Shown: positions 1 through 64,000 of the stretch, in pieces
Numbering within the stretch: position 1 is the first letter of the stretch
Layout of the letters: the number at the start of each line of letters is the position of its first letter
Assembly: GCF_053078305.1 (NCBI RefSeq)
Contig: NZ_CP166879.1
Direction: 5' to 3' (one strand)
DNA: 64,000 bases
The notes under the pieces: generated by a model
What the model was told of the DNA's origin: nothing
Database searches by the model: none
Seen by the model: the letters and a program-made list of their open reading frames with translations, nothing else
Made by a program: the position numbers and the translations under genes

Positions 1-1560
1 CTTGGCGTGGTTAAAATTCAGGTCTGGTTAAACGACTGGAATAATGATTTTTTCAATGCGCTAAGCCAGAAAGAAACCGATAAGCTTTGGCAGCTTGTCC
101 TTTGGTTCCCTGCCCTGCTGGGGATCTTTGTATTAATATCCGTAAACAAAACATGGTTAATTAAACTGCTGACTATTCGCTGGCGCGAATGGTTAACAGA
201 TTACTACCTTAATCGGTGGTTTGCAGATAAAAACTACTACTTCACGCAGATCTACGGCGAGCATAAAAATACAGATAACCCTGACCAGCGTATCGCTGAA
301 GACATTCTCTTACTGATCAGCAAAACGCTCAGTCTTTCATTTGGCTTCATCCAGTCACTTAGCATGCTGATCACCTTTACCGTTATTCTTTGGCAAAGCG
401 CGGGTACGCTCTCATTCACTGTTGGTGGAACAGAATGGAATATCCAGGGGTATATGGTCTATACCGTCGTGCTCATTGTGATCGGTGGAACTTTATTTAC
501 CCATAAGGTAGGTAAACGTATTCGTCCGCTTAATGTGGAAAAACAACGTAGCGAAGCGACATTTCGAACTAATCTTGTGCAGCATAATAAACAGGCAGAA
601 CTGATTGCGCTAAGCAATGCTGAGTCTCTACAACGCCAGGAGTTGAGCGACAATTTTCATACCATTAAAGAGAACTGGCATCGTTTAATGAATCGTCAGC
701 GGTGGCTTGATTACTGGCAGAATATTTATTCGCGTTCGCTTAGCGTTCTTCCGTACTTTCTGTTATTGCCGCAGTTTATTAGCGGACAGATCAATCTGGG
801 CGGACTGATGAAATCGCGCCAGGCCTTTATGCTGGTATCGAACAATTTAAGCTGGTTTATTTATAAATATGACGAACTTGCTGAACTGGCTGCGGTTATC
901 GATCGTTTGTATGAGTTCCATCAACTCACCGAACAGCGCCCTACGAATAAGCCTAAAAATTGCCAACATGCGGTACAAGTGGCTGATGCGAGTATTCGTA
1001 CTCCTGATAATAAGATCATATTAGAGAACCTGAACTTTCATGTTTCGCCAGGCAAATGGCTATTACTGAAAGGTTACTCTGGTGCGGGAAAAACCACACT
1101 GCTTAAAACATTATCCCACTGCTGGCCGTGGTTTATAGGTGATATTTCTTCTCCTGCCGACAGTTGGTATGTGTCACAAACACCGTTAATCAAAATCGGC
1201 TTACTGAAAGAGATTATTTGTAAAGCACTTCCTCTGCCCGTAGACGATAAATCGTTGAGCGAAATACTGCATCAGGTTGGTCTGGGGAAATTGGCTGCGC
1301 GTATTCATGACCACGATCGCTGGGGAGATATTCTTTCCAGCGGCGAAAAACAACGTATCGCCCTGGCACGATTAATTTTACGACGTCCGAAATGGATATT
1401 TCTTGACGAAACTACCTCTCATCTTGAGGAACAAGAGGCTATCCGCTTACTGCGTTTAGTGCGTGAAAAACTACCCACAAGCGGCGTCATTATGGTTACA
1501 CATCAACCCGGTGTCTGGAACCTGGCAGATGATATTTGTGACATTAGCGCGGTTTTATAA
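1..1560 (+). CDS. yddA: ABC transporter, fused permease/ATP-binding protein, 5' end outside window
   Basis: Open frame runs from base 1; Walker A GYSGAGKTT, ABC signature LSSGEKQR, Walker B IFLDETTS; the N-terminal half is hydrophobic. Confidence 0.9.
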   Translation, partial: LGVVKIQVWLNDWNNDFFNALSQKETDKLWQLVLWFPALLGIFVLISVNKTWLIKLLTIRWREWLTDYYLNRWFADKNYYFTQIYGEHKNTDNPDQRIAEDILLLISKTLSLSFGFIQSLSMLITFTVILWQSAGTLSFTVGGTEWNIQGYMVYTVVLIVIGGTLFTHKVGKRIRPLNVEKQRSEATFRTNLVQHNKQAELIALSNAESLQRQELSDNFHTIKENWHRLMNRQRWLDYWQNIYSRSLSVLPYFLLLPQFISGQINLGGLMKSRQAFMLVSNNLSWFIYKYDELAELAAVIDRLYEFHQLTEQRPTNKPKNCQHAVQVADASIRTPDNKIILENLNFHVSPGKWLLLKGYSGAGKTTLLKTLSHCWPWFIGDISSPADSWYVSQTPLIKIGLLKEIICKALPLPVDDKSLSEILHQVGLGKLAARIHDHDRWGDILSSGEKQRIALARLILRRPKWIFLDETTSHLEEQEAIRLLRLVREKLPTSGVIMVTHQPGVWNLADDICDISAVL

Positions 1561-1597
1561 AAACAATAAAAGCCCTGCTGTACGGAGATATAAATAA

Positions 1598-3970
1598 ATG
1601 AAGCGAGTTCTTATTCCTGGCGTCATTTTATGTGGCGCTGATGTGGCGCAGGCCGTCGATGACAAAAACATGTACATGCATTTTTTTGAAGAGATGACGG
1701 TCTATGCTCCTGTCCCTGTACCCGTAAACGGCAACACGCATTACACCAGTGAAAGCATCGAGCGTTTACCGACCGGGAATGGCAATATCAGCGATCTGCT
1801 GAGAACCAACCCTGCGGTACGCATGGATTCAACGCAAAGTACCTCGTTGAACCAGGGAGATATTCGCCCGGAGAAAATCTCTATTCACGGTGCGTCGCCC
1901 TACCAGAATGCCTATTTGATTGATGGTATTAGTGCCACTAATAACCTGAACCCAGCGAATGAGTCCGATGCCAGTAGTGCAACCAATATTAGCGGGATGT
2001 CACAGGGGTATTATCTTGATGTCAGCTTACTGGACAATGTGACGCTTTATGACAGTTTTGTGCCGGTTGAATTCGGTCGCTTCAATGGCGGGGTAATTGA
2101 TGCAAAGATCAAACGCTTCAACGCTGATGATAGCAGCGTGAAACTGGGTTATCGCACTACGCGTTCGGACTGGTTAACATCGCATATCGATGAGAATAAC
2201 AAGAGCGCATTTAATCAAGGTTCTTCAGGAAGTACTTATTACTCTCCAGATTTTAAAAAGAACTTTTATACCTTGTCGTTTAATCAGGAACTCGCTGATA
2301 ACTTTGGCGTTACCGCCGGTTTATCGCGCCGCCAGTCTGATATCACCCGCGCGGATTATGTTTCGAATGACGGCATTGTCGCCGGTCGGGCACAGTATAA
2401 AAACGTTATCGATACTGCATTGAGCAAATTTACCTGGTTTGCCAGCGACCGCTTTACCCACGATTTAACCTTAAAATATACCGGCTCCAGCCGTGATTAT
2501 AATACCAGCACCTTCCCGCAGTCTGATCGCGAAATGGGTAATAAATCCTATGGTCTGGCATGGGATATGGATACGCAGCTCGCATGGGCCAAACTACGTA
2601 CCACCGTTGGTTGGGATCATATTAGTGATTATACCCGTCACGATCATGACATCTGGTACACCGAACTTTCATGTACATATGGTGATATTACAGGGCGTTG
2701 CACCCGTGGCGGATTAGGACACATTTCCCAGGCTGTAGATAATTACACCTTCAAAACACGCCTGGACTGGCAAAAATTCGCCGTGGGTAATGTTTCGCAT
2801 CAACCCTACTTCGGTGCGGAATACATCTATTCCGATGCGTGGACTGAACGCCATAACCAGTCTGAATCCTATGTGATTAATGCTGCCGGAAAGAAAACTA
2901 ACCATACCATTTACCATAAAGGTAAAGGCAGCCTGGGAATTGACAACTACACACTGTATATGGCGGATCGCATTAGCTGGCGTAATGTGTCATTAATGCC
3001 CGGCGTGCGGTATGACTATGACAACTATCTGTCAAACCACAATATCTCCCCGCGCTTTATGACGGAATGGGATATTTTTGCTGATCAAACCTCAATGATT
3101 ACCGCAGGTTATAACCGTTACTATGGTGGGAATATTCTTGATATGGGATTACGTGATATCCGCAATAGCTGGACGGAATCGGTATCAGGCAATAAAACCC
3201 TGACGCGTTATCAGGATTTGAAAACGCCTTATAACGATGAACTGGCAATGGGATTGCAGCAGAAAATCGGTAAGAACGTTATTGCGCGTGCAAACTATGT
3301 TTACCGTGAAGCGCATGATCAAATCAGCAAAAGCAGTCGCACCGACAGCGCGACTAAAACCACCATTACTGAATATAACAACGATGGCAAAACCAAAACG
3401 CATTCGTTCAACCTCAGTTTTGAGCTGGCCGAACCCCTGCATATCCGCCAGGTAGATATTAACCCACAAATTGTCTTTAGCTATATCAAGAGCAAGGGCA
3501 ACTTGTCGTTAAACAATGGTTATGAGGAGAGCAATACCGGTGATAACCAGGTGGTTTATAACGGTAATCTTGTCTCTTACGATAGCGTTCCAGTGGCAGA
3601 TTTTAATAACCCATTAAAGATCTCCTTAAACATGGATTTCACGCATCAACCGAGCGGGTTAGTGTGGGCGAATACGCTGGCCTGGCAAGAAGCGCGTAAA
3701 GCTCGCATTATCCTGGGTAAGGCGAATGCGCAATACATCAGCGAATATTCAGATTACAAGCAGTATGTTGACGAAAAACTGGATAGCAGCCTGACCTGGG
3801 ACACCCGCTTGTCCTGGACGCCACAATTTCTGAAACAACAAAACCTGACGATCAGTGCCGATATTCTCAATGTACTGGATAGCAAAACCGCGGTTGATAC
3901 AACGAATACCGGTGTGGCGACCTACGCCAGTGGCCGTACTTTCTGGCTTGATGTCAGCATGAAATTTTAA
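1598..3970 (+). CDS. yddB: TonB-dependent receptor-like outer membrane protein
   Basis: 790 aa with N-terminal signal peptide and C-terminal aromatic residue; conserved position between yddA and pqqL. Confidence 0.85.
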   Translation: MKRVLIPGVILCGADVAQAVDDKNMYMHFFEEMTVYAPVPVPVNGNTHYTSESIERLPTGNGNISDLLRTNPAVRMDSTQSTSLNQGDIRPEKISIHGASPYQNAYLIDGISATNNLNPANESDASSATNISGMSQGYYLDVSLLDNVTLYDSFVPVEFGRFNGGVIDAKIKRFNADDSSVKLGYRTTRSDWLTSHIDENNKSAFNQGSSGSTYYSPDFKKNFYTLSFNQELADNFGVTAGLSRRQSDITRADYVSNDGIVAGRAQYKNVIDTALSKFTWFASDRFTHDLTLKYTGSSRDYNTSTFPQSDREMGNKSYGLAWDMDTQLAWAKLRTTVGWDHISDYTRHDHDIWYTELSCTYGDITGRCTRGGLGHISQAVDNYTFKTRLDWQKFAVGNVSHQPYFGAEYIYSDAWTERHNQSESYVINAAGKKTNHTIYHKGKGSLGIDNYTLYMADRISWRNVSLMPGVRYDYDNYLSNHNISPRFMTEWDIFADQTSMITAGYNRYYGGNILDMGLRDIRNSWTESVSGNKTLTRYQDLKTPYNDELAMGLQQKIGKNVIARANYVYREAHDQISKSSRTDSATKTTITEYNNDGKTKTHSFNLSFELAEPLHIRQVDINPQIVFSYIKSKGNLSLNNGYEESNTGDNQVVYNGNLVSYDSVPVADFNNPLKISLNMDFTHQPSGLVWANTLAWQEARKARIILGKANAQYISEYSDYKQYVDEKLDSSLTWDTRLSWTPQFLKQQNLTISADILNVLDSKTAVDTTNTGVATYASGRTFWLDVSMKF

Positions 3971-4014
3971 TAGTTCGGATTTTACTTAACCGGGTAAATT
4001 CGCCCGGTTTTCGC

Positions 4015-6810
4015 ATGGAGATAATTATGAGAAACCTCTGTTTCTTACTGACGTTAGTGGCAACTCTGTTGTTCCCCGGGCGGCTGATTGCCGCCGCCTT
4101 ACCGCAGGATGAAAAGTTAATTACCGGGCAACTGGACAATGGCTTGCGATATATGATTTATCCGCATGCTCATCCAAAGGATCAGGTAAATTTATGGCTG
4201 CAAATTCATACCGGTTCATTGCAGGAAGAAGACAATGAGCGCGGCGTGGCTCATTTTGTAGAACATATGATGTTTAACGGCACAAAAACATGGCCGGGTA
4301 ATAAAGTCATCGAAACATTTGAGTTAATGGGCCTGCGTTTTGGTCGCGATGTTAATGCCTATACCAGCTATGACGAAACGGTGTATCAGGTGAGTTTGCC
4401 AACTACGCAGAAACAAAATCTGCAACAAGTGATGGCAATCTTCAGTGAATGGAGTAATGCCGCAACCTTTGAAAAACTCGAAGTAGACGCTGAACGCGGC
4501 GTAATTACTGAGGAATGGCGTGCCCATCAGGATGCGAAATGGCGCACCTCTCAGGCGCGCCGCCCTTTCCTGCTGGCTAATACCCGTAATTTAGACCGTG
4601 AACCTATCGGCCTGATGGATACTGTCGCCACGGTCACACCGGCACAATTGCGCCAATTTTATCAACGCTGGTATCAACCAAATAATATGACCTTTATCGT
4701 GGTTGGCGATATCGACAGTAAAGAAGCGCTGGCGCTGATAAAGGATAATTTAAGTAAGCTTCCGGCTAACAAAGCAGCTGAAAATCGCGTCTGGCCGACA
4801 AAAGCCGAAAACCACCTGCGCTTTAATATCATTAATGATAAAGAAAACCGGGTGAACGGCATCGCACTCTATTATCGCCTGCCAATGGTACAAGTGAACG
4901 ATGAGCAAAGCTTTATCGAACAAGCTGAATGGAGCATGTTAGTTCAGCTGTTCAATCAACGTCTGCAGGAACGTATACAGTCGGGCGAGTTGAAGACTAT
5001 TTCTGGCGGCACTGCGCGCAGCGTTAGAATTGCACCCGATTATCAGTCGCTGTTTTTCCGTGTAAATGCACGAGACGATAATATGCAGGATGCTGCGAAT
5101 GCATTAATGGCAGAGTTGGCAACCATTGATCAGCATGGTTTTTCTGCTGAAGAACTCGATGATGTCAAATCTACCCGCCTCACCTGGCTGAAAAATGCGG
5201 TTGATCAGCAAGCTGAACGTGATTTACGTATGCTGACCAGTCGCCTGGCATCCAGCTCATTAAATAATACGCCGTTCTTGTCGCCGGAAGAGACATATCA
5301 ACTTTCGAAACGTCTGTGGCAGCAAATTACCGTGCAAAGTCTGGCGGAAAAATGGCAGCAGTTAAGAAAGAACCAGGACGCATTTTGGGAGCAAATGGTA
5401 AACAATGAGCTTGCCGCAAAAAAAGCATTGTCTCCTGCGGCTATCCTGGCGCTGGAAAAAGAGTACGCCAACAAAAAGCTGGCGGCTTACATCTTCCCAG
5501 GCAGAAATTTATCGTTAACAGTAGACGCTGACCCACAGGCGGAAATTAGCAGCAAAGAAACGCTGGCTGAGAATCTGACATCATTAACACTTTCCAATGG
5601 TGCCAGGGTTATTCTGGCAAAATCCGCGGGTGAAGAGCAAAAACTACAAATTATTGCCGTATCGAATAAAGGCGATTTAAGTTTCCCTGCGCAGCAAAAA
5701 TCACTTATCGCGCTGGCAAATAAAGCAGTTAGCGGAAGCGGCGTTGGCGAACTCTCCTCTTCCAGCCTGAAACGCTGGAGTGCGGAAAACTCGGTAACCA
5801 TGAGCAGTAAAGTCAGTGGCATGAATACGTTGCTCTCCGTTAGCGCGCGGACTAATAACCCTGAACCTGGTTTTCAGTTGATTAACCAGCGAATCACCCA
5901 CAGCACGATTAACGACAATATTTGGGCATCGCTACAAAATGCTCAAATTCAGGCGTTGAAAACGCTCGACCAGCGTCCAGCGGAGAAATTCGCCCAGCAG
6001 ATGTATGAGACGCGCTATGCTGATGACCGCACGAAATTACTGCAAGAAAATCAGATTGCACAGTTTACTGCCGCAGATGCGCTGGCTGCCGATCGCCAGT
6101 TGTTTTCATCTCCAGCGGATATCACGTTTGTCATTGTCGGTAATGTCGCAGAAGACAAACTCGTGGCGTTAATTACGCGTTACTTAGGATCAATCAAACA
6201 CTCTGATTCGCCATTAGCCGCAGGTAAACCATTAACTCGCGCGACGGACAACGCATCGGTTACTGTAAAGGAACAAAATGAACCTGTGGCACAGGTTTCA
6301 CAGTGGAAGCGTTATGATTCCCGGACACCTGTTAATCTGGCGACGCGTATGGCGCTCGATGCTTTTAACGTCGCACTGGCAAAAGATCTACGCGTTAATA
6401 TTCGTGAACAGGCATCTGGGGCATACAGCGTTTCTTCTCGCCTCTCGGTTGATCCTCAGGCCAAAGATATCAGTCATTTGCTGGCTTTTACTTGTCAACC
6501 AGAACGACATGATGAACTGTTAACGTTAGCGAATGAAGTGATGGTTAAGCGTCTGGCTAAAGGGATCAGTGAGCAAGAACTGAATGAATACCAGCAAAAC
6601 GTTCAGCGCAGCCTCGATATCCAACAGCGTAGCGTTCAACAATTAGCGAACACTATTGTAAATAGTCTTATTCAATATGACGATCCTGCAGCATGGACTG
6701 AGCAGGAGCAATTGTTGAAACAAATGACGGTAGAGAATGTTAACACTGCCGTTAAACAATATCTTTCTCATCCGGTAAATACTTATACTGGAGTATTATT
6801 GCCAAAATAA
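4015..6810 (+). CDS. pqqL: Periplasmic M16-family zinc metallopeptidase
   Basis: 931 aa, signal peptide, inverted zinc-binding motif HFVEHMMFNG; start could be the downstream Met (MRNLCF). Confidence 0.88.
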   Translation: MEIIMRNLCFLLTLVATLLFPGRLIAAALPQDEKLITGQLDNGLRYMIYPHAHPKDQVNLWLQIHTGSLQEEDNERGVAHFVEHMMFNGTKTWPGNKVIETFELMGLRFGRDVNAYTSYDETVYQVSLPTTQKQNLQQVMAIFSEWSNAATFEKLEVDAERGVITEEWRAHQDAKWRTSQARRPFLLANTRNLDREPIGLMDTVATVTPAQLRQFYQRWYQPNNMTFIVVGDIDSKEALALIKDNLSKLPANKAAENRVWPTKAENHLRFNIINDKENRVNGIALYYRLPMVQVNDEQSFIEQAEWSMLVQLFNQRLQERIQSGELKTISGGTARSVRIAPDYQSLFFRVNARDDNMQDAANALMAELATIDQHGFSAEELDDVKSTRLTWLKNAVDQQAERDLRMLTSRLASSSLNNTPFLSPEETYQLSKRLWQQITVQSLAEKWQQLRKNQDAFWEQMVNNELAAKKALSPAAILALEKEYANKKLAAYIFPGRNLSLTVDADPQAEISSKETLAENLTSLTLSNGARVILAKSAGEEQKLQIIAVSNKGDLSFPAQQKSLIALANKAVSGSGVGELSSSSLKRWSAENSVTMSSKVSGMNTLLSVSARTNNPEPGFQLINQRITHSTINDNIWASLQNAQIQALKTLDQRPAEKFAQQMYETRYADDRTKLLQENQIAQFTAADALAADRQLFSSPADITFVIVGNVAEDKLVALITRYLGSIKHSDSPLAAGKPLTRATDNASVTVKEQNEPVAQVSQWKRYDSRTPVNLATRMALDAFNVALAKDLRVNIREQASGAYSVSSRLSVDPQAKDISHLLAFTCQPERHDELLTLANEVMVKRLAKGISEQELNEYQQNVQRSLDIQQRSVQQLANTIVNSLIQYDDPAAWTEQEQLLKQMTVENVNTAVKQYLSHPVNTYTGVLLPK

Positions 6811-6816
6811 TAACAG

Positions 6817-6847
6817 CCCCGTCAACACATCGTTGGCGGGGATTTTA
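6817..6847 (+). terminator. Rho-independent terminator after pqqL
   Basis: Hairpin ccccgtcaac/gttggcgggg (one G-U pair) followed by a T-rich tail. Confidence 0.6.
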
Positions 6848-7072
6848 GCAATATTCGCTATTTTTATGTAATAATTTTATAAATGCGTTCAAAATAATAA
6901 CCAAGTACTAATAGTGATATTTTAAGGTCTGATTTTTACGTGATAATTCAGGAGGCACAGAAAGCGCATAAAAATAACAACATAAAACACCTTACCACCA
7001 CCCAAGAATTCTCTATTGCATTGTTTTTTAATGAAAAAATATTATTTCAACAATATCTCACGATAAATAACA

Positions 7073-7092
7073 TTAGGATTTTGTTATTTAAA
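7073..7092 (+). promoter_or_regulatory. GAD box (GadE/GadX-type activator site) in the gadB promoter
   Basis: Exact 20-mer TTAGGATTTTGTTATTTAAA about 80 bp upstream of the gadB ATG, inside an AT-rich leader. Confidence 0.75.
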
Positions 7093-7171
7093 CACGAGTC
7101 CTTTGCACTTGCTTACTTTATCGATAAATCCTACTTTTTTAATGCGATCCAATCATTTTAAGGAGTTTAAA

Positions 7172-8572
7172 ATGGATAAGAAGCAAGTAACGGATTTAAG
7201 GTCGGAACTACTCGATTCACGTTTTGGTGCGAAGTCTATTTCCACTATCGCAGAATCAAAACGTTTTCCGCTGCACGAAATGCGCGACGATGTCGCATTT
7301 CAGATTATCAATGACGAATTATATCTTGATGGCAACGCTCGTCAGAACCTGGCCACTTTCTGCCAGACCTGGGACGACGAAAATGTCCACAAGTTGATGG
7401 ATTTATCCATTAACAAAAACTGGATCGACAAAGAAGAATATCCGCAATCCGCAGCCATCGACCTGCGTTGCGTAAATATGGTTGCCGATCTGTGGCATGC
7501 GCCTGCGCCGAAAAATGGTCAGGCCGTTGGCACCAACACCATTGGTTCTTCCGAGGCCTGTATGCTCGGCGGGATGGCGATGAAATGGCGTTGGCGCAAG
7601 CGTATGGAAGCTGCAGGCAAACCAACGGATAAACCAAACCTGGTGTGCGGCCCGGTGCAAATCTGCTGGCATAAATTCGCCCGCTACTGGGATGTGGAGC
7701 TGCGTGAGATCCCTATGCGCCCCGGTCAGTTGTTTATGGATCCGAAACGCATGATTGAAGCCTGCGACGAAAATACCATCGGCGTGGTGCCGACTTTCGG
7801 CGTGACCTACACCGGTAACTATGAGTTCCCGCAACCGCTGCACGATGCGCTGGATAAATTCCAGGCCGACACCGGTATCGACATCGACATGCACATCGAC
7901 GCCGCCAGTGGTGGCTTCCTGGCACCGTTCGTCGCCCCGGATATCGTCTGGGACTTCCGCCTGCCACGTGTGAAATCGATCAGTGCTTCAGGCCATAAAT
8001 TCGGTCTGGCTCCGCTGGGCTGCGGCTGGGTTATCTGGCGTGACGAAGAAGCGCTGCCGCAGGAACTGGTGTTCAACGTTGACTACCTGGGGGGTCAGAT
8101 TGGTACTTTCGCCATCAACTTCTCCCGCCCGGCGGGTCAGGTAATTGCACAGTACTATGAATTCCTGCGCCTCGGTCGTGAAGGCTACACCAAAGTACAG
8201 AACGCCTCTTACCAGGTTGCCGCTTATCTGGCGGATGAAATCGCCAAACTGGGGCCGTATGAGTTCATCTGTACCGGTCGCCCGGACGAAGGCATTCCGG
8301 CGGTTTGCTTCAAACTCAAAGATGGTGAAGATCCGGGATACACCCTGTACGACCTCTCTGAACGTCTGCGTCTGCGCGGCTGGCAGGTTCCGGCCTTCAC
8401 TCTCGGCGGTGAAGCCACCGACATCGTGGTGATGCGCATTATGTGTCGTCGCGGCTTCGAAATGGACTTTGCTGAACTGTTGCTGGAAGACTACAAAGCC
8501 TCCCTGAAATATCTCAGCGATCACCCGAAACTGCAGGGTATTGCCCAACAGAACAGCTTTAAACATACCTGA
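7172..8572 (+). CDS. gadB: Glutamate decarboxylase beta (PLP-dependent)
   Basis: 466 aa starting [22 protein letters not shown]-lysine context [10 protein letters not shown]; the ORF-track start at 7103 is an upstream in-frame extension. Confidence 0.95.
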
Positions 8573-8592
8573 TAACGTTTAACGGTAACGGT

Positions 8593-8618
8593 GTCCCGAA
8601 ACGAACCCGTTTCGGGAC
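8593..8618 (+). other. Perfect 11-bp inverted repeat (stem-loop) in the gadB-gadC intergenic region
   Basis: gtcccgaaacg aacc cgtttcgggac read directly from the sequence; no T-tract follows. Confidence 0.6.
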
Positions 8619-8727
8619 AATTTCCAAAGTCTGTTCACTGGCATTAGCAACGGAAAATATTGTTCTGAATACGCTTCAGAACAAAACAGGTGCGGTTCCG
8701 ACAGGAATACCGTTTTAGGGGGATAAT

Positions 8728-10263
8728 ATGGCTACATCAGTACAGACAGGTAAAGCTAAGCAGCTCACATTACTCGGCTTTTTTGCCATAACGGCATCGA
8801 TGGTAATGGCTGTTTATGAATACCCTACCTTCGCAACATCGGGCTTTTCATTAGTCTTCTTCCTGCTATTAGGCGGGATTTTATGGTTTATTCCCGTGGG
8901 ACTTTGTGCTGCGGAAATGGCCACCGTCGACGGCTGGGAAGAAGGTGGTGTCTTCGCCTGGGTATCAAATACTCTGGGGCCGAGATGGGGATTTGCAGCG
9001 ATCTCATTTGGCTATCTGCAAATCGCCATTGGTTTTATTCCGATGCTCTATTTCGTGTTAGGGGCACTCTCCTACATCCTGAAATGGCCAGCGCTGAATG
9101 AAGACCCCATTACCAAAACTATTGCAGCACTCATCATTCTTTGGGCGCTGGCATTAACGCAGTTTGGTGGCACGAAATACACGGCGCGAATTGCTAAAGT
9201 TGGCTTCTTCGCCGGCATCCTGTTACCTGCATTTATTTTGATTGCATTAGCGGCTATTTATCTGCACTCCGGTGCCCCCGTTGCTATCGAAATGGATTCG
9301 AAGACCTTCTTCCCTGACTTCTCTAAAGTGGGCACCCTGGTAGTATTTGTTGCCTTCATTTTGAGTTATATGGGCGTAGAAGCATCCGCAACCCACGTCA
9401 ATGAAATGAGCAACCCAGGGCGCGACTATCCACTGGCTATGTTACTGCTGATGGTGGCGGCAATCTGCTTAAGCTCTGTTGGTGGTTTGTCTATTGCGAT
9501 GGTCATTCCGGGTAATGAAATCAACCTCTCCGCAGGGGTAATGCAAACCTTTACCGTTCTGATGTCTCATGTGGCACCGGAAATTGAGTGGACGGTTCGC
9601 GTGATCTCCGCACTGCTGTTGCTGGGTGTTCTGGCGGAAATCGCCTCCTGGATTGTTGGTCCTTCTCGCGGGATGTATGTCACAGCGCAGAAAAACCTGC
9701 TGCCAGCGGCATTCGCTAAAATGAACAAAAATGGCGTACCGGTAACGCTGGTCATTTCGCAGCTGGTGATTACTTCTATCGCGTTGATCATCCTCACCAA
9801 TACCGGTGGCGGTAACAACATGTCCTTCCTGATCGCACTGGCGCTGACGGTGGTGATTTATCTGTGTGCTTATTTCATGCTGTTTATTGGCTACATTGTG
9901 TTGGTTCTTAAACATCCTGACTTAAAACGCACATTTAATATCCCTGGTGGTAAAGGGGTGAAACTGGTCGTGGCAATTGTCGGTCTGCTGACTTCAATTA
10001 TGGCGTTTATTGTTTCCTTCCTGCCGCCGGATAACATCCAGGGTGACTCTACCGATATGTATGTTGAATTACTGGTCGTTAGTTTCCTGGTGGTACTTGC
10101 CCTGCCCTTTATTCTCTATGCTGTTCATGATCGTAAAGGCAAAGCGAATACCGGCGTCACTCTGGAGCCAATCAACAGTCAGAACGCACCAAAAGGTCAC
10201 TTCTTCCTGCACCCGCGTGCACGTTCACCACACTATATTGTGATGAATGACAAGAAACACTAA
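8728..10263 (+). CDS. gadC: Glutamate:GABA antiporter (APC family)
   Basis: 511 aa polytopic membrane protein immediately downstream of gadB. Confidence 0.95.
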
Positions 10264-10286
10264 CCATGTCTGAATGGTTATAAGAT

Positions 10287-10316
10287 AAGGGAGCGATAAT
10301 TCATCGCTCCCTTTTT
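10287..10316 (+). terminator. Rho-independent terminator after gadC
   Basis: 11-bp perfect stem aagggagcgat/atcgctccctt with 5-nt loop, followed by TTT. Confidence 0.75.
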
Positions 10317-10393
10317 CGTGCTTGCTGTCGTATTGACTTAACCGGGATAAGTACGAGAATGAGCGCACATCTGTTTACCGGAAACCAGCACAT

Positions 10394-11713
10394 ATGGATA
10401 TCTGCTCCCGAAACGAGAAATTAGCGATTAGAAGACCAGCGATACTGGTTGCACTGGCACTTTTACTGTGTAGTTGTAAAAGCACGCCTCCAGAGTCCAT
10501 GGTGACACCACCAGCAGGTTCAAATCCACCAGCCACGACGCAACAATCGTCACAACCGATGCGTGGCATCTGGCTGGCCACGGTGTCTCGCCTCGACTGG
10601 CCACCGGTTTCCTCGGTTAACATTAGTAACCCCACCAGCCGGGCCCGTGTACAACAACAGGCGATGATCGACAAACTGGATCATCTGCAACGTCTCGGTA
10701 TAAACACGGTCTTTTTCCAGGTCAAGCCGGACGGTACCGCCCTGTGGCCTTCAAAAATTTTGCCGTGGTCCGATCTTATGACCGGTAAGATTGGTGAAAA
10801 TCCGGGTTACGATCCGCTGCAATTTATGCTCGACGAAGCCCACAAGCGTGGGATGAAAGTACACGCCTGGTTTAACCCCTATCGCGTATCGGTTAATACG
10901 AAGCCCGGTACTATCAGGGAACTGAATAGCACCCTGTCTCAACAACCGGCGAGCGTCTATGTGCAACACCGCGACTGGATCAGAACGTCCGGCGATCGCT
11001 TTGTCCTCGACCCGGGCATCCCTGAGGTTCAGGACTGGATCACATCAATAGTCGCAGAAGTGGTTTCCCGCTATCCGGTAGATGGCGTGCAGTTTGACGA
11101 CTATTTCTATACTGAGTCACCGGGTTCACGGCTAAATGATAACGAAACGTACCGCAAATACGGAGGCGCATTTGCGTCAAAAGCAGACTGGCGGCGCAAC
11201 AATACTCAGCAGTTAATTGCAAAGGTATCGCACACCATTAAAAGCATTAAGCCGGGAGTCGAATTTGGTGTTAGCCCGGCAGGCGTGTGGCGTAACCGAT
11301 CACACGATCCGCTCGGTTCCGATACCCGAGGCGCGGCAGCCTATGACGAATCCTACGCTGACACCCGTCGATGGGTGGAACAAGGATTGCTGGATTACAT
11401 TGCTCCCCAAATTTACTGGCCGTTCTCACGGAGTGCCGCGCGTTATGACGTGTTGGCAAAATGGTGGGCGGATGTCGTTAAACCGACCAGGACCCGCCTG
11501 TATATCGGTATCGCCTTCTATAAAGTGGGTGAACCTTCAAAGATAGAGCCAGACTGGATGATTAACGGCGGCGTACCGGAACTGAAAAAGCAGCTCGATC
11601 TTAACGATGCGGTACCCGAAATTAGCGGCACCATCTTGTTCCGTGAGGACTATCTGAATAAACCGCAGACTCAACAAGCGGTCAGCTATCTGCAAAGTCG
11701 TTGGGGCAGTTAA
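10394..11713 (+). CDS. yddW: Lipoprotein, glycosyl hydrolase-like (GH10-like) family
   Basis: 439 aa with signal/lipobox-like N-terminus (LLLCSC); conserved position between gadC and dosC. Confidence 0.85.
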   Translation: MDICSRNEKLAIRRPAILVALALLLCSCKSTPPESMVTPPAGSNPPATTQQSSQPMRGIWLATVSRLDWPPVSSVNISNPTSRARVQQQAMIDKLDHLQRLGINTVFFQVKPDGTALWPSKILPWSDLMTGKIGENPGYDPLQFMLDEAHKRGMKVHAWFNPYRVSVNTKPGTIRELNSTLSQQPASVYVQHRDWIRTSGDRFVLDPGIPEVQDWITSIVAEVVSRYPVDGVQFDDYFYTESPGSRLNDNETYRKYGGAFASKADWRRNNTQQLIAKVSHTIKSIKPGVEFGVSPAGVWRNRSHDPLGSDTRGAAAYDESYADTRRWVEQGLLDYIAPQIYWPFSRSAARYDVLAKWWADVVKPTRTRLYIGIAFYKVGEPSKIEPDWMINGGVPELKKQLDLNDAVPEISGTILFREDYLNKPQTQQAVSYLQSRWGS

Positions 11714-12089
11714 ACTCCCATTTTTACTTTGTAACAAGCCGGTGCTTTACCCACTGGCTTGTTACCCTCTTGAACTATCCCACTAGCAATCATGCTTACT
11801 AAAGTCAAATTAACCACGCAATTAACCACGCTTAGTTAAACAGCCATAATCCCCCTAATAAAAATGTATGAATATGAAAAACCATACGATATTCGCAGTC
11901 ACCGAAAAATAATTACGATGGGCTATACTCTTCTGAAGAACAGTAGCGTAGATTGAAACTGTCCTAAGTCGCTTATTTCTTTTCAGTATATCTTCATATT
12001 TCAGGAGAATATGGTGCAGTTAGTCGATCTCGCACGTTGCGTTTCGTTTTGATTCCGTCTGATTTCCCAGCCTTATAAGGGTGTGAATT

Positions 12090-13472
12090 ATGGAGATGTA
12101 TTTTAAAAGAATGAAAGATGAGTGGACCGGACTTGTCGAACAGGCAGATCCGCCCATTCGAGCTAAAGCCGCGGAAATTGCCGTTGCGCATGCTCATTAT
12201 CTGAGTATTGAGTTTTATCGAATTGTCCGCATCGACCCGCATGCCGAAGAATTCTTGAGTAATGAACAAGTTGAGCGGCAGTTGAAAAGTGCGATGGAAC
12301 GCTGGATTATTAACGTGCTTTCTGCCCAGGTTGACGATGTCGAAAGGCTAATACAAATCCAGCATACCGTCGCGGAAGTGCATGCCCGCATAGGAATTCC
12401 GGTAGAAATTGTCGAGATGGGGTTTCGGGTGCTGAAAAAGATCCTCTATCCGGTAATCTTCTCTTCGGATTATTCTGCCGCAGAAAAACTTCAGGTCTAC
12501 CATTTCTCGATTAACAGTATTGATATCGCTATGGAAGTGATGACCCGCGCGTTTACCTTTAGTGACAGTAGTGCCTCAAAAGAAGATGAAAACTATCGTA
12601 TCTTCTCGTTACTGGAAAACGCCGAAGAAGAAAAAGAACGGCAAATAGCCTCAATACTTTCATGGGAAATAGATATCATCTATAAAATCCTGCTGGATTC
12701 TGATTTAGGCAGTAGTTTGCCTTTAAGCCAGGCTGATTTTGGCCTGTGGTTTAACCATAAAGGTCGACATTATTTCAGCGGCATTGCTGAAGTGGGCCAT
12801 ATCTCTCGTCTGATTCAGGATTTCGACGGTATTTTCAATCAAACCATGCGTAACACCAGGAATTTGAATAACAGAAGTCTGCGGGTGAAATTTTTATTAC
12901 AGATAAGAAATACCGTATCGCAAATTATTACCTTGCTGCGTGAATTGTTTGAAGAAGTATCGCGCCACGAAGTCGGTATGGATGTACTGACGAAATTACT
13001 TAACCGCCGTTTCCTGCCGACTATCTTCAAACGCGAAATTGCCCATGCCAACCGGACCGGTACACCGCTGTCAGTGCTGATTATTGACGTTGATAAATTC
13101 AAAGAGATCAACGATACGTGGGGCCATAACACTGGTGATGAAATTCTGCGTAAAGTCTCTCAGGCCTTTTATGACAACGTCCGCAGTAGTGATTATGTTT
13201 TCCGCTACGGGGGCGATGAATTTATCATTGTTTTGACTGAAGCTTCTGAAAACGAAACGTTACGTACCGCAGAACGTATTCGCAGTCGAGTGGAGAAAAC
13301 CAAACTGAAAGCCGCAAACGGCGAAGATATTGCCCTCTCACTTTCCATCGGTGCCGCCATGTTTAATGGTCATCCTGACTATGAGCGCCTCATTCAAATA
13401 GCCGATGAAGCTCTGTATATCGCCAAAAGACGAGGTAGAAACCGTGTTGAACTCTGGAAAGCCAGTCTTTAG
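12090..13472 (+). CDS. dosC: Diguanylate cyclase with globin-coupled oxygen sensor
   Basis: 460 aa; GGDEF motif RYGGDEF in the C-terminal half. Confidence 0.92.
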   Translation: MEMYFKRMKDEWTGLVEQADPPIRAKAAEIAVAHAHYLSIEFYRIVRIDPHAEEFLSNEQVERQLKSAMERWIINVLSAQVDDVERLIQIQHTVAEVHARIGIPVEIVEMGFRVLKKILYPVIFSSDYSAAEKLQVYHFSINSIDIAMEVMTRAFTFSDSSASKEDENYRIFSLLENAEEEKERQIASILSWEIDIIYKILLDSDLGSSLPLSQADFGLWFNHKGRHYFSGIAEVGHISRLIQDFDGIFNQTMRNTRNLNNRSLRVKFLLQIRNTVSQIITLLRELFEEVSRHEVGMDVLTKLLNRRFLPTIFKREIAHANRTGTPLSVLIIDVDKFKEINDTWGHNTGDEILRKVSQAFYDNVRSSDYVFRYGGDEFIIVLTEASENETLRTAERIRSRVEKTKLKAANGEDIALSLSIGAAMFNGHPDYERLIQIADEALYIAKRRGRNRVELWKASL

Positions 13473-13496
13473 ATGCGCCAGGATGCAGAGGTAATC

Positions 13497-15896
13497 ATGA
13501 AGCTAACCGATGCGGATAATGCCGCCGATGGCATTTTTTTCCCCGCCCTTGAGCAAAATATGATGGGTGCGGTGTTAATTAACGAAAATGATGAAGTGAT
13601 GTTTTTCAACCCCGCCGCAGAGAAGCTCTGGGGGTACAAACGTGAAGAAGTCATTGGCAATAACATTGATATGCTAATTCCGCGGGATTTGCGTCCTGCG
13701 CATCCTGAATACATTCGTCACAACCGTGAAGGCGGTAAAGCGCGCGTCGAGGGGATGAGTCGGGAGCTGCAGCTGGAGAAAAAAGACGGCAGTAAAATCT
13801 GGACCCGTTTTGCGCTATCGAAAGTGAGCGCCGAGGGGAAAGTTTATTACCTGGCGCTGGTACGGGATGCCAGCGTAGAAATGGCGCAAAAAGAACAGAC
13901 CCGACAATTGATTATTGCCGTTGACCATCTCGACCGACCGGTGATTGTCCTCGATCCGGAACGCCATATTGTGCAGTGCAATCGCGCATTTACCGAAATG
14001 TTTGGTTACTGCATTAGCGAAGCCAGCGGTATGCAGCCCGATACACTCCTGAACATTCCTGAATTCCCTGCCGATAACCGCATTCGTTTACAACAGTTGC
14101 TATGGAAAACCGCCCGCGATCAGGACGAATTTCTGCTGTTGACGCGCACCGGTGAAAAAATCTGGATTAAAGCTTCTATCAGCCCGGTTTATGACGTGCT
14201 CGCGCATCTGCAGAACCTGGTAATGACCTTCTCGGATATCACCGAAGAACGGCAAATCCGCCAGCTTGAAGGCAATATTCTCGCCGCCATGTGCAGCAGC
14301 CCGCCATTTCATGAAATGGGGGAAATCATTTGTCGTAATATCGAATCTGTTCTCAACGAATCGCATGTTTCGCTGTTCGCACTGCGCAACGGGATGCCGA
14401 TACACTGGGCGTCATCTTCGCACGGTGCAGAAGTTCAAAATGCGCAAAGCTGGTCAGCGACCATTCGTCAGCGTGATGGCGCGCCTGCGGGGATCCTGCA
14501 AATTAAAACCTCGTCAGGAGCAGAAACCAGCGCCTTTATCGAACGCGTGGCAGATATCAGCCAGCATATGGCCGCGCTGGCGCTGGAACAGGAAAAAAGC
14601 CGTCAGCATATTGAACAACTCATCCAATTTGATCCGATGACCGGTCTGCCAAATCGCAATAACCTGCACAATTACCTCGATGACCTGGTCGACAAAGCCG
14701 TCTCTCCGGTGGTGTATCTCATCGGTGTTGACCATATTCAGGATGTGATTGATAGCCTTGGCTATGCGTGGGCCGATCAGGCATTGCTGGAAGTGGTCAA
14801 TCGCTTTCGTGAAAAACTCAAACCGGATCAGTATCTCTGTCGTATCGAAGGTACGCAGTTTGTCCTCGTGAGCCTGGAAAACGACGTCAGTAACATTACC
14901 CAAATCGCCGATGAGCTACGGAATGTGGTCAGCAAGCCGATAATGATTGACGATAAACCCTTCCCGCTTACCTTGAGTATTGGCATCAGCTACGACGTGG
15001 GTAAAAACCGCGATTACCTGCTCTCCACTGCTCACAATGCAATGGATTATATTCGCAAGAATGGCGGTAACGGCTGGCAGTTCTTCAGCCCGGCGATGAA
15101 CGAAATGGTAAAAGAGCGTTTGGTTTTAGGCGCAGCGCTGAAAGAAGCGATTAGCAATAACCAACTGAAACTGGTTTACCAGCCGCAAATCTTCGCAGAA
15201 ACGGGTGAACTCTACGGCATCGAAGCCCTTGCTCGCTGGCACGATCCCCAGCATGGTCATGTGCCCCCTTCACGGTTTATTCCTCTCGCAGAAGAGATTG
15301 GTGAAATCGAAAATATTGGGCGCTGGGTCATCGCGGAAGCTTGCCGTCAGTTAGCAGAATGGCGTAGCCAGAATATTCATATCCCGGCGTTATCCGTGAA
15401 CTTGTCGGCGCTGCACTTTCGCAGTAATCAACTGCCTAATCAGGTGTCTGATGCAATGCAAGCCTGGGGTATTGACGGCCACCAGCTGACGGTAGAAATC
15501 ACGGAAAGCATGATGATGGAACACGATACCGAAATCTTTAAGCGCATTCAGATCCTGCGTGATATGGGCGTGGGTTTATCGGTAGATGATTTTGGCACGG
15601 GCTTTTCAGGATTATCCCGCTTAGTCAGTCTTCCGGTAACGGAAATCAAAATTGACAAAAGTTTTGTCGATCATTGTCTGACGGAAAAACGCATCCTTGC
15701 CTTACTTGAAGCCATTACCAGCATTGGGCAAAGCCTCAATTTAACCGTCGTGGCGGAAGGCGTCGAAACCAAAGAGCAATTTGAGATGCTACGCAAGATC
15801 CACTGTCGCGTTATTCAGGGATATTTCTTTTCCCGCCCCCTACCCGCCGAAGAAATTCCAGGCTGGATGAGCAGCGTGTTACCGCTGAAAATCTGA
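13497..15896 (+). CDS. dosP: Heme-regulated c-di-GMP phosphodiesterase (PAS-PAS-GGDEF-EAL)
   Basis: Starts MKLTDADNAADGIFF with ATG at 13497 just after the dosC stop; EAL motif GIEALARW. Confidence 0.92.
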   Translation: MKLTDADNAADGIFFPALEQNMMGAVLINENDEVMFFNPAAEKLWGYKREEVIGNNIDMLIPRDLRPAHPEYIRHNREGGKARVEGMSRELQLEKKDGSKIWTRFALSKVSAEGKVYYLALVRDASVEMAQKEQTRQLIIAVDHLDRPVIVLDPERHIVQCNRAFTEMFGYCISEASGMQPDTLLNIPEFPADNRIRLQQLLWKTARDQDEFLLLTRTGEKIWIKASISPVYDVLAHLQNLVMTFSDITEERQIRQLEGNILAAMCSSPPFHEMGEIICRNIESVLNESHVSLFALRNGMPIHWASSSHGAEVQNAQSWSATIRQRDGAPAGILQIKTSSGAETSAFIERVADISQHMAALALEQEKSRQHIEQLIQFDPMTGLPNRNNLHNYLDDLVDKAVSPVVYLIGVDHIQDVIDSLGYAWADQALLEVVNRFREKLKPDQYLCRIEGTQFVLVSLENDVSNITQIADELRNVVSKPIMIDDKPFPLTLSIGISYDVGKNRDYLLSTAHNAMDYIRKNGGNGWQFFSPAMNEMVKERLVLGAALKEAISNNQLKLVYQPQIFAETGELYGIEALARWHDPQHGHVPPSRFIPLAEEIGEIENIGRWVIAEACRQLAEWRSQNIHIPALSVNLSALHFRSNQLPNQVSDAMQAWGIDGHQLTVEITESMMMEHDTEIFKRIQILRDMGVGLSVDDFGTGFSGLSRLVSLPVTEIKIDKSFVDHCLTEKRILALLEAITSIGQSLNLTVVAEGVETKEQFEMLRKIHCRVIQGYFFSRPLPAEEIPGWMSSVLPLKI

Positions 15897-15909
15897 CAAA
15901 TTCCTCTCG

Positions 15910-15927
15910 CCCGCACTCGCGGGTTTT
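15910..15927 (+). terminator. Rho-independent terminator after dosP
   Basis: cccgc actc gcggg followed by TTTT. Confidence 0.55.
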
Positions 15928-16093
15928 CATTTAACGTGACACTGTCACTTAAATACTGTGATTTCAGCTACGATTCCGGGAGATTCCTTCCTTAACTTCC
16001 CCTCTTGCACCAAAACTGCACTACGCTGCACAAATGTTGATCAAAAGTTAAAAAATATAACTTTAAGCCAGCATTCTGGCGCTTATCCCGGCA

Positions 16094-16110
16094 TGGCATG
16101 AGATCTGCAT
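16094..16110 (+). promoter_or_regulatory. Candidate sigma54 (-24/-12) promoter for the ddp operon
   Basis: TGGCAT-N5-CTGCAT with GG and GC elements 10 nt apart, about 45 bp upstream of ddpX; the ddp operon is known to be nitrogen-regulated. Confidence 0.45.
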
Positions 16111-16153
16111 AAGCGGAAAGCGCAGCAATTTTTGTCTTATACAGGAACCATTT

Positions 16154-16735
16154 ATGTCGGATACCACCGAACTGGTTGATTTAGCCGTAATCTTCCCTGA
16201 TCTGGAGATCGAATTGAAATACGCCTGCGCTGATAACATCACAGGTAAAGCTATTTACCAGCAAGCGCGTTGTCTGTTACACAAGGATGCGATTACCGCG
16301 CTGGCGAAAAGTATCAGTATCGCCCAGCTATCAGGCTTACAACTGGTGATTTACGATGCGTATCGCCCACAACAAGCACAGGCGATGTTGTGGCAAGCCT
16401 GCCCAGACCCGCAATATGTTGTTGATGTGACGGTCGGTTCTAATCACAGCCGTGGCACGGCGATCGACCTGACGCTTCGTGATGAGCACGGGAACATCCT
16501 GGATATGGGCGCAGGGTTCGATGAAATGCACGAACGTTCCCATGCTTACCATCCTTCCGTCCCGCCCGCCGCTCAGCGCAATCGGCTGTTGCTGAATGCG
16601 ATTATGACTGGTGGCGGTTTTGTCGGTATCTCCAGCGAATGGTGGCACTTCGAATTACCCCAGGCAGCGAGTTACCCTCTGCTCGCTGATCAATTCACCT
16701 GTTTTATATCCCCTGGCACACAGCACGTCAGTTAA
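16154..16735 (+). CDS. ddpX: D-alanyl-D-alanine dipeptidase (VanX homologue)
   Basis: 193 aa; first gene of the ddpXABCDF cluster. Confidence 0.92.
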   Translation: MSDTTELVDLAVIFPDLEIELKYACADNITGKAIYQQARCLLHKDAITALAKSISIAQLSGLQLVIYDAYRPQQAQAMLWQACPDPQYVVDVTVGSNHSRGTAIDLTLRDEHGNILDMGAGFDEMHERSHAYHPSVPPAAQRNRLLLNAIMTGGGFVGISSEWWHFELPQAASYPLLADQFTCFISPGTQHVS

Positions 16736-16748
16736 TCAGGAAACTGTC

Positions 16749-18299
16749 ATGAAGAGATCGATATCGTTTCGTCCCACATTGCTCGCGCTCGTCCTTGCCA
16801 CAACTTTCCCGGTTGCGCACGCCGCCGTACCGAAAGATATGCTGGTGATTGGTAAGGCCGCCGATCCACAAACCCTCGACCCGGCGGTAACAATAGATAA
16901 TAACGACTGGACGGTGACCTACCCGTCTTATCAGCGACTGGTTCAGTACATAACGGACGGTGATAAAGGCTCAACCGACGTTGAAGGCGATCTGGCAAGT
17001 AGCTGGAAAGCGTCTGACGATCAAAAAGAGTGGACGTTCACCCTGAAGGACAATGCTAAATTTGCCGATGGCACACCTGTCACTGCCGAAGCAGTCAAAC
17101 TCTCTTTTGAGCGGTTACTAAAAATCGGCCAGGGGCCAGCAGAAGCATTTCCCAAAGATTTAAAGATTGATGCTCCCGACGAACATACGGTGAAGTTTAC
17201 CCTTAGCCAACCATTCGCACCGTTCCTCTACACGCTGGCGAATGACGGTGCATCCATTATCAATCCGGCGGTCTTAAAGGAACATGCAGCGGATGATGCT
17301 CGCGGCTTCCTCGCGCAAAATACCGCCGGTTCCGGACCGTTTATGCTGAAAAGCTGGCAAAAAGGTCAGCAATTAGTTCTGGTGCCAAATCCGCATTACC
17401 CCGGCAATAAACCGAACTTTAAGCGAGTATCGGTAAAAATTATCGGTGAAAGTGCCTCCCGTCGCCTGCAGCTCTCCCGTGGCGACATTGACATTGCCGA
17501 TGCGCTGCCGGTGGATCAACTCAACGCCCTGAAGCAGGAAAATAAAGTCAATGTGGCAGAGTATCCGTCACTGCGCGTCACCTATCTGTATCTGAATAAC
17601 AGCAAAGCGCCACTTAATCAGGCGGAGCTGCGGCGGGCCATTTCCTGGTCTACCGATTATCAGGGCATGGTTAACGGCATTCTGAGTGGTAACGGAAAAC
17701 AAATGCGCGGCCCGATTCCGGAAGGCATGTGGGGCTACGATGCGACGGCAATGCAATACAACCATGACGAAACGAAAGCCAAAGCCGAATGGGATAAAGT
17801 GACGAGCAAACCCACCAGCCTGACGTTTCTCTACTCCGATAACGATCCGAACTGGGAGCCTATTGCTCTGGCGACACAATCCAGTCTCAACAAGCTGGGC
17901 ATCAATGTGAAGCTGGAAAAGCTGGCGAACGCCACCATGCGCGACAGAGTGGGTAAAGGTGATTACGACATTGCGATTGGCAACTGGAGTCCGGATTTTG
18001 CCGACCCGTATATGTTTATGAATTACTGGTTTGAGTCAGACAAAAAAGGTCTGCCGGGTAACCGCTCGTTCTATGAAAACAGTGAGGTCGATAAGTTACT
18101 GCGCAATGCGCTCGCGACCACCGACCAGACGCAGCGTACCCGGAACTACCAGCAGGCACAGAAAATCGTCATTGATGACGCTGCTTATGTGTACCTGTTC
18201 CAGAAAAACTACCAACTGGCGATGAACAAAGAGGTGAAAGGCTTTGTGTTCAATCCCATGCTGGAACAGGTCTTCAATATCAATACCATGAGTAAATAA
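16749..18299 (+). CDS. ddpA: Dipeptide ABC transporter periplasmic substrate-binding protein
   Basis: Signal peptide MKRSISFRPTLLALVLATTFPVAHAA; the ORF-track start at 16611 is an upstream GTG extension overlapping ddpX; start coordinate uncertain by 1 nt. Confidence 0.9.
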   Translation: MKRSISFRPTLLALVLATTFPVAHAAVPKDMLVIGKAADPQTLDPAVTIDNNDWTVTYPSYQRLVQYITDGDKGSTDVEGDLASSWKASDDQKEWTFTLKDNAKFADGTPVTAEAVKLSFERLLKIGQGPAEAFPKDLKIDAPDEHTVKFTLSQPFAPFLYTLANDGASIINPAVLKEHAADDARGFLAQNTAGSGPFMLKSWQKGQQLVLVPNPHYPGNKPNFKRVSVKIIGESASRRLQLSRGDIDIADALPVDQLNALKQENKVNVAEYPSLRVTYLYLNNSKAPLNQAELRRAISWSTDYQGMVNGILSGNGKQMRGPIPEGMWGYDATAMQYNHDETKAKAEWDKVTSKPTSLTFLYSDNDPNWEPIALATQSSLNKLGINVKLEKLANATMRDRVGKGDYDIAIGNWSPDFADPYMFMNYWFESDKKGLPGNRSFYENSEVDKLLRNALATTDQTQRTRNYQQAQKIVIDDAAYVYLFQKNYQLAMNKEVKGFVFNPMLEQVFNINTMSK

Positions 18300-18300
18300 C

Positions 18301-19323
18301 GTGACCTTCTGGAGTATTTTACGCCAACGCTGCTGGGGGCTGGTGCTCGTGGTGGCGGGCGTCTGCGTGATTACGTTTATTATCTCGCATCTGATCCCCG
18401 GCGATCCGGCGCGGTTACTGGCGGGTGACCGCGCCAGCGATGCTATCGTGGAAAATATTCGCCAGCAACTGGGACTGGACCAGCCACTGTATGTACAGTT
18501 TTACCGCTACGTCAGCGACCTGTTTCATGGTGACCTGGGAACATCCATTCGTACCGGGCGTCCGGTGCTGGAAGAGTTGCGTATATTTTTCCCGGCGACG
18601 CTGGAGCTGGCTTTTTGTGCCCTGCTGCTGGCACTCTTGATTGGCATCCCGCTGGGCATACTCTCTGCAGTCTGGCGAAATCGCTGGCTGGATCATCTGG
18701 TGCGAATAATGGCCATTACCGGAATCTCCACACCTGCGTTCTGGCTTGGACTGGGCGTCATTGTGCTGTTTTATGGTCATCTGCAAATTCTTCCCGGCGG
18801 CGGAAGGCTTGATGACTGGCTGGATCCACCAACGCACGTTACCGGCTTTTATCTGCTCGATGCGCTGCTTGAAGGCAACGGTGAAGTCTTCTTCAATGCG
18901 TTGCAACATCTCATCTTACCGGCATTAACGCTGGCGTTCGTTCACCTGGGAATTGTCGCTCGCCAGATCCGCTCAGCGATGCTGGAACAATTGAGTGAAG
19001 ACTACATTCGTACCGCCCGGGCCAGCGGCTTGCCCGGCTGGTATATCGTTTTATGTTATGCGCTACCCAATGCGTTGATCCCATCGATTACCGTATTGGG
19101 TCTGGCGCTGGGCGATTTGTTGTATGGCGCAGTGCTCACCGAAACCGTTTTTGCCTGGCCCGGAATGGGGGCATGGGTAGTGACATCGATACAGGCGCTC
19201 GACTTCCCTGCGGTGATGGGATTTGCCGTCGTGGTTTCGTTTGCTTATGTGCTGGTGAACCTGGTAGTGGATTTGCTCTATTTGTGGATTGATCCGCGTA
19301 TCGGACGTGGAGGTGATGAATGA
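18301..19323 (+). CDS. ddpB: Dipeptide ABC transporter permease
   Basis: 340 aa polytopic permease; GTG start directly after the ddpA stop. Confidence 0.9.
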   Translation: MTFWSILRQRCWGLVLVVAGVCVITFIISHLIPGDPARLLAGDRASDAIVENIRQQLGLDQPLYVQFYRYVSDLFHGDLGTSIRTGRPVLEELRIFFPATLELAFCALLLALLIGIPLGILSAVWRNRWLDHLVRIMAITGISTPAFWLGLGVIVLFYGHLQILPGGGRLDDWLDPPTHVTGFYLLDALLEGNGEVFFNALQHLILPALTLAFVHLGIVARQIRSAMLEQLSEDYIRTARASGLPGWYIVLCYALPNALIPSITVLGLALGDLLYGAVLTETVFAWPGMGAWVVTSIQALDFPAVMGFAVVVSFAYVLVNLVVDLLYLWIDPRIGRGGDE

Positions 19324-20216
19324 TGCTAAGCGAGGAAACGTCCGCCGTACGCCCAGCAAAACAAACGCGATTTAACGGTGCAAAACTGGTATGGATGCTG
19401 AAAGGCAGTCCGCTCACCGTGACCGGCGCAGTCATCATTGTATTAATGCTATTGATGATGATTTTTTCACCGTGGCTGGCGACGCATGATCCCAACGCCA
19501 TTGATTTAACCGCCCGCCTTTTGCCGCCTTCTGCGGCGCACTGGTTTGGCACCGATGAAGTGGGACGCGATCTGTTCAGCCGCGTACTGGTCGGCAGTCA
19601 GCAATCAATTCTCGCCGGATTAGTCGTGGTTGCCATTGCGGGTATGATTGGTTCGCTACTCGGATGTCTATCCGGTGTGCTTGGCGGACGCGCAGACGCC
19701 ATCATCATGCGCATCATGGACATTATGCTGTCGATTCCTTCGTTGGTACTGACAATGGCACTGGCTGCCGCTCTCGGGCCGAGTTTATTTAACGCCATGC
19801 TGGCGATTGCTATTGTGCGAATTCCCTTTTATGTGCGCCTGGCGCGGGGGCAAGCATTAGTTGTACGCCAGTATACCTATGTTCAGGCGGCGAAAACCTT
19901 TGGTGCGTCGCGTTGGCATCTGATCAGCTGGCATATTTTACGTAACTCCCTGCCGCCGCTGATCGTGCAGGCATCGCTGGATATCGGTAGCGCGATTTTA
20001 ATGGCCGCCACGTTGGGATTTATTGGCCTGGGTGCTCAACAACCGAGTGCTGAATGGGGCGCGATGGTAGCGAATGGTCGCAACTATGTACTCGATCAGT
20101 GGTGGTATTGCGCATTTCCGGGGGTAGCGATTTTGCTTACCTCCGTCGGTTTTAATCTCTTTGGTGATGGTATTCGCGATCTGCTTGACCCGAAAGCAGG
20201 AGGAAAGCAGTCATGA
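19320..20216 (+). CDS. ddpC: Dipeptide ABC transporter permease
   Basis: 298 aa permease; 4-bp overlap with ddpB. Confidence 0.9.
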   Translation: MMLSEETSAVRPAKQTRFNGAKLVWMLKGSPLTVTGAVIIVLMLLMMIFSPWLATHDPNAIDLTARLLPPSAAHWFGTDEVGRDLFSRVLVGSQQSILAGLVVVAIAGMIGSLLGCLSGVLGGRADAIIMRIMDIMLSIPSLVLTMALAAALGPSLFNAMLAIAIVRIPFYVRLARGQALVVRQYTYVQAAKTFGASRWHLISWHILRNSLPPLIVQASLDIGSAILMAATLGFIGLGAQQPSAEWGAMVANGRNYVLDQWWYCAFPGVAILLTSVGFNLFGDGIRDLLDPKAGGKQS

Positions 20217-21199
20217 CCCAACCCGTTCTGGACATTCAACAGCTGCATTTGAGTTTCCCCGGTTTTAACGGTGATGTTCACGCGCTCAACAATGTGTCCT
20301 TGCAGATTAACCGCGGTGAAATTGTCGGTCTGGTGGGAGAATCCGGCTCAGGTAAATCAGTCACCGCAATGCTGATTATGCGTCTGCTACCGACGGGCAG
20401 TTATTGCGTACATCGGGGGCAGATTTCCCTGCTGGGAGAAGATGTTCTTAACGCGCGGGAAAAACAGCTTCGTCAGTGGCGCGGCGCACGAGTGGCGATG
20501 ATCTTTCAGGAACCGATGACCGCCCTCAATCCGACACGTCGAATAGGTCTTCAGATGATGGACGTGATCCGCCATCATCAACCAATAAGTCGTCGGGAAG
20601 CCAGAGCTAAAGCGATTGCCCTGCTGGAAGAGATGCAAATCCCGGATGCCGTGGAAGTTATGTCGCGCTATCCGTTTGAGCTTTCAGGTGGTATGCGCCA
20701 GCGGGTAATGATTGCGCTGGCATTCTCCTGCGAGCCGCAATTGATTATTGCCGACGAACCGACTACGGCGCTGGACGTCACGGTACAGTTGCAGGTACTG
20801 CGTTTGCTTAAACATAAAGCCCGCGCCAGTGGAACTGCGGTACTGTTCATCAGCCATGATATGGCCGTGGTGTCGCAACTGTGCGATAGCGTTTACGTGA
20901 TGTATGCCGGAAGCGTAATTGAAAGCGGCGTGACGGCAGACGTTATCCATCATCCCCGGCATCCGTATACCATTGGTTTGCTGCAATGCGCACCAGAACA
21001 TGGAATACCGCGCCAGCCATTACCCGCCATTCCAGGGACGGTACCAAACCTCACCCATTTGCCTGACGGCTGCGCTTTTCGCGATCGTTGCTATGCGGCA
21101 GGTGCACAGTGTGAAAACGTCCCGGCGCTGACAGCGTGTGGTGACAACAACCAGCGCTGCGCCTGTTGGTATCCGCAGCAGGAGGTCATAAGTGTCTGA
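20213..21199 (+). CDS. ddpD: Dipeptide ABC transporter ATP-binding protein
   Basis: Walker A GESGSGKS, signature LSGGMRQR; 4-bp overlap with ddpC. Confidence 0.92.
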   Translation: MTQPVLDIQQLHLSFPGFNGDVHALNNVSLQINRGEIVGLVGESGSGKSVTAMLIMRLLPTGSYCVHRGQISLLGEDVLNAREKQLRQWRGARVAMIFQEPMTALNPTRRIGLQMMDVIRHHQPISRREARAKAIALLEEMQIPDAVEVMSRYPFELSGGMRQRVMIALAFSCEPQLIIADEPTTALDVTVQLQVLRLLKHKARASGTAVLFISHDMAVVSQLCDSVYVMYAGSVIESGVTADVIHHPRHPYTIGLLQCAPEHGIPRQPLPAIPGTVPNLTHLPDGCAFRDRCYAAGAQCENVPALTACGDNNQRCACWYPQQEVISV

Positions 21200-22118
21200 C
21201 ACGTTATTAACGTTACGCGACGTCCATATCAATTTCCCGGCCCGTAAAAACTGGCTTGGTAAAACTACGGAACATGTTCATGCCATTAATGGTATTGATT
21301 TACAGATCCGCCGTGGTGAAACCTTAGGGATCGTCGGCGAGTCAGGCTGCGGCAAAAGCACCCTCGCACAGCTTTTAATGGGTATGCTGCAACCGAGCCA
21401 CGGGCAGTACATCCGTTCTGGCTCACAACGCATTATGCAGATGGTGTTTCAGGACCCGCTCTCTTCGCTTAATCCGCGCTTACCGGTGTGGCGCATCATC
21501 ACAGAACCGCTCTGGATAGCTAAGCATAGTAGTGAACAACAGCGGCGAGCGTTGGCAGAGGAGCTGGCTGTGCAGGTGGGTATTCGTCCGGAGTATCTCG
21601 ACCGCCTGCCTCATGCGTTCTCCGGCGGGCAGCGGCAACGCATCGCCATTGCCAGAGCACTCTCTTCGCAGCCTGACGTGATTGTGCTTGATGAGCCAAC
21701 CTCTGCGCTGGATATCTCCGTGCAGGCGCAGATCCTCAATTTACTGGTAACGCTACAGGAAAATCACGGGCTGACTTATGTGCTGATTTCACACAATGTC
21801 TCGGTGATTCGTCATATGAGCGATCGGGTAGCGGTGATGTATCTCGGGCAGATTGTGGAATTAGGGGAAGCGCAACAGGTGCTAACGGCTCCGGCACATC
21901 CATACACCCGATTATTGCTGGATTCCCTCCCCGCCATTGATAAACCGCTGGAGGAAGAATGGGCATTACGAAAAACGGAACTGCCAGGAAACCGCACGTT
22001 GCCACAGGGCTGTTTTTTCCGCGAACGTTGCCCCCTTGCAACCAGCGGATGCGAAGTCCGGCAATCATTAACGACGCGGGCTGACGGACGTGAGATCCGT
22101 TGCTGGCGGGCGCTGTAG
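21192..22118 (+). CDS. ddpF: Dipeptide ABC transporter ATP-binding protein
   Basis: Walker A GESGCGKST, signature FSGGQRQR; 8-bp overlap with ddpD. Confidence 0.92.
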   Translation: MSDTLLTLRDVHINFPARKNWLGKTTEHVHAINGIDLQIRRGETLGIVGESGCGKSTLAQLLMGMLQPSHGQYIRSGSQRIMQMVFQDPLSSLNPRLPVWRIITEPLWIAKHSSEQQRRALAEELAVQVGIRPEYLDRLPHAFSGGQRQRIAIARALSSQPDVIVLDEPTSALDISVQAQILNLLVTLQENHGLTYVLISHNVSVIRHMSDRVAVMYLGQIVELGEAQQVLTAPAHPYTRLLLDSLPAIDKPLEEEWALRKTELPGNRTLPQGCFFRERCPLATSGCEVRQSLTTRADGREIRCWRAL

Positions 22119-22173
22119 AGATGCTAACAACGCATCAGGCATTCATGCGCCTGACGCGTCATCCGGCAATGCT

Positions 22174-22605
22174 TTACGATTTCAACTGGTAATCCAGCGT
22201 AATTTCCGCTTTCAGTACCTGAGAGACCGGGCATCCTGCTTTTGCTTTCTGGATGATGCCGTCAAAGGTAGAGGCATCAATACCCGGCACCGCAACTTCA
22301 CTCTTCAGTGCGATTTTCGTAATCGCAAAACCGGCATCCACTTTATCCAGCGACACATCGGCGGTGGTATCAATCGATGTTGGCGTGAATCCCGCTTCCC
22401 CCAGCATTAATGAAAGCGCCATTGAGAAACATGCGGCATGCGCTGCGCCAATCAGTTCTTCAGGGTTGGTTCCTTTTTCGCCTTCAAAACGCGTGTTAAA
22501 TCCATACGGCTGTTGGTTCAGCACGCCACTCTCGGTGGATACTGTTCCCTTCCCGCGTTTGATATCGCCTTCCCAGTGTGCCTGACCTTTCTTATGGATT
22601 GTCAT
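22174..22605 (-). CDS. osmC: Osmotically inducible peroxiredoxin
   Basis: 143 aa starting MTIHKKGQAHWEGDIKRGKG; OsmC/Ohr fold signature. Confidence 0.95.
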   Translation of the reverse strand: MTIHKKGQAHWEGDIKRGKGTVSTESGVLNQQPYGFNTRFEGEKGTNPEELIGAAHAACFSMALSLMLGEAGFTPTSIDTTADVSLDKVDAGFAITKIALKSEVAVPGIDASTFDGIIQKAKAGCPVSQVLKAEITLDYQLKS

Positions 22606-22665
22606 TGTTGCTCTCCTGTGGGCTTAAAAAGGAAATTATAGACTACGTGAGAAACAGCACGAGGA

Positions 22666-22684
22666 TAAGCAGGATATTCCGAAT
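22666..22684 (+). promoter_or_regulatory. Possible RcsB-type box in the divergent osmC/bdm promoter region
   Basis: TAAGCAGGATATTCCGAATA resembles an RcsB half-palindrome (TAAGnnnnnTCCnA) about 60 bp upstream of the osmC start; weak call. Confidence 0.3.
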
Positions 22685-22950
22685 AAAATCCGGCAGAAAA
22701 TATTACTTCTGCACTTAAATTAAATTCCCACAATAGATTACCGGGAATATATATCTCAAGAGAGATTGCATCAATATCATTCAACTCACCACAATAATAA
22801 TATCTATCAATATCATGGGGTTAAAATATAAAAATAATCAACCAGGACTAATCTTAACAACGAAGCGGCAAATATTTGCCATGCTGAATGTGCTTTATAA
22901 ATCTGCGATCCGTAGCAGACACCATAAATACACAGACACGGAGAATCACT

Positions 22951-23166
22951 ATGTTTACTTATTATCAGGCAGAAAATTCAACAGCAGAACCCGCTCTGGT
23001 TAATGCCATTGAGCAAGGCCTTCGGGCAGAGCACGGTGTTGTCACTGAAGATGACATTCTCATGGAGCTGACCAAATGGGTGGAAGCTTCTGATAACGAC
23101 ATCCTCAGTGATATCTACCAGCAAACGATCAATTATGTGGTCAGTGGCCAGCACCCTACGCTTTAA
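22951..23166 (+). CDS. bdm: Biofilm-dependent modulation protein
   Basis: 71 aa starting MFTYYQAENSTAEPALVNAIEQG, preceded by a GGAGAA Shine-Dalgarno; the ORF track extends it upstream. Confidence 0.88.
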   Translation: MFTYYQAENSTAEPALVNAIEQGLRAEHGVVTEDDILMELTKWVEASDNDILSDIYQQTINYVVSGQHPTL

Positions 23167-23267
23167 GGTGCTATGCTTGATCGGCAACCTAATTTAGGGG
23201 TTTAGCACGTGTTTCTTCGCTACGGCGATGTTGTCCTTAAAACTAGCAACAGGATTGAGGAGTTAAA

Positions 23268-23405
23268 ATGAAATCGAACCGTCAGGCACGTCATATTCTT
23301 GGACTGGACCATAAAATATCTAACCAGCGCAAAATAGTTACCGAAGGTGACAAATCCAGCGTGGTAAATAACCCAACCGGCAGAAAACGCCCCGCTGAAA
23401 AGTAA
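23268..23405 (+). CDS. sra: Stationary-phase-induced ribosome-associated protein (45 aa)
   Basis: Absent from the ORF track (under 60 aa); translation [45 protein letters not shown] with GAGG Shine-Dalgarno upstream and a terminator downstream. Confidence 0.85.
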
Positions 23406-23436
23406 TTCATAACCATCAGTCCTCAATGACGATTAA

Positions 23437-23470
23437 ACACCATTGCCTGCGCAATGGTGTTTTTGTTTTT
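23437..23470 (+). terminator. Rho-independent terminator after sra
   Basis: 10-bp perfect stem acaccattgc/gcaatggtgt, 4-nt loop, followed by TTTTGTTTTT. Confidence 0.85.
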
Positions 23471-23561
23471 ATCTGCTTTATACTTGGGGCCGACGCCCTG
23501 GCGGTAAAGCAAAGACGATAAAAGCCCCCCAGGGATGGATATTCAAAAAAGAGTGAGTGAC

Positions 23562-25259
23562 ATGGAACCAAAAACAAAAAAACAGCGTTCGCTTTATATC
23601 CCTTACGCTGGCCCTGTACTGCTGGAATTTCCGTTGTTGAATAAAGGCAGTGCCTTCAGCATGGAAGAACGCCGTAACTTCAACCTGCTGGGGTTACTGC
23701 CGGAAGTGGTCGAAACCATCGAAGAACAAGCGGAACGAGCATGGATCCAGTATCAGGGATTCAAAACCGAAATCGACAAACACATCTACCTGCGTAACAT
23801 CCAGGACACCAACGAAACCCTCTTCTACCGTCTGGTAAACAATCATCTTGATGAGATGATGCCTGTTATTTATACCCCAACCGTCGGCGCAGCCTGTGAG
23901 CGTTTTTCTGAGATCTACCGCCGTTCACGCGGCGTGTTTATCTCTTACCAGAACCGCCACAATATGGACGATATTCTGCAAAACGTACCAAACCATAATA
24001 TCAAAGTGATTGTGGTGACTGACGGTGAACGTATTCTGGGGCTTGGTGACCAGGGCATCGGCGGGATGGGCATTCCGATCGGTAAACTGTCGCTCTATAC
24101 CGCCTGTGGCGGCATCAGCCCGGCGTATACCCTTCCAGTGGTGCTGGATGTCGGCACCAACAACCAACAGCTGCTTAACGATCCGCTGTATATGGGCTGG
24201 CGTAATCCGCGTATCACTGACGACGAATACTATGAATTCGTTGATGAATTTATCCAGGCTGTGAAACAACGCTGGCCGGACGTGCTGTTGCAGTTTGAAG
24301 ACTTCGCACAAAAAAATGCGATGCCGTTACTTAACCGCTATCGCAATGAAATTTGTTCCTTTAACGATGACATTCAGGGCACTGCGGCGGTAACAGTCGG
24401 CACACTGATCGCAGCAAGCCGCGCGGCAGGTGGTCAGTTAAGCGAGAAAAAAATCGTCTTCCTTGGCGCAGGTTCAGCGGGATGCGGCATTGCCGAAATG
24501 ATCATCGCCCAGACCCAGCGTGAAGGATTAAGCGAGGAAGCAGCACGGCAGAAAGTCTTTATGGTCGATCGCTTTGGCCTGCTGACCGACAAGATGCCGA
24601 ACCTGCTGCCTTTCCAGACCAAACTGGTGCAGAAGCGCGAAAACCTCAGTGACTGGGATACCGACAGCGATGTGCTGTCACTGCTGGATGTGGTGCGCAA
24701 TGTAAAACCAGATATTCTGATTGGCGTCTCAGGACAGACCGGGCTGTTTACGGAAGAGATCATCCGTGAGATGCATAAACACTGTCCGCGTCCGATCGTG
24801 ATGCCGCTGTCTAATCCGACGTCACGCGTGGAAGCCACACCGCAGGACATTATCGCCTGGACTGAAGGTAACGCGCTGGTCGCCACTGGCAGCCCGTTTA
24901 ATCCAGTGGTATGGAAAGATAAAATCTACCCTATCGCCCAGTGTAACAACGCCTTTATTTTCCCGGGCATCGGCCTGGGGGTTATTGCTTCCGGCGCGTC
25001 ACGTATCACCGATGAGATGCTGATGTCGGCAAGTGAAACGCTGGCGCAGTATTCACCATTGGTGCTGAACGGCGAAGGTATGGTACTGCCGGAACTGAAA
25101 GATATTCAGAAAGTCTCCCGCGCAATTGCGTTTGCGGTTGGCAAAATGGCGCAGCAGCAAGGCGTGGCGGTGAAAACCTCTGCCGAAGCCCTGCAACAGG
25201 CCATTGACGATAATTTCTGGCAAGCCGAATACCGCGACTACCGCCGTACCTCCATCTAA
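23562..25259 (+). CDS. maeA: NAD-dependent malic enzyme
   Basis: 565 aa from [18 protein letters not shown]; Rossmann motif GAGSAG. Confidence 0.95.
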
Positions 25260-25392
25260 GCCTGCGCCCGGTAGTGAAGGCTACCGGGCAATTTCCCTCT
25301 CCCTTTTTCAGATCTCATCCATACTGGGTAGTGGCGAATAAATCTCATTTGCCTCACCTGCTATGCAGAACATCATCCGAAAAGGAGGAACT

Positions 25393-26403
25393 ATGAAGGC
25401 TGCAGTTGTTACGAAGGATCATCATGTTGACGTTACGGATAAAACACTGCGCTCACTGAAACATGGCGAAGCCCTGCTGAAAATGGAGTGTTGTGGTGTA
25501 TGTCATACCGATCTTCATGTTAAGAATGGCGATTTTGGTGACAAAACCGGCGTAATTCTGGGCCATGAAGGGATTGGTGTGGTGGCAGAAGTGGGTCCAG
25601 GTGTCACCTCATTAAAACCAGGCGATCGTGCCAGCGTGGCGTGGTTCTACGAAGGATGCGGTCATTGCGAATACTGTAACAGTGGTAACGAAACGCTCTG
25701 CCGTTCAGTTAAAAATGCCGGATACAGCGTTGATGGCGGGATGGCGGAAGAGTGCATCGTGGTCGCCGATTACGCGGTAAAAGTGCCAGATGGTCTGGAC
25801 TCGGCGGCGGCCAGCAGCATTACCTGTGCGGGGGTCACCACCTACAAAGCCGTTAAGCTGTCAAAAATTCGTCCCGGGCAGTGGATTGCTATCTACGGTC
25901 TTGGCGGTCTGGGTAACCTCGCCCTGCAATACGCGAAGAATGTCTTTAACGCGAAAGTGATCGCCATTGATGTCAATGATGAGCAGTTAAAACTGGCAAC
26001 CGAAATGGGTGCAGATTTAGCGATTAACTCACGCACCGAAGACGCCGCCAAAATTGTGCAGGAGAAAACCGGTGGCGCTCACGCTGCGGTGGTAACAGCA
26101 GTAGCTAAAGCTGCGTTTAACTCGGCAGTTGATGCAGTCCGTGCAGGTGGTCGTGTTGTGGCTGTCGGTCTGCCGCCGGAGTCTATGAGCCTGGATATCC
26201 CACGTCTTGTGCTGGATGGCATTGAAGTGGTCGGTTCGCTGGTCGGCACGCGCCAGGATCTAACTGAAGCCTTCCAGTTTGCGGCCGAAGGCAAAGTGGT
26301 GCCGAAAGTCGCCCTGCGTCCGTTAGCGGACATCAACACCATCTTTACCGAGATGGAAGAAGGCAAAATCCGTGGCCGTATGGTGATTGATTTCCGCCGC
26401 TAA
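25393..26403 (+). CDS. adhP: Zinc-dependent alcohol dehydrogenase, propanol-preferring
   Basis: 336 aa from [11 protein letters not shown]; zinc-ligand motif GVCHTDLH and Rossmann GLGGLG. Confidence 0.95.
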
Positions 26404-26493
26404 GAGGCCTTTGCTGCGACTGCCAGTCCTGGTGTCGCAGCATCGCACACTCTCCAACATGAAATGGCTAAATGGATTATTGTTGCGTAGGAA

Positions 26494-26528
26494 GGAACAA
26501 TAATGATAGTGTTCCCAGTGAAGGAACA
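26494..26528 (+). promoter_or_regulatory. Candidate operator: GGAACA-N10-TGTTCC palindrome plus a third GGAACA half-site upstream of yddM
   Basis: Hexamers at 26494-26499 and 26523-26528 with inverted partner at 26510-26515, 20-55 bp upstream of the HTH-regulator start. Confidence 0.35.
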
Positions 26529-26549
26529 CTACTGAGAGTAAAGACACTA

Positions 26550-26834
26550 ATGAAAATGGCCAATCATCCCCGCCCGGGGGACATTATTCAGGAATCACTG
26601 GACGAACTTAATGTCAGCCTGCGCGAGTTTGCCAGAGCAATGGAAATTGCGCCCTCAACGGCAAGCCGATTGCTGACCGGAAAAGCAGCTTTGACGCCTG
26701 AAATGGCAATTAAACTTTCCGTGGTGATCGGCAGTTCGCCGCAAATGTGGCTGAATCTGCAAAACGCCTGGAGTCTGGCAGAGGCTGAAAAAACGGTGGA
26801 TGTGTCGCGATTACGCCGTCTGGTTACGCAATAA
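26550..26834 (+). CDS. yddM: HigA-like HTH (XRE family) DNA-binding protein
   Basis: 94 aa from [45 protein letters not shown], a helix-turn-helix pattern. Confidence 0.85.
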
Positions 26835-26835
26835 A

Positions 26836-27040
26836 AAATGGCACCTTATAAAGCGCCATTTGAAACTGATGACAAATGCAACATTGCCTGATGCGCTACG
26901 CTTATCAGGCCTACACGTTCACTGCAATCTATTGTATTTGAAGGGTTTTCATGCCGGATAAGGCATTCACGACGCATCCGGGATGAACAAAGCCCACGTT
27001 GTCTACAATATGAAAATGGCGCCTTTTACAGCGCCATTTT
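26836..27040. repeat. REP/BIME cluster flanked by two near-identical hairpins (bidirectional terminator region)
   Basis: REP-like units GCCTGATGCGCTACGCTTATCAGGCCTAC and TGCCGGATAAGGCATTCACGACGCATCCGG; hairpins around aaatggc(g)c...gcgccattt at both ends. Confidence 0.75.
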
Positions 27041-27061
27041 CAGCTTAAAGTTCAATAGAGA

Positions 27062-27715
27062 TTATATCCCTTCTTCACTCTCTTTTTTCGCTTCTGCCTT
27101 CTCGATTTCACGATACCAGCGCGGATGGTGTTTCTTCGCCCAGCGACGGCTCACCTTCCCTTCGATCATCCCTTTAATCGATCCTTTCACCCAGAATGCC
27201 ATATACATATGGATCAGGATGGCGTGGATCAGGATGATACCCGCAGCCGCGTGGATCAGCAGGCTGTAGCGAACAACCTGCATCGGGAAGTACTGCGCAA
27301 AGTACGGACGCCAGATAATCACCCCGGTCACCAGCAGCACGAAAATCATGCTCATGATCGACCAGAACATCATCTTTTGCCCGGCGTTGTACTTACCGAC
27401 ATCCGCCACTTTGTGCTCATTGCCTTTTAATACTTCGACAATGTTCAACAGCCACGGAATATCTTTCTTATCCGGGATGTTGTGATGCACAAAACGCACA
27501 AACATAAACATCAGTGCGACGAAAATCGCAATGCCGAAGAACGGGTGCAAAATGCGTCCCATCTGCGGCGTACCGAAGGTTTGCGTCAGCCATTGCAGCG
27601 TCGGGAAGAAGAACGAAATCCCGGACAGCGCCACCAGGAAGAAGCAAATCACCACGGTCCAGTGACAGGCGCGATCAATAAATTTGGTGCGCACAATCAT
27701 TTTCGACTTACTCAT
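27062..27715 (-). CDS. fdnI: Formate dehydrogenase-N gamma subunit (cytochrome b556)
   Basis: 217 aa from [19 protein letters not shown]; membrane b-type cytochrome. Confidence 0.93.
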
Positions 27716-28592
27716 GATGATCCTCCTCGTCATCGTCCACTTCCTTATTCGGGCCAATACCGATGTAATGGAAAATCAACCCTGCAAAAGTGGCAATAAA
27801 GCCAGCCGCTGCCAGCGGTTTCAACGCGCCTTTCCACAGGCTTACCGAGGTGTCGATCTTCGGATCTTTCGGCAGACCGTGATACAGCTCCGGCTGATCG
27901 GCGTGATGCAGCACGTACATAACGTGCGTACCACCGACCCCTTCCGGGTTGTAGACGCCAGCATGTTCGTAACCACGCGCTTTCAGTTTCGCCACGCGCT
28001 GTTCCGCCAGCTCCAGCATCTCCTTCTTGGTGCCGAAGTGGATAGCCCCGGTCGGACAGGTTTTCACACAAGCCGGTTCCTGGCCGACGCTGACGCGATC
28101 GACGCAGAGCGTGCATTTATATACCCGGTTATCCTCTTTGTTGAGGCGCGGAATATTAAACGGACACCCGGCAATGCAGTAACCACAGCCGATGCAGTTT
28201 TCCGACTGGAAATCGACAATCCCGTTAGCGTACTGAATGATTGCACCAGCAGACGGGCACGCCTTCAGGCAGCCGGGATCTTCACAGTGCATACAGCCGT
28301 CTTTACGGATCAGCCACTCCAGCTTGCCGTTCTGTTCGGTTTCGCTAAAGCGCATCACCGTCCAGGACTTGGCGCTCAGATCGGCGGGGTTATCATAAAC
28401 CCCGACGCAGTGCCCCACTTCATCACGGATGTCGTTCCACTCCGAACACGCCACCTGACAGGCTTTACAGCCGATACAGGTGGAAACGTCGATAAGTTTC
28501 GCGACTTCTGCTTTGTAATCACGCACCTGAGAAGGCGGCGTGATGGAGTTAGTTGCGGACCTTTTGATAATGTCCTGCGTTTCCATAGCCAT
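27708..28592 (-). CDS. fdnH: Formate dehydrogenase-N beta subunit (iron-sulfur)
   Basis: 294 aa with four CxxCxxCxxxCP ferredoxin-type clusters. Confidence 0.95.
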
Positions 28593-28604
28593 CTGTTCGC
28601 CCCC

Positions 28605-31600
28605 TTACGCCTTCTCGATGTTGACTAAGAACGCTTTATATTCCGGCGTTTGCGAGTTTGCATCACCGACATTCGGCGTCAGAGTGTTAGCGATATAACC
28701 TTTACGCGCGACACCCTCAAAGCCCCAGTGGATTGGAATACCCACCGTTTCAACCTGCTGACCGTTTACATTCAGCGGTTTCAGACGGCGCGTTACCACA
28801 GCCACCGCGCGGATAAAGCCACGCTTGCTTGAGACAGTGACACGATCGCCATTATTAATGCCTTTCGCCGCCGCCAGCGTTTCGCTGATTTCCACAAACT
28901 GTTCCGGCTGAGCAATTGCGTTGAGCAATGCGTGCTTGGTCCAGGTGTGGAAGTGCTCGGTCAGACGATAGGTCGTACCCACATACGGGAACTGCTCTTT
29001 TTTACCCATCCGCAGCGCGTCTTGTTCATACAGACGAACGACCGGGTTAGACACCACGTTCGGATGCAGCGGATTAGTGCCCAGCGGCGTTTCAATCGGC
29101 TCGTAGTGTTCCGGGAACGGACCTTCCGCCATTTTGTTGATGGCAAACAGGCGTCCCATCCCTTCCGGCTGCATAATAAACGGCCCGGTTGGCGTACCCG
29201 GTGCGGCATTGCCGAAGTCCGGAATATCGTTACCCGTCCACTTGCTGCCGTTCCACTGGATCAGCATCCGTTTCGGATCCCACGGTTTACCGTTGATATC
29301 CGCCGAAGCACGGTTGTACAGCACGCGACGGTTGAGCGGCCACGCCCAGGCCCATCCCAGCGTATTCCCCAGACCGGACGGGTCGGAGTTATCGCGGTTA
29401 GCCATCTGGTTGCCCTGCTCTGTCCAGCTACCGGTGTAGATCCAGCAAGAGGATGCGGTTGTACCGTCATCACGCAGATGCGCAAAGCTACTCAGCAACT
29501 GACCTTTCTTCGCAATCAGCACGCCATTTGCGTCATAGAGATCTTCCAGCGCATAGCCGTTGTTCTCTTTTGCCACTTCGTCAGATTGCGGTTCGTGCGG
29601 CTGCTTGTAGTTCCAGCTCATCTTCATCAGCGGTTCTACGCCTTTACCACCTTCGGCCTGGTACAGCTCGCGCAGATGATGGTAGATACCCGCCAGAATT
29701 TCGCCGTCGTTACGCGCTTCGCCCGGCGCGTCCTGACCTTTCCAGTGCCACTGCAACCAGCGACCGGAGTTAGCGATAGAACCATCTTCTTCGGCAAAGC
29801 AGGTCGAAGGCAGACGGAATACTTCAGTCTGAATAGACGCCGGATCGACATCGTTCGACTCGCCGTGGTTCTGCCAGAAGGTTGAGGTTTCAGTCACCAG
29901 CGGATCGATAACCACCATGTACTTCAGTTTGCTCAGGCAGCTCACCACTTTGTTTTTGTCCGGGAAGGACGCAACCGGGTTAAAGCCCTGGCAGAAATAA
30001 CCGGTGACTTTGCCTTCATCCATCATGTTGAAATACTTGATGACGTCGTAGGTCTGGTCCCACTTCGGCAGCCAGTCATAGCCCCAGTTGTTCTCTTTCT
30101 GCGCGGCATCGCCATAGAAAGATTTCATCAGGCTAACGAAGAACTTCGGATAGTTGCTCCAGTAGTTCACCTGATCAGCCAGCGTCGCTTTCGGCGTGTT
30201 CGCTTCCAGATACGACTGCAAATCAACCTGTTTTTCTGACGGCAGCGTCAGATAACCTGGCAGGCTGGTAGAGAGCAGACCTAAGTCAGTCAGACCCTGA
30301 ATGTTGGAGTGACCACGCAATGCATTCACGCCGCCACCGGCCATACCCATGTTACCGAGCAGCAACTGGATCATCGCCATAGTACGGATGTTCTGCGCAC
30401 CCACGGTGTGCTGCGTCCAGCCCAGCGCGTACAGGAAGGTGGTTGTGCGATCCGGTGCGCTGGTGGAGGCCAGCACTTCACACACTTTCAGGAAGTCGGC
30501 TTTTGGCGTACCACAGATGTTTTCAACAACGTCCGGCGTGTAGCGGGAAACGTGCGCTTTCAGCAGGTTCCACACACAGCGCGGATGAGTCAGTGTTTCA
30601 TCGCGTTTTGCATAGCCGTTTTCATCGAACTGATAGTTCCAGGACGACTTATCGTACTGGCGTTTTTCAGCGTCGTAGCCGCTGAACAGACCGTCTTCGA
30701 AAGCAAAATCATCACGCACCAGCAGGCTGGCGTTGGTGTAATGCTTAACGTATTCAGCGTTGATTTTGTCGTTTTCGATCAGGTAGCGCAAAACGCCAGA
30801 CAGGAACGTAATGTCCGTACCGGAACGAATAGGTGCGTAAATATCCGCTACAGAAGCGGTACGCGTAAAACGGGGATCGACAACGATCAAGGTTGCATCG
30901 TTGTTGTTTTTCGCTTCCATCGCCCAGCGGAAACCGACGGGATGCGCTTCAGCAGCGTTACCGCCCATTACCATTACGACGTTAGCGTTTTTGATATCCA
31001 CCCAGTGGTTGGTCATCGCACCGCGACCAAATGTTGGAGCAAGACTTGCTACCGTTGGTCCGTGTCAGACGCGCGCCTGGTTGTCTACCGCCAGCATCCC
31101 GAGGGAGCGGGCAAATTTCTGGGTCAGCATCCCGGTTTCGTTGCTGGCACCGGAGGCACACAGCATACCGGTAGAAAGCCAACGGTTTACCGTTACACCC
31201 TGCTCGTTCTTTTCAATAAAGTTAGCGTCACGGTCAGCTTTCATCAGCTTAGCAATACGGGAGAATGCTTCTTCCCAGCTAATGCGCTGCCATTTGTCAG
31301 AACCTGGCGCACGATATTCCGGGTAGCGCAGACGGTTTTCGCTGTTGACGTAATCCAGCAAACCGGCCCCTTTCGGGCACAGCGCACCACGGCTTACCGG
31401 ATGATCCGGGTCACCTTCAATGTGATAAATCGCTTCTCTGGCGTTTTTTGCGCCATCACCCAGGCTATACATCAATAGCCCGCAACCTACGGAACAGTAT
31501 GTGCAGGTGTTACGGATCTCTTTAGCGCGTAATAATTTGTAGTTTCGCGCCTGAGCCAGTGCTTGCTTCGGGGCAAAGCCCAATGCCGCTACTGTTGTTC

Positions 31601-31652
31601 CAGCCATACCGCCCGCGCAGATTTTAAAAAATTGTCTGCGACTGACGTCCAT
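28605..31652 (-). CDS. fdnG: Formate dehydrogenase-N alpha subunit, selenocysteine-containing, Tat-exported
   Basis: ORF-track fragments 31065..31652 and 28605..31016 are one reading frame joined through an in-frame TGA (plus-strand 31065-31067), context NQARV-U-HGPTVASLAPTFGRG; twin-arginine signal SRRQFFK. Confidence 0.93.
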
Positions 31653-31716
31653 TGCTTTCCTCTTTTTTCAGGGGTATTACTGCGCGAGGAAACTAACAGT
31701 AAAATTCTGAATCTTT

Positions 31717-31731
31717 TTGCGCGAAATCAAA
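31717..31731 (-). promoter_or_regulatory. Candidate FNR box for the fdnG promoter
   Basis: Minus-strand TTGATTTCGCGCAAA (TTGAT-N4-xxCAA type) about 65 bp upstream of the fdnG start; fdnGHI is known to be anaerobically induced. Confidence 0.5.
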
Positions 31732-31883
31732 AAGAACACGTGTTTGCCACAAAATAATCCGCCTGCGCAAATTGACCTACCTCAATAGCGGTAGAAAAAC
31801 GCACCACTGCCTGACAGGCCAGTTAAAAAAATGCTATAAAATTCAGCTTAATTTTTAACGGCAAGAGAGACAAAACAGCGAGC

Positions 31884-32765
31884 ATGACACGACAAAAAGC
31901 AACGCTCATAGGGCTAATAGCGATCGTCCTGTGGAGCACGATGGTAGGATTGATTCGCGGTGTCAGCGAGGGGCTCGGCCCGGTCAGCGGCGCAGCTGCT
32001 ATCTATTCATTAAGCGGGCTGCTGTTAATCTTCACGGTTGGATTTCCGCGTATTCGGCAAATCCCGAAAGGCTATTTACTCGCCGGGAGTCTGTTATTCG
32101 TCAGCTATGAAATCTGTCTGGCGCTTTCCTTAGGGTATGCGGCGACCCGTCATCAGGCGATTGAAGTGGGTATGGTGAACTATCTGTGGCCCAGCCTGAC
32201 AATTCTCTTTGCCATTCTGTTTAATGGTCAGAAAACCAACTGGCTGATTGTACCAGGATTATTATTAGCCCTCGTCGGCGTCTGCTGGGTGTTAGGCGGT
32301 GACAATGGGTTACATTATGATGAAATCATCAATAATATCACCACCAGCCCATTGAGTTATTTCCTGGCGTTCATTGGTGCGTTTATCTGGGCAGCCTACT
32401 GCACAGTAACGAATAAATACGCACGCGGATTTAATGGAATTACCGTTTTTGTCCTGCTAACGGGAGCAAGTCTGTGGGTTTACTATTTTCTCACGCCACA
32501 ACCAGAAATGGTATTTAGCACGCCAGTCATGATTAAACTCATCTCTGCGGCATTTACCTTAGGATTTGCTTATGCTGCATGGAATGTCGGTATACTGCAT
32601 GGCAACGTCACCATAATGGCGGTAGGTTCGTATTTTACGCCCGTACTTTCCTCAGCGCTAGCAGCCGTGCTGCTCAGCGCCCCGCTGTCGTTCTCGTTCT
32701 GGCAAGGCGCGCTGATGGTCTGCGGCGGTTCCCTGCTCTGCTGGCTGGCGACACGTCGTGGCTAA
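31884..32765 (+). CDS. yddG: Aromatic amino acid exporter (DMT superfamily)
   Basis: 293 aa, ten predicted transmembrane segments; divergent from fdnG. Confidence 0.92.
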   Translation: MTRQKATLIGLIAIVLWSTMVGLIRGVSEGLGPVSGAAAIYSLSGLLLIFTVGFPRIRQIPKGYLLAGSLLFVSYEICLALSLGYAATRHQAIEVGMVNYLWPSLTILFAILFNGQKTNWLIVPGLLLALVGVCWVLGGDNGLHYDEIINNITTSPLSYFLAFIGAFIWAAYCTVTNKYARGFNGITVFVLLTGASLWVYYFLTPQPEMVFSTPVMIKLISAAFTLGFAYAAWNVGILHGNVTIMAVGSYFTPVLSSALAAVLLSAPLSFSFWQGALMVCGGSLLCWLATRRG

Positions 32766-32768
32766 AAT

Positions 32769-32795
32769 AATTGCCGGGTCTACGGCCCGGCAATT
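32769..32795 (+). terminator. Hairpin after yddG
   Basis: aattgccgggtc / ggcccggcaatt 12-bp stem with one wobble pair; weak T-tract. Confidence 0.5.
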
Positions 32796-33023
32796 AATCA
32801 GATAAACTCCGACAATATTAAAAAATAAATTTCAAATACCAGTAATTCACCTTATATCTCATTTCGACTTCGATCACATATCGATAAATAATATTATTTC
32901 ATCTATTTTTCTCATTGTTTTTAATCACCATTCTAATTTAAAAACAGTATGTCATTTATAAATGACGCCGTTTAAAATTCGTTTAGAAAATACGTTTAAC
33001 GATAATTAAAAGGATTCTGTTAA

Positions 33024-44650: not shown

Positions 44651-45327
44651 TTCAGTATCTGAACGTCTTTTTTTACGATATCTACCCGTACATTTGTGCG
44701 ACGGTGTTTTTCCTCGGCAGCTGGCTGCGCTACGACTATGGCCAGTACACCTGGCGCGCCTCCTCAAGTCAAATGCTCGATAAACGCGGGATGGTGATAT
44801 GGTCGAATCTGTTCCATATCGGCATTTTGGGGATCTTCTTCGGGCACCTGTTCGGCATGTTAACGCCGCACTGGATGTACGCGTGGTTTTTGCCAGTGGC
44901 AGCGAAACAACTAATGGCGATGGTGCTCGGCGGTATTTGCGGTGTGTTGACGTTGATTGGCGGCGCAGGACTGCTGTGGCGCAGGCTGACAAATCAGCGC
45001 GTGCGTGCCACTTCCACTACGCCGGATATCATCATCATGAGCATTTTGCTGGTCCAGTGTCTGTTGGGGCTAAGCACCATACCGTTTTCAGCACAGTATC
45101 CTGATGGTAGCGAAATGTTGAAGCTGGTGGGTTGGGCGCAAAGCATTGTCACTTTCCGTGGTGGATCGTCAGAGATGCTTAACGGTGTAGCGTTCGTCTT
45201 CCGCCTGCATCTGGTGTTGGGAATGACCATCTTCCTGCTCTTCCCGTTCACTAGACTGGTGCATGTGTGGAGCGCCCCGTTTGAGTACTTTACTCGTCGG
45301 TATCAGATTGTGCGCTCGCGGCGATAA
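44647..45327 (+). CDS. narV: Respiratory nitrate reductase 2 gamma subunit (cytochrome b)
   Basis: 226 aa membrane protein; 4-bp overlap with narW. Confidence 0.93.
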
Positions 45328-45344
45328 TTCTGCTTTTCAAAACC

Positions 45345-45382
45345 GCCTGTTTTTCTTGTCATGTGTTGTCAGAAAAACAGGC
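45345..45382. terminator. Bidirectional hairpin between narV and the convergent 403-aa gene
   Basis: gcctgttttt ... aaaaacaggc 10-bp stem, followed by TTTTC on the plus strand. Confidence 0.6.
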
Positions 45383-45391
45383 TTTTCAACC

Positions 45392-46603
45392 TTAATGATT
45401 ATCTTCAAACTCTTCCAAAACATATTGAGCATGAAATTGAATACAGGGCCAGGATGAAACTAAACCAGCGCGAGCAGTGGGTACTTCATTGGCGGTGATG
45501 GTGCAAAACCCTCTTCCTGGTGCCATTTCTTTTGCTATGGCTTCAACCAGCTCTGGATGATGACTAAGGACAAACTCTAACGGGGTGTAATCTAAGGGTA
45601 AATGACGTCCGTGGTCCCGAAATGCCAGATATGGAGCTGTTACTCCACGAAGCAAAATTTCTACAGGGAGCTGGGAAATGCGTTCTACCAATAAATTCAT
45701 ATGCCCAAGCCGCGCTATAGCCGCTGCAGCCCAACAGCGGTTACTCCCATCGGCTGTTTGATCGTCCAGCAGGCTTGTCAAAACAGCAATCACATCCTCA
45801 TTAGATTCATTAATTTCTGCAATCAATTTACAGGCATTCCATGCTTTGTCTGCATTTTTAACTTCTTGCAGCAAAGCAGGTAACGCCAGTTGACCTAGTT
45901 GTTTGAGTAATACTTCGTAATCGTCTAAAAGTAGACCCGGCGTTTTTCTGCCAAATATTTGCGCGATTAATTCTGCTATCCGTGCTTGTGAAGGCAAACT
46001 TTTCAGATATTGCCTCTCCTGTTCAGCCTGAGAATATTGAGGAAAATATTGCAATATTTGTTTTTTTGTCAGACTTAACGGGATCAACTCACCAACCTCA
46101 TCAGAGGCTATGGCGATAAAGTTTTTCTCCACTACCCCTTCACGTAAGAGTTGTAGTCGTGCTTTTTTGGCTGCTTTCGGAAAAACACGCAGGAATTGCG
46201 CGTACACCTCATACCAGGCATCAAATGTTCCATTAATAGCAGCGAACTCATGGCATTCATTAGCCCATTGTTCGCATTCTTCGTTAGGTTCATCATTGTA
46301 CTTATGGTCCGCAGGCGACCAGCGTAAGTCCTGTGTGAGTTTTTCTACGTTTTGTGTAAATCCATTTTTCTGATAAGCAGTAACAATAGAGGCCAGGCTT
46401 TCCTCAGTGCCAACTGCCAGACAAGGCCAGTCAATGATGTCCCCATCCCCATAAAAACAATGAAACATGGCACCATAGATATGTTGGCATGGGTGTTCCT
46501 GATGTATATGTTTAACGGAAGCTACCATGTAATTAATGGCAGCCGTTTCCATCCCTTTCCAGTCAAATTGTACTTGCTTCATAAAGCGGTCCGTGTAAGG
46601 CAA
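45392..46603 (-). CDS. Hypothetical protein; C-terminal region resembles HEAT/armadillo-type helical repeats
   Basis: Uninterrupted 403-aa frame convergent with narV; no recognisable catalytic motif. Confidence 0.6.
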   Translation of the reverse strand: MPYTDRFMKQVQFDWKGMETAAINYMVASVKHIHQEHPCQHIYGAMFHCFYGDGDIIDWPCLAVGTEESLASIVTAYQKNGFTQNVEKLTQDLRWSPADHKYNDEPNEECEQWANECHEFAAINGTFDAWYEVYAQFLRVFPKAAKKARLQLLREGVVEKNFIAIASDEVGELIPLSLTKKQILQYFPQYSQAEQERQYLKSLPSQARIAELIAQIFGRKTPGLLLDDYEVLLKQLGQLALPALLQEVKNADKAWNACKLIAEINESNEDVIAVLTSLLDDQTADGSNRCWAAAAIARLGHMNLLVERISQLPVEILLRGVTAPYLAFRDHGRHLPLDYTPLEFVLSHHPELVEAIAKEMAPGRGFCTITANEVPTARAGLVSSWPCIQFHAQYVLEEFEDNH

Positions 46604-46718
46604 TATAGAGAGTTAACCATTTTATCCTGATAGTTATTTCAACATGACTTGCCAAGGATTAATTCAGAAAAGTGCCCTAAACAGGCTATGATAGTTCTCC
46701 AGTCACAGGAGAACGTTA

Positions 46719-47612
46719 ATGAAACCGCAGGTTTACCACGTCGATGCTTTTACCTCTCAACCATTTCGCGGCAATTCTGCCGGTGTTGTTTTCCCCGCCG
46801 ATAATCTTAGCGAAGCGCAAATGCAGCTTATCGCCCGCGAATTAGGTCATTCGGAAACTGCTTTTCTGCTGCACAGCGACGACAGCGATGTGCGCATCCG
46901 CTACTTTACGCCAACGGTTGAAGTTCCGATTTGTGGTCACGCGACAGTAGCTGCGCACTATGTACGTGCGAAGGTGTTAGGTTTAGGAAATTGCACGGTC
47001 TGGCAAACATCGCTGGCAGGAAAACATCGCGTGACTATCGAAAAGCACCACGATGATTATCGTATTTCGCTGGAACAAGGTACGCCGGGCTTTGAGCCAC
47101 CGCTGGAAGATGAAACACGTGCGGCGATTATCAACGCGCTTCATCTCACTGAGGACGATATTCTGCCAGGCTTGCCAATTCAGGTGGCAACAACAGGACA
47201 CTCAAAAGTGATGATCCCGTTGAAACCAGAAGTGGATATCGACGCCCTTTCGCCTGATCTTGCTGCGCTGAGCGCTATCAGCAAACAGATTGGCTGCAAT
47301 GGTTTCTTCCCGTTCCAGATCCGCCCAGGCAAAAACGAAACCGATGGTCGCATGTTCTCGCCTGCGATTGGTATTGTGGAAGATCCGGTGACTGGCAATG
47401 CCAATGGCCCGATGGGTGCATGGTTGGTACATCACAACGTATTGCCCCACGATGGCAAGGTGCTGCGTGTTAAAGGCCATCAGGGGCGCGCATTGGGGCG
47501 TGACGGCGTGATTGAAGTGACGGTGACAATTCGTGATAACCAACCGGAAAAAGTCACCATTTCTGGCGCGGCGGTGATTTTGTTTCATGCCGAATGGGCA
47601 ATTAAACTCTGA
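46719..47612 (+). CDS. yddE: PhzF-family isomerase-like protein
   Basis: 297 aa from MKPQVYHVDAFTSQPFRGNSAGVVF. Confidence 0.92.
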   Translation: MKPQVYHVDAFTSQPFRGNSAGVVFPADNLSEAQMQLIARELGHSETAFLLHSDDSDVRIRYFTPTVEVPICGHATVAAHYVRAKVLGLGNCTVWQTSLAGKHRVTIEKHHDDYRISLEQGTPGFEPPLEDETRAAIINALHLTEDDILPGLPIQVATTGHSKVMIPLKPEVDIDALSPDLAALSAISKQIGCNGFFPFQIRPGKNETDGRMFSPAIGIVEDPVTGNANGPMGAWLVHHNVLPHDGKVLRVKGHQGRALGRDGVIEVTVTIRDNQPEKVTISGAAVILFHAEWAIKL

Positions 47613-47617
47613 AACCG

Positions 47618-47700
47618 TTGCCTGATGCGCTTCGCTTATCAGGTCTACAACCGAGCTAATGTATGCCGGATAAGGCGTTTACGCCGCATCCGGCAACCTG
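47618..47700. repeat. REP/BIME element pair between yddE and nhoA
   Basis: GCCTGATGCGCTTCGCTTATCAGGTCTAC and ATGCCGGATAAGGCGTTTACGCCGCATCCGGCA palindromic units. Confidence 0.8.
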
Positions 47701-47707
47701 ACATAAA

Positions 47708-48553
47708 TTATTTTCCCGCCTCCGGGTGCGTATCAAACGCCGCCATCACCAGCGCTAACTCATCCACAGTAAAGCCATGTTTCGCATCATCCACGCCCAG
47801 ACCAAACTGTTCTTGCATCACAGCATATAACGACGCCACATCCGGTAGATTTCGCTGCTCCACCGCGTGCTCATTTTCATAATGGGTAAAATGAAAATTG
47901 GTCAGTGTCAGCTTGCCGCCGTCCGGTAAATGGCGGCACATCAGCAAATGATGGCGAAAATGCGACTGCGGCCAGTGCGCCGACCAGAAATTGCCCATCA
48001 CATAATCGCTTTGTTGCTGCTCGCAGAGATCAAAACGGTACATCGACTGCCAGTGCTGATGATGATTAAACTGCAACACCCAATCATCACCCTCCTGTAA
48101 CAACCGATACTCTCCGTGTGGCGTGATCTGCACGAGATCGGGAACTAAACGAATCGGCGCGGTTAGCGTCTGTCCACCGAAACCGACATCAGCAATCCAT
48201 TTTTCCCCTTCCAGTTCCACCAACAACAAACGATGGGTGCGCGGCGGTAATGCTGGCGGATTTGATAACACTACGCGCCCTAACAAGCTGCGAACGTTAA
48301 ACCCCAGCTCGCGTAACACCCGCTCAAACACGCCATTCTGCTCAAAACAGTAACCACCACGACGGGCTGTCACCAGTTTCTCTTCCAGCGATTGATCATC
48401 AAGCTGTATTTCCCTCGGCAGCAAAACGTCGAGGTTTTCAAACGGAATGGTGCAATTGTGTTTCAGGTGCAATGCACGAAGCGTATCAATATTGACCGCA
48501 GCAGCTCCCGACCAGTTAATACGGGCAAAATAGTGATTCAGAATGGGCGTCAT
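47708..48553 (-). CDS. nhoA: Arylamine N-acetyltransferase / N-hydroxyarylamine O-acetyltransferase
   Basis: 281 aa from MTPILNHYFARINWSG; catalytic cysteine context RRGGYCFEQN. Confidence 0.93.
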   Translation of the reverse strand: MTPILNHYFARINWSGAAAVNIDTLRALHLKHNCTIPFENLDVLLPREIQLDDQSLEEKLVTARRGGYCFEQNGVFERVLRELGFNVRSLLGRVVLSNPPALPPRTHRLLLVELEGEKWIADVGFGGQTLTAPIRLVPDLVQITPHGEYRLLQEGDDWVLQFNHHQHWQSMYRFDLCEQQQSDYVMGNFWSAHWPQSHFRHHLLMCRHLPDGGKLTLTNFHFTHYENEHAVEQRNLPDVASLYAVMQEQFGLGVDDAKHGFTVDELALVMAAFDTHPEAGK

Positions 48554-48725
48554 CAGGCGTTTCCCTTAGTGGTTTTCTCAACTTATAACCTGGAATAGAC
48601 GCCGCACCGGCTATTTTGTGCGATCGCGGACATGCATCACGTTCGCAAATCGCCAATCCCGTTAATTTCGTTACTTATTGCGTTACGGACTACGCTTAAA
48701 AAAACCTTCTTCGCGAGGCGATACC

Positions 48726-49295
48726 ATGAGCCGATTCATCCCCATAGAATTACACCATGCCAGCCGTCTGTTAAATCATGGCCCAACTGTCTTGATCACC
48801 AGTTTCGATGAGCAATCCCAGCGGCGTAACATTATGGCTGCAGCCTGGTCAATGCCGGTGGAGTTTGAACCTCCACGCGTGGCGATTGTGGTAGATAAAT
48901 CGACATGGACCAGGGAGTTGATTGAACATAACGGTAAATTTGGCATCGTTATCCCGGGCGTTGCAGCAACTAACTGGACGTGGGCAGTGGGAAGTGTGTC
49001 GGGGCGTGAAGAAGATAAATTTAATTGCTATGGCATTCCGGTTGTGAGAGGCCCGGTATTTGGTTTGCCTCTGGTCGAGGAAAAATGTCTGGCGTGGATG
49101 GAGTGTCGCCTGCTACCTGCGACTTCTGCGCAAGAACAATACGACACACTGTTTGGCGAGGTAGTATCAGCAGCGGCAGACGCACGGGTATTTGTCGAAG
49201 GCCGCTGGCAGTTTGATGATGATAAGCTCAATACGTTGCATCATTTAGGTGCTGGCACGTTTGTTACTAGCGGCAAGCGTGTTACGGCGGGTTAA
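48726..49295 (+). CDS. yddH: Flavin reductase-like domain protein
   Basis: 189 aa from MSRFIPIELHHASRLLNHGPTVLITS. Confidence 0.88.
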   Translation: MSRFIPIELHHASRLLNHGPTVLITSFDEQSQRRNIMAAAWSMPVEFEPPRVAIVVDKSTWTRELIEHNGKFGIVIPGVAATNWTWAVGSVSGREEDKFNCYGIPVVRGPVFGLPLVEEKCLAWMECRLLPATSAQEQYDTLFGEVVSAAADARVFVEGRWQFDDDKLNTLHHLGAGTFVTSGKRVTAG

Positions 49296-49298
49296 GCA

Positions 49299-49526
49299 TT
49301 ACATGCTGTAACCAGGTTTCTTTATCAAAGCCTCCATTTGGGGCGCGATTTCGGCATCCCAGATAGCTTGCCATGATTCTGGTTGAATCTGCTGTAGAGA
49401 AATGCTTATCGAGCTATCTTTACTGTTCAGATGGCGAATAATAACGTCGGTAATATCTGCAGCAAGTGCTGCTTTTTGTTGTTCGTCCAGTTCACGCGGA
49501 AAACATTTAATGTCGATGTGCGGCAT
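49299..49526 (-). CDS. pptA: Tautomerase (4-oxalocrotonate tautomerase family)
   Basis: 75 aa from [28 protein letters not shown] with catalytic Pro at position 2; the ORF track extends it upstream. Confidence 0.9.
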
Positions 49527-49613
49527 GATTGTGCTCCTTTTGAAAGATGTCAGTAAAATTAACACACATTGTGAATGTCGTATGTCCGGTGATGCGTTTT
49601 TACGACAATAATG

Positions 49614-50594
49614 CCAGGGCAAGATTACGAAAGCCTTCTCCCCGCAAGGACTGACGCCAGGTAGTTTCTGTCCATGGCTGCTTTTCGCATCTTACGTCTT
49701 AACCCTGCCTTGAATACCTTATCATTCGTCAAAATATTAATAGCAATGTGCCGTATCCCTGAAAATAATTCTGCTGCATTTCCTCTTCTTATTTTGCAGT
49801 CGTCTTCATTCATTACCACGTCCAGACGCCAGTGCAGCTTATTCTCCACGTGCCAGTGGTTTCGGATTGCTGTGGCGAACTTCTCTGCGGTTAAATCAGC
49901 AGAACTGATATAATATCTGACCGTCATTTCTGGCTCTTTCTTTTGTTCTGCTATTATTGAGCGAAATGAGACTGCCATGCATAATTTCTTCAGCCCTTTC
50001 CATTCAAACGTGAAATCAATAAGTTCATCAGGGATATCGCAGACAATATGGAGACGGATTTTAATGACATGAATCGCTCCCCTGCGGCGACTCTTGTCAT
50101 AAGAGTGCCGGAGCGTTTTTCCATCAATTGCAATGACGTCTTTATCATCTGAAGAATGGCAGTCACGCATCCAGTTAATAAAGCACTCGTGAAATTTTGC
50201 AGGACTGATACAGGATACAACTCTGGCAATGGTATCGTGAACAGGAATACCATTTTCAAAATCACCATATTGCTTCAAAAAATCGAGATGTGTTTCCCCA
50301 AAATCCTCTATATCTTCCCAACCTTCTGCACCAGAAACAACGGCACAAATAATCAACAGTAGAATATCCGATAATTTATGTTCCACTTTCCAGGCTTGTC
50401 TGTAATCGGGGATAATAGAAATATGTTCCATCAATTTTTTAAGTTCCATTTTGTTTCCTTAATTATGTAAGGAGTATTTGATCATGTATAAGCAATAAAA
50501 AACAGCTTTAGGTAATGAGGAACATATCAATTTTTAAACATAAAATGCGAATTATTTAGTACAAAAAGTGTACTTCCGATGATCTTTCCCTGCC
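49614..50594 (-). mobile_element. ydcC: H-repeat (ISAs1-family) element copy 1, transposase with internal deletion
   Basis: 274-aa frame (49625..50449) aligns to both ends of the roughly 378-aa H-repeat transposase but lacks about 100 central residues (junction [17 protein letters not shown]). Confidence 0.75.
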
Positions 50595-50862
50595 ATTAAA
50601 TAATGTCTTATTTGACCTTGCCAACATACAACAAAATAATTGAAATATATTCAAAATTAATTTAAACATTCATCAGGCGTCCTTTTCTAAAAAACCTAAT
50701 CATTTAATGGTTAAATTACAATCAAACAAACAAAGTAAACTGGAATTATAGTTGTGGTGCACTTCACGATTTTAGCATTCTTGCTCCTACATTTATACTC
50801 TCTGCCGCGGAAATTTGTTCTCGAAACTTAACTAAACCCAATCAATCATCCTTGCCTTATCG

Positions 50863-51366
50863 TTACTTGAATTTATCAAGACATTTATCATTGCTGACAC
50901 TTTCAATATTTATATGATATACAGTTCCTGTGTTTGAGATATATACTTCCTTAAGCTTATCAGTTTTACTCTCATTATTATAAAAGTAGCCCCCGATAAT
51001 TTTATTCTTCTTTGATATATAAGTGACAGTGTCAGTATGAACTCCACCATTTATTGTCATAATGAATGAGGCATCCAAGTTCATCGTACTTTCCCCCTTA
51101 AAATATATTTTACCATTAGAAATCACTTTGGTCTCAGAAACACCGTTAGGCTCGTCATTACTAATTAATATAAGTAAATCTACCATTTCGGATTTTTTAT
51201 CTCTTTCTTTATAACCACCAATATCATCCAGGATATTATTTGACACTTTTCCACAAAGCATCACTGAGTAATTATTCAAATTTTTGAGTTGAGAGCACTT
51301 TGCCACAAAAGAGAATGAAATAAATATCAAACCTACCGAAATGATTATTGTTTTTTTAAAATTCAT
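50863..51366 (-). CDS. Exported small protein, candidate immunity protein for the upstream effector
   Basis: 167 aa with N-terminal signal peptide MNFKKTIIISVGLIFISFSFVAKCS; 4 bp downstream of the effector stop; about 27% GC. Confidence 0.55.
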   Translation of the reverse strand: MNFKKTIIISVGLIFISFSFVAKCSQLKNLNNYSVMLCGKVSNNILDDIGGYKERDKKSEMVDLLILISNDEPNGVSETKVISNGKIYFKGESTMNLDASFIMTINGGVHTDTVTYISKKNKIIGGYFYNNESKTDKLKEVYISNTGTVYHINIESVSNDKCLDKFK

Positions 51367-51370
51367 TGTT

Positions 51371-53449
51371 TTAAAGAATCCTTATGTAATTAAGTGGAGG
51401 TGTTATTTCATCATTCAATACATACCAAGAATGCTCAAATGCTGGCCAACGCACTAAATCGAAGCCATCTGCTGCTGGGTTTATTCGCCGTGTAACTTCT
51501 CTGGCATCTGACAAACTACATCCTTTATCCGCCCAATAATTAACGCCTAAACTACCACTAGGTGTCAATCGATGGCTTACCATTATGTATTTTTGCTTAC
51601 TTGCCCAAAAGTATCCCCCGGCATCGCAAGAAAAATAGGCATTTTCAACTGGGAGTTGGTTATTGGGTTCTGTAGTAAAAAAATCATCATCTGACGGATT
51701 TCTATACTTTCCATAATTTCTATAATTCTCACGACCAGTTAGATGTATGGTACCTCTGCCTTTAAATCTTGCACCATCACCAACAACATTATTTCCAAGC
51801 TTAAGTCCCTGTTCTGTTCCTGGCTCATACATATCAAAATAACTCGAATCACCATTCTCTATAAAAGACGCAAATCTGCCTGTTTCTCTCGCCATCTGAC
51901 CGAAATAATGCGCAATCCGCAATGGGGTTGTAATTAAGTACTTCCTTAGTGACTTTGACAGTTCATTTTTCAACCCTGCAGGTCTTATCACCTCACCACT
52001 GCTATTTTGTCCTTGGCTAGTAATCCGCTCAATTAGAGTGTCTTTACTTAATGGTCTTGTAAGTTCTGATGTCATGGGATAAGCATTTTGATAACGTCTT
52101 ACCACACTTATAATATCATTTTCTCCTAACCACCCACATTTCCTGAAATGTGCAATAAACTGCCTGGGATCAAAATGCCATACACGCCTGGCAGGTAACG
52201 GATTATCTACCAAACAAAGCGCCTTACAGTGTTCTATCAGCAAATCCAGGTCAGGCTCTGTCATCGGCTTACTCAATACGTCATTGGGTGATTTCAGCCA
52301 CTCAAACCGTGATTCCACGGTGGCGCTGTCCCATTCTAGCGGAAAATGACAAATCATCCGACTTAGGTCATTGCGGGTTGTACACAGGATTGTTGGTGAA
52401 TTGCACTGGCTGTTGGTGTCCGCATCATCGTTCACCAGTTTCCACCCTGTCCAGTGTGGAAAATCACCGTCGCTGTAAACCCTGATATCTCTCGCCCCTA
52501 AGTTAACAACGCCTTTACCCTGTGGCGTATTGATTGTTCGCCACAGCGGCGCATCCGCCGGGACTAATTCTTCATATTCTGTATTAACAACCCGACCAAA
52601 ACGCAGCATCTCATAACCGGCACTTGGGCTTTTCGGATAGAGTTGCAGCGCGTAGGAATAGAGATTGTATTCATAATCCTTACCATCAGCATTAATCAAG
52701 GGAGAACCTACTTCAGTATAGGTATCACTCAGCACTTCATGCTGCTGACGCGTCACCATCGTACAATTGCCTTTATCAAAACTCATTGTGACATACAATG
52801 GCACGCTGGTTCTTTGTACCGGACTGTTGTTCGCAAGCGAGTTTTCTTCCGGCATGTCCCCATAAATCGGTGTTCCGGCAGGGAGATAAAAATGACTATC
52901 ACCGTAAACCACATCAGTTCGTCCATCTTTATTCAGGTCTGTTTCCGGTGATATTCTTCCTGTGATTTTCTGAATGTTTTCATCATCACAAAAAATCTGA
53001 AAATGAAAGGCGTTCTGTCCGTCCACCATCCCTGCTGCACCAACCGGTTCTTTCCGGTATAGCGTGTTTCCCGGCTGCACATTACTGTCAATGCTTCTCA
53101 GGTGCATATATAATGAGTAATAGACGATTTTACCCTCTTCTCCACTACCGATTTCTGTTTCATGTTTTATCAGAACATAGCCTTTATCCGTAACTCCGTT
53201 ATAATTTAACGGAGGAACTGTATTTTCCGCTGGTTCTGGCTGGCGTATTGAAATAACCTTCCCATCGGCAATACACCTAACAGTCTCTGACAGATTGCCG
53301 TTCAAATGAACTCCACCATGCCAAGAACGACCGCTATTCATTGGGAAATTTCTTTCTGGATCAACAGACATCATTCTGTTTACCCAGTCAGAGTCTTTTT
53401 CAGTGTCTATATGCGCATGCAATATTGGAGGGCTGATTATCATTATCAA
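51371..53449 (-). CDS. Candidate T6SS peptidoglycan-hydrolase effector: M23-like domain plus GH19/lysozyme-like C-terminal domain
   Basis: M23-like block HGGVHL…ADGKVIS…YYSLYMHLRS…GAAGMVDGQNAFHFQIF; GH19-like block YFGQMARETG…GDGARFKGRGTIHLTGRENYRNYG; first gene downstream of vgrG. Confidence 0.6.
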   Translation of the reverse strand: MIMIISPPILHAHIDTEKDSDWVNRMMSVDPERNFPMNSGRSWHGGVHLNGNLSETVRCIADGKVISIRQPEPAENTVPPLNYNGVTDKGYVLIKHETEIGSGEEGKIVYYSLYMHLRSIDSNVQPGNTLYRKEPVGAAGMVDGQNAFHFQIFCDDENIQKITGRISPETDLNKDGRTDVVYGDSHFYLPAGTPIYGDMPEENSLANNSPVQRTSVPLYVTMSFDKGNCTMVTRQQHEVLSDTYTEVGSPLINADGKDYEYNLYSYALQLYPKSPSAGYEMLRFGRVVNTEYEELVPADAPLWRTINTPQGKGVVNLGARDIRVYSDGDFPHWTGWKLVNDDADTNSQCNSPTILCTTRNDLSRMICHFPLEWDSATVESRFEWLKSPNDVLSKPMTEPDLDLLIEHCKALCLVDNPLPARRVWHFDPRQFIAHFRKCGWLGENDIISVVRRYQNAYPMTSELTRPLSKDTLIERITSQGQNSSGEVIRPAGLKNELSKSLRKYLITTPLRIAHYFGQMARETGRFASFIENGDSSYFDMYEPGTEQGLKLGNNVVGDGARFKGRGTIHLTGRENYRNYGKYRNPSDDDFFTTEPNNQLPVENAYFSCDAGGYFWASKQKYIMVSHRLTPSGSLGVNYWADKGCSLSDAREVTRRINPAADGFDLVRWPAFEHSWYVLNDEITPPLNYIRIL

Positions 53450-53590
53450 TAGTCCTTATTAAGCTTATAAAACATGTAACGAGTATGAATTATTCATTCA
53501 CAGAGCATCTCTGCTTAGAAAGCAGAAAATCACAGTATTATTGTATTATTACTACCGTCATCCGTTATCTTTATCTGAATGATTATCCCA

Positions 53591-55737
53591 CTACGAGAAC
53601 ATGAACTTCACTCTGGTCTCATCATTACCGATATCATCATCAGTATTACTATCCGTATCATTAGTGACTAAAGTGTTCAGGACAGTGGGTTGCAGTGTCG
53701 GTACCGGTGTCCCCGGACTCCCCCCACCATTAAGATTTATCTTCGGCCCCACTATATCCACGCCGCCCGGCTGAATAACGATAAACGAGCCACCCACCTT
53801 CAGGCTTATCCGGCTGCTGCTCTCCAGCACGATATCCCCGTCCACCTTTATCCCCAGCGCGCCACTCACCTTCCTCGCCAGGTCCCCCTTCACCACCAGG
53901 CTGTGTTTCCCCTCCACCAGACTGATATGGTTCCCCGTCGTCTTATGCTCCTGCTTCCCTTCCACCGTCACTTTACGGTCGTTTCTGACGTACAGACCGT
54001 CATCGTGACTCACGCTCACCGTCCGGTCATTCGTCACCTTCAGAGTCTGGTCATTACGTACTGTGATACGCCGGTCGTTCGCCACCGTGATACTCTGGTC
54101 GTGGCCCCCTCTTTTTTTGTACCGACCTGAACCGTCTGGCCCTTCACCACCGTTATCTTCTGGTCGTTACCAATGGTTTCCGTGTGGTCATGCTTCACGT
54201 CCGTCGTCCGGTCGTTGAGCACTTCCGTATCCATGTTCTTCTGCGCATGGATATACACCTGCTCATTACTGGTGGCGTCTTCAAACCGCAGCTCGTTAAA
54301 TCCGCTTCCTTTATAGGTTTTTGACCGGATGGTCATCTGCGTCTTCGTTCCCGGCAGGTCGCCCGGCGAACGGTTGTCCTCATGGTACGTCCGCCCCATG
54401 ATTATCGGCTGGTCCGGGTCGCCGTTCAGGAAGTCCACTATCACCTCCTGACCCACCCGCGGTATCGCCAGATTACCGAACCCCGGCCCCGCCCACGCCT
54501 GCGATACACGCACCCAGCATGAACTCGCCTCCGTCATCCCGTGATAACGGTCCCAGTGGAACTTCACCCGTACCCGGCCATGTTCATCGCAGAAGATTTC
54601 CTCTCCCGCAGGCCCGGTGACAATGGTGCTCTGTGGCCCGTCCACCTTCGGTTTGCTTTGCAGCCGTGGACGCCACGTCCGGTCTGCCGGTATCACCTCT
54701 AACTGATTTCCCAGTGTGGTTCCTCTCCCCTGGCTGCCGTGCAACGCCTGCGGCTGGCTTCCTGACAGTATGCTCTGTACCACCTGCCATTCACGGTTCA
54801 GCATCTTCTGCGGATGCCCCGTCAGCGTAAACCGCGTTCCCGGCCACAGCTTCGGTGAATTACTCTGCCCTGTGGCCTTTTCCGCATCACTGCGCAGGCT
54901 GTCCATCTGATACAGCGTGAAATCCTTGCCGTGCTGCTCATCCTTGAACCTTCCCGGATAATCAAATATCTCGTACTGCGCGTGCTGTCCGTTCAGCCTC
55001 TCACCCTGCTGTTCGTATATCCCCGGCCAGTCCGGCACCTTAAACGTGTAATCCTGACTCTGCACCGACGACGGGCGGACATGCGCCTCATAACGGAACA
55101 TACTGAGACACTCCGTCTCCGCTCCTGCCGATGTGTCCGGGTTAAACGGAAGCTCTCCCGCCTGTGACAGCCCCGCCACATCGTCGCACAGCGTCAGCTT
55201 CTGCTCCGGGCTGTCCGCCGCAAACCGCTCAAAGAAGAAAATCCCCTCCTCCGCCCACAGCCGGGACAGAAACGCCAGGTCGCTCTCTCCGTACTGGACA
55301 CAGAACTCCCGCGCCGGATGGTCCTCATAAAACAGCGGCGTCCACTCCGTGACGCCGTTCTCGTTCAGTAACGTGGCCGATATCGTCCGGATATCCTGCT
55401 GCTGAAAAATACGAAAGTTCTGCCGCAGCCCGCACCGCCATAACGGCGGCTCAATACGCAGGTGATAACGCATCTGCCAGCCGTTGTTCTCCTGCATGCC
55501 AAAGCCCGCCACCACGCCAGTGACATAACGCAGCGGAATGACGCCCTGCCAGATGGTCAGCGTTGCGTTCTTCTCCAGCAGCATCTCCGCCGTCTGCATA
55601 AAAGAGTCGCTGGCAACATCCACACTCATCACAAACGGATAAGACTGGTTCTGGATTAACCTGAAATTCACCACTGCAAAGGTGTCCGGCTCCTGGCCGT
55701 CAACCTCCAGCGTAAAGCGAAGACCTTTTAAGGACAT
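53591..55737 (-). pseudogene. vgrG: vgrG (T6SS spike) copy 1, frameshifted
   Basis: ORFs 54040..55737 and 53591..54085 are consecutive VgrG segments in different frames; shift maps to the C5 run at 54105-54109 (N-frame KKEGATT, C-frame GGHDQSITVANDRR; copy 2 reads KKEGGHDQ). Confidence 0.75.
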
Positions 55738-55755
55738 AAATACCTCTCTGGTATA

Positions 55756-56040
55756 TCAGCCTATATTTACCGTGCCGCCACCAATAACCACGCCGCCGCA
55801 GTCAATGGCATCACCGGTTCTGGCGGCGGGCAGGCCGTCAATAAAGACGGTTGAAGAGCCTCTGGCGATTTTTCGGGGATGAGGTGGATGCTTCGGTTTA
55901 GCATGCGGCGTCGGCGGATCTCCCTGACGGGCTGCGGGGAGACCATCGATAAAAACGGTGGATGACCCGGCGGTGATGACGGTCTCGTAATAACCGTCGT
56001 GCTGAGTGCCTTTGTCGGTGAGTTTGGCTGCTAAAGGCAT
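55756..56040 (-). CDS. PAAR-domain protein (T6SS spike tip), copy 1
   Basis: 94 aa with two GLPAAR(Q/T)GD motifs; 18 bp upstream of vgrG copy 1. Confidence 0.85.
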   Translation of the reverse strand: MPLAAKLTDKGTQHDGYYETVITAGSSTVFIDGLPAARQGDPPTPHAKPKHPPHPRKIARGSSTVFIDGLPAARTGDAIDCGGVVIGGGTVNIG

Positions 56041-56395
56041 AATTCCTCCTGTTCAGAATTTCTACAGCAGCAGGTTTCAAAAATCCGGAGAAATATTCAA
56101 CGAAACATTAATCACTTCACCGGATATTCTGACACGTACCTTCACTAGTCTATTTAAGTAATACAAATTGTTGGCGTGTAATACCCCATTCTCCTTTCAT
56201 TATCTTTGCCTTTAAAACAGAAAGTTCTTGAAATATATATTTAAGGAAAAAACCACGATAAACACCACAAGGATAATATAAATCACCAAGTTATCGAAAA
56301 TTTAAAAAATCACGCGTCAGATCTGATAAAAAATAGGCTATCACATGTAACTCCTGGGCGATCTCGCAAAAATTAAATTATAAAAATACATGACG

Positions 56396-57376
56396 CAGGG
56401 CAAGATTACGAAAACCCGCTCCCCGCAAGGACTGACGTCAGGTAGTTTCTGTCCATGGCTGCTTTTCGCATCTTACGTCTTAACCCTGCCCTGGATACCT
56501 TATCATTCATCAAAATATTAATAGCAATGTGCCGTATCCCTGAAAATAATTCTGCTGCGTTTCCTCTTCTTATTTTGCAGTCGTCTTCATTCATTACCAC
56601 GCCCAGACGCCAGTGCAGCTTATTCTCCACGTACCAGTGGTTTCGGATTGCTGTGGCGAACTTCTCTGCGGTTAAATCAGCAGAACTGATATAATATCTG
56701 ACCGTCATTTTGGGATTTTTCTTTTGTTCTGCTATTATTGAGCGAAATGAGACTGCCATGCATAATTTCTTCAGCCCTTTCCATTCAAACGTGAAATCAA
56801 TAAGTTCATCAGGGATATCGCAGACAATATGGAGACGGATTTTAATGACATGAATCACTCCCCTGCGGCGACTCTTGTCATAAGAGTGCCGGAGCGTTTT
56901 TCCATCAATTGCAATGACGTCTTTATCATCTGAAGAATGGCAGTCACGCATCCAGTTAATAAAGCACTCGTGAAATTTTGCAGGACTGATACAGGATACA
57001 ACACTGGCAATGATATCGTGAACAGGAATACCATTTTCAAAATCACCATATCACTTCAAAACATCGGGATGTGTTTCCCCAAAATCCTCTATATCTCCCA
57101 GTCTTATGCACCAGAAATAACGGCGCAAATAGTTAACAGATAGAATATCTGGCAATTTATGTTCCACTTTCCAGGCTTGCCTGTAATCGGGGATAACAGA
57201 AATATGTTCCATCAATTTTTTAAGTTCCATTTTGTTCTCCTTAATTATGTAAGGGGTATTTGATCATGTGTAAGCAATAAAAAACAGCTTCAGGCAATAA
57301 GGAATATCTCAATTTTCAAACATAAAATGTGAATTATTTAGTACAAAAAGTGTACTTCTGATGATCTTTCCCTGCC
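56396..57376 (-). mobile_element. H-repeat (ISAs1-family) element copy 2, degraded
   Basis: About 93-95% identical to copy 1 over about 980 bp with the same internal deletion junction ([17 protein letters not shown]), plus extra frameshifts splitting the frame (ORFs 56406..56951 and 56855..57049). Confidence 0.75.
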
Positions 57377-57453
57377 CTTGTTTATTAGGTATATACCATA
57401 AATACTGAGTATTTTATTGTGCTATTTGTTTATTAAAAATTTGCGAGCAATAA

Positions 57454-57933
57454 TTAAAGATTGCCATCTTCATTGCCGACGAAATAAATATCAAATGAAC
57501 ACTCCAATCCAAGATTAGCCATTATTTTCATCTGCTCAGGCCATAAAGTTGGCCCACCGTGCCAATTCAATGATCTCCAGGTACAGTCAATACCCATTGA
57601 AATATTTTCTAATGCTTGCAATTTTGCAATATTTGATGATTTAGGTCCAAGTTTGTGAAGTAGCCAATCCAGATGTTCTCGAATATCTTTCGAGTTCACT
57701 AGATTTTCTGACGAGAGCATCCAATATGAATTTTTTGCATATCTTTTCTTTCCCGATAGAGTAATAATTTCATCTCCTTTTATATTAATTGATGTTGGCT
57801 CAAGTTCTAAGTGAATACTTATTTCATTAGGGTGAGTATTACCTGTGTAAATCAAGAGGCTAGCATAGCACTCATCACAACTTGGATATTCATGAGATAT
57901 CGGGGTAAGCCTTGATTGTATATTCTTAATCAT
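57454..57933 (-). CDS. Candidate immunity protein for the PAAR-like toxin
   Basis: 159 aa, no signal peptide; start overlaps the toxin stop by 4 bp (ATGA). Confidence 0.5.
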   Translation of the reverse strand: MIKNIQSRLTPISHEYPSCDECYASLLIYTGNTHPNEISIHLELEPTSINIKGDEIITLSGKKRYAKNSYWMLSSENLVNSKDIREHLDWLLHKLGPKSSNIAKLQALENISMGIDCTWRSLNWHGGPTLWPEQMKIMANLGLECSFDIYFVGNEDGNL

Positions 57934-59063
57934 AAATAATCCTCTATGTTTCCTAAAATATTTCCTGAGTCATCAATATAATCACCATTATCAAGTATTC
58001 GACCATGGTGATCACCTCGTAAGCGTAAATCTTTTTTCAACTTTTCTAAAGCTTTCCCCCATTCTCTCCTGTTAATATTTTTACCAAAAAATTCATTTAA
58101 CTCCCTGGCAGTTCTTGCCTCAAGAGTATTACCTCCAGTTTGTAATACTCTCGGAACTCTTCCCGCAGCGCCAACGCTTGGAGGAACAGGAATAGGCAAT
58201 CCATTTGCATCCAGCACAATTTTAGCACCGCTCCTCCCCATTCTGCCAACCGATTTTATTGCAAACTTCGCTGAAAACTTGACCAAACCTTTCACCAGTG
58301 CTCCAACCCCGGTCATAAGTTCCAGCCATGGCTCAACCTCCATCGCCATTGCTTGGGTTTCATTGGCAGGTTTCAACAATGGCTCTCTAGGATCAATAGT
58401 TTCCATTACCTCCCTGTTGGTCTCATTCGCCCGCTCCATAATTTGGGTATCCATCCCCAACCCTCTCGCCAGAGCAATATTACTTTCCATTTGGGCAATG
58501 TCATTTTGCATCTGACCTTTGGCAATCAATGCACCCAACATATACCAGCCATTAATAAATGCCTTGCCTAATCCTATCATTGCATCTGCTTCTTGCTTTT
58601 TGGACTCAAGCTCAAACTCTTGCTGTTGTCTTTGCAGTTCCAGATACCTGGCCCAAAGCGATGATTCTTTAACAGGTATTATCTGATTTGGCAGGTTTGT
58701 CTGGGTATACAGTTTTCCAACAGTATTATCATTATTCATGGCAACCAGCGAAAGATTCCTGGCTACCGGCTTTCCCTTGCACTTTATATGATCCACGCCT
58801 GTCAGTATCCGGCAGTCACCGCTGCCCAGACTGGTGCCAGAACTGACACCTTTCCCGGCATTACTTCGTGTACCTGCAATAATACAGTCCACGGTCAGTA
58901 CTGGATTGCCCCGTGCCCTGACATTGCTGATATAAATTTTCTCATGTGTCAGGTCCTGAAAGCTGTCAAACGGCACTATCGCATCACCAACCTTGCAGAC
59001 ATCAGGCGCAATACATATCGCAACGTACTTCGATTCACGACAACCAATATGATTTTCAGCCAT
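57930..59063 (-). CDS. Candidate T6SS effector: N-terminal PAAR-like (DUF4150-type) domain with C-terminal toxin domain of unassigned family
   Basis: N-terminus CRESKYVAICIAPDVCKVGDAIVPFDSF fits the PDVC…P.P(F/Y) PAAR-like pattern; C-terminal 100 aa basic with a DHHG…N…N segment. Confidence 0.55.
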   Translation of the reverse strand: MAENHIGCRESKYVAICIAPDVCKVGDAIVPFDSFQDLTHEKIYISNVRARGNPVLTVDCIIAGTRSNAGKGVSSGTSLGSGDCRILTGVDHIKCKGKPVARNLSLVAMNNDNTVGKLYTQTNLPNQIIPVKESSLWARYLELQRQQQEFELESKKQEADAMIGLGKAFINGWYMLGALIAKGQMQNDIAQMESNIALARGLGMDTQIMERANETNREVMETIDPREPLLKPANETQAMAMEVEPWLELMTGVGALVKGLVKFSAKFAIKSVGRMGRSGAKIVLDANGLPIPVPPSVGAAGRVPRVLQTGGNTLEARTARELNEFFGKNINRREWGKALEKLKKDLRLRGDHHGRILDNGDYIDDSGNILGNIEDYL

Positions 59064-59997
59064 GAGGTCCCCTCTGCTCCGTCGTCAAAACAATACGTTG
59101 TGGAAGAGAATCCACGGGGAGCGTTAAGCGCCAGAGTAGTGTTAGTTGCTCATCGTCTGTGTGGATGGTCAGTGTGTCAGCCAACAATGGGCGCAGTTCT
59201 ACGTTTTTATCAGAGCGGTAAAACAAATACGCCAATAGTCTAATATCTGGAAGGAAACAAATTTGTTCCATTTTAGAAGGTAATAGGCCGTTCAATATAA
59301 TTTTTTCATTGCCAATTAAATAACCATCGTATTGTTGTTCTGGTGGAGAATAATTCATGAATGCAAAATCGAATTCATCTGGATAAAAAGGTTGAACAGT
59401 CTTTTGCCACTGTTCTGTAAAACCTCTGGCATAGCGCAATCGTGAAGGCCAGCTACGGCAAATAGCTCCTGGTGAGGCAGATAACTGTGGAGCTGGACAG
59501 GGCGATTTATCGCCAAGCGTTATCAGGGAGGGAATAACAATGCCTACAGGATTAAATTCACTGGCTGACGCCAGTTCATGGCGTAACAGTACCCGATCAG
59601 TTAATTCAGGTTCGCTAAGTTGCCAGCGGTTAGATATATATTGCCATTGGCAAGGGCCACATATATCAAATTGGCGCTGAAGATTACCAACCTGTAAACT
59701 GGCCTGCCATCGAGTGGTTTCCCCGGTGGCATGCCATGCGTGTCCATTTAATAAAACATCTGCCCTGACTTTTCTGCAAACCAAATCGGTTGCTGTTTTA
59801 AGACTGCTGCTTTCCGGTTCGCCGTACCAGGAGTCGGTCATCAGTGGCAGTCGCTGCTCATCCGCAATCAGACAGAGACCGCCGCTATATGAAAAATCAA
59901 ATGTCTGATTAACTACCACTACTGTGAATAACTCACCATAATATCCCACTTTTTCGAACTGAAAGTGAGGTAAACCAGTTTCATTTTCAATATTCAT
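59056..59997 (-). CDS. Candidate DUF2169-type adaptor protein
   Basis: 313 aa between vgrG and a PAAR-like effector, overlapping the effector start by 8 bp; family assignment is by context and size. Confidence 0.5.
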   Translation of the reverse strand: MNIENETGLPHFQFEKVGYYGELFTVVVVNQTFDFSYSGGLCLIADEQRLPLMTDSWYGEPESSSLKTATDLVCRKVRADVLLNGHAWHATGETTRWQASLQVGNLQRQFDICGPCQWQYISNRWQLSEPELTDRVLLRHELASASEFNPVGIVIPSLITLGDKSPCPAPQLSASPGAICRSWPSRLRYARGFTEQWQKTVQPFYPDEFDFAFMNYSPPEQQYDGYLIGNEKIILNGLLPSKMEQICFLPDIRLLAYLFYRSDKNVELRPLLADTLTIHTDDEQLTLLWRLTLPVDSLPQRIVLTTEQRGPHG

Positions 59998-60012
59998 GTT
60001 AATTTCTCCAGA

Positions 60013-61977
60013 TTAATCCAGATCAATATCTGCGCCGAAAATATTGATTTTATCTTTTCCTTCAATCTGGATACTTTTACCATTGAGAATGATAGTACCG
60101 TCCTTATTCATTTTCAGTAAGCATTCACCGACTTTAATGGTGAGGCTGTTGGTAACTGTCAGGCTGTAATCTTCTCCAACTTTAATATCCTGGGATTTCA
60201 CGACTTCTTCGGTATCTTTTCCTATTATCTTACTGATTTGATCGTTCCCTACATCCTTGTGACGATCGTGGGTAACATCCAGCCGCTGATCGTTTTGTAC
60301 CGTAATGGTCTGGTCATTCGCCACTGTCACTTTCTGGTCATGACCACCTTCCTTTTTGCTCCCCACATTCACCGTCTGGCCCTTCACCACCGTTATCTTC
60401 TGGTCGTTACCAATGGTTTCCGTGTGGTCATGCTTCACGTCCGTCGTCCGGTCATTCAGCACTTCCGTATCCATGTTCTTCTGCGCGTGAATATAGACCT
60501 GTTCCTTATCTGTGGCGTCCTCAAAGCGCAGCTCGTTAAATCCGCTTCCTTTATAGGTCTTCGACCGGATGGTCATTTGTGTCTTCGTTCCCGGCAGGTC
60601 GCCCGGCGAACGGTTGTCTTCATGGTATGTGCGTCCCGTCACAATGGGCTGGTCCGGGTCGCCGTTCAGAAAGTCCACTATCACCTCCTGACCCACACGC
60701 GGTATCGCCAGATTACCGAACCCCGGCCCCGCCCACGCCTGCGATACACGCACCCAGCATGAACTCGCCTCCGTCATCCCGTGATAACGGTCCCAGTGGA
60801 ACTTCACCCGTACCCGGCCATGTTCATCGCAGAAGATTTCCTCTCCCGCAGGCCCGGTGACAATGGCGCTCTGTGGCCCGTCCACCTTCGGTTTGCTTTG
60901 CAGCCGTGGACGCCACGTCCGGTCTGCCGGTATCACCTCTAACTGATTTCCCAGCGTGGTTCCTCTCCCCTGGCTGCCGTGCAGCGCCTGCGGCTGGCTT
61001 CCTGACAGTATGCTCTGTACCACCTGCCATTCACGGTTCAGCATCTTCTGCGGATGCCCCGTCAGCGTAAACCGCGTTCCCGGCCACAGCTTCGGTGAAT
61101 TACTCTGCCCTGTGGCCTTTTCCGCATCACTGCGCAGGCTCTCCATCTGGTACAGCGTGAAATCCTTGCCGTGCTGCTCGTCCTTGAACCTTCCCGGATA
61201 ATCAAATATCTCGTACTGCTCCAGCTGTCCGTTCAGGTTCTCACCCTGCTGCTCATACATCCCCGGCCAGTCCGGCACCTTAAACGTGTAATCCTGGCTC
61301 TGCACCGACGACGGGCGGACATGCGCCTCATAACGGAACATACTGACACACTCCGTCTCCGCTCCTGCCGATGTATCCGGGTTAAACGGAAGCTCCCCCG
61401 CCTGTGACAGCCCCGCCACATCGTCGCACAGCGTCAGCTTCTGCTCCGGGCTGTCCGCCGCAAACCGCTCAAAGAAGAAAATTCCCTCCTCCGCCCACAG
61501 CCGCGCCAGAAACGCCAGGTCCGACTCCCCGTACTGCACACAGAACTCCCGCGCCGGATGGTCCTCATAATACAGCGGCGTCCACTCCGTGACGCCGTTC
61601 TCGTTCAGTAACGTGGCCGATATCGTCCGGATATCCTGCTGCTGGAAGATACGGAAGTTCTGCCGCAGCCCGCACCGCCATAACGGCGGCTCAATACGCA
61701 GGTGATAACGCATCTGCCAGCCGTTATTCTCCTGCATGCCAAAGCCCGCCACCACGCCGGTGACATAACGCAGCGGGATGACGCCCTGCCAGATGGTCAG
61801 CGTCGCCTTCTTCTCCAGCAGCATCTCCGCCGTCTGCATAAAAGAGTCGCTGGCAACATCCACACTCATCACAAACGGATATGACTGGTTCTGGATTAAC
61901 CTGAAATTCACCACTGCAAAGGTGTCCGGCTCCTGGCCGTCAACCTCCAGCGTAAAGCGCAGACCTTTTAAGGACAT
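60013..61977 (-). CDS. vgrG: VgrG (T6SS spike protein), copy 2, intact
   Basis: 654 aa; N-terminal about 545 aa near-identical to copy 1, followed by gp5-like repeats (VTVANDQTITVQNDQRLDVTHD…). Confidence 0.88.
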   Translation of the reverse strand: MSLKGLRFTLEVDGQEPDTFAVVNFRLIQNQSYPFVMSVDVASDSFMQTAEMLLEKKATLTIWQGVIPLRYVTGVVAGFGMQENNGWQMRYHLRIEPPLWRCGLRQNFRIFQQQDIRTISATLLNENGVTEWTPLYYEDHPAREFCVQYGESDLAFLARLWAEEGIFFFERFAADSPEQKLTLCDDVAGLSQAGELPFNPDTSAGAETECVSMFRYEAHVRPSSVQSQDYTFKVPDWPGMYEQQGENLNGQLEQYEIFDYPGRFKDEQHGKDFTLYQMESLRSDAEKATGQSNSPKLWPGTRFTLTGHPQKMLNREWQVVQSILSGSQPQALHGSQGRGTTLGNQLEVIPADRTWRPRLQSKPKVDGPQSAIVTGPAGEEIFCDEHGRVRVKFHWDRYHGMTEASSCWVRVSQAWAGPGFGNLAIPRVGQEVIVDFLNGDPDQPIVTGRTYHEDNRSPGDLPGTKTQMTIRSKTYKGSGFNELRFEDATDKEQVYIHAQKNMDTEVLNDRTTDVKHDHTETIGNDQKITVVKGQTVNVGSKKEGGHDQKVTVANDQTITVQNDQRLDVTHDRHKDVGNDQISKIIGKDTEEVVKSQDIKVGEDYSLTVTNSLTIKVGECLLKMNKDGTIILNGKSIQIEGKDKINIFGADIDLD

Positions 61978-61995
61978 AAATACCTCTCAGACATA

Positions 61996-62280
61996 TCAGC
62001 CTATATTTACCGTACCGCCACCAATGACCACACCACCACAGTCGATGGCATCACCGGTTCTGGCGGCGGGCAGGCCGTCAATAAAGACGGTTGACGAGCC
62101 TCTGGCGATTTTACGGGGATGAGGGGGATGCTTCGGTTTAGCATGCGGCGTCAGCGGATCTCCCTGGCGGGCTGCGGGGAGACCATCGATAAAAACGGTG
62201 GATGACCCGGCGGTGATGACGGTCTCGTAATAACCGTCGTGCTGGGTGCCTTTGTCGGTGAGTTTGGCTGCTAAAGGCAT
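61996..62280 (-). CDS. PAAR-domain protein, copy 2
   Basis: 94 aa, differs from copy 1 by a single residue; 18 bp upstream of vgrG copy 2. Confidence 0.85.
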   Translation of the reverse strand: MPLAAKLTDKGTQHDGYYETVITAGSSTVFIDGLPAARQGDPLTPHAKPKHPPHPRKIARGSSTVFIDGLPAARTGDAIDCGGVVIGGGTVNIG

Positions 62281-62420
62281 AATTCCTCCTGTTAAGAATT
62301 TCTACAGCAGCAGGTTTCAAAAATCCGGAGAAATATTCAACGAAATATTAATCACTTCACCGGATATTCTGATACGTACCTTCACTGGTCTATTTAAGTA
62401 ATACAAATTGTTGGCGTGTA

Positions 62421-62584
62421 TTAAGTTCCATTTTGTTCTCCTTAATTATGTAAGGAGTATTTGATCATGTATAAGCAATAAAAACAGCTTCAGGAAATAA
62501 GGAATATCGCAATTTTTAAACATAAAATGCGAATCGTTCAATACAAAAAAGCAGCGTTGCGTAATCTTTCCCTGATTAAATACG
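62421..62584 (-). repeat. Orphan 5'-end remnant of an H-repeat element
   Basis: About 160 bp matching the 5' terminus and transposase start region of copies 1 and 2 (ttaagttccattttgtt…ctttccctg); no downstream body. Confidence 0.65.
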
Positions 62585-62819
62585 CTACCGCCCTACTCTG
62601 ATGACATGATCTGCACTGCACTATCATATCGACATGTTTCTCTACATGCGAAGAGATGTTTTATTTTCGGATTATATTAAATTGATATTTCATATAAAAA
62701 ACGAAATTACATCAATCATATAAATAATTGTATCAACTTTAATTACTATTCATAGCAAACAAATGGATATCCAGTTAACTACGCCAGTGATTCATTAACA
62801 TTAACCTCCGGCATTATTG

Positions 62820-63437
62820 TTAAATAATGACATTCCTTTTTAATACTTCTTGTAATTTCGGTAACTGACATACAGCATCAGCAATCGCACTGATATTTGT
62901 GGCATTATCCTGAAACCATTCATGCCCAGGCCCCCATGTGCGCATAGTGCAAAGATAACAGTCCACCAGCGTTAGTTGCTCACCAAACGCATAAGGTTCA
63001 GCGGTCAATTGTGAATTCAGCCAGATATAAAGCGATTTACGATATTCAATAACATTCTTCTTTAACTGTTCGGGTGCGTCAGGAGCCCAACGCTCAGGGT
63101 AATCGGCGAAAGTGAATGTTGGATAGACATTAGCAACCAGCCAGACCAATAGCCGTTGAAACTGCTGACGTTCGGCGCGCCCAACCGGTGGCGCAAGGTC
63201 CGGGCGACGATCGAGAACCATCAATGCAATCGCCGCTGTCTCCGTCATAATCTCGTCATTTTCCAGCGCCAGTGTCGGAATCTGACACAACGGGTTCAGG
63301 GTTTTCAATAACTCGCGTGAAGTTCCCTCGTGGTCAAAACCACTGACATCAACGAACTGATAAGGAATATCAGCCAGTGTTAGCATCAGCTCACTGATTG
63401 TAGAGCCCCATCCGGGTACGCCATACACCTTAATCAT
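62820..63437 (-). CDS. yncG: Glutathione S-transferase homologue
   Basis: 205 aa from MIKVYGVPGWGSTISELMLTLADIPYQFVDV. Confidence 0.85.
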   Translation of the reverse strand: MIKVYGVPGWGSTISELMLTLADIPYQFVDVSGFDHEGTSRELLKTLNPLCQIPTLALENDEIMTETAAIALMVLDRRPDLAPPVGRAERQQFQRLLVWLVANVYPTFTFADYPERWAPDAPEQLKKNVIEYRKSLYIWLNSQLTAEPYAFGEQLTLVDCYLCTMRTWGPGHEWFQDNATNISAIADAVCQLPKLQEVLKRNVII

Positions 63438-63703
63438 ATGCCCCTCACAATCTTTTAAAGATTAAGTGTAGGACAGTACACAGGTTAACCAGCAAAAGGA
63501 TTTGTCATTTTTTCGTCAGTTGTATTAATCCCCTTCAGGATTGTAAGGGGATGTTTTGCATCGTTTATCGATAACGGGTAGGATGCTGCGCCGATAGTTT
63601 TATACCCATAAAGAATAATGGTGATAACTATCATCGCCAGGATGAATAAACATTGTTCATGGCAACTTATATGACTTTTTCATTAAAGCAATCAGGGAGA
63701 GCA

Positions 63704-64000
63704 ATGAGTAAACACGACACCGACACTTCAGATCAACACGCCGCGAAACGCCGCTGGCTTAATGCCCACGAAGAGGGGTATCACAAAGCGATGGGCAATC
63801 GCCAGGTACAGATGATCGCCATTGGCGGCGCGATTGGCACCGGCTTGTTTTTAGGTGCAGGAGCCCGACTGCAAATGGCGGGTCCAGCACTGGCACTGGT
63901 TTATTTAATTTGTGGCTTGTTTTCGTTTTTTATTCTGCGTGCATTGGGTGAGCTGGTGCTACACCGCCCTTCCAGTGGCAGTTTTGTCTCTTATGCCCGT
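63704..64000 (+). CDS. ansP: L-asparagine permease, 3' end outside window
   Basis: Reads [53 protein letters not shown]… and runs open to the window end; APC-family N-terminal motif. Confidence 0.88.

Follow-up and report, generated by a model that had tools for sequence, protein, structure and literature searches.

The window analysed here, a 64,000-nucleotide stretch of contig NZ_CP166879.1 (assembly GCF_053078305.1), spans the Escherichia coli yncG-pptA hot spot, which is the RhsE position in K-12. The locus holds two T6SS cargo cassettes of PAAR, VgrG, effector and immunity genes, each of which has a relic of the H-repeat element ISEc1 after it, and an H-repeat stub lies beside yncG (Table 1). 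The linker between copy 2 and the next PAAR gene also follows an H-repeat in ECNB21-M121 and 33F4, and its final ~130 bp are common to the region downstream of the stub. Besides the H-repeats, the array offers recombination a second kind of substrate, the 2.1-kb PAAR-vgrG direct repeat. On the pptA side, the H-repeat right end joins its flank exactly as in K-12 ydcC, and thus the pptA-proximal slot is ancestral.

Table 1. Features of the yncG-pptA locus in the window (window coordinates).
Feature	Position	Strand	Description
pptA	49299..49526	-	conserved right flank
H-repeat/ISEc1 copy 1	49615..50592	-	978 bp, defective, lacks ISEc1 nt 533-844
Copy 1 ends, CAGGG...CCCTG	IRL 50580-50592, IRR 49615-49627		11/13 positions match
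Copy 1 ORF	49625..50449	-	274 aa, truncated ISAs1-family transposase, S130-E234 replaced by K
Cassette adjoining copy 1	50863..56040	-
Presumed immunity gene	50863-51366	-	copy-1 cassette, 167 aa
M23-like effector	51371-53449	-	copy-1 cassette
vgrG	53591-55737	-	copy-1 cassette, frameshifted
PAAR	55756-56040	-	copy-1 cassette
PAAR + vgrG 5' direct repeat, 2.1 kb	54090..56180	-	~96% identical to 60330-62420
Linker	56041..56395	-	copy 2 right end to next PAAR gene
H-repeat/ISEc1 copy 2	56396..57374	-	979 bp, same 312-bp deletion
Copy 2 terminal inverted repeats	56395-56406 / 57364-57375		intact
Cassette from stub to copy 2	57454..62280	-
DUF4279	57454-57933	-	stub/copy-2 cassette
Tox-PAAR-like effector	57930-59063	-	stub/copy-2 cassette
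DUF2169	59056-59997	-	stub/copy-2 cassette
vgrG	60013-61977	-	stub/copy-2 cassette
PAAR	61996-62280	-	stub/copy-2 cassette
H-repeat left-end stub	62421..62574	-	154 bp, ISEc1 nt 1-155, 87.7% identity
yncG	62820..63437	-	conserved left flank of island

Copies 1 and 2 were aligned with intact 1291-bp ISEc1 copies from AHM8C212RI and K-12 (ydcC), which encode a 378-aa transposase. Both copies lack the identical 312 bp, ISEc1 nt 533-844, and are joined at the same point, between 50062 and 50061 in copy 1 and between 56843 and 56842 in copy 2. The gap is in frame, such that a single Lys stands for S130-E234 at a net cost of 104 residues. A first-pass annotation of the window had proposed that about 100 residues of an ISAs1-type transposase are skipped in both copies, and the alignment it called for bears this out; it had also held that there would be no deletion if an intact reference of about 274 aa carried the same junction, which fails because the intact element measures 1291 bp and encodes 378 aa. 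A natural short isoform was ruled out, as relatives at 37-54% identity have lengths of 366-400 aa. Neither microhomology nor a repeat was found at the breakpoints (CATGTCATTA on one side, AAATCCGTC on the other). An imperfect 14-nt hairpin (50064-50077 / 50087-50100) adjoins the left breakpoint.

The 274-aa product of copy 1, catalogued as an "ISAs1 family transposase" (WP_000420746.1), matches the NCBIfam ISAs1 model NF033564 at 245 bits (cut-off 70) and retains a complete N-terminal DDE_Tnp_1_assoc domain (PF13808). The NF033564 match is split into two stretches, whereas YdcC is matched end to end, and the Pfam DDE_Tnp_1 domain (PF01609) is represented in both copies by profile positions 139-200 of 200, as opposed to 3-200 in intact YdcC. 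Of the DDE triad, D109 and E306 are kept, but the near-invariant D172 lies in the lost segment. In a family alignment of 41 sequences (35-53% identity), D109 and E306 are invariant, D172 is absent only from the deleted copy, and 17 more near-invariant positions fall inside the deletion. Catalytic residues were assigned by this conservation because a search of solved structures with intact YdcC gave only chance matches to CheY (E~1). Since the second Asp of the triad is lost, the product would be unable to catalyse transposition and, judged by residue conservation, is almost certainly catalytically inactive. At 978 and 979 bp, copies 1 and 2 fall short of an autonomous element (1291 bp, an ORF of ~378 aa and a complete DDE triad) and are defective ISEc1 derivatives, not functional family members.

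Both copies carry further lesions. The Shine-Dalgarno sequence of copy 1 is weakened from AAGGAG to AAGGAA by loss of a G at ~50456. Copy 2 is the more decayed, as the first-pass annotation had noted, with a T inserted at ISEc1 nt 234 (window ~57140), an A missing at nt 278 (~57097) and a stop at codon 60 (CAA to TGA, 57051-57053); its counterpart in PS10-3 carries the PGAP flag "frameshifted; internal stop". A scan for promoters and terminators across copy 1 gave 6 sites against 4.9±2.4 in shuffled sequence, which is no excess.

Members of the ISAs1 family have terminal inverted repeats with CAGGG ends (ISfinder). Consistently, both copies start with CAGGGAAAGATCA and finish with TAATCTTGCCCTG, which are complementary at 11 of 13 positions, the same as in intact copies; the terminal inverted repeats of both copies are intact. 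The target-site duplication of the family is 8-10 bp. A search for direct repeats flanking copy 1, copy 2 or nine related copies, intact K-12 ydcC included, found none. The stub reaches from IRL to codon 3 plus 2 nt, has no right end, and is fused to sequence ~130 bp upstream of the first PAAR gene. Its identity as a left-end stub had been correctly recognised, although its end was placed 10 nt too far, at 62584. It is found in 695 of the 5426 complete genomes searched and forms a fixed left boundary of the island beside yncG.

The two deleted copies differ at 44-46 positions, which are distributed very unevenly. Of these, 30 fall in nt 1-362 and 13 in nt 972-1273, on the 5' and 3' sides, respectively, of a 295-nt core that contains the junction. 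Divergence accordingly runs at 8% over nt 1-362, 0-0.7% in the core and 4% over nt 970-1291, and a permutation test rejects uniformity (p<1e-5). In PS10-3 none of the 44 differences falls within the core; in the window 2 of 46 do, both being private SNPs of copy 2. Such a pattern, with 30 differences in the 362-nt 5' arm and 13 in the 321-nt 3' arm, is that of a mosaic formed by gene conversion or homologous recombination. Seven linked SNPs at nt 855-948 are present in all deleted copies and absent from intact ones. A 40-nt junction probe matched only 15 of the 5426 complete E. coli genomes, although ISEc1-like DNA is in 5339, so that the shared junction is no chance resemblance. On these sequence comparisons, the deletion arose once.

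One account, put forward in the first-pass annotation, is that the deletion predates a duplication of H-repeat plus cassette, after which the copies diverged by point mutation only. The single shared event at its root stands, and the shared junction agrees with it, as does the repeated array itself, in which the PAAR-vgrG segments are ~96% and the H-repeats ~95% identical. The copies are mosaics, however, and not plainly diverged duplicates. Besides their non-uniform divergence, the deleted core is found on at least three different 5' arms and at least three different 3' arms across strains, and in AHM8C212RI, whose two-cassette layout is the same, the copy 1 slot is filled by an intact ISEc1. 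In the window, copy 1 has the ancestral pptA-anchored 3' arm (nt 970-1291), in that it agrees there with the pptA-anchored fragment of ECNB21-M121 at every variable site, which puts a crossover at nt 948-970. Because gene conversion can spread a lesion from one repeat to another, finding it in both does not show when they were duplicated, and we regard duplication followed by point mutation alone as unlikely.

Other strains carry the products of such exchanges. The copy-2 slot of Z1323HEC0462 holds an intact ISEc1. The pptA-proximal copy of ET350 is of copy-2 type up to nt 976 and of copy-1 type from nt 1054, and the M23 cassette has been lost; a hybrid in A30 has its crossover at nt 1261-1269, and the 5' arm of L019 changes type between nt 120 and 178. 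Within vgrG, 1504D004 and ES5 each show a single clean switch, from 55 informative sites of one type to 66 of the other. Every rearrangement seen has its crossovers in homologous stretches of H-repeat or vgrG. The position of the elements coincides exactly with the cassette boundaries, and with the ET350 crossover inside an H-repeat, their earlier description as cassette boundaries and recombination substrates is upheld.

We therefore favour, at a probability of roughly 0.75, the reading that a single ISEc1 deletion spread among the H-repeat slots by recombination and that the relics now act as passive blocks of homology. One blunt, in-frame 312-bp deletion would have occurred in an ISEc1 copy at the yncG-pptA locus, taking out the middle of the catalytic domain, with the second DDE Asp, such that transposition would no longer be catalysed. 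The deleted core would then have been moved onto other H-repeat slots by RecA-type homologous recombination or gene conversion, with the ~95% identical direct H-repeats of the array as substrates. Spread of this kind would explain why both window copies carry the deletion on otherwise diverged arms. The relics would persist as ~1-kb homology blocks that no longer behave as transposons and, together with the 2.1-kb PAAR-vgrG repeats, would provide the sites at which strains delete, retain or exchange cassettes. A role for RecA, conversion as opposed to double crossover, and the direction of transfer are inferred; the ~20 sequences compared are too few to settle the direction or number of events, and an ancestrally duplicated deleted element with two flanking conversions would give the same pattern.

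The 274-aa product might instead have been kept as a functional protein, for instance as a truncated transposase whose N-terminal DNA-binding part lets it inhibit ISEc1 transposition or regulate the island. In favour are the preserved reading frame across the deletion and the complete N-terminal DDE_Tnp_1_assoc domain. Most strains have an uninterrupted copy 1 ORF, and P0106-P0111, P0114 and P0119 (99 contigs for P0119) are among the open haplotypes. An in-frame outcome is, however, expected by chance for one deletion in three, frameshifts have hit this allele in copy 2 and in 33F4, and a G is missing from the copy 1 Shine-Dalgarno sequence. The dN/dS of deleted copies (0.24-0.59) is mildly higher than that of intact pairs (0.12-0.21), on counts too small to judge selection on the ORF. 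A retained function is consequently very doubtful. Equally doubtful is the specific form in which the protein, retaining the full N-terminal domain and the last third of the transposase without its catalytic core, would bind ISEc1 ends and thereby silence intact ISEc1 or bridge the H-repeat boundaries for ordered cassette exchange; if it did, T6SS cargo shuffling would use the H-repeats as active "attachment sites", and they would not be passive scars.

A further alternative is that the relics are moved in trans by intact ISEc1, or that paired relics move cassettes as composite transposons. Because copies 1 and 2 each retain two intact terminal inverted repeats and further ISEc1 copies are present in most E. 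coli (ISEc1-like DNA occurs in 5339 of 5426 complete genomes, at a median of 5 places per genome), the elements could in principle be mobilised in this way, and directly repeated IS copies do bracket the cassettes. The distribution of the deletion argues otherwise. The deleted copies seen are confined to the yncG-pptA locus context with one exception, a fragment in OU349849.1. Transposition to the prophage region of OU349849.1 was rejected, as 1.8 kb of locus DNA moved along; the relocated copy is flanked by 565 bp and 264 bp of locus DNA, and bringing such flanks with it is not what inverted-repeat-bounded transposition would do. Ends were read for ~19 deleted copies from other strains, none of which was at a new inverted-repeat-bounded site or had a target-site duplication. 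No such duplication surrounds any cassette, outer ends included, and although bracketed by IS copies, the cassettes are confined to the yncG-pptA interval in every locus read; neither the outer duplication nor the same unit elsewhere, as a composite transposon would show, was found. The rearrangements have crossovers within homology, as described above, and transposition of H-repeats has not been observed (PMC3032704). Mobilisation in trans is thus highly improbable. The elements had been called immobile, which fits the lack of new sites and duplications; with both inverted repeats intact, they are better described as non-autonomous.

Finally, independent occurrence of the same deletion at a hot spot, for which the hairpin beside the left breakpoint might be invoked, can practically be discounted given breakpoints without repeat or microhomology, seven linked SNPs common to all deleted copies, and a junction found in so few genomes, all at this locus.

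For annotation, WP_000420746.1 is to be read as a protein with an internal deletion that is almost certainly inactive. None of these findings alters the present view of IS elements, Rhs loci or the T6SS. A literature search for the deletion allele, or for H-repeats as boundaries of vgrG islands, found nothing specific, and one apparent ISEc1 match turned out to concern ISEc12.

The relics belong with the H-repeats (H-rpt/ISEc1) of E. coli Rhs elements, being the same element with 95-98% DNA identity to K-12 ydcC outside the deletion; the 1291-bp frame, CAGGG...CCCTG ends, pptA-side slot and right-end junction are all shared. Among the K-12 H-repeats, ydcC and yhhI are intact and ybfD, ybfL and yncI are defective, and there too a defective copy (yncI) lies beside an intact one (ydcC). 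The window copies differ in their rare 312-bp in-frame allele, and in accompanying VgrG-linked cargo cassettes rather than Rhs core and tips. In the Salmonella enterica group D2 O-antigen cluster, a recombination junction carries an H-repeat remnant, which bounds gene blocks of different origin and is the proposed mediator of their joining (PMC3715488). The model there is a transposition cointegrate (PMC3715488), in contrast to the homologous H-repeat and vgrG crossovers seen here. The cassettes resemble the vgrG islands or orphan modules of the E. coli T6SS (Ma et al. 2018, as cited in the excerpted text of PMC6730261), which are PAAR-VgrG-adaptor-effector-immunity units outside the core cluster. 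That excerpted text does not discuss H-repeats as module boundaries, and the present finding is about the IS relics that lie between modules and not about the effectors.

A further likeness is to the Rhs "rearrangement hot spot" loci, in which repeats drive unequal recombination and displaced toxin/immunity remnants are kept (PMC3032704). The repeats lie at the same loci, and AHM8C212RI has an Rhs core fragment after its H-repeat. The window itself lacks an Rhs core, and its homology is supplied instead by H-repeat relics and vgrG 5' regions. Use of the relics as homology for cassette loss or swap is ordinary for the yncG-pptA locus, which offers a worked example, with crossover points readable from the SNP patterns of natural isolates, of T6SS cargo-array remodelling by plain homology at the old RhsE hot spot.

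Both H-repeat copies of the window (copies 1 and 2; ISEc1, ISAs1 family) lack nt 533-844 of the element, which confirms the shared internal transposase deletion noted in the first-pass annotation. Intact ISEc1, as represented by the copy in strain AHM8C212RI and by K-12 ydcC, spans 1291 bp, has CAGGG and CCCTG at its ends and codes for 378 aa. The deletion junction, CATGTCATTA joined to AAATCCGTC, is the same in the two copies and has no microhomology in either. The deletion is in frame and leaves one Lys in place of S130-E234, yielding the peptide junction reported earlier. An imperfect 12-14-nt hairpin lies directly beside the left breakpoint (50064-50077 / 50087-50100) and also occurs in copy 2 (56845-56856 / 56870-56881); it might have favoured the break.

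A transposase of about 274 aa is not the natural form of this subfamily, since full-length relatives in an exhaustive representative search have 366-400 aa. When YdcC was aligned with 39 relatives from this search (35-53% identity), D109 and E306 were invariant, D172 was missing in the deleted copy only, and 17 more near-invariant residues fell inside 130-234. The second Asp of the DDE triad is thus lost from the protein. The Pfam DDE_Tnp_1 profile is covered at positions 3-200 in YdcC but just at 139-200 in the deleted copies, and the NCBIfam ISAs1 model matches YdcC end to end and the 274-aa product in two pieces. That this product retains a function is unlikely. Its ORF is open in copy 1 and several haplotypes, but it is broken in copy 2 and in strain 33F4, the Shine-Dalgarno sequence of copy 1 has lost one G, and dN/dS is 0.24-0.59 in comparisons with deleted copies versus 0.12-0.21 between intact copies, with very few substitutions. 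The further decay proposed for copy 2 comprises two frameshifts (+T at nt 234, -A at nt 278) and a stop (CAA to TGA at codon 60). An inverted copy of the right terminal repeat, 81% matching, lies 66 nt inside the end of copy 2 (56396-56411 / 56478-56493), within the transposase coding sequence, and may be a subterminal ISEc1 binding site or a coincidence.

Among 5426 complete E. coli genomes, 15 matched a 40-nt probe spanning the deletion junction, and four of these have two junctions; ISEc1-like DNA is present in 5339 of the 5426. Seven SNPs at nt 855-948 are common to all deleted copies and absent from intact copies. Junction rarity and linked SNPs together show that the deletion arose a single time, as one historical event and not recurrently. 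The pptA-proximal H-repeats of strains ECNB21-M121 (19218-19706 of extracted locus L006) and 33F4 (19216-19704 of L008) carry another deletion, nt 52 joined to nt 829; as this differs from nt 533-844, the locus holds several independent deletion alleles.

Transcription of the yncG-to-pptA region in the window is on the minus strand, and the same chromosomal position in K-12 holds RhsE-ydcD-yncI-ydcC. The window layout is also found in strain PS10-3 and three more complete genomes, where PGAP labels the parts alike.

Features of the yncG-pptA locus in the window
Feature	Position	Strand	Remark
yncG	62820-63437	minus	left flank
H-repeat stub, 154 bp	62421-62574	minus	
yncG-side cassette: PAAR, VgrG, DUF2169, Tox-PAAR-like effector, DUF4279	57454-62280	minus	
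H-repeat copy 2	56396-57374	minus	
Linker, 355 bp			between copy 2 and M23-linked PAAR cassette
M23 cassette: PAAR, frameshifted VgrG, M23-like effector, 167-aa protein	50863-56040	minus	
H-repeat copy 1	49615-50592	minus	pptA comes next
pptA	49299-49526	minus	right flank

The M23-linked vgrG (53591-55737) is split by its frameshift into 565-aa and 164-aa ORFs. ECNB21-M121 and 33F4 have the gene whole, at 715 aa; the window strain may therefore be unable to deliver the M23 cassette. The effector at 51371-53449 (692 aa), named M23 metallopeptidase by PGAP, scores 23.5 bits against Pfam Peptidase_M23, below the cut-off of 28.7, with the match spanning residues 44-157, and its other ~530 residues have no Pfam match. 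K-12 yncI (12587-13640 of L009) is a second ISAs1-family relic, only ~67% identical, that lies just upstream of the intact ydcC; the occurrence of H-repeat-type relics in tandem at this slot is thus not restricted to strains with a vgrG island.

The deletion had been taken to predate a duplication of the element. One shared deletion event stands, but copies 1 and 2 are recombinant mosaics rather than simple duplicates, and so the shared lesion fails to date the duplication. Of 980 positions aligned between the two PS10-3 copies, 44 differ: nt 1-362 contains 30 of these, nt 970-1273 the other 14, and the 295-nt core around the junction none; an identical run this long appeared in 0 of 100,000 permutations. 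Window copy 2 has two private core SNPs, at nt 372 and at nt 518, the latter being the A/V difference in the peptide described previously. The core is not inherently invariant, intact copies differing at seven right-side sites and other full-length copies on the left side. The 3' arm of copy 1 (nt 970-1291) equals the pptA-anchored H-repeat fragment of ECNB21-M121 at every variable site, and its right-end/pptA junction is also found at K-12 ydcC, so that copy 1 too is a product of recombination, its crossover lying at nt 948-970. On the simplest reading, homologous recombination or gene conversion would have spread the deleted core among H-repeat slots that already existed and had diverged beforehand.

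AHM8C212RI carries the same two cassettes, with intact ISEc1 and then an Rhs fragment in the copy-1 slot, and in Z1323HEC0462 the copy-2 slot is occupied by an intact ISEc1 with a different haplotype. In A30, ECNB21-M121 and 33F4 the deleted element comes after the M23 cassette and carries a third 3' haplotype. On a metagenome scaffold the DUF4279 cassette precedes a deleted copy whose 5' arm changes type between nt 120 and 178. The deleted copy on the 1098-bp metagenome scaffold L020 has a left flank of a third, unrelated kind and deletion-linked SNPs at nt 855-871 only; it could be a further recombinant slot or an assembly chimera across the repeat.

Every relic begins precisely where an immunity-type gene ends, and on the right it meets either the PAAR linker or pptA. 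Natural rearrangements of three kinds cross over within repeated sequence. In ET350 the pptA-proximal element is of copy-2 type as far as nt 976 and of copy-1 type from nt 1054 onwards, and the strain lacks the M23 cassette; the A30 element switches type at nt 1261-1269; and single-cassette strains 1504D004 (L003) and ES5 (L004) have a hybrid PAAR-vgrG in which 55 informative sites of yncG-proximal type are followed by 66 of M23-linked type, with one clean switch near window 54457. The hybrid indicates a vgrG x vgrG recombination that removed the first cassette and copy 2, and the two window PAAR-vgrG 5' regions share ~96% identity across 2.1 kb. The exact boundary positions and the crossovers inside repeats uphold the roles of cassette boundary and recombination substrate assigned to the relics by the first-pass annotation.

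The search it proposed for marks of transposition found terminal inverted repeats intact at both ends of copies 1 and 2 and no flanking target-site duplication on any copy examined, intact K-12 ydcC included. According to the literature, transposition of H-repeats has not been observed (PMC3032704). With one exception, all deleted copies that could be placed lie at this locus; they comprise eight complete-genome loci and seven of the eight places of the commonest 274-aa protein cluster. In the exception, OU349849.1, locus DNA accompanies the element on both sides, 565 bp upstream and 264 bp downstream, which points to a larger rearrangement and not to movement by the element's own ends. This 1.8-kb piece (7293-9099 of L017), a partial immunity gene, deleted H-repeat and linker, sits among prophage-like genes (tail-fibre assembly, DUF977, lysis).

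The third copy is indeed an element-end stub, ISEc1 nt 1-155 from IRL to just beyond codon 3 at 87.7% identity. It is older than the deletion and far more widespread; the yncG-stub junction occurs in 695 of 5426 complete genomes, UTI89 among them, and is absent from K-12. In the stub, the ribosome-binding-site/ATG region of ISEc1 is fused to sequence that lies ~130 bp upstream of PAAR. Because the matching sequence after copy 2 is also AAAGGAGAATGG, the stub may have formed at short similarity. Its ATG opens a 13-codon ORF, MELNTRQQFVLLK, into the PAAR upstream region (62380-62425, minus strand); after copy 2, an 11-codon ORF read in a different frame occupies the corresponding position.

Both the element, present here as defective members, and the rearrangement hot spot have long been known. 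The feature is not surprising but provides a clean example of cassette turnover through homology. A precedent exists in Salmonella O-antigen clusters, where an H-repeat remnant lies at a recombination junction (PMC3715488).

Follow-up and report, generated by a model that had tools for sequence, protein, structure and literature searches.

The window analysed here is a stretch of 64,000 nucleotides from contig NZ_CP166879.1 of RefSeq assembly GCF_053078305.1. A short gene module lies on its minus strand. The module is headed by a gene for a PAAR protein (55756..56040, minus strand; NF033420, E 1.7e-45). Next comes the cognate vgrG (53591..55737, minus strand), which is a pseudogene in the window. 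Judged against the intact 715-aa VgrG of strain 33F4, protein WP_104773313.1, it carries a 1-nt deletion in a G-run near position 54110. The effector gene (51371..53443, minus strand) is located 147 nt downstream, and 5 nt past its stop codon begins the gene for a 167-aa candidate immunity protein (50863..51366, minus strand). The module is flanked by copies of ISAs1, and the same island holds a second, intact tssI/vgrG at a distance of about 6 kb. A preliminary description of this DNA had placed the effector directly downstream of vgrG. This is right as to position, but the frameshift in that vgrG was overlooked. GC content falls along the module, from 0.57 in vgrG to 0.43-0.45 and then 0.40 in the effector gene and 0.30 in the immunity gene. 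A similar step-down, from vgrG through the N- and C-domains to the immunity gene, has been reported for the gene encoding TseP, a chimeric amidase-lysozyme effector of the Aeromonas dhakensis T6SS (Wang et al., eLife 2025; PMC11893102).

The effector reading frame is open throughout 51371..53449 on the minus strand, and the plus-strand translation contains many stops. Starting from a TTG at 53449 gives the 692-aa protein of the preliminary description, which was correct about the uninterrupted frame but overlooked the strand and took the wrong start codon. Starting from an ATG at 53443 removes two codons and gives 690 aa plus the stop. This ATG is almost certainly the true start, to judge from the sequence, because the RefSeq protein (WP_000587243.1, annotated as "M23 family metallopeptidase") begins there, an AGGA lies 9 nt upstream and the resulting N-terminus, MIISPP, is conserved in the family (68 homologs). 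Residues are numbered from this ATG, that is, TTG-based numbering minus 2. Searches of NCBIfam returned no match for the effector or the 167-aa protein, PADLOC returned no match, and Rfam had none in the 49.5-57.5 kb interval. A promoter and terminator scan gave a result no better than shuffled sequence.

The full-length effector is modelled with confidence by AF2 (pLDDT 88.5, pTM 0.91), and many Gamma- and Betaproteobacteria have structural homologs over its full length (TM 0.8-0.96). Residues 1-40 (53324..53443, minus strand) form an N-terminal leader with the pattern MIISPP...DxDW...MP...FP.N. It is not a signal peptide, and it is found at residue 1 of family proteins, with the profile match beginning there in nearly all of 150 representatives. 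A variant M23/LytM-like domain follows (residues 42-155; 52979..53320, minus strand). The middle region (residues 156-480; 52004..52978, minus strand) is highly conserved, with the motifs YEYNLY, LRFGR, DxDFPHW and CxFPxEW, and has no counterpart in Pfam or the PDB. It is modelled poorly alone (pLDDT 59.6) but confidently inside the full-length model. It contains E370 (52334-52336, minus strand), a tentative equivalent of TseP E539. The protein ends in a GH19-type lysozyme/endolysin domain (residues 481-690; 51374..52003, minus strand).

The GH19 assignment is the firmer by sequence profile, although Pfam does not contribute to it. The Glyco_hydro_19 model (PF00182) has no match in the effector, and among 25 relatives it reaches 1e-3 in none and 0.1 in six. 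Membership instead follows from the fold, PDB profile matches and PHROGs. The alpha-helical two-lobe GH19 fold is present in the C-terminal third. The family profile matches the GH19 endolysin 9ms7 (E 4.7e-20) and the TseP-C crystal structure 8XCL (E 1.9e-13, residues 16-237 of 244), the C-domain matches a PHROG endolysin (E 4.9e-21), and hhalign pairs it with the TseP C-domain at 97.6%. The predicted catalytic residues can also be located. E520 (in ARETG; 51884-51886, minus strand) and E529 (in IENG; 51857-51859, minus strand) are nine residues apart. The pair lines up with HES..E of the PWe2 endolysin and with the two catalytic Glu residues of TseP, E655 (for which the paper also has E654) and E663. 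The third residue, T569 (in FKGRGTIHLTGRENY; 51737-51739, minus strand), sits in FKGRGTIHLTG, a GRGxxQ[LI][ST]-type motif. It is the predicted water-positioning Ser/Thr, which we take to be the equivalent of barley chitinase Ser120. None of 68 homologs departs from E520 or T569, and at least 90% of them have E529. The GH19/lysozyme-like signature that was read from the sequence at the outset is therefore real, and the domain call is well beyond chance.

For the M23 domain the sequence evidence is weaker, but the fold is clear. Pfam PF01551 matches the effector with an i-E of 3.3e-4 and 11 of 25 relatives at 1e-3 or better (best 8.5e-9). A LytM-type beta-sheet core is present in residues 42-155, and Foldseek pairs the domain with lysostaphin (E 9e-6). 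A profile of the N-domain run against PDB sequences gave no significant M23 match, the best M23 protein being ShyA (E 0.37); the M23 assignment is therefore drawn from Pfam and the fold. The top matches in that search were DARPins (E 0.04), which were rejected as spurious. Both families that had been proposed are thus recovered, M23 through PF01551 and GH19 through PDB and PHROG profiles. With both folds found by profile and structure matches, the idea of a two-domain peptidoglycan hydrolase stands.

What distinguishes the M23-like domain is its motifs. The effector has WHGGVH (H42, 53318-53320, and H46, 53306-53308), YMHL (H114, 53102-53104) and NAFHFQIF (H147, 53003-53005), all on the minus strand. 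H42, H46 and H147 are putative Zn ligands, and H114 is the predicted catalytic His. The canonical HxxxD is absent and reads H42-G-G-V-H46, with His at the Asp position in 104/104 representatives of the family clustered at 50% identity. HxH is absent as well. Only its second His is kept (A145-F-H147), and the first position is variable (R, Q, K, L or A). The two sites compare as ..APHLHFQRM in lysostaphin and ..NAFHFQIF in the effector, and the effector lacks one of the two histidines that act in catalysis in canonical M23 enzymes. What the domain shares with canonical M23 enzymes (LytM, lysostaphin; PF01551) is the first His of HxxxD, the His of Y-x-H-L, and the second His of HxH with the F-[QE] that follows. 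It also differs from them in being fused to a conserved region of about 320 aa that is not confidently modelled alone. The preliminary description had read these motifs correctly.

However, it had also called the domain degenerate, and this does not fit the conservation. Among the 104 divergent representatives W41 is invariant, as are H42, H46 and H94 (104/104 each), and H114 (102/104) and H147 (103/104) are nearly so. HxxxH is found in 138 of 150 hits, and the family comprises at least 157 clusters at 50% identity. Position 149 is Q in the effector and E in TseP and most of the family. The same residues align with those of the TseP amidase site: TseP H19, H23, H109 and H359 correspond to effector H42, H46, H114 and H147. 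Substituting any of the four (H19A, H23A, H109A, H359A) significantly reduces TseP amidase activity, which is Zn-dependent (PMC11893102). Because the ligand residues are conserved and align with residues needed for that activity, the site is best described as a putative conserved variant metal site, with His-His-His in place of His-Asp-His, and not as a relic.

The comparison with TseP used an ortholog from an Aeromonas piscicola genome. Its identity was checked by 11 residue numbers from the paper, of which E654 is one position off (the paper also writes E655). At the N-terminus the homology is distant and can be traced only through the first half of the M23 domain and in short motifs. BLASTP gives about 30% identity over 107 aa there, plus a local match of AFHFQIF to AIHMEIF, and hhalign pairs the N-domain profile with TseP-N at 97.2% (E 2.9e-11). 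In the C-domain, BLASTP identity is about 28% over a stretch of 71 aa. Nevertheless, the parts come in the same order. In TseP, an M23-like N-domain with WHGGxH (H19, H23), YMH (H109) and xHxE (H359) is followed by a conserved region ending in H..EW (E539) and then by a GH19 domain with a Glu pair nine apart. Both genes lie directly after vgrG and are followed by one for a small signal-peptide protein, and in both cases toxicity or immunity is centred on the lysozyme half. There are also differences. TseP has 845 aa and the effector 690. The TseP M23 domain is split between H109 and H359 by an insertion of about 250 aa, whereas the effector lacks both the insertion and an EF-hand, and the two immunity proteins are unrelated (the 167-aa protein has no significant similarity to the TsiP candidate). 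The effector has no residue equivalent to TseP H339, whose mutant is the only one to have lost amidase activity while still supporting T6SS assembly. EF-hand Pfam models match neither the effector nor its 25 relatives, and the authors of the TseP study found no function for the motif. Perhaps the EF-hand is not a defining feature of TseP-like effectors.

It is also clear that the effector family is distinct from the closest "EF-hand" relatives of TseP, because its AFDB50 matches are missing from the Foldseek tables of the TseP paper (0 of 6 accessions present). The TseP-N list consists mostly of another "EF-hand" family. Similarly annotated proteins appear only far down it, as distantly ranked, like-named entries ("hydroxyethylthiazole kinase", "M23 family metallopeptidase"). 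A large protein search with 8XCL as query did not return TseP itself; its best match was 54% identical. Overall, the effector appears from these comparisons to be a compact TseP-like chimeric effector.

What if the M23-like domain is not an enzyme at all? In this scenario GH19 is the sole enzyme, and the M23-like domain has no catalytic activity and functions only in peptidoglycan binding, targeting or VgrG loading. Precedents are EnvC and NlpD, whose degenerate LytM domains are not enzymes, and the loss of the first His of HxH (A145, a variable position) would suit such a role. So would the position of the module, which is always at the extreme N-terminus, and the roughly 10% of representatives that bear a different C-terminal domain (e.g., DUF3289). 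However, degenerate LytM domains lose their metal ligands, and the near-invariance of H42, H46, H94, H114 and H147 in 104 clusters would be difficult to account for if there were no metal or active site. TseP itself supplies arguments on both sides. TseP-N is enough to restore T6SS assembly and binds VgrG2 (PMC11893102), and TseP periplasmic toxicity is mitigated by mutation of the lysozyme catalytic site. Conversely, the Zn-dependent amidase activity measured for TseP needs the equivalent residues. A dead domain is therefore considered unlikely, if still worth weighing.

If the domain is active, there is the question of which bond it cuts. Canonical M23 enzymes are Gly-Gly or DD-endopeptidases, and, among the fold matches, each catalytic M23 domain with a characterised structure is an endopeptidase (LytM, lysostaphin, ShyA, Csd3). 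Perhaps, then, the N-domain is a conventional DD- or LD-endopeptidase that cuts cross-links, and the effector would pair this activity with that of a muramidase, nearer in its logic to Tse4 of Acinetobacter baumannii. The amidase assignment stands on one paper about a distant homolog, which leaves some room for this. However, the only tested proteins with an HxxxH...H...HxE site, TseP and AHA_1849, yielded free tri- and tetrapeptides, the products of amidase chemistry (PSPTO_5204 likewise released them). Moreover, the ligand swap and the lost catalytic His separate this clade from canonical endopeptidases. By analogy, the effector chemistry is likely that of an amidase, and the endopeptidase reading is a minority view that we would not favour.

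The 167-aa protein has a Sec signal peptide, two conserved Cys and a GC content of 29.8%, and a signal peptide is found in every downstream ORF at the compared loci. Its similarity between loci is informative. With C-domain and N-domain identities of 81% and 51%, the 167-aa protein is 54% identical, but with 65% and 75% it is only 28% identical, and there is no similarity at loci with a C-domain identity of 53% or lower. In other words, its similarity tracks the GH19 domain and not the N-domain. The gene is also kept, with an effector remnant of about 240 bp, beside other vgrG modules in about 136 further E. coli genomes. Because of this tracking and orphan retention, the 167-aa protein behaves as an immunity protein against a lysozyme domain would. 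No immunity determinant tracking the N-domain was found among the compared loci, which speaks for an N-domain with little or no toxicity. Co-variation with the C-domain only is also what a dead N-domain would predict. The earlier proposal that the M23 part is a binding or targeting module accordingly has some merit, both from this pattern and from the structural and VgrG-binding role of TseP-N, although its premise of degeneracy does not hold.

The context of the gene bears on whether it belongs to a T6SS. A vgrG lies immediately upstream of the homolog in all five genera examined (Chromobacterium, Yersinia, Buttiauxella, Enterobacter and E. coli), and the Yersinia and Enterobacter genes are inside core Hcp-ClpV-VgrG...TssM clusters. 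In one relative the N-module is fused behind a DUF2345 VgrG segment. This layout, with vgrG before the effector and a signal-peptide protein after it, fits the preliminary claim of a periplasm-acting T6SS effector. It also counts against another reading, namely that an endolysin of prophage origin, or a housekeeping autolysin, has come to lie next to vgrG by chance. The closest solved structures and PHROG families of the C-domain are indeed phage endolysins. The domain resembles these (PWe2 9MS7, SPN1S 4OK7, P. aeruginosa 9EOI) in three respects: its GH19 fold is compact and "loopless", its catalytic Glu residues form an E-x8-E pair, and it carries the GRGxxxLT[GH] motif. However, there are no phage genes nearby, the protein lacks a signal peptide, and a small periplasmic protein follows the gene each time. 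Unlike the endolysins, the GH19 domain here is the C-terminal part of a 690-aa protein predicted to be delivered by a T6SS and is paired with a candidate periplasmic immunity protein. The endolysin or autolysin reading was rejected on gene context and is extremely improbable.

Whether the effector is delivered in the strain of the window is doubtful, because the cognate vgrG has a 1-nt frameshift. The effector may be stranded there unless another VgrG carries it. Perhaps the module in this strain is a decaying remnant and the locus persists mainly for its immunity gene. The same vgrG is flagged as frameshifted by RefSeq in PS10-3 and 1504D004 and is truncated in other strains. The ISAs1 copies on either side point the same way, as do the numbers: the full effector gene is found in only 19 of 5426 complete genomes, against the roughly 136 that keep the immunity gene and an effector stub. 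Nevertheless, the effector ORF is intact and 99-100% identical across 18 genomes, and vgrG is intact in strains 33F4, ECNB21-M121 and JX21CE8. The intact tssI/vgrG in the same island might substitute, and an indel in a G-run could be a sequencing error or reversible. Decay in this strain is thus a serious contender that falls somewhat short of an even chance.

For the protein itself, the explanation we regard as highly probable from its sequence and context is that it is the cargo of an orphan PAAR-VgrG-effector-immunity module of the E. coli T6SS and a compact TseP-like peptidoglycan hydrolase. The effector, having no signal peptide, would load onto the VgrG spike encoded just upstream and be shot into the periplasm of an adjacent Gram-negative bacterium. 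There, the GH19 domain would cut glycan strands as a lysozyme, with E520 as acid, E529 as base and T569 positioning the water, and this would be the main killing activity. The M23-like domain would hold zinc by H42, H46 and H147, with H114 as the catalytic His, and might strip peptide stems from MurNAc as an amidase, as TseP-N does. Together with the middle region, it would probably also provide the contact for VgrG loading and T6SS assembly. The periplasmic 167-aa protein would guard the producer and its kin, most likely by blocking the GH19 domain.

A bolder scenario is that residues 1-480 are one ancient, obligatorily N-terminal T6SS module, a His-His-His MurNAc-L-Ala amidase without dedicated immunity and with a chemistry unlike that of any solved M23 enzyme, behind which lysozyme-immunity cassettes are swapped by recombination. 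The real job of this N-module would then be spike loading or local wall opening, not killing. This is an improbable reading. If true, the M23 superfamily would gain a new catalytic subclass, and the module would be a general carrier scaffold for polymorphic T6SS toxins.

Even so, the compact TseP-like hydrolase has its own interest. A compact relative of the dual-function TseP can now be clearly assigned in E. coli and many Enterobacterales. Its unusual M23 motifs are no sign of decay, since the HxxxH...H...xH site is among the most conserved features of the family. The insertion-free 690-aa scaffold could be useful for studying M23-fold amidase chemistry and for lysin engineering, as with TseP-C. 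Finally, the orphan immunity gene in about 136 genomes, set against the intact effector in 19, makes the pptA-yncG hotspot a natural example of effector loss with immunity retention.

The effector is a member of an already known kind and not a new kind of system. Proteins linked to vgrG with the same domain calls have been presented before (PMC9430734, PMC10711316, PMC10763514). Tse4 of A. baumannii, a bifunctional lytic transglycosylase and endopeptidase, is likewise a single T6SS effector acting on both glycan and peptide, but its enzyme families and the bonds cleaved are different. Two proteins fall in the homolog set of the effector: the Chromobacterium homolog P0078 and the E. coli paralog P0101. 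The latter has 787 aa, is about 42% identical to the effector and is far commoner in E. coli.

The open reading frame reported at 51371..53449 in the preliminary description is present, but it lies on the minus strand (translating the plus strand of 51371..53449 gives many stops) and its true start is almost certainly the ATG at 53443, two codons inside the proposed TTG. The window comes from an E. coli chromosome. A 2.8-kb segment with the effector gene is identical in E. coli strain PS10-3, and RefSeq begins that copy (WP_000587243.1, 'M23 family metallopeptidase', 690 aa) at ATG 53443. There is also an AGGA 9 nt upstream of this ATG, and the N-terminus that follows from it, MIISPP, is conserved throughout the family. 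Because all three favor ATG 53443, the 690-aa numbering (the earlier numbering minus 2) is adopted here. Every motif quoted earlier is found in the translation.

The protein is already named in RefSeq, relatives from C. violaceum, E. coli ST131 and E. bugandensis have been listed as putative effectors (PMC9430734, PMC10711316, PMC10763514), and the class was characterised in 2025 via the chimeric amidase-lysozyme effector TseP (PMC11893102). The analysis adds three points: the unusual M23 site has been conserved and is equivalent to the one in TseP, immunity tracks the GH19 domain, and E. coli has a pattern of orphan immunity genes. An ETEC amidase effector, VT1, reportedly described by Ma et al. 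in 2018, might be related to the effector family.

A phmmer search of PDB sequences with the effector retrieves phage endolysins of the GH19 type (9ms7 at 7e-10) and, with a weak score, 8xcl, which is the C-terminal half of TseP (TseP-C) of Aeromonas dhakensis (PMC11893102). A 68-sequence family profile reaches 9ms7 at 4.7e-20 and 8xcl at 1.9e-13, the latter match spanning residues 16-237 of 244, with plant and bacterial GH19 chitinases lower in the list. PHROG endolysin families match the C-terminal domain at ~5e-21; the match of the effector to the Pfam GH19 model is below significance. The AF2 model of the effector is confident (pLDDT 88.5, pTM 0.91), and in alignments E520 and E529 coincide with the two catalytic Glu residues of both PWe2 and TseP. 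In the family alignment E520 and T569, the latter within a GRGxxxLT motif, do not vary, and E529 is almost invariant. PDB profile, PHROG, model and catalytic residues thus agree that the C-terminal domain (481-690) has a GH19-type endolysin fold, as the preliminary description had proposed in calling it GH19/lysozyme-like.

The N-terminal domain (42-155) had been called a degenerate M23-like domain. The substitutions behind this name are correct. The HxxxD position reads H42-GGV-H46, and NAFHFQ, compared with APHLHFQ of lysostaphin, keeps only the second His (H147). However, 'degenerate' does not fit, since the His residues are near-invariant among 104 full-length representatives. W41, H42, G44, H46 and H94 occur in all 104, H147 in 103 and H114 in 102, and position 145, that of the missing His, is variable. 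A profile search of 1.84 billion cluster representatives yields 157 clusters at E <= 1e-30, in nearly all of which the domain begins at residue 1, and 138 of 150 profile matches have HxxxH. The near-invariance of the His residues marks this as a selected variant of the M23 site. Position 149 is E in 95/104 representatives and Q in 8/104, the effector among them; this residue (window 52997-52999) is also Q in close enterobacterial relatives and in lysostaphin, and E in TseP. Strong conservation is also seen in the middle region (156-480), which has no counterpart in Pfam or PDB and gives a low-confidence model when modelled alone.

The N-terminal half of TseP (TseP-N) has Zn-dependent amidase activity, which drops significantly when H19, H23, H109, H339, H359 or E539 is replaced by Ala (PMC11893102). 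It binds VgrG2, and T6SS assembly is restored by TseP-N alone. TseP-C acts as a lysozyme through two catalytic Glu residues (E654/E655 and E663), and mutating the lysozyme catalytic site mitigates the periplasmic toxicity of TseP (PMC11893102). A word-indexed search of 5.8 billion proteins with a 222-residue 8XCL query did not return TseP itself (best match 54% identical). The ortholog used for comparison is from Aeromonas piscicola (L006:4075-6687), and its C-domain is 96% identical to that of TseP. With an offset of +26, 11 of 12 residue numbers from the TseP paper match the stated residue types; the exception, E654, is shifted by one position to a His, and this residue also appears in the paper as E655 (PMC11893102).

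The N-domain profile aligns with this ortholog in hhalign (97.2%, E 2.9e-11, residues 27-121 against 30-138). BLASTP gives 30% identity over 107 aa and a local match of AFHFQIF with AIHMEIF, and a low-stringency collinear alignment places CHFPLEW opposite KHESEW. On the strength of these alignments, H19, H23, H109 and H359 of TseP correspond to H42, H46, H114 and H147 of the effector, and E539, tentatively, to E370. H339 has no counterpart in the effector. Proteins annotated like members of the effector family appear only far down the Foldseek table of the TseP paper (PMC11893102). The effector has neither the EF-hand of TseP nor the ~250-aa insertion that separates H109 from H359 there, and the closest structural relatives of TseP form another, 'EF-hand' family. 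The effector family is therefore a compact subfamily of its own within the TseP class.

A large protein search gives 912 effector homologs in Enterobacterales and beyond. Full-length structural matches in AFDB50 (TM 0.8-0.96) come from Photorhabdus, Salmonella, Yersinia, Klebsiella, Aquitalea, Cupriavidus, Pseudomonas, Burkholderia and Acinetobacter. Many family members (among them homologs P0018, P0066, P0070, P0073 and AFDB matches) carry the public names 'hydroxyethylthiazole kinase', 'kinase' or 'Pyocin R, lytic enzyme', which are evidently propagated misannotations. VgrG is directly upstream in Chromobacterium, Yersinia, Buttiauxella and Enterobacter, and the Yersinia and Enterobacter homologs sit within the core T6SS cluster. 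N-domain, middle region and GH19 domain occur together in 94/104 full-length representatives. The other 10 (~10%; P0262, P0266, P0324, P0327, P0330, P0338, P0349, P0356, P0373, P0384) have another C-terminal domain in place of GH19, DUF3289 in two cases. In P0384 a DUF2345 VgrG segment precedes the N-terminal/middle module, pointing to a VgrG fusion.

The 167-aa ORF (50863-51366, minus strand) begins 5 nt after the effector gene. Its product, a candidate immunity protein, carries a Sec-type signal peptide and a pair of conserved cysteines, features shared by the downstream proteins at other loci. It belongs to a small, unnamed family, and its similarity to the TsiP candidate, its TseP-locus counterpart, is not significant. 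Similarity of this protein between loci tracks the GH19 domain, not the N-domain. At locus L009 it is 54% identical (effector C-domain 81%, N-domain 51%), at L010 28% (C-domain 65%, N-domain 75%), and at L002, L011 and L004 there is no similarity (C-domain <=53%, N-domain 44-54%). The full effector gene is found in only 19/5426 complete E. coli genomes. About 136 further complete genomes without the effector keep the 167-aa gene and ~240 bp of the effector 3' end (window 50800-51604, L008:6001-6805) at this same pptA-yncG locus; the PM06121 copy is next to another vgrG module (M35 peptidase). This is the pattern typical of orphan immunity genes.

This analysis shows both folds with their catalytic and ligand residues, the homology to both TseP halves, the vgrG synteny and the co-variation of immunity protein and GH19 domain. 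In the proposed mechanism, the effector would be loaded on VgrG for delivery to the periplasm of the prey, where the GH19 muramidase would be the main toxin, and the 167-aa protein would neutralise this muramidase. The N-domain would be a His-His-His zinc enzyme, either an amidase like TseP-N or an endopeptidase like canonical M23 enzymes, and may double as a spike-loading module.

The module lies in an island between pptA and yncG, all on the minus strand: a PAAR gene (55756-56040) comes first, then vgrG (53591-55737), the effector gene, the 167-aa ORF and an ISAs1 transposase. GC drops stepwise from vgrG (0.57) through the effector N-domain (0.43), middle (0.45) and C-domain (0.40) to the immunity gene (0.30). 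The vgrG is split into 565-aa and 164-aa ORFs: compared with strain 33F4, whose 715-aa VgrG is intact, a G-run near 54110 has lost 1 nt. Delivery in the window's strain is doubtful because of this frameshift; the module is intact in 33F4, ECNB21-M121 and JX21CE8. Two ISAs1-family (H-repeat) transposase copies, at 49625-50449 (minus) and 56406-56951 (minus, degraded), bracket the module and may mediate module shuffling at this locus.

A second T6SS cargo module occupies the same island (57454-59997, minus strand, and upstream to ~62.3 kb). Upstream of 59997 it has a PAAR gene and an intact tssI/vgrG, followed by genes for a DUF2169 adaptor (59056-59997, minus), a PAAR-like 377-aa protein (57930-59063, minus) and a DUF4279 protein (57454-57933, minus). 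NCBIfam and PADLOC give no match for this module; the last two proteins are probably another effector-immunity pair. Between narI and yddE there is a 403-aa ORF (45392-46603, minus), for which NCBIfam gives no match and which RefSeq names a DUF4303 domain protein. The insert carrying it is absent from PS10-3 and complete in only 4/5426 complete E. coli genomes.

Follow-up and report, generated by a model that had tools for sequence, protein, structure and literature searches.

Agrobacterial vgrG loci have a recombination hot spot at the end of the COG3501/TIGR03361 domain. Their polymorphic VgrG C-terminus co-varies with an adaptor (DUF2169 or DUF4123), a DUF4150 effector and immunity genes, and recombination inside vgrG replaces the C-terminal coding part along with all downstream genes (Wu et al., mBio 2021, PMC8546570). 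For the T6SS auxiliary clusters of Vibrio cholerae, the accessible text of two papers describes exchange of effector modules and strain-specific effector sets (PMC5361080, PMC4557670). The Rhs elements of E. coli and Salmonella undergo C-terminal displacement, leave orphan tips and have H-rpt (ISAs1) at their ends (PMC2935791, PMC3967940). The only description of the exact locus treated here that we found in the literature is that of GR11, ‘yncG..yddH’, of APEC BEN2908, a variable region in which two copies of tssI/vgrG lie apart from the main T6SS cluster (PMC12928451).

We analysed a window of 64,000 nucleotides from contig NZ_CP166879.1 (RefSeq assembly GCF_053078305.1), whose coordinates are used throughout. 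The array in the window occupies the yncG-pptA interval of E. coli, the K-12 counterpart of which is the RhsE element; at the matching position K-12 has rhsE (a pseudogene), ydcD and H-rpt genes. The array genes lie on the minus strand throughout, as does every feature given below. On its upstream side the conserved chromosomal flank is yncG (62820..63437), an ORF of the glutathione S-transferase family that is annotated yncG in A16, 1504D004 and K-12, and homology to K-12 resumes at 62822. The conserved downstream flank, from annotation, is pptA (49299..49526). Between them stand two tandem modules, each ordered PAAR, vgrG, cargo, defective ISAs1. The cargo of module B consists of genes for a DUF2169 protein, a PAAR-like toxin and a DUF4279 protein, that of module A of genes for an M23/endolysin-like effector and an immunity candidate, and the vgrG of module A is frameshifted.

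Both are auxiliary (orphan) vgrG modules, in that an effector, with or without an adaptor, and an immunity candidate lie 3′ of a vgrG that is remote from the T6SS core. No tss core genes occur in the syntenic 50 kb of A16, a genome with a complete T6SS core cluster at tRNA-Asp (aspV); the vgrG of that cluster (L014) is 90% identical to vgrG-B in DNA and 86.7% in protein. Between yncG and pptA there is no Rhs core ORF with YD repeats and the PxxxxDPxGL boundary. The locus occupies the position of an Rhs element without belonging to that class.

Self-BLAST of the window aligns 54047-56183 with 60286-62423 over 2138 bp in the same orientation, with 111 mismatches, 1 gap and a period of 6240 bp. 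A match of such length and identity cannot be chance. The preliminary description of this DNA had reported same-orientation repeats of about 2.1 kb, placed to within about 55 bp of these limits, and had called them near-identical. The direct repeat stands, while the near-identity does not: the pairwise alignment that it had proposed gives 94.76% over the 2138 bp, and copies at 94.8% identity are diverged. Their mismatches are also clumped (index of dispersion 2.26, p ~1e-4), with 100% stretches alternating with 50-bp windows at 76-88%. Perfect-identity blocks reach 156-169 bp, the longest in the alignment being the 169 bp at 54458..54626 (partner 60698-60866). Codon differences are synonymous only in 54 cases and nonsynonymous in 15, and since they are mostly synonymous, both copies have diverged under purifying selection. 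A recent tandem duplication is ruled out by the 5% divergence and the unrelated cargos. Mismatch repair should lower recombination between copies that are 5% diverged, and this counts against a role for them as recombination arms.

As delimited by self-BLAST and the identity profile, repeat copy A (54047..56183) takes in a 143-bp leader, PAAR-A and the 5′ part of vgrG-A, and repeat copy B (60286..62423) a leader of 140-143 bp, PAAR-B and vgrG-B codons 1 to ~563. The copy A leader, 56041-56183, is non-coding and conserved between the copies; promoter and terminator scans of both leaders returned counts equal to the shuffled expectation. At the 3′ edge identity is 100% over 54192-54143, 76% over 54142-54093 and 62% over 54093-54043, and beyond 54043 the copies are unalignable. 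This decay of homology spans ~85 bp and falls at VgrG residues ~536-563, just past the TIGR03361 core match. The boundary at the vgrG C-terminal coding region, formerly described as sharp, is a gradient, and the sharp edge is the 5′ one. There the copy B leader adjoins a 160-bp ISAs1 5′-end fragment, and ATGGAACTTAA meets TACACGCC at 62421/62420 (span 62431-62413). The sequence separating the copies, formerly given as 6 kb of cargo, amounts to 4.1 kb (56184-60285), ~1.2 kb of which is a defective ISAs1 and a 212-bp spacer.

PAAR-B (61996..62280), a T6SS PAAR protein of 94 aa, exceeds the NF033420 cutoff of 124 with 157.8 bits (E 5.5e-47). PAAR-A (55756..56040), also of 94 aa, is one residue away (P43L, with 11 synonymous codons). 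The intact vgrG-B (60013..61977) encodes 654 aa with a VgrG/TssI gp27/gp5-like core: residues 8-519 match TIGR03361 (E 1.4e-180; 601.3 bits, cutoff 186), and TIGR01646 scores 417.9 bits (cutoff 121.8). The 5′ part of vgrG-A has ~97% protein identity to vgrG-B. As a whole, vgrG-A (53591..55737) is a pseudogene, split into ORFs of 565 aa and 164 aa by a 1-nt deletion from G6 to G5 (C5 on the plus strand, 54105-54109), a frameshift that the preliminary description had overlooked. The frame through the VgrG C-terminal beta-helix/adaptor region is accordingly broken in copy A, and it is intact in copy B.

PGAP calls vgrG-A ‘frameshifted’ in A16, 1504D004, ES5 and AHM8C160RI; intact alleles with G6 occur at four of the loci fetched (L004, L005, L008 and L009). 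G5 is one inherited 1-nt deletion, since a 3′ haplotype is common to all G5 alleles, and the alleles compared show no sign of phase variation at the G-run. An A_AAA_AAA heptamer lies in register at 54112-54118, where a −1 slip would yield full-length VgrG-A. Programmed −1 ribosomal frameshifting is nevertheless an unnecessary explanation, as the intact alleles differ only by G6 versus G5.

In cargo B, the first gene encodes a DUF2169-family T6SS accessory (adaptor) protein of 313 aa (59056..59997; named by PGAP at the A16 locus, which is 99.9% identical). The second encodes a PAAR-like (DUF4150) effector of 377 aa (57930..59063), with Tox-PAAR-like PF13665 at residues 16-116 (E 2e-10). The N-terminal 252 residues of this effector are similar to the T6SS Rhs effector 8qjc (E 1.4e-15), and its C-terminal region is uncharacterised. 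A DUF4279 protein of 159 aa follows (57454..57933; PGAP annotation in A16) and, from its position directly after the effector, is the presumed immunity protein of cargo B.

The cargo A effector (51371..53449), of ~690 aa, combines M23-like N-terminal and endolysin/GH19-like C-terminal domains. PF01551 matches residues 44-157 (E 3.3e-4), residues 497-616 match the endolysin PDB 9ms7 (E 7e-10), PHROG endolysin families are also matched (E 5e-21) and PGAP names the product ‘M23 family metallopeptidase’; it is predicted to be a peptidoglycan hydrolase. Beside it, 50863..51366 translates to a signal-bearing protein of 167 aa with a hydrophobic N-terminus, by position the presumed periplasmic immunity protein of cargo A. 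Neither NCBIfam nor PHROG provided a family for the DUF2169 protein, the DUF4279 protein, the 167-aa candidate or the C-terminus of the PAAR-like effector.

Self-BLAST also found a second direct-repeat pair, missed by the preliminary description, between 49615-50597 and 56396-57379 (985 bp, 95.2%). Both members are ISAs1 copies that match NF033564. Copy 1 (49615..50597) holds a 274-aa ORF (E 8.5e-73, over profile positions 1-102 and 210-314 only), and copy 2 (56396..57379), of ydcC type, is called ‘frameshifted; internal stop’ by PGAP. Relative to K-12 ydcC both are without the same internal 312 bp, with breakpoints at 50061/50062 in copy 1 and 56842/56843 in copy 2. Neither encodes a full-length ISAs1 transposase, and both are defective remnants of the family. 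The 5′-end fragment beside copy B (62421..62582) extends 11 nt into the transposase ORF and aligns in self-BLAST with 50439-50602 (86%) and 57220-57349 (91.5%).

Sequence inspection places the 212-bp spacer at 56184..56395, between the ISAs1 3′ end and the copy A leader; it is absent upstream of copy B. Second-position PAAR genes elsewhere have a comparable gap, 366-369 bp from the ISAs1 ORF (L005 and L006). ET350 has a chimeric ISAs1, lying between cargo B and pptA: its 10 diagnostic sites nearest pptA are type 1, and almost all of the other 37 are type 2. Birth of the array by unequal crossover of the upstream IS fragment with the downstream IS would leave the modules separated by no more than 160 bp of IS, and was rejected: a complete defective ISAs1 and the 212-bp spacer lie there, not a 160-bp IS remnant. 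We favour an origin in which two full IS copies on either side would have recombined with each other, with a later deletion in the first copy.

The population comparison, which the preliminary description had also proposed, covered 5,426 complete E. coli genomes and found a deletion product, a conversion tract and module shuffling. In 1504D004 (L002) and ES5 (L007) the locus is shorter by exactly one period (6240 bp), and its single repeat is B-type at the first 57 of the 111 sites (one exception) and A-type at the last 54. The crossover lies between diagnostic sites 54627 and 54457, inside the longest identical block (169 bp). Compared with the deletion product made from the window in silico, 1504D004 differs over ~10 kb by 6 SNPs and one 4-bp indel, and ES5 is within the same limits. 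Both carry the derived G5 frameshift, as copy A of the window does. Given that the crossover interval, the 4-bp indel and three SNPs are common to the two, they probably record a single deletion event rather than recurrence. The vgrG is still frameshifted, and in ES5 the effector gene is frameshifted also, so this deletion product looks like decay and not a functional or adaptive swap. The SNP pattern is symmetric: alone it cannot separate deletion from a 6.24-kb circle integrating into a single-module ancestor.

Five of the 12 differences between the window and A16 across the locus cluster at 62245..62387, a tract of at least 143 bp, and at each of the five A16 has the A state where the window has the B state. 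Judged from this pattern, the tract is gene conversion between the repeat copies. The earlier proposal that the repeats are substrates for deletion is thereby supported, by two genomes with the chimera predicted for a 6240-bp deletion and by the A16 tract.

Across strains, A and B states form a patchwork along the ~1.9-kb 5′ part, independently of cargo, the cargo-linked portion of the front end being the last 84 to 240 bp only. The same conserved front end is attached to at least five different cargos. These observations agree with the recombinational replacement of the VgrG tip that had been suggested, and a shared 5′ vgrG with differing C-termini and cargos makes this a modular vgrG locus of the type in PMC8546570. 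The arrays seen were B-A (as in the window), A alone, A then C39/M35, B then M35, B′ then an orphan vgrG fragment with M23, and a pyocin module then B. Of the 5,426 genomes, 19 have cargo A and 120 have cargo B, the latter including LF82, NC101 and APEC lineages; four have the full B-A array, and A16, PS10-3 and ETEC6335 are B-A strains.

Our reading, to which we give a probability of about 85%, is that the repeats are the conserved front ends of two tandem auxiliary T6SS modules and act, with ISAs1, as recombination arms. The conserved front end comprises the leader, PAAR and the gp27/gp5-like vgrG core, and the VgrG C-terminus plus everything downstream is the cargo-specific part. The front end and ISAs1 would be portable homology arms, in which homologous recombination, presumably by RecA, would delete modules, convert copies and join the front end to new cargos. 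The array itself may have arisen when ISAs1 copies on its flanks underwent unequal exchange and the cargo was replaced afterwards, and the modules would load onto the T6SS encoded at tRNA-Asp (aspV).

On this reading the event in 1504D004 and ES5 would be a deletion and not the integration of a circle. The reverse history makes a single-module chimera of the 1504D004 type ancestral, with the B-A array gained through one crossover in the vgrG core by a 6.24-kb circle carrying the vgrG 3′ part, cargo B, ISAs1, spacer, PAAR and the vgrG 5′ part. Such integration is deletion run exactly backwards, for which no other SNP phasing is expected, and the differing contents and orders of the arrays show gain of modules besides loss. 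Gain needs, however, a donor with the complementary hybrid repeat and then circle formation, transfer and integration, whereas deletion is one intramolecular step; moreover, none of the loci fetched has the required A-5′/B-3′ hybrid. We regard this history as unlikely, though a serious contender.

Purifying selection on separately acquired PAAR/vgrG paralogues, with no role for the repeats in rearrangement, would agree with copies that are 5% diverged by mostly synonymous differences and that precede unrelated cargos. Selection on protein nevertheless leaves unexplained the perfect nucleotide blocks of 156-169 bp, the over-dispersed mismatches and the conservation of the 143-bp non-coding leader. 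A clean chimera that is the predicted deletion product and the A16 conversion tract contradict it as well, and we hold it to be highly improbable. To an assembly artefact, by which a repeat was falsely duplicated or collapsed, we give practically no credence. Short-read assemblies are notoriously prone to error at 2-kb repeats, but these copies are told apart by 111 sites and by the genes next to them. Because the full B-A architecture is the same in four independent complete genomes (99.8-99.9% identity), the structure is no artefact; two further genomes have it with an IS2 insertion.

Beyond the recombination-arm reading, the array may conceivably be a cassette store, with a well-expressed first position and downstream modules, frameshifted ones included, as silent reserves. 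The first position would be the expressed one because it is fused to the ISAs1 5′ end, which has a sigma-70-like match. By analogy with antigenic variation at pilE/pilS and with orphan Rhs activation, recombination or conversion in the front end may move reserves into that position or repair them. We consider this a long shot; if true, clonal populations would have standing heterogeneity in T6SS armament. Independently of it, the locus is of use in interpreting how interbacterial killing and immunity vary among strains, such as those of the LF82, NC101 and APEC lineages, and it is a warning for assembly and annotation of the yncG-pptA interval.

GR11 of BEN2908 is the same interval as the array of the window. 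PMC12928451 notes only the presence of the vgrG copies there, and the repeat structure, cargo, ISAs1 junctions and recombination are analysed here. The locus resembles those of Agrobacterium in its conserved N-terminal vgrG core and in the boundary, TIGR03361 ending at residue 519 and homology fading at ~536-563. It differs in that the two E. coli loci stand next to each other as direct repeats of a single array, whereas the agrobacterial loci are dispersed; in that the conserved arm also takes in the upstream PAAR gene and leader; and in having defective ISAs1 as a second arm. In E. coli, comparison of near-clonal genomes resolves individual crossovers and conversions, while the agrobacterial ones are inferred from trees.

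With the V. cholerae clusters, as far as the accessible text of the sources describes them, it has in common that conserved upstream genes are the homology for replacing effector-immunity cargo; in E. coli, by contrast, complete modules are stacked in tandem, PAAR and vgrG being present in each, with an IS remnant between them. Incoming effectors in the Vibrio model are said to displace resident ones, leaving orphan immunity arrays.

The likeness to Rhs elements extends to the chromosomal site, that of K-12 RhsE, to the same ydcC-type H-rpt element, and to the plan of a conserved core followed by a variable C-terminal tip, toxin and immunity. In A30 an orphan vgrG C-terminal fragment and an effector lie downstream of a full module, resembling an orphan Rhs tip; orphan Rhs tips are reportedly activated by recombination with the main gene. 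Unlike them, the window locus is without an Rhs/YD-repeat core gene, and it is not an Rhs element because what is conserved in it is PAAR together with the VgrG core. Publications on Agrobacterium, Vibrio and Rhs loci have already described the mechanism, so that the array is a sound but unexceptional instance of it, which reveals no new mechanism and follows a familiar route for varying bacterial weapons. It is also a cleanly resolved natural case of T6SS toxin-set variation in E. coli, in which a crossover, a chimeric IS and a conversion tract at the historical RhsE site are resolved to the single nucleotide, and it connects vgrG modules with the classical ‘rearrangement hot spot’ of Rhs/H-rpt.

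Self-BLAST of the window returned direct repeats at 54047-56183 and 60286-62423 (2138 bp, 94.76% identity, 111 mismatches, one gap) with a period of 6240 bp. In a 50-bp profile their identity is 86%-100% across most of the length and falls to background level at both ends. The preliminary description, made from sequence alone, had reported these bracketing repeats to within about 55 bp, and their identity exceeds the about 90% that it took as the minimum; the copies are direct repeats as described, but ‘near-identical’ overstates them. Nor do they enclose 6 kb: only 4.1 kb lies between them, including 1.2 kb of IS and a spacer. A second direct-repeat pair was overlooked (49615-50597 and 56396-57379; 985 bp, 95.2%), of whose 5′ end 62421-62582 is a third, 160-bp copy.

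Each copy of the 2.1-kb repeat is the conserved front end of a T6SS auxiliary module; the two modules stand in tandem, with all their genes on the minus strand between yncG (62820-63437, minus strand) and the other flank of pptA, yddH and nhoA. After yncG come a 160-bp 5′-end fragment of ISAs1 (62421-62582) and module B, consisting of leader, PAAR-B, intact vgrG-B (654 aa), and a cargo encoding in order a DUF2169 adaptor, a PAAR-like (Tox-PAAR-like/DUF4150) effector and a DUF4279 protein. Defective ISAs1 copy 2 and a 212-bp spacer separate this from module A, with its leader, PAAR-A and vgrG-A, followed by genes for a protein of roughly 690 aa (M23-like domain and C-terminal endolysin/GH19-like domain) and one of 167 aa with a hydrophobic N-terminus. 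The array ends in ISAs1 copy 1, also defective, which adjoins pptA. The K-12 interval contains yncH, the rhsE pseudogene, ydcD, yncI and the H-repeat transposase gene ydcC, which identifies the locus as the E. coli RhsE site; having no Rhs core, it is not itself an Rhs element.

At the 3′ boundary of the repeat, identity passes from 100% (54192-54143) through 76% and 62% to noise. The position, at about VgrG residues 536-563 and just past the TIGR03361 match end at residue 519, broadly agrees with the claimed boundary inside vgrG; the claimed sharpness gives way to a short gradient. At the 5′ boundary, copy B meets the ISAs1 fragment 11 nt inside the transposase ORF (...ATGGAACTTAA / TACACGCC...), and a further 212 bp lie between copy A and the 3′ terminus of ISAs1 copy 2. 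The PAAR-B leader/ISAs1 fusion (62413-62473) yields a 13-codon ORF (MELNTRQQFVLLK) and places an IS-borne sigma-70-like match (62473-62445) upstream of PAAR-B, so that an IS promoter might drive transcription of the first module.

Loss of one nucleotide from a G6 run splits vgrG-A (plus-strand C5 at 54105-54109; site 54101-54120). The run is G5 in the window, A16, 1504D004, ES5 and AHM8C160RI, and G6 in ECNB21-M121, 23CRST031, 33F4 and A30. An A_AAA_AAA heptamer (T7 at 54112-54118) adjoins the run in register for -1 frameshifting; such frameshifting was considered for vgrG-A and rejected, the data being explained without it.

The two front ends differ by 54 synonymous-only codons versus 15 nonsynonymous ones. 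The mismatches cluster along the repeat (dispersion index 2.26, p about 1e-4), leaving perfect-identity blocks of 169 and 156 bp, a pattern that fits old paralogues repeatedly patched by gene conversion.

Natural recombinants back the recombination proposed in the preliminary description. In 1504D004 and ES5 the locus is 6236 bp shorter. When phased at the 111 sites separating the window copies, the one repeat that they have shows B states at sites 1-57, save for one exception, and A states at the remaining 54, switching between 54627 and 54457, the longest perfectly identical block. The deletion product predicted from the window differs from 1504D004 by six SNPs and one 4-bp indel over about 10 kb. 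Both genomes have copy A's derived frameshift (G5), and private variants in common make a single event most likely. Integration of a circle, the reverse reaction, predicts the same SNP phasing but is less simple than deletion, which takes one intramolecular step; we therefore prefer deletion, the probable agent being RecA-type homologous recombination. Since the chimeric vgrG is still frameshifted, as is the effector in ES5, the deletion documented here does not amount to a functional swap, and the locus of these strains is decaying.

The window and A16 show no difference over 48390-56856 and 12 differences in 56857-63324. Five of the 12 cluster at 62245-62387 and all five turn copy B into the copy-A state: a gene-conversion tract spanning 143 bp or more. 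The ISAs1 that lies between cargo B and pptA in ET350 has type 1 states at its ten diagnostic sites nearest pptA and almost entirely type 2 states beyond them, the pattern expected for exchange within the IS repeat. Both the front end and the remnant of ISAs1 are natural sites of crossover and conversion.

Two polymorphisms lie near the array. Within nhoA (47906-48389) the window and A16 differ at 56 sites in 480 bp and are then identical over the next 8.4 kb, which marks a sharp breakpoint of homologous recombination immediately outside the array. A 403-aa ORF next to yddE (45392-46603; the ET350 counterpart is annotated DUF4303) is absent from A16, where narI adjoins yddE, a small presence/absence polymorphism. 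At about 34000-38000, where GC drops to 0.35-0.40, synteny with A16 predicts the gene for the leucine-rich-repeat T3SS effector espR1, along with a partial paralogue.

Of 5,426 complete E. coli genomes, four have the whole 14.2-kb B-A array and two more have it with IS2 in vgrG-A; cargo A occurs in 19 and cargo B in 120. Module content and order differ between strains: A alone, A followed by a C39/M35 module, B followed by an M35 module, a pyocin-domain module followed by B, or another DUF2169 module followed by the M23 effector with an orphan C-terminal piece of vgrG-A. Apart from the deletion product, A and B states alternate in patches along the 5′ 1.9 kb whatever the cargo, and only the last 84-240 bp of the front end is cargo-linked in the phased loci; one front end has been joined to many cargos.

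The orphan fragment in A30 (788 bp; L004, the A30 locus, 5795-6687) is fused to a 105-bp ISAs1 5′ fragment, with a complete DUF2169-type module upstream and an intact M23 effector and immunity candidate behind. It resembles an orphan Rhs tip. In the single-module A locus of 23CRST031 (L008, 1826-3560) vgrG is intact, and IS1 adjoins a truncated immunity-candidate gene and a partial ISAs1. The arrangement suggests that a downstream C39/M35 module, of the kind seen in 33F4 and ECNB21-M121, was lost through an IS1-associated deletion; if so, this would be a third route to module loss.

The window IS copies are defective ISAs1-family members. Compared with K-12 ydcC, copies 1 and 2 are missing the same internal 312 bp (breakpoints 50061/50062 and 56842/56843), so they spread within the module array and not by independent transposition. 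The array may have begun as one module flanked by two ISAs1 copies, amplified through unequal exchange; cargo would then have been replaced with the vgrG core and IS as arms, and a later deletion in the first IS would have made the 62421/62420 junction.

At the array locus A16 and the window share 99.9% identity, and the syntenic 50 kb of A16 has no T6SS core genes. The complete core cluster of A16 sits at tRNA-Asp, with a vgrG 90% identical to vgrG-B in DNA and 86.7% in protein. This aspV cluster too terminates in an ISAs1/H-rpt copy (L014, the cluster locus, 42058-43350), 93.5-94.8% identical to the window's; the IS therefore recurs at the ends of T6SS cargo regions in E. coli.

Our literature searches found no paper analysing recombination at this E. 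coli yncG-pptA locus, and in APEC BEN2908 the yncG..yddH interval is reported as a variable region with two tssI copies (PMC12928451). A recombination hot spot described in agrobacteria lies where the vgrG COG3501/TIGR03361 domain ends, and it displaces the C-terminal coding part together with every gene downstream (PMC8546570). Work on Vibrio cholerae describes comparable module exchange (PMC5361080, PMC4557670), and Rhs genes are described as undergoing C-terminal displacement and orphan activation (PMC2935791, PMC3967940). The locus is a well-resolved new example of this known phenomenon, modest in interest.

Follow-up and report, generated by a model that had tools for sequence, protein, structure and literature searches.

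A probable type VI secretion cargo module in Escherichia coli, built on the simplest DUF2169 plan

At this locus, genes for both a canonical PAAR protein and a PAAR-like effector flank the same vgrG gene. The locus lies in a window, namely the whole stretch of DNA that was analysed, of 64,000 nucleotides from contig NZ_CP166879.1 (RefSeq assembly GCF_053078305.1). In all likelihood it represents a type VI secretion system (T6SS) cargo module that follows the simplest DUF2169 plan, composed of VgrG, a chaperone, a PAAR-like toxin, and an immunity protein. There is no novelty in the architecture, which is that of a textbook-type DUF2169/PIPY module, and the RefSeq annotation of E. coli PS10-3 and LF82 already labels the same genes in this manner. 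The interest of the locus lies in the origin of its VgrG and in the toxin domain that it carries.

Organization of the locus and the DUF2169 chaperone

The initial annotation described three reading frames, linked by overlaps of 8 bp and 4 bp, that follow directly after an intact vgrG. The listing of open reading frames places all three on the minus strand at exactly those coordinates. The genes and their overlaps are as follows:

59056-59997, minus strand, DUF2169 gene (313 aa)
59056-59063, minus strand, overlap of the DUF2169 stop and the effector start (8 bp, ATGGCTGA)
57930-59063, minus strand, effector gene (377 aa)
57930-57933, minus strand, overlap of the effector stop and the immunity gene start (4 bp, ATGA)
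57454-57933, minus strand, predicted immunity gene (159 aa)

Shine-Dalgarno-like purine runs (GGAG, GAGGGGA, and GAGGA) are positioned 6-10 nt upstream of all three starts, and the genes, with their overlapping starts, are probably translationally coupled. The three reading frames did not arise by chance, since the encoded proteins match Pfam families (PF09937, E = 3.5e-49; PF13665, E = 2e-10; PF14106, E = 2.1e-18) and the gene order is kept in Rahnella, where the corresponding proteins show 58%, 57%, and 55% identity. There are no extra open reading frames between vgrG and the immunity gene, and no family support was found for the plus-strand frames within the region. The island is flanked by ISAs1 elements, one of which is degenerate, and the neighboring vgrG copy is frameshifted. 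Given these features, some decay is ongoing near the locus.

The 313-aa protein had been put forward as a DUF2169 adaptor on the basis of its size and position, and the HMM search confirmed the assignment. The PF09937 match extends from residues 25 to 290, corresponding to model positions 6-294 of 294, and is effectively full length. It is the only Pfam match in this single-domain protein, which the PGAP pipeline names a "DUF2169 family type VI secretion system accessory protein". Its sequence also matches, weakly, that of the solved DUF2169 structure 8VTH (E = 2.8e-5). The single-DUF2169 arrangement has been termed "synteny type B" (Sachar et al. 2025, PMC11883445) or "Class I Tvp" (2026 EMBO J, PMC13373197), and here too the gene is located between vgrG and the PF13665 gene. 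The protein carries no pentapeptide-repeat extension, and genes for DUF6484, thiolase-like, or DUF3540 partners are absent from the locus. As judged from its sequence, the 313-aa protein is a TvpA/Tap2-type single-domain chaperone.

The chimeric VgrG and its candidate tips

The region upstream of the chaperone gene contains the following features:

60013-61977, minus strand, vgrG (copy 2), intact (654 aa; TIGR03361, E = 1.4e-180)
60013-60311, minus strand, cassette-specific VgrG beta-helix tail and tip, ending in ...KINIFGADIDLD and absent from vgrG copy 1
61996-62280, minus strand, canonical T6SS PAAR gene (94 aa; NF033420, full length, E = 5.5e-47)
60312-62420, no strand assigned, duplicated module "head" (~140 bp of upstream sequence, the PAAR gene, and vgrG codons 1 to ~555)

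The head is 95.3% identical over 2,112 bp to positions 54073-56180 in the neighboring module, and its GC content is 0.55-0.61 versus 0.39-0.49 downstream. The 94-aa PAAR protein scores 157.8 bits against the T6SS PAAR model NF033420 (cut-off, 124) and differs from the PAAR protein encoded at 55756-56040 by one amino acid (P43L). Protein identity between VgrG copy 2 and VgrG copy 1 ends after residue ~545. VgrG copy 2 is a chimera, in which the body is of the E. coli type and the tip is specific to the cassette. Over its last ~50 residues it shares 74-82% identity with VgrGs preceding DUF2169/PIPY cassettes at three other loci, and over the first 250 residues the identity is 38-48% in two of these three. 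With respect to the Rahnella VgrG, the tails are 65% identical. The last ~100 codons of vgrG accompany the cassette, also in other genera, where they are conserved, and the tail and tip that they encode are the presumed docking site for the PIPY domain.

As the initial annotation noted, a canonical PAAR gene also precedes vgrG, such that PAAR and PAAR-like effector genes are found on either side of copy 2. Both are intact, and PAAR-vgrG heads are located 5' of every module of the island, in LF82 as well. The same VgrG might then alternate between two caps, the PAAR protein for a plain spike and the PIPY effector for a toxin-loaded one, with two firing modes as the outcome. We regard this as possible, albeit doubtful. 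The PAAR protein is probably not matched to this VgrG tip, because its near-identical counterpart precedes a VgrG with a wholly different C-terminus. In three other genera, moreover, the same cassette of VgrG tip, DUF2169, and PIPY proteins has no PAAR gene within 9 kb, and DUF2169 genes are rarely found near PAAR genes (Sachar et al. 2025, PMC11883445). The PAAR and PIPY tips would also compete for one binding site. Across genera, it is the PIPY effector that has remained linked to this VgrG tip.

The effector, its toxin domain, and the immunity gene

The 377-aa protein is a specialised effector with the following parts:

58716-59018, minus strand, PAAR-like (PIPY/DUF4150) domain (residues 16-116; PF13665 model positions 3-108 of 108)
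58254-58658, minus strand, helical linker (residues ~136-270)
57933-58202, minus strand, C-terminal toxin domain of an unnamed polymorphic-toxin family (residues ~288-377)

A PAAR-like, DUF4150-type N-terminus had been proposed for this protein from a motif, IAPDVCKVGDAIVPFDSF, that corresponds to residues 18-35. The proposal holds, with the N-terminus matching the Tox-PAAR-like family PF13665, which is DUF4150; no canonical PAAR family was detected with Pfam even at E ≤ 10. At the position of the P(I/V)P(Y/F) motif the E. coli effector reads I-V-P-F, with the first proline replaced by an isoleucine, and close relatives display PVPF, LVPF, or AVPF. For residues 1-120, the pLDDT values of the AF2 model are 28-60, which is too low for fold comparison, and the PAAR-like fold of the PIPY domain is predicted solely from the Pfam match.

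The linker is modeled by AF2 as three helices delineated by residues 136-201, 207-222, and 245-270, with pLDDT values of ~82-94 over residues 141-240 and of 55-65 for the last helix. The linker shows 40-65% identity across relatives bearing different toxins and is conserved, along with the PIPY domain, as a single delivery module. Effector residues 1-252 align to the N-terminus of PDB entry 8qjc (E = 1.4e-15). Translocation via a transmembrane domain, as in prePAAR/Eag-like effectors, was considered and rejected: the Kyte-Doolittle mean does not rise above ~1.5 in any 19-residue window, and the linker consists of amphipathic helix. In relatives the PIPY-linker module bears at least 10 different C-termini, and the downstream genes differ as well. 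The effector behaves as a polymorphic toxin with a constant PIPY-linker module and a variable C-terminus.

The toxin domain itself belongs to a family of 465 representative clusters at 50% identity. As polymorphic-toxin domains do, it turns up at the very C-terminal end of delivery scaffolds that are unrelated to one another, including Rhs, DUF637, Hint, and pre-toxin-TG proteins and an eCIS_core-ART protein, and it is also observed as an orphan reading frame downstream of a cdiA-type gene. No Pfam match to the domain was obtained with either the whole effector or 30 diverse family members, and searches of NCBIfam, PADLOC, and PHROGs for its identity were negative or uninformative. Likewise, PDB sequence and profile searches gave no match, and a Foldseek search against the PDB gave no solved-fold match (best E = 2.9). 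Against AFDB50, Foldseek returned unannotated members of the toxin family and one weak, stand-alone DUF2188 protein (E = 3e-3), a lead that was dropped because DUF2188 is itself uncharacterised.

The invariant polar residues of the family are Gln 308, Thr 318, Asn 323, Arg 333, Trp 335, Glu 340, Lys 343, and His 353 in full-length numbering. Because the domain is small, basic, and rich in such residues, and because the immunity protein has neither a signal peptide nor a transmembrane segment, the toxin most likely functions as an enzyme in the cytoplasm of the target cell. Our best guess for its target, offered tentatively, is a nucleic acid.

The link to DUF4279, the family of the immunity protein, raised the idea of placing the toxin, as a divergent member, in Ntox33, a predicted nuclease/RNase family. 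Indeed, an Ntox33-DUF4279 pairing has been reported for a Salmonella Rhs effector (PMC13304343), Ntox33 is likewise a small alpha+beta domain of unknown fold, and FdL-type immunity proteins are found with BECR RNases and with Ntox33. The Ntox33 Pfam model PF15533, however, matched neither the E. coli protein (threshold, E ≤ 10) nor any of the 30 family members (threshold, E ≤ 0.1), and the Ntox33 motifs [DN]xHxxK and DxxxD do not fit the invariant residues listed above. On the basis of the Pfam result and the motifs the assignment was rejected as improbable.

Within E. coli, toxin swapping at this locus was not seen. Of 5,426 complete genomes, ~120 (~2%), LF82 among them, carry the locus with ≥99% identity; partial megablast matches in ~1,700 genomes correspond merely to a ~75-bp ISAs1-adjacent repeat. 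LF82 also contains a T6SS-1 cluster (PMC9860674). Our literature search found no experiments on this effector and no paper citing its RefSeq accessions. Such a narrow distribution, together with the flanking ISAs1 copies, the frameshift in the adjacent vgrG, and promoter and terminator scans at chance level only, could be taken to indicate a silent relic, that is, an orphan island trapped between IS elements and no longer expressed or fired. We consider this quite unlikely. The PAAR, vgrG, DUF2169, effector, and immunity genes are 5/5 intact, as are all genes of the locus in the two genomes inspected (PS10-3 and LF82). The identity of ≥99% extends across the ~120 genomes, the coupled starts are kept, and an ISEc40 insertion in LF82 falls outside of the genes.

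The 159-aa product of the third gene, previously labeled as an immunity protein, belongs to DUF4279 (PF14106), a published polymorphic-toxin immunity family also referred to as FdL-Imm5 (PMC9424270) and described as an immunity family in PMC13304343 as well. In 7/7 unrelated contexts on record, and in the window too, the gene directly 3' of the toxin domain is a PF14106 gene, and across the contexts examined the toxin domain is strictly paired with DUF4279. The protein has a pI of 5.6 and lacks a hydrophobic N-terminus or transmembrane segment, which is consistent with a cytoplasmic cognate immunity protein. Although Pfam still lists DUF4279 as a "domain of unknown function", it is scarcely credible that the third gene is some other accessory or unrelated gene, given that DUF4279 trails this toxin domain in all of these contexts whatever the delivery scaffold, that the downstream gene has changed as well in relatives with another toxin, that its start is ATGA-coupled to the effector stop, and that the protein is acidic versus the basic toxin.

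Proposed function and comparison with known systems

The architecture that the initial annotation recognized is a known way of loading specialised effectors onto VgrG (PMC11883445, PMC13373197). By analogy, in the cytoplasm of the producer cell the DUF2169 protein would bind the PIPY domain at its hydrophobic face and shield it. The PIPY domain would then cap the blunt end of the VgrG trimer, with the matching tip provided by the cassette-specific last ~100 residues. Upon firing of the T6SS the chaperone would stay behind, and the ~90-residue toxin would be carried into a neighboring bacterium. Sibling cells would be protected by binding of the DUF4279 protein to the toxin. The shielding, capping, chaperone retention, and delivery steps we infer from the literature on relatives.

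The locus shows how the E. coli T6SS arsenal diversifies. The conserved PAAR-vgrG head serves as a recombination handle, onto which cassettes of VgrG tip, chaperone, effector, and immunity gene are swapped. It also offers a natural test of competition between PAAR and PIPY tips for one VgrG. The toxin domain that serves as payload is very small, is widespread among bacteria and delivery systems, and has neither a name nor a known fold relative; strains such as LF82 would be a convenient place to work out the action of the toxin and its DUF4279 immunity protein. A more speculative reading, which taken as a whole may well prove wrong, is that the domain is the founding E. coli representative of a widespread family not described before (T6SS PIPY/Rhs, CdiA-type, Hint/intein, pre-toxin-TG, and eCIS-type) with a novel fold and activity, always neutralised by DUF4279, and that a foreign VgrG-tip/DUF2169/PIPY cassette was grafted onto a native PAAR-vgrG head to give a VgrG that can be capped by PAAR or PIPY.

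Among known systems, the Agrobacterium tumefaciens cluster VgrG2-Tap2 (Atu3641, DUF2169)-Tde2 (DUF4150-DNase)-Tdi2 has the same order and parts (PMC13373197; Bondage et al. 2016 cited there), and, like that Class I Tvp cluster, the E. coli module lacks TvpB/C/D-type extra genes. Whereas Tde2 is a DNase, the E. coli effector ends in an unnamed toxin domain, and its immunity protein belongs to DUF4279. In further contrast to Agrobacterium, the E. coli cassette resides on an orphan island, its vgrG is chimeric, and a canonical PAAR gene lies upstream. As in the synteny type B clusters, a DUF2169 chaperone is encoded beside a PIPY (DUF4150) protein and vgrG, and the PIPY motif region is present (PMC11883445). 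The motif reads IVPF, however, rather than the P(I/V)P(Y/F) of the systems of Sachar et al., and the adjacent PAAR gene is an arrangement reported there as rare. Vibrio parahaemolyticus VP1398/VP1415 and Pseudomonas aeruginosa PA0097/Tse7 are of the more complex type A or Class II, unlike the E. coli module (PMC11883445).

Closer to E. coli, Salmonella bongori TseV1-3 (PAAR-like plus VRR-Nuc; PMC9635880) are also enterobacterial DUF4150-headed effectors, and that genome encodes orphan VgrGs and DUF2169 adaptors as well. The PIPY-linker module is common to the E. coli effector and the S. bongori Rhs effector A464_2174 (PDB 8qjc; bioRxiv 10.1101/2024.02.26.582050). S. bongori has other payloads, a VRR-Nuc nuclease and an Rhs cage holding a putative RNase, and other immunity families (DUF3396). 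Finally, in the Salmonella SPI-19 Rhs-Ntox33/DUF4279 system (PMC13304343), as here, the C-terminal toxin is a small alpha+beta domain and a T6SS cargo, and DUF4279 is encoded directly 3' of it. Unlike that system, the E. coli toxin displays no Ntox33 match or motifs, and its delivery is by a PIPY domain rather than by PAAR-Rhs.

Gene layout and protein identities

The initial annotation described three open reading frames, coupled by overlaps of 8 and 4 bp, immediately following an intact vgrG, and this arrangement was borne out at the exact coordinates listed below.

61996-62280, minus strand: canonical PAAR gene, 94 aa, upstream (NF033420, E=5.5e-47)
60013-61977, minus strand: intact VgrG (vgrG copy 2), 654 aa, directly upstream of the 313-aa reading frame (TIGR03361, E=1.4e-180)
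59056-59997, minus strand: DUF2169 reading frame, 313 aa (ORF listing; full-length match of the PF09937 type)
57930-59063, minus strand: effector reading frame, 377 aa (ORF listing; PF13665 match)
57454-57933, minus strand: immunity reading frame, 159 aa (ORF listing; DUF4279 match)

The overlap between the 313- and 377-aa reading frames is ATGGCTGA, and that between the 377- and 159-aa reading frames is ATGA. All three starts are preceded by a Shine-Dalgarno-like purine run, and family searches gave no support for plus-strand reading frames within the region. The 313-aa protein, proposed as a DUF2169 adaptor, matches that family over its full length (E=3.5e-49) and is weakly similar in sequence to the solved DUF2169 structure 8VTH. 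The PAAR-like (DUF4150-type) start ascribed to the middle protein, from a motif at residues 18-35, corresponds to a Tox-PAAR-like domain delineated by residues 16-116 (PF13665, formerly DUF4150, E=2e-10); a domain search of the whole protein revealed no canonical PAAR match. Since both the DUF2169 and the PAAR-like profiles are matched, the original finding is real and its interpretation correct. The 159-aa protein belongs to DUF4279 (E=2.1e-18).

The effector, its toxin domain, and DUF4279

In the AF2 model of the effector, built on a 29-sequence alignment, the DUF4150 (PIPY) region is poorly resolved (pLDDT 28-60). Long helices are formed by residues 136-201, 207-222, and 245-270, with pLDDT values of ~82-94 across residues 141-240 and lower ones in the last helix. 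The C-terminal domain, characterized by a β-α-α-β-β-β topology, is modeled very confidently (pLDDT 86-97). No transmembrane-grade segment is present in the effector. The PIPY-linker module is common to 37 relatives, mostly Enterobacterales, among which the PIPY domain is 70-85% and the linker 40-65% identical. It carries at least 10 unrelated C-termini, some with the Pfam toxin domains PF14021, PF15532, and PF02195. A conserved PIPY-linker with varied C-termini is classic polymorphic-toxin behavior.

In Rahnella (locus L003, 3241-7396), the orthologous cassette is followed by another PAAR-like effector, which is fused to Tle3 and accompanied by Tli3. The "chaperone position" ahead of this effector is occupied by a 313-aa protein that showed no Pfam match and no BLASTP similarity to DUF2169 and may represent a different adaptor family.

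The family defined by the last ~90 effector residues (~288-377) comprises 465 representative clusters at 50% identity. The domain is nearly always positioned at the extreme C-terminus, in proteins of up to 3,822 aa, and Q308, T318, N323, R333, W335, E340, K343, and H353 (full-length numbering) are invariant or nearly so. Its scaffolds include Rhs proteins, a protein of 3,822 aa that contains eCIS_core and ART domains, and proteins that AFDB annotates as DUF637, Hint/intein, pre-toxin TG, or glycine zipper; in Cedecea it is carried by an orphan reading frame downstream of a cdiA-type gene. In the 854-aa protein P0146, the domain is internal and truncated (residues 190-261, profile positions 7-77) and is followed by Rhs-like sequence, an arrangement that suggests a scar of recombination and not a functional toxin.

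A Pfam search of 30 members returned no family matches, the domain matched no PDB sequence, and the best Foldseek hit of its model in the PDB had E=2.9. Against AFDB50, the model (m6c085b5b040e) weakly matched a stand-alone ~75-aa "DUF2188" protein (E=3e-3, 28% identity, TM 0.62) and several Methylobacterium and Burkholderia-group proteins of ~70 aa that carry no annotation. DUF2188 is uncharacterized and has been linked by others to defense operons. Ntox33 is reported to adjoin DUF4279 in Salmonella (PMC13304343); an assignment to Ntox33 was rejected because neither its Pfam model nor the published motifs match.

DUF4279 is described as the FdL-Imm5 immunity family (PMC9424270). Whatever the delivery scaffold, the next gene after the toxin domain encodes a DUF4279 protein in all seven contexts examined (an eighth protein is not on record); it usually overlaps the toxin-gene stop or starts within a few bases of it. 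Where effector relatives carry another toxin, the downstream gene differs too. The E. coli DUF4279 protein has neither signal peptide nor transmembrane segment and is acidic (pI 5.6), whereas the toxin is basic (pI 8.7), which points to a toxin predicted to act in the cytoplasm. In locus L012, a PIPY effector carrying a different toxin has a small downstream gene of its own and also, downstream, a 107-aa DUF4279 fragment (10793-11116), which looks like what remains of an immunity gene orphaned when the toxin was replaced.

Composition of vgrG and the neighboring module

Positions 60312-62420 and 54073-56180 are 95.3% identical across 2,112 bp, a stretch that runs from ~140 bp upstream through the PAAR gene into vgrG, as far as codon ~555. 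A single amino acid difference separates the two PAAR proteins. Past the breakpoint, inside vgrG at ~codon 555, the copies are unrelated, and the GC content falls from ~0.55-0.61 to 0.39-0.49; the 3' ends and cargo genes are module-specific and of lower GC. The duplicated head resembles a handle by which recombination could swap one cargo cassette for another. The VgrG tail, specific to the cassette, is 65% identical to that of Rahnella, and three other loci show 74-82% identity over its last ~50 residues; in two of these loci, the first 250 residues of VgrG share only 38-48% identity. Taken together, the head duplication, the unrelated 3' ends, the fall in GC, and the tail conserved in other genera mark the E. 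coli vgrG as chimeric, with a native PAAR-vgrG head apparently joined to an imported cassette of tip, chaperone, effector, and immunity genes.

The initial annotation also held that two alternative spike tips serve one VgrG. Both are indeed encoded, by the PAAR and PIPY genes flanking vgrG; the context favors one of them. In the three non-E. coli loci, the cassette is part of the main T6SS gene cluster or adjoins it; hcp immediately precedes it in two of them, and no canonical PAAR gene occurs within 9 kb of it. This indicates that the PIPY effector would be the partner matched to the tip of VgrG copy 2.

In the neighboring module, vgrG copy 1 (53591-55737) is split by a frameshift into two reading frames, and PGAP likewise labels it "frameshifted." It is followed by an intact 692-aa protein (51371-53449; M23 family metallopeptidase by PGAP) and a 167-aa reading frame with a hydrophobic N-terminus (50863-51366), likely a periplasmic immunity protein. 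The two would be an effector pair without its own spike. A repeat of ~80-160 bp, including the conserved hairpin-like CTCCTTAATTATGTAAGG(G/A)G, occurs at the module borders beside ISAs1 (H-repeat) elements in three copies (62421-62582, 57220-57376, and 50439-50602), the first with no adjoining transposase. The transposase genes are:

56406-57230: degenerate ISAs1-family transposase gene between the two modules, 181-aa reading frame (PGAP: frameshift and internal stop)
49625-50449: distal ISAs1-family transposase gene, 274-aa reading frame

Distribution and relation to published systems

The DNA is from E. coli, and the locus is 99.9% identical to that of strain PS10-3, where PGAP names the three products "DUF2169 family type VI secretion system accessory protein," "PAAR-like domain-containing protein," and "DUF4279 domain-containing protein." The island is bordered by yncG and pptA, an interval we take to be the rhsE locus on the K-12 map. 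The whole locus is present at ≥99% identity in ~120 of 5,426 complete genomes, including AIEC LF82 and NRG857c. Partial matches in ~1,700 other E. coli genomes are confined to a ~75-bp repeat beside ISAs1 elements, the core of the module-border repeat, which sometimes lies beside RHS genes. In LF82 and most other carriers, ISEc40 is positioned just downstream of the DUF4279 gene (6131-7155 in the LF82 locus, L002), interrupting nothing in LF82. The second module of the LF82 island (L002 591-4925) is unlike the window's second module and consists of PAAR, an 801-aa VgrG, an M35 peptidase, and one hypothetical gene. LF82 contains a T6SS-1 cluster (PMC9860674), so that one carrier, at least, is equipped with a secretion apparatus.

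Two aspects of the module remain of interest: the unnamed family of its toxin, along with the DUF4279 immunity, and the choice between PAAR and PIPY that a chimeric vgrG poses. DUF2169 genes are known to co-occur with vgrG and DUF4150, the latter renamed "PIPY" after its P(I/V)P(Y/F) motif, and a PIPY domain requires its DUF2169 partner to yield a working spike tip (Sachar et al. 2025, PMC11883445). Whereas the published motif begins with proline, the E. coli effector has IVPF; its close relatives display PVPF, AVPF, or LVPF. The minimal vgrG-DUF2169-PIPY arrangement was termed "synteny type B" in that study and "Class I Tvp" in another (2026 EMBO J, PMC13373197), which takes Agrobacterium Tap2/Tde2 as its model. 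The module described here has exactly those parts and no additional accessory genes, and thus belongs to this class. It is an uncharacterized new example of a known T6SS effector-module type, for which domain-level annotation is already public.
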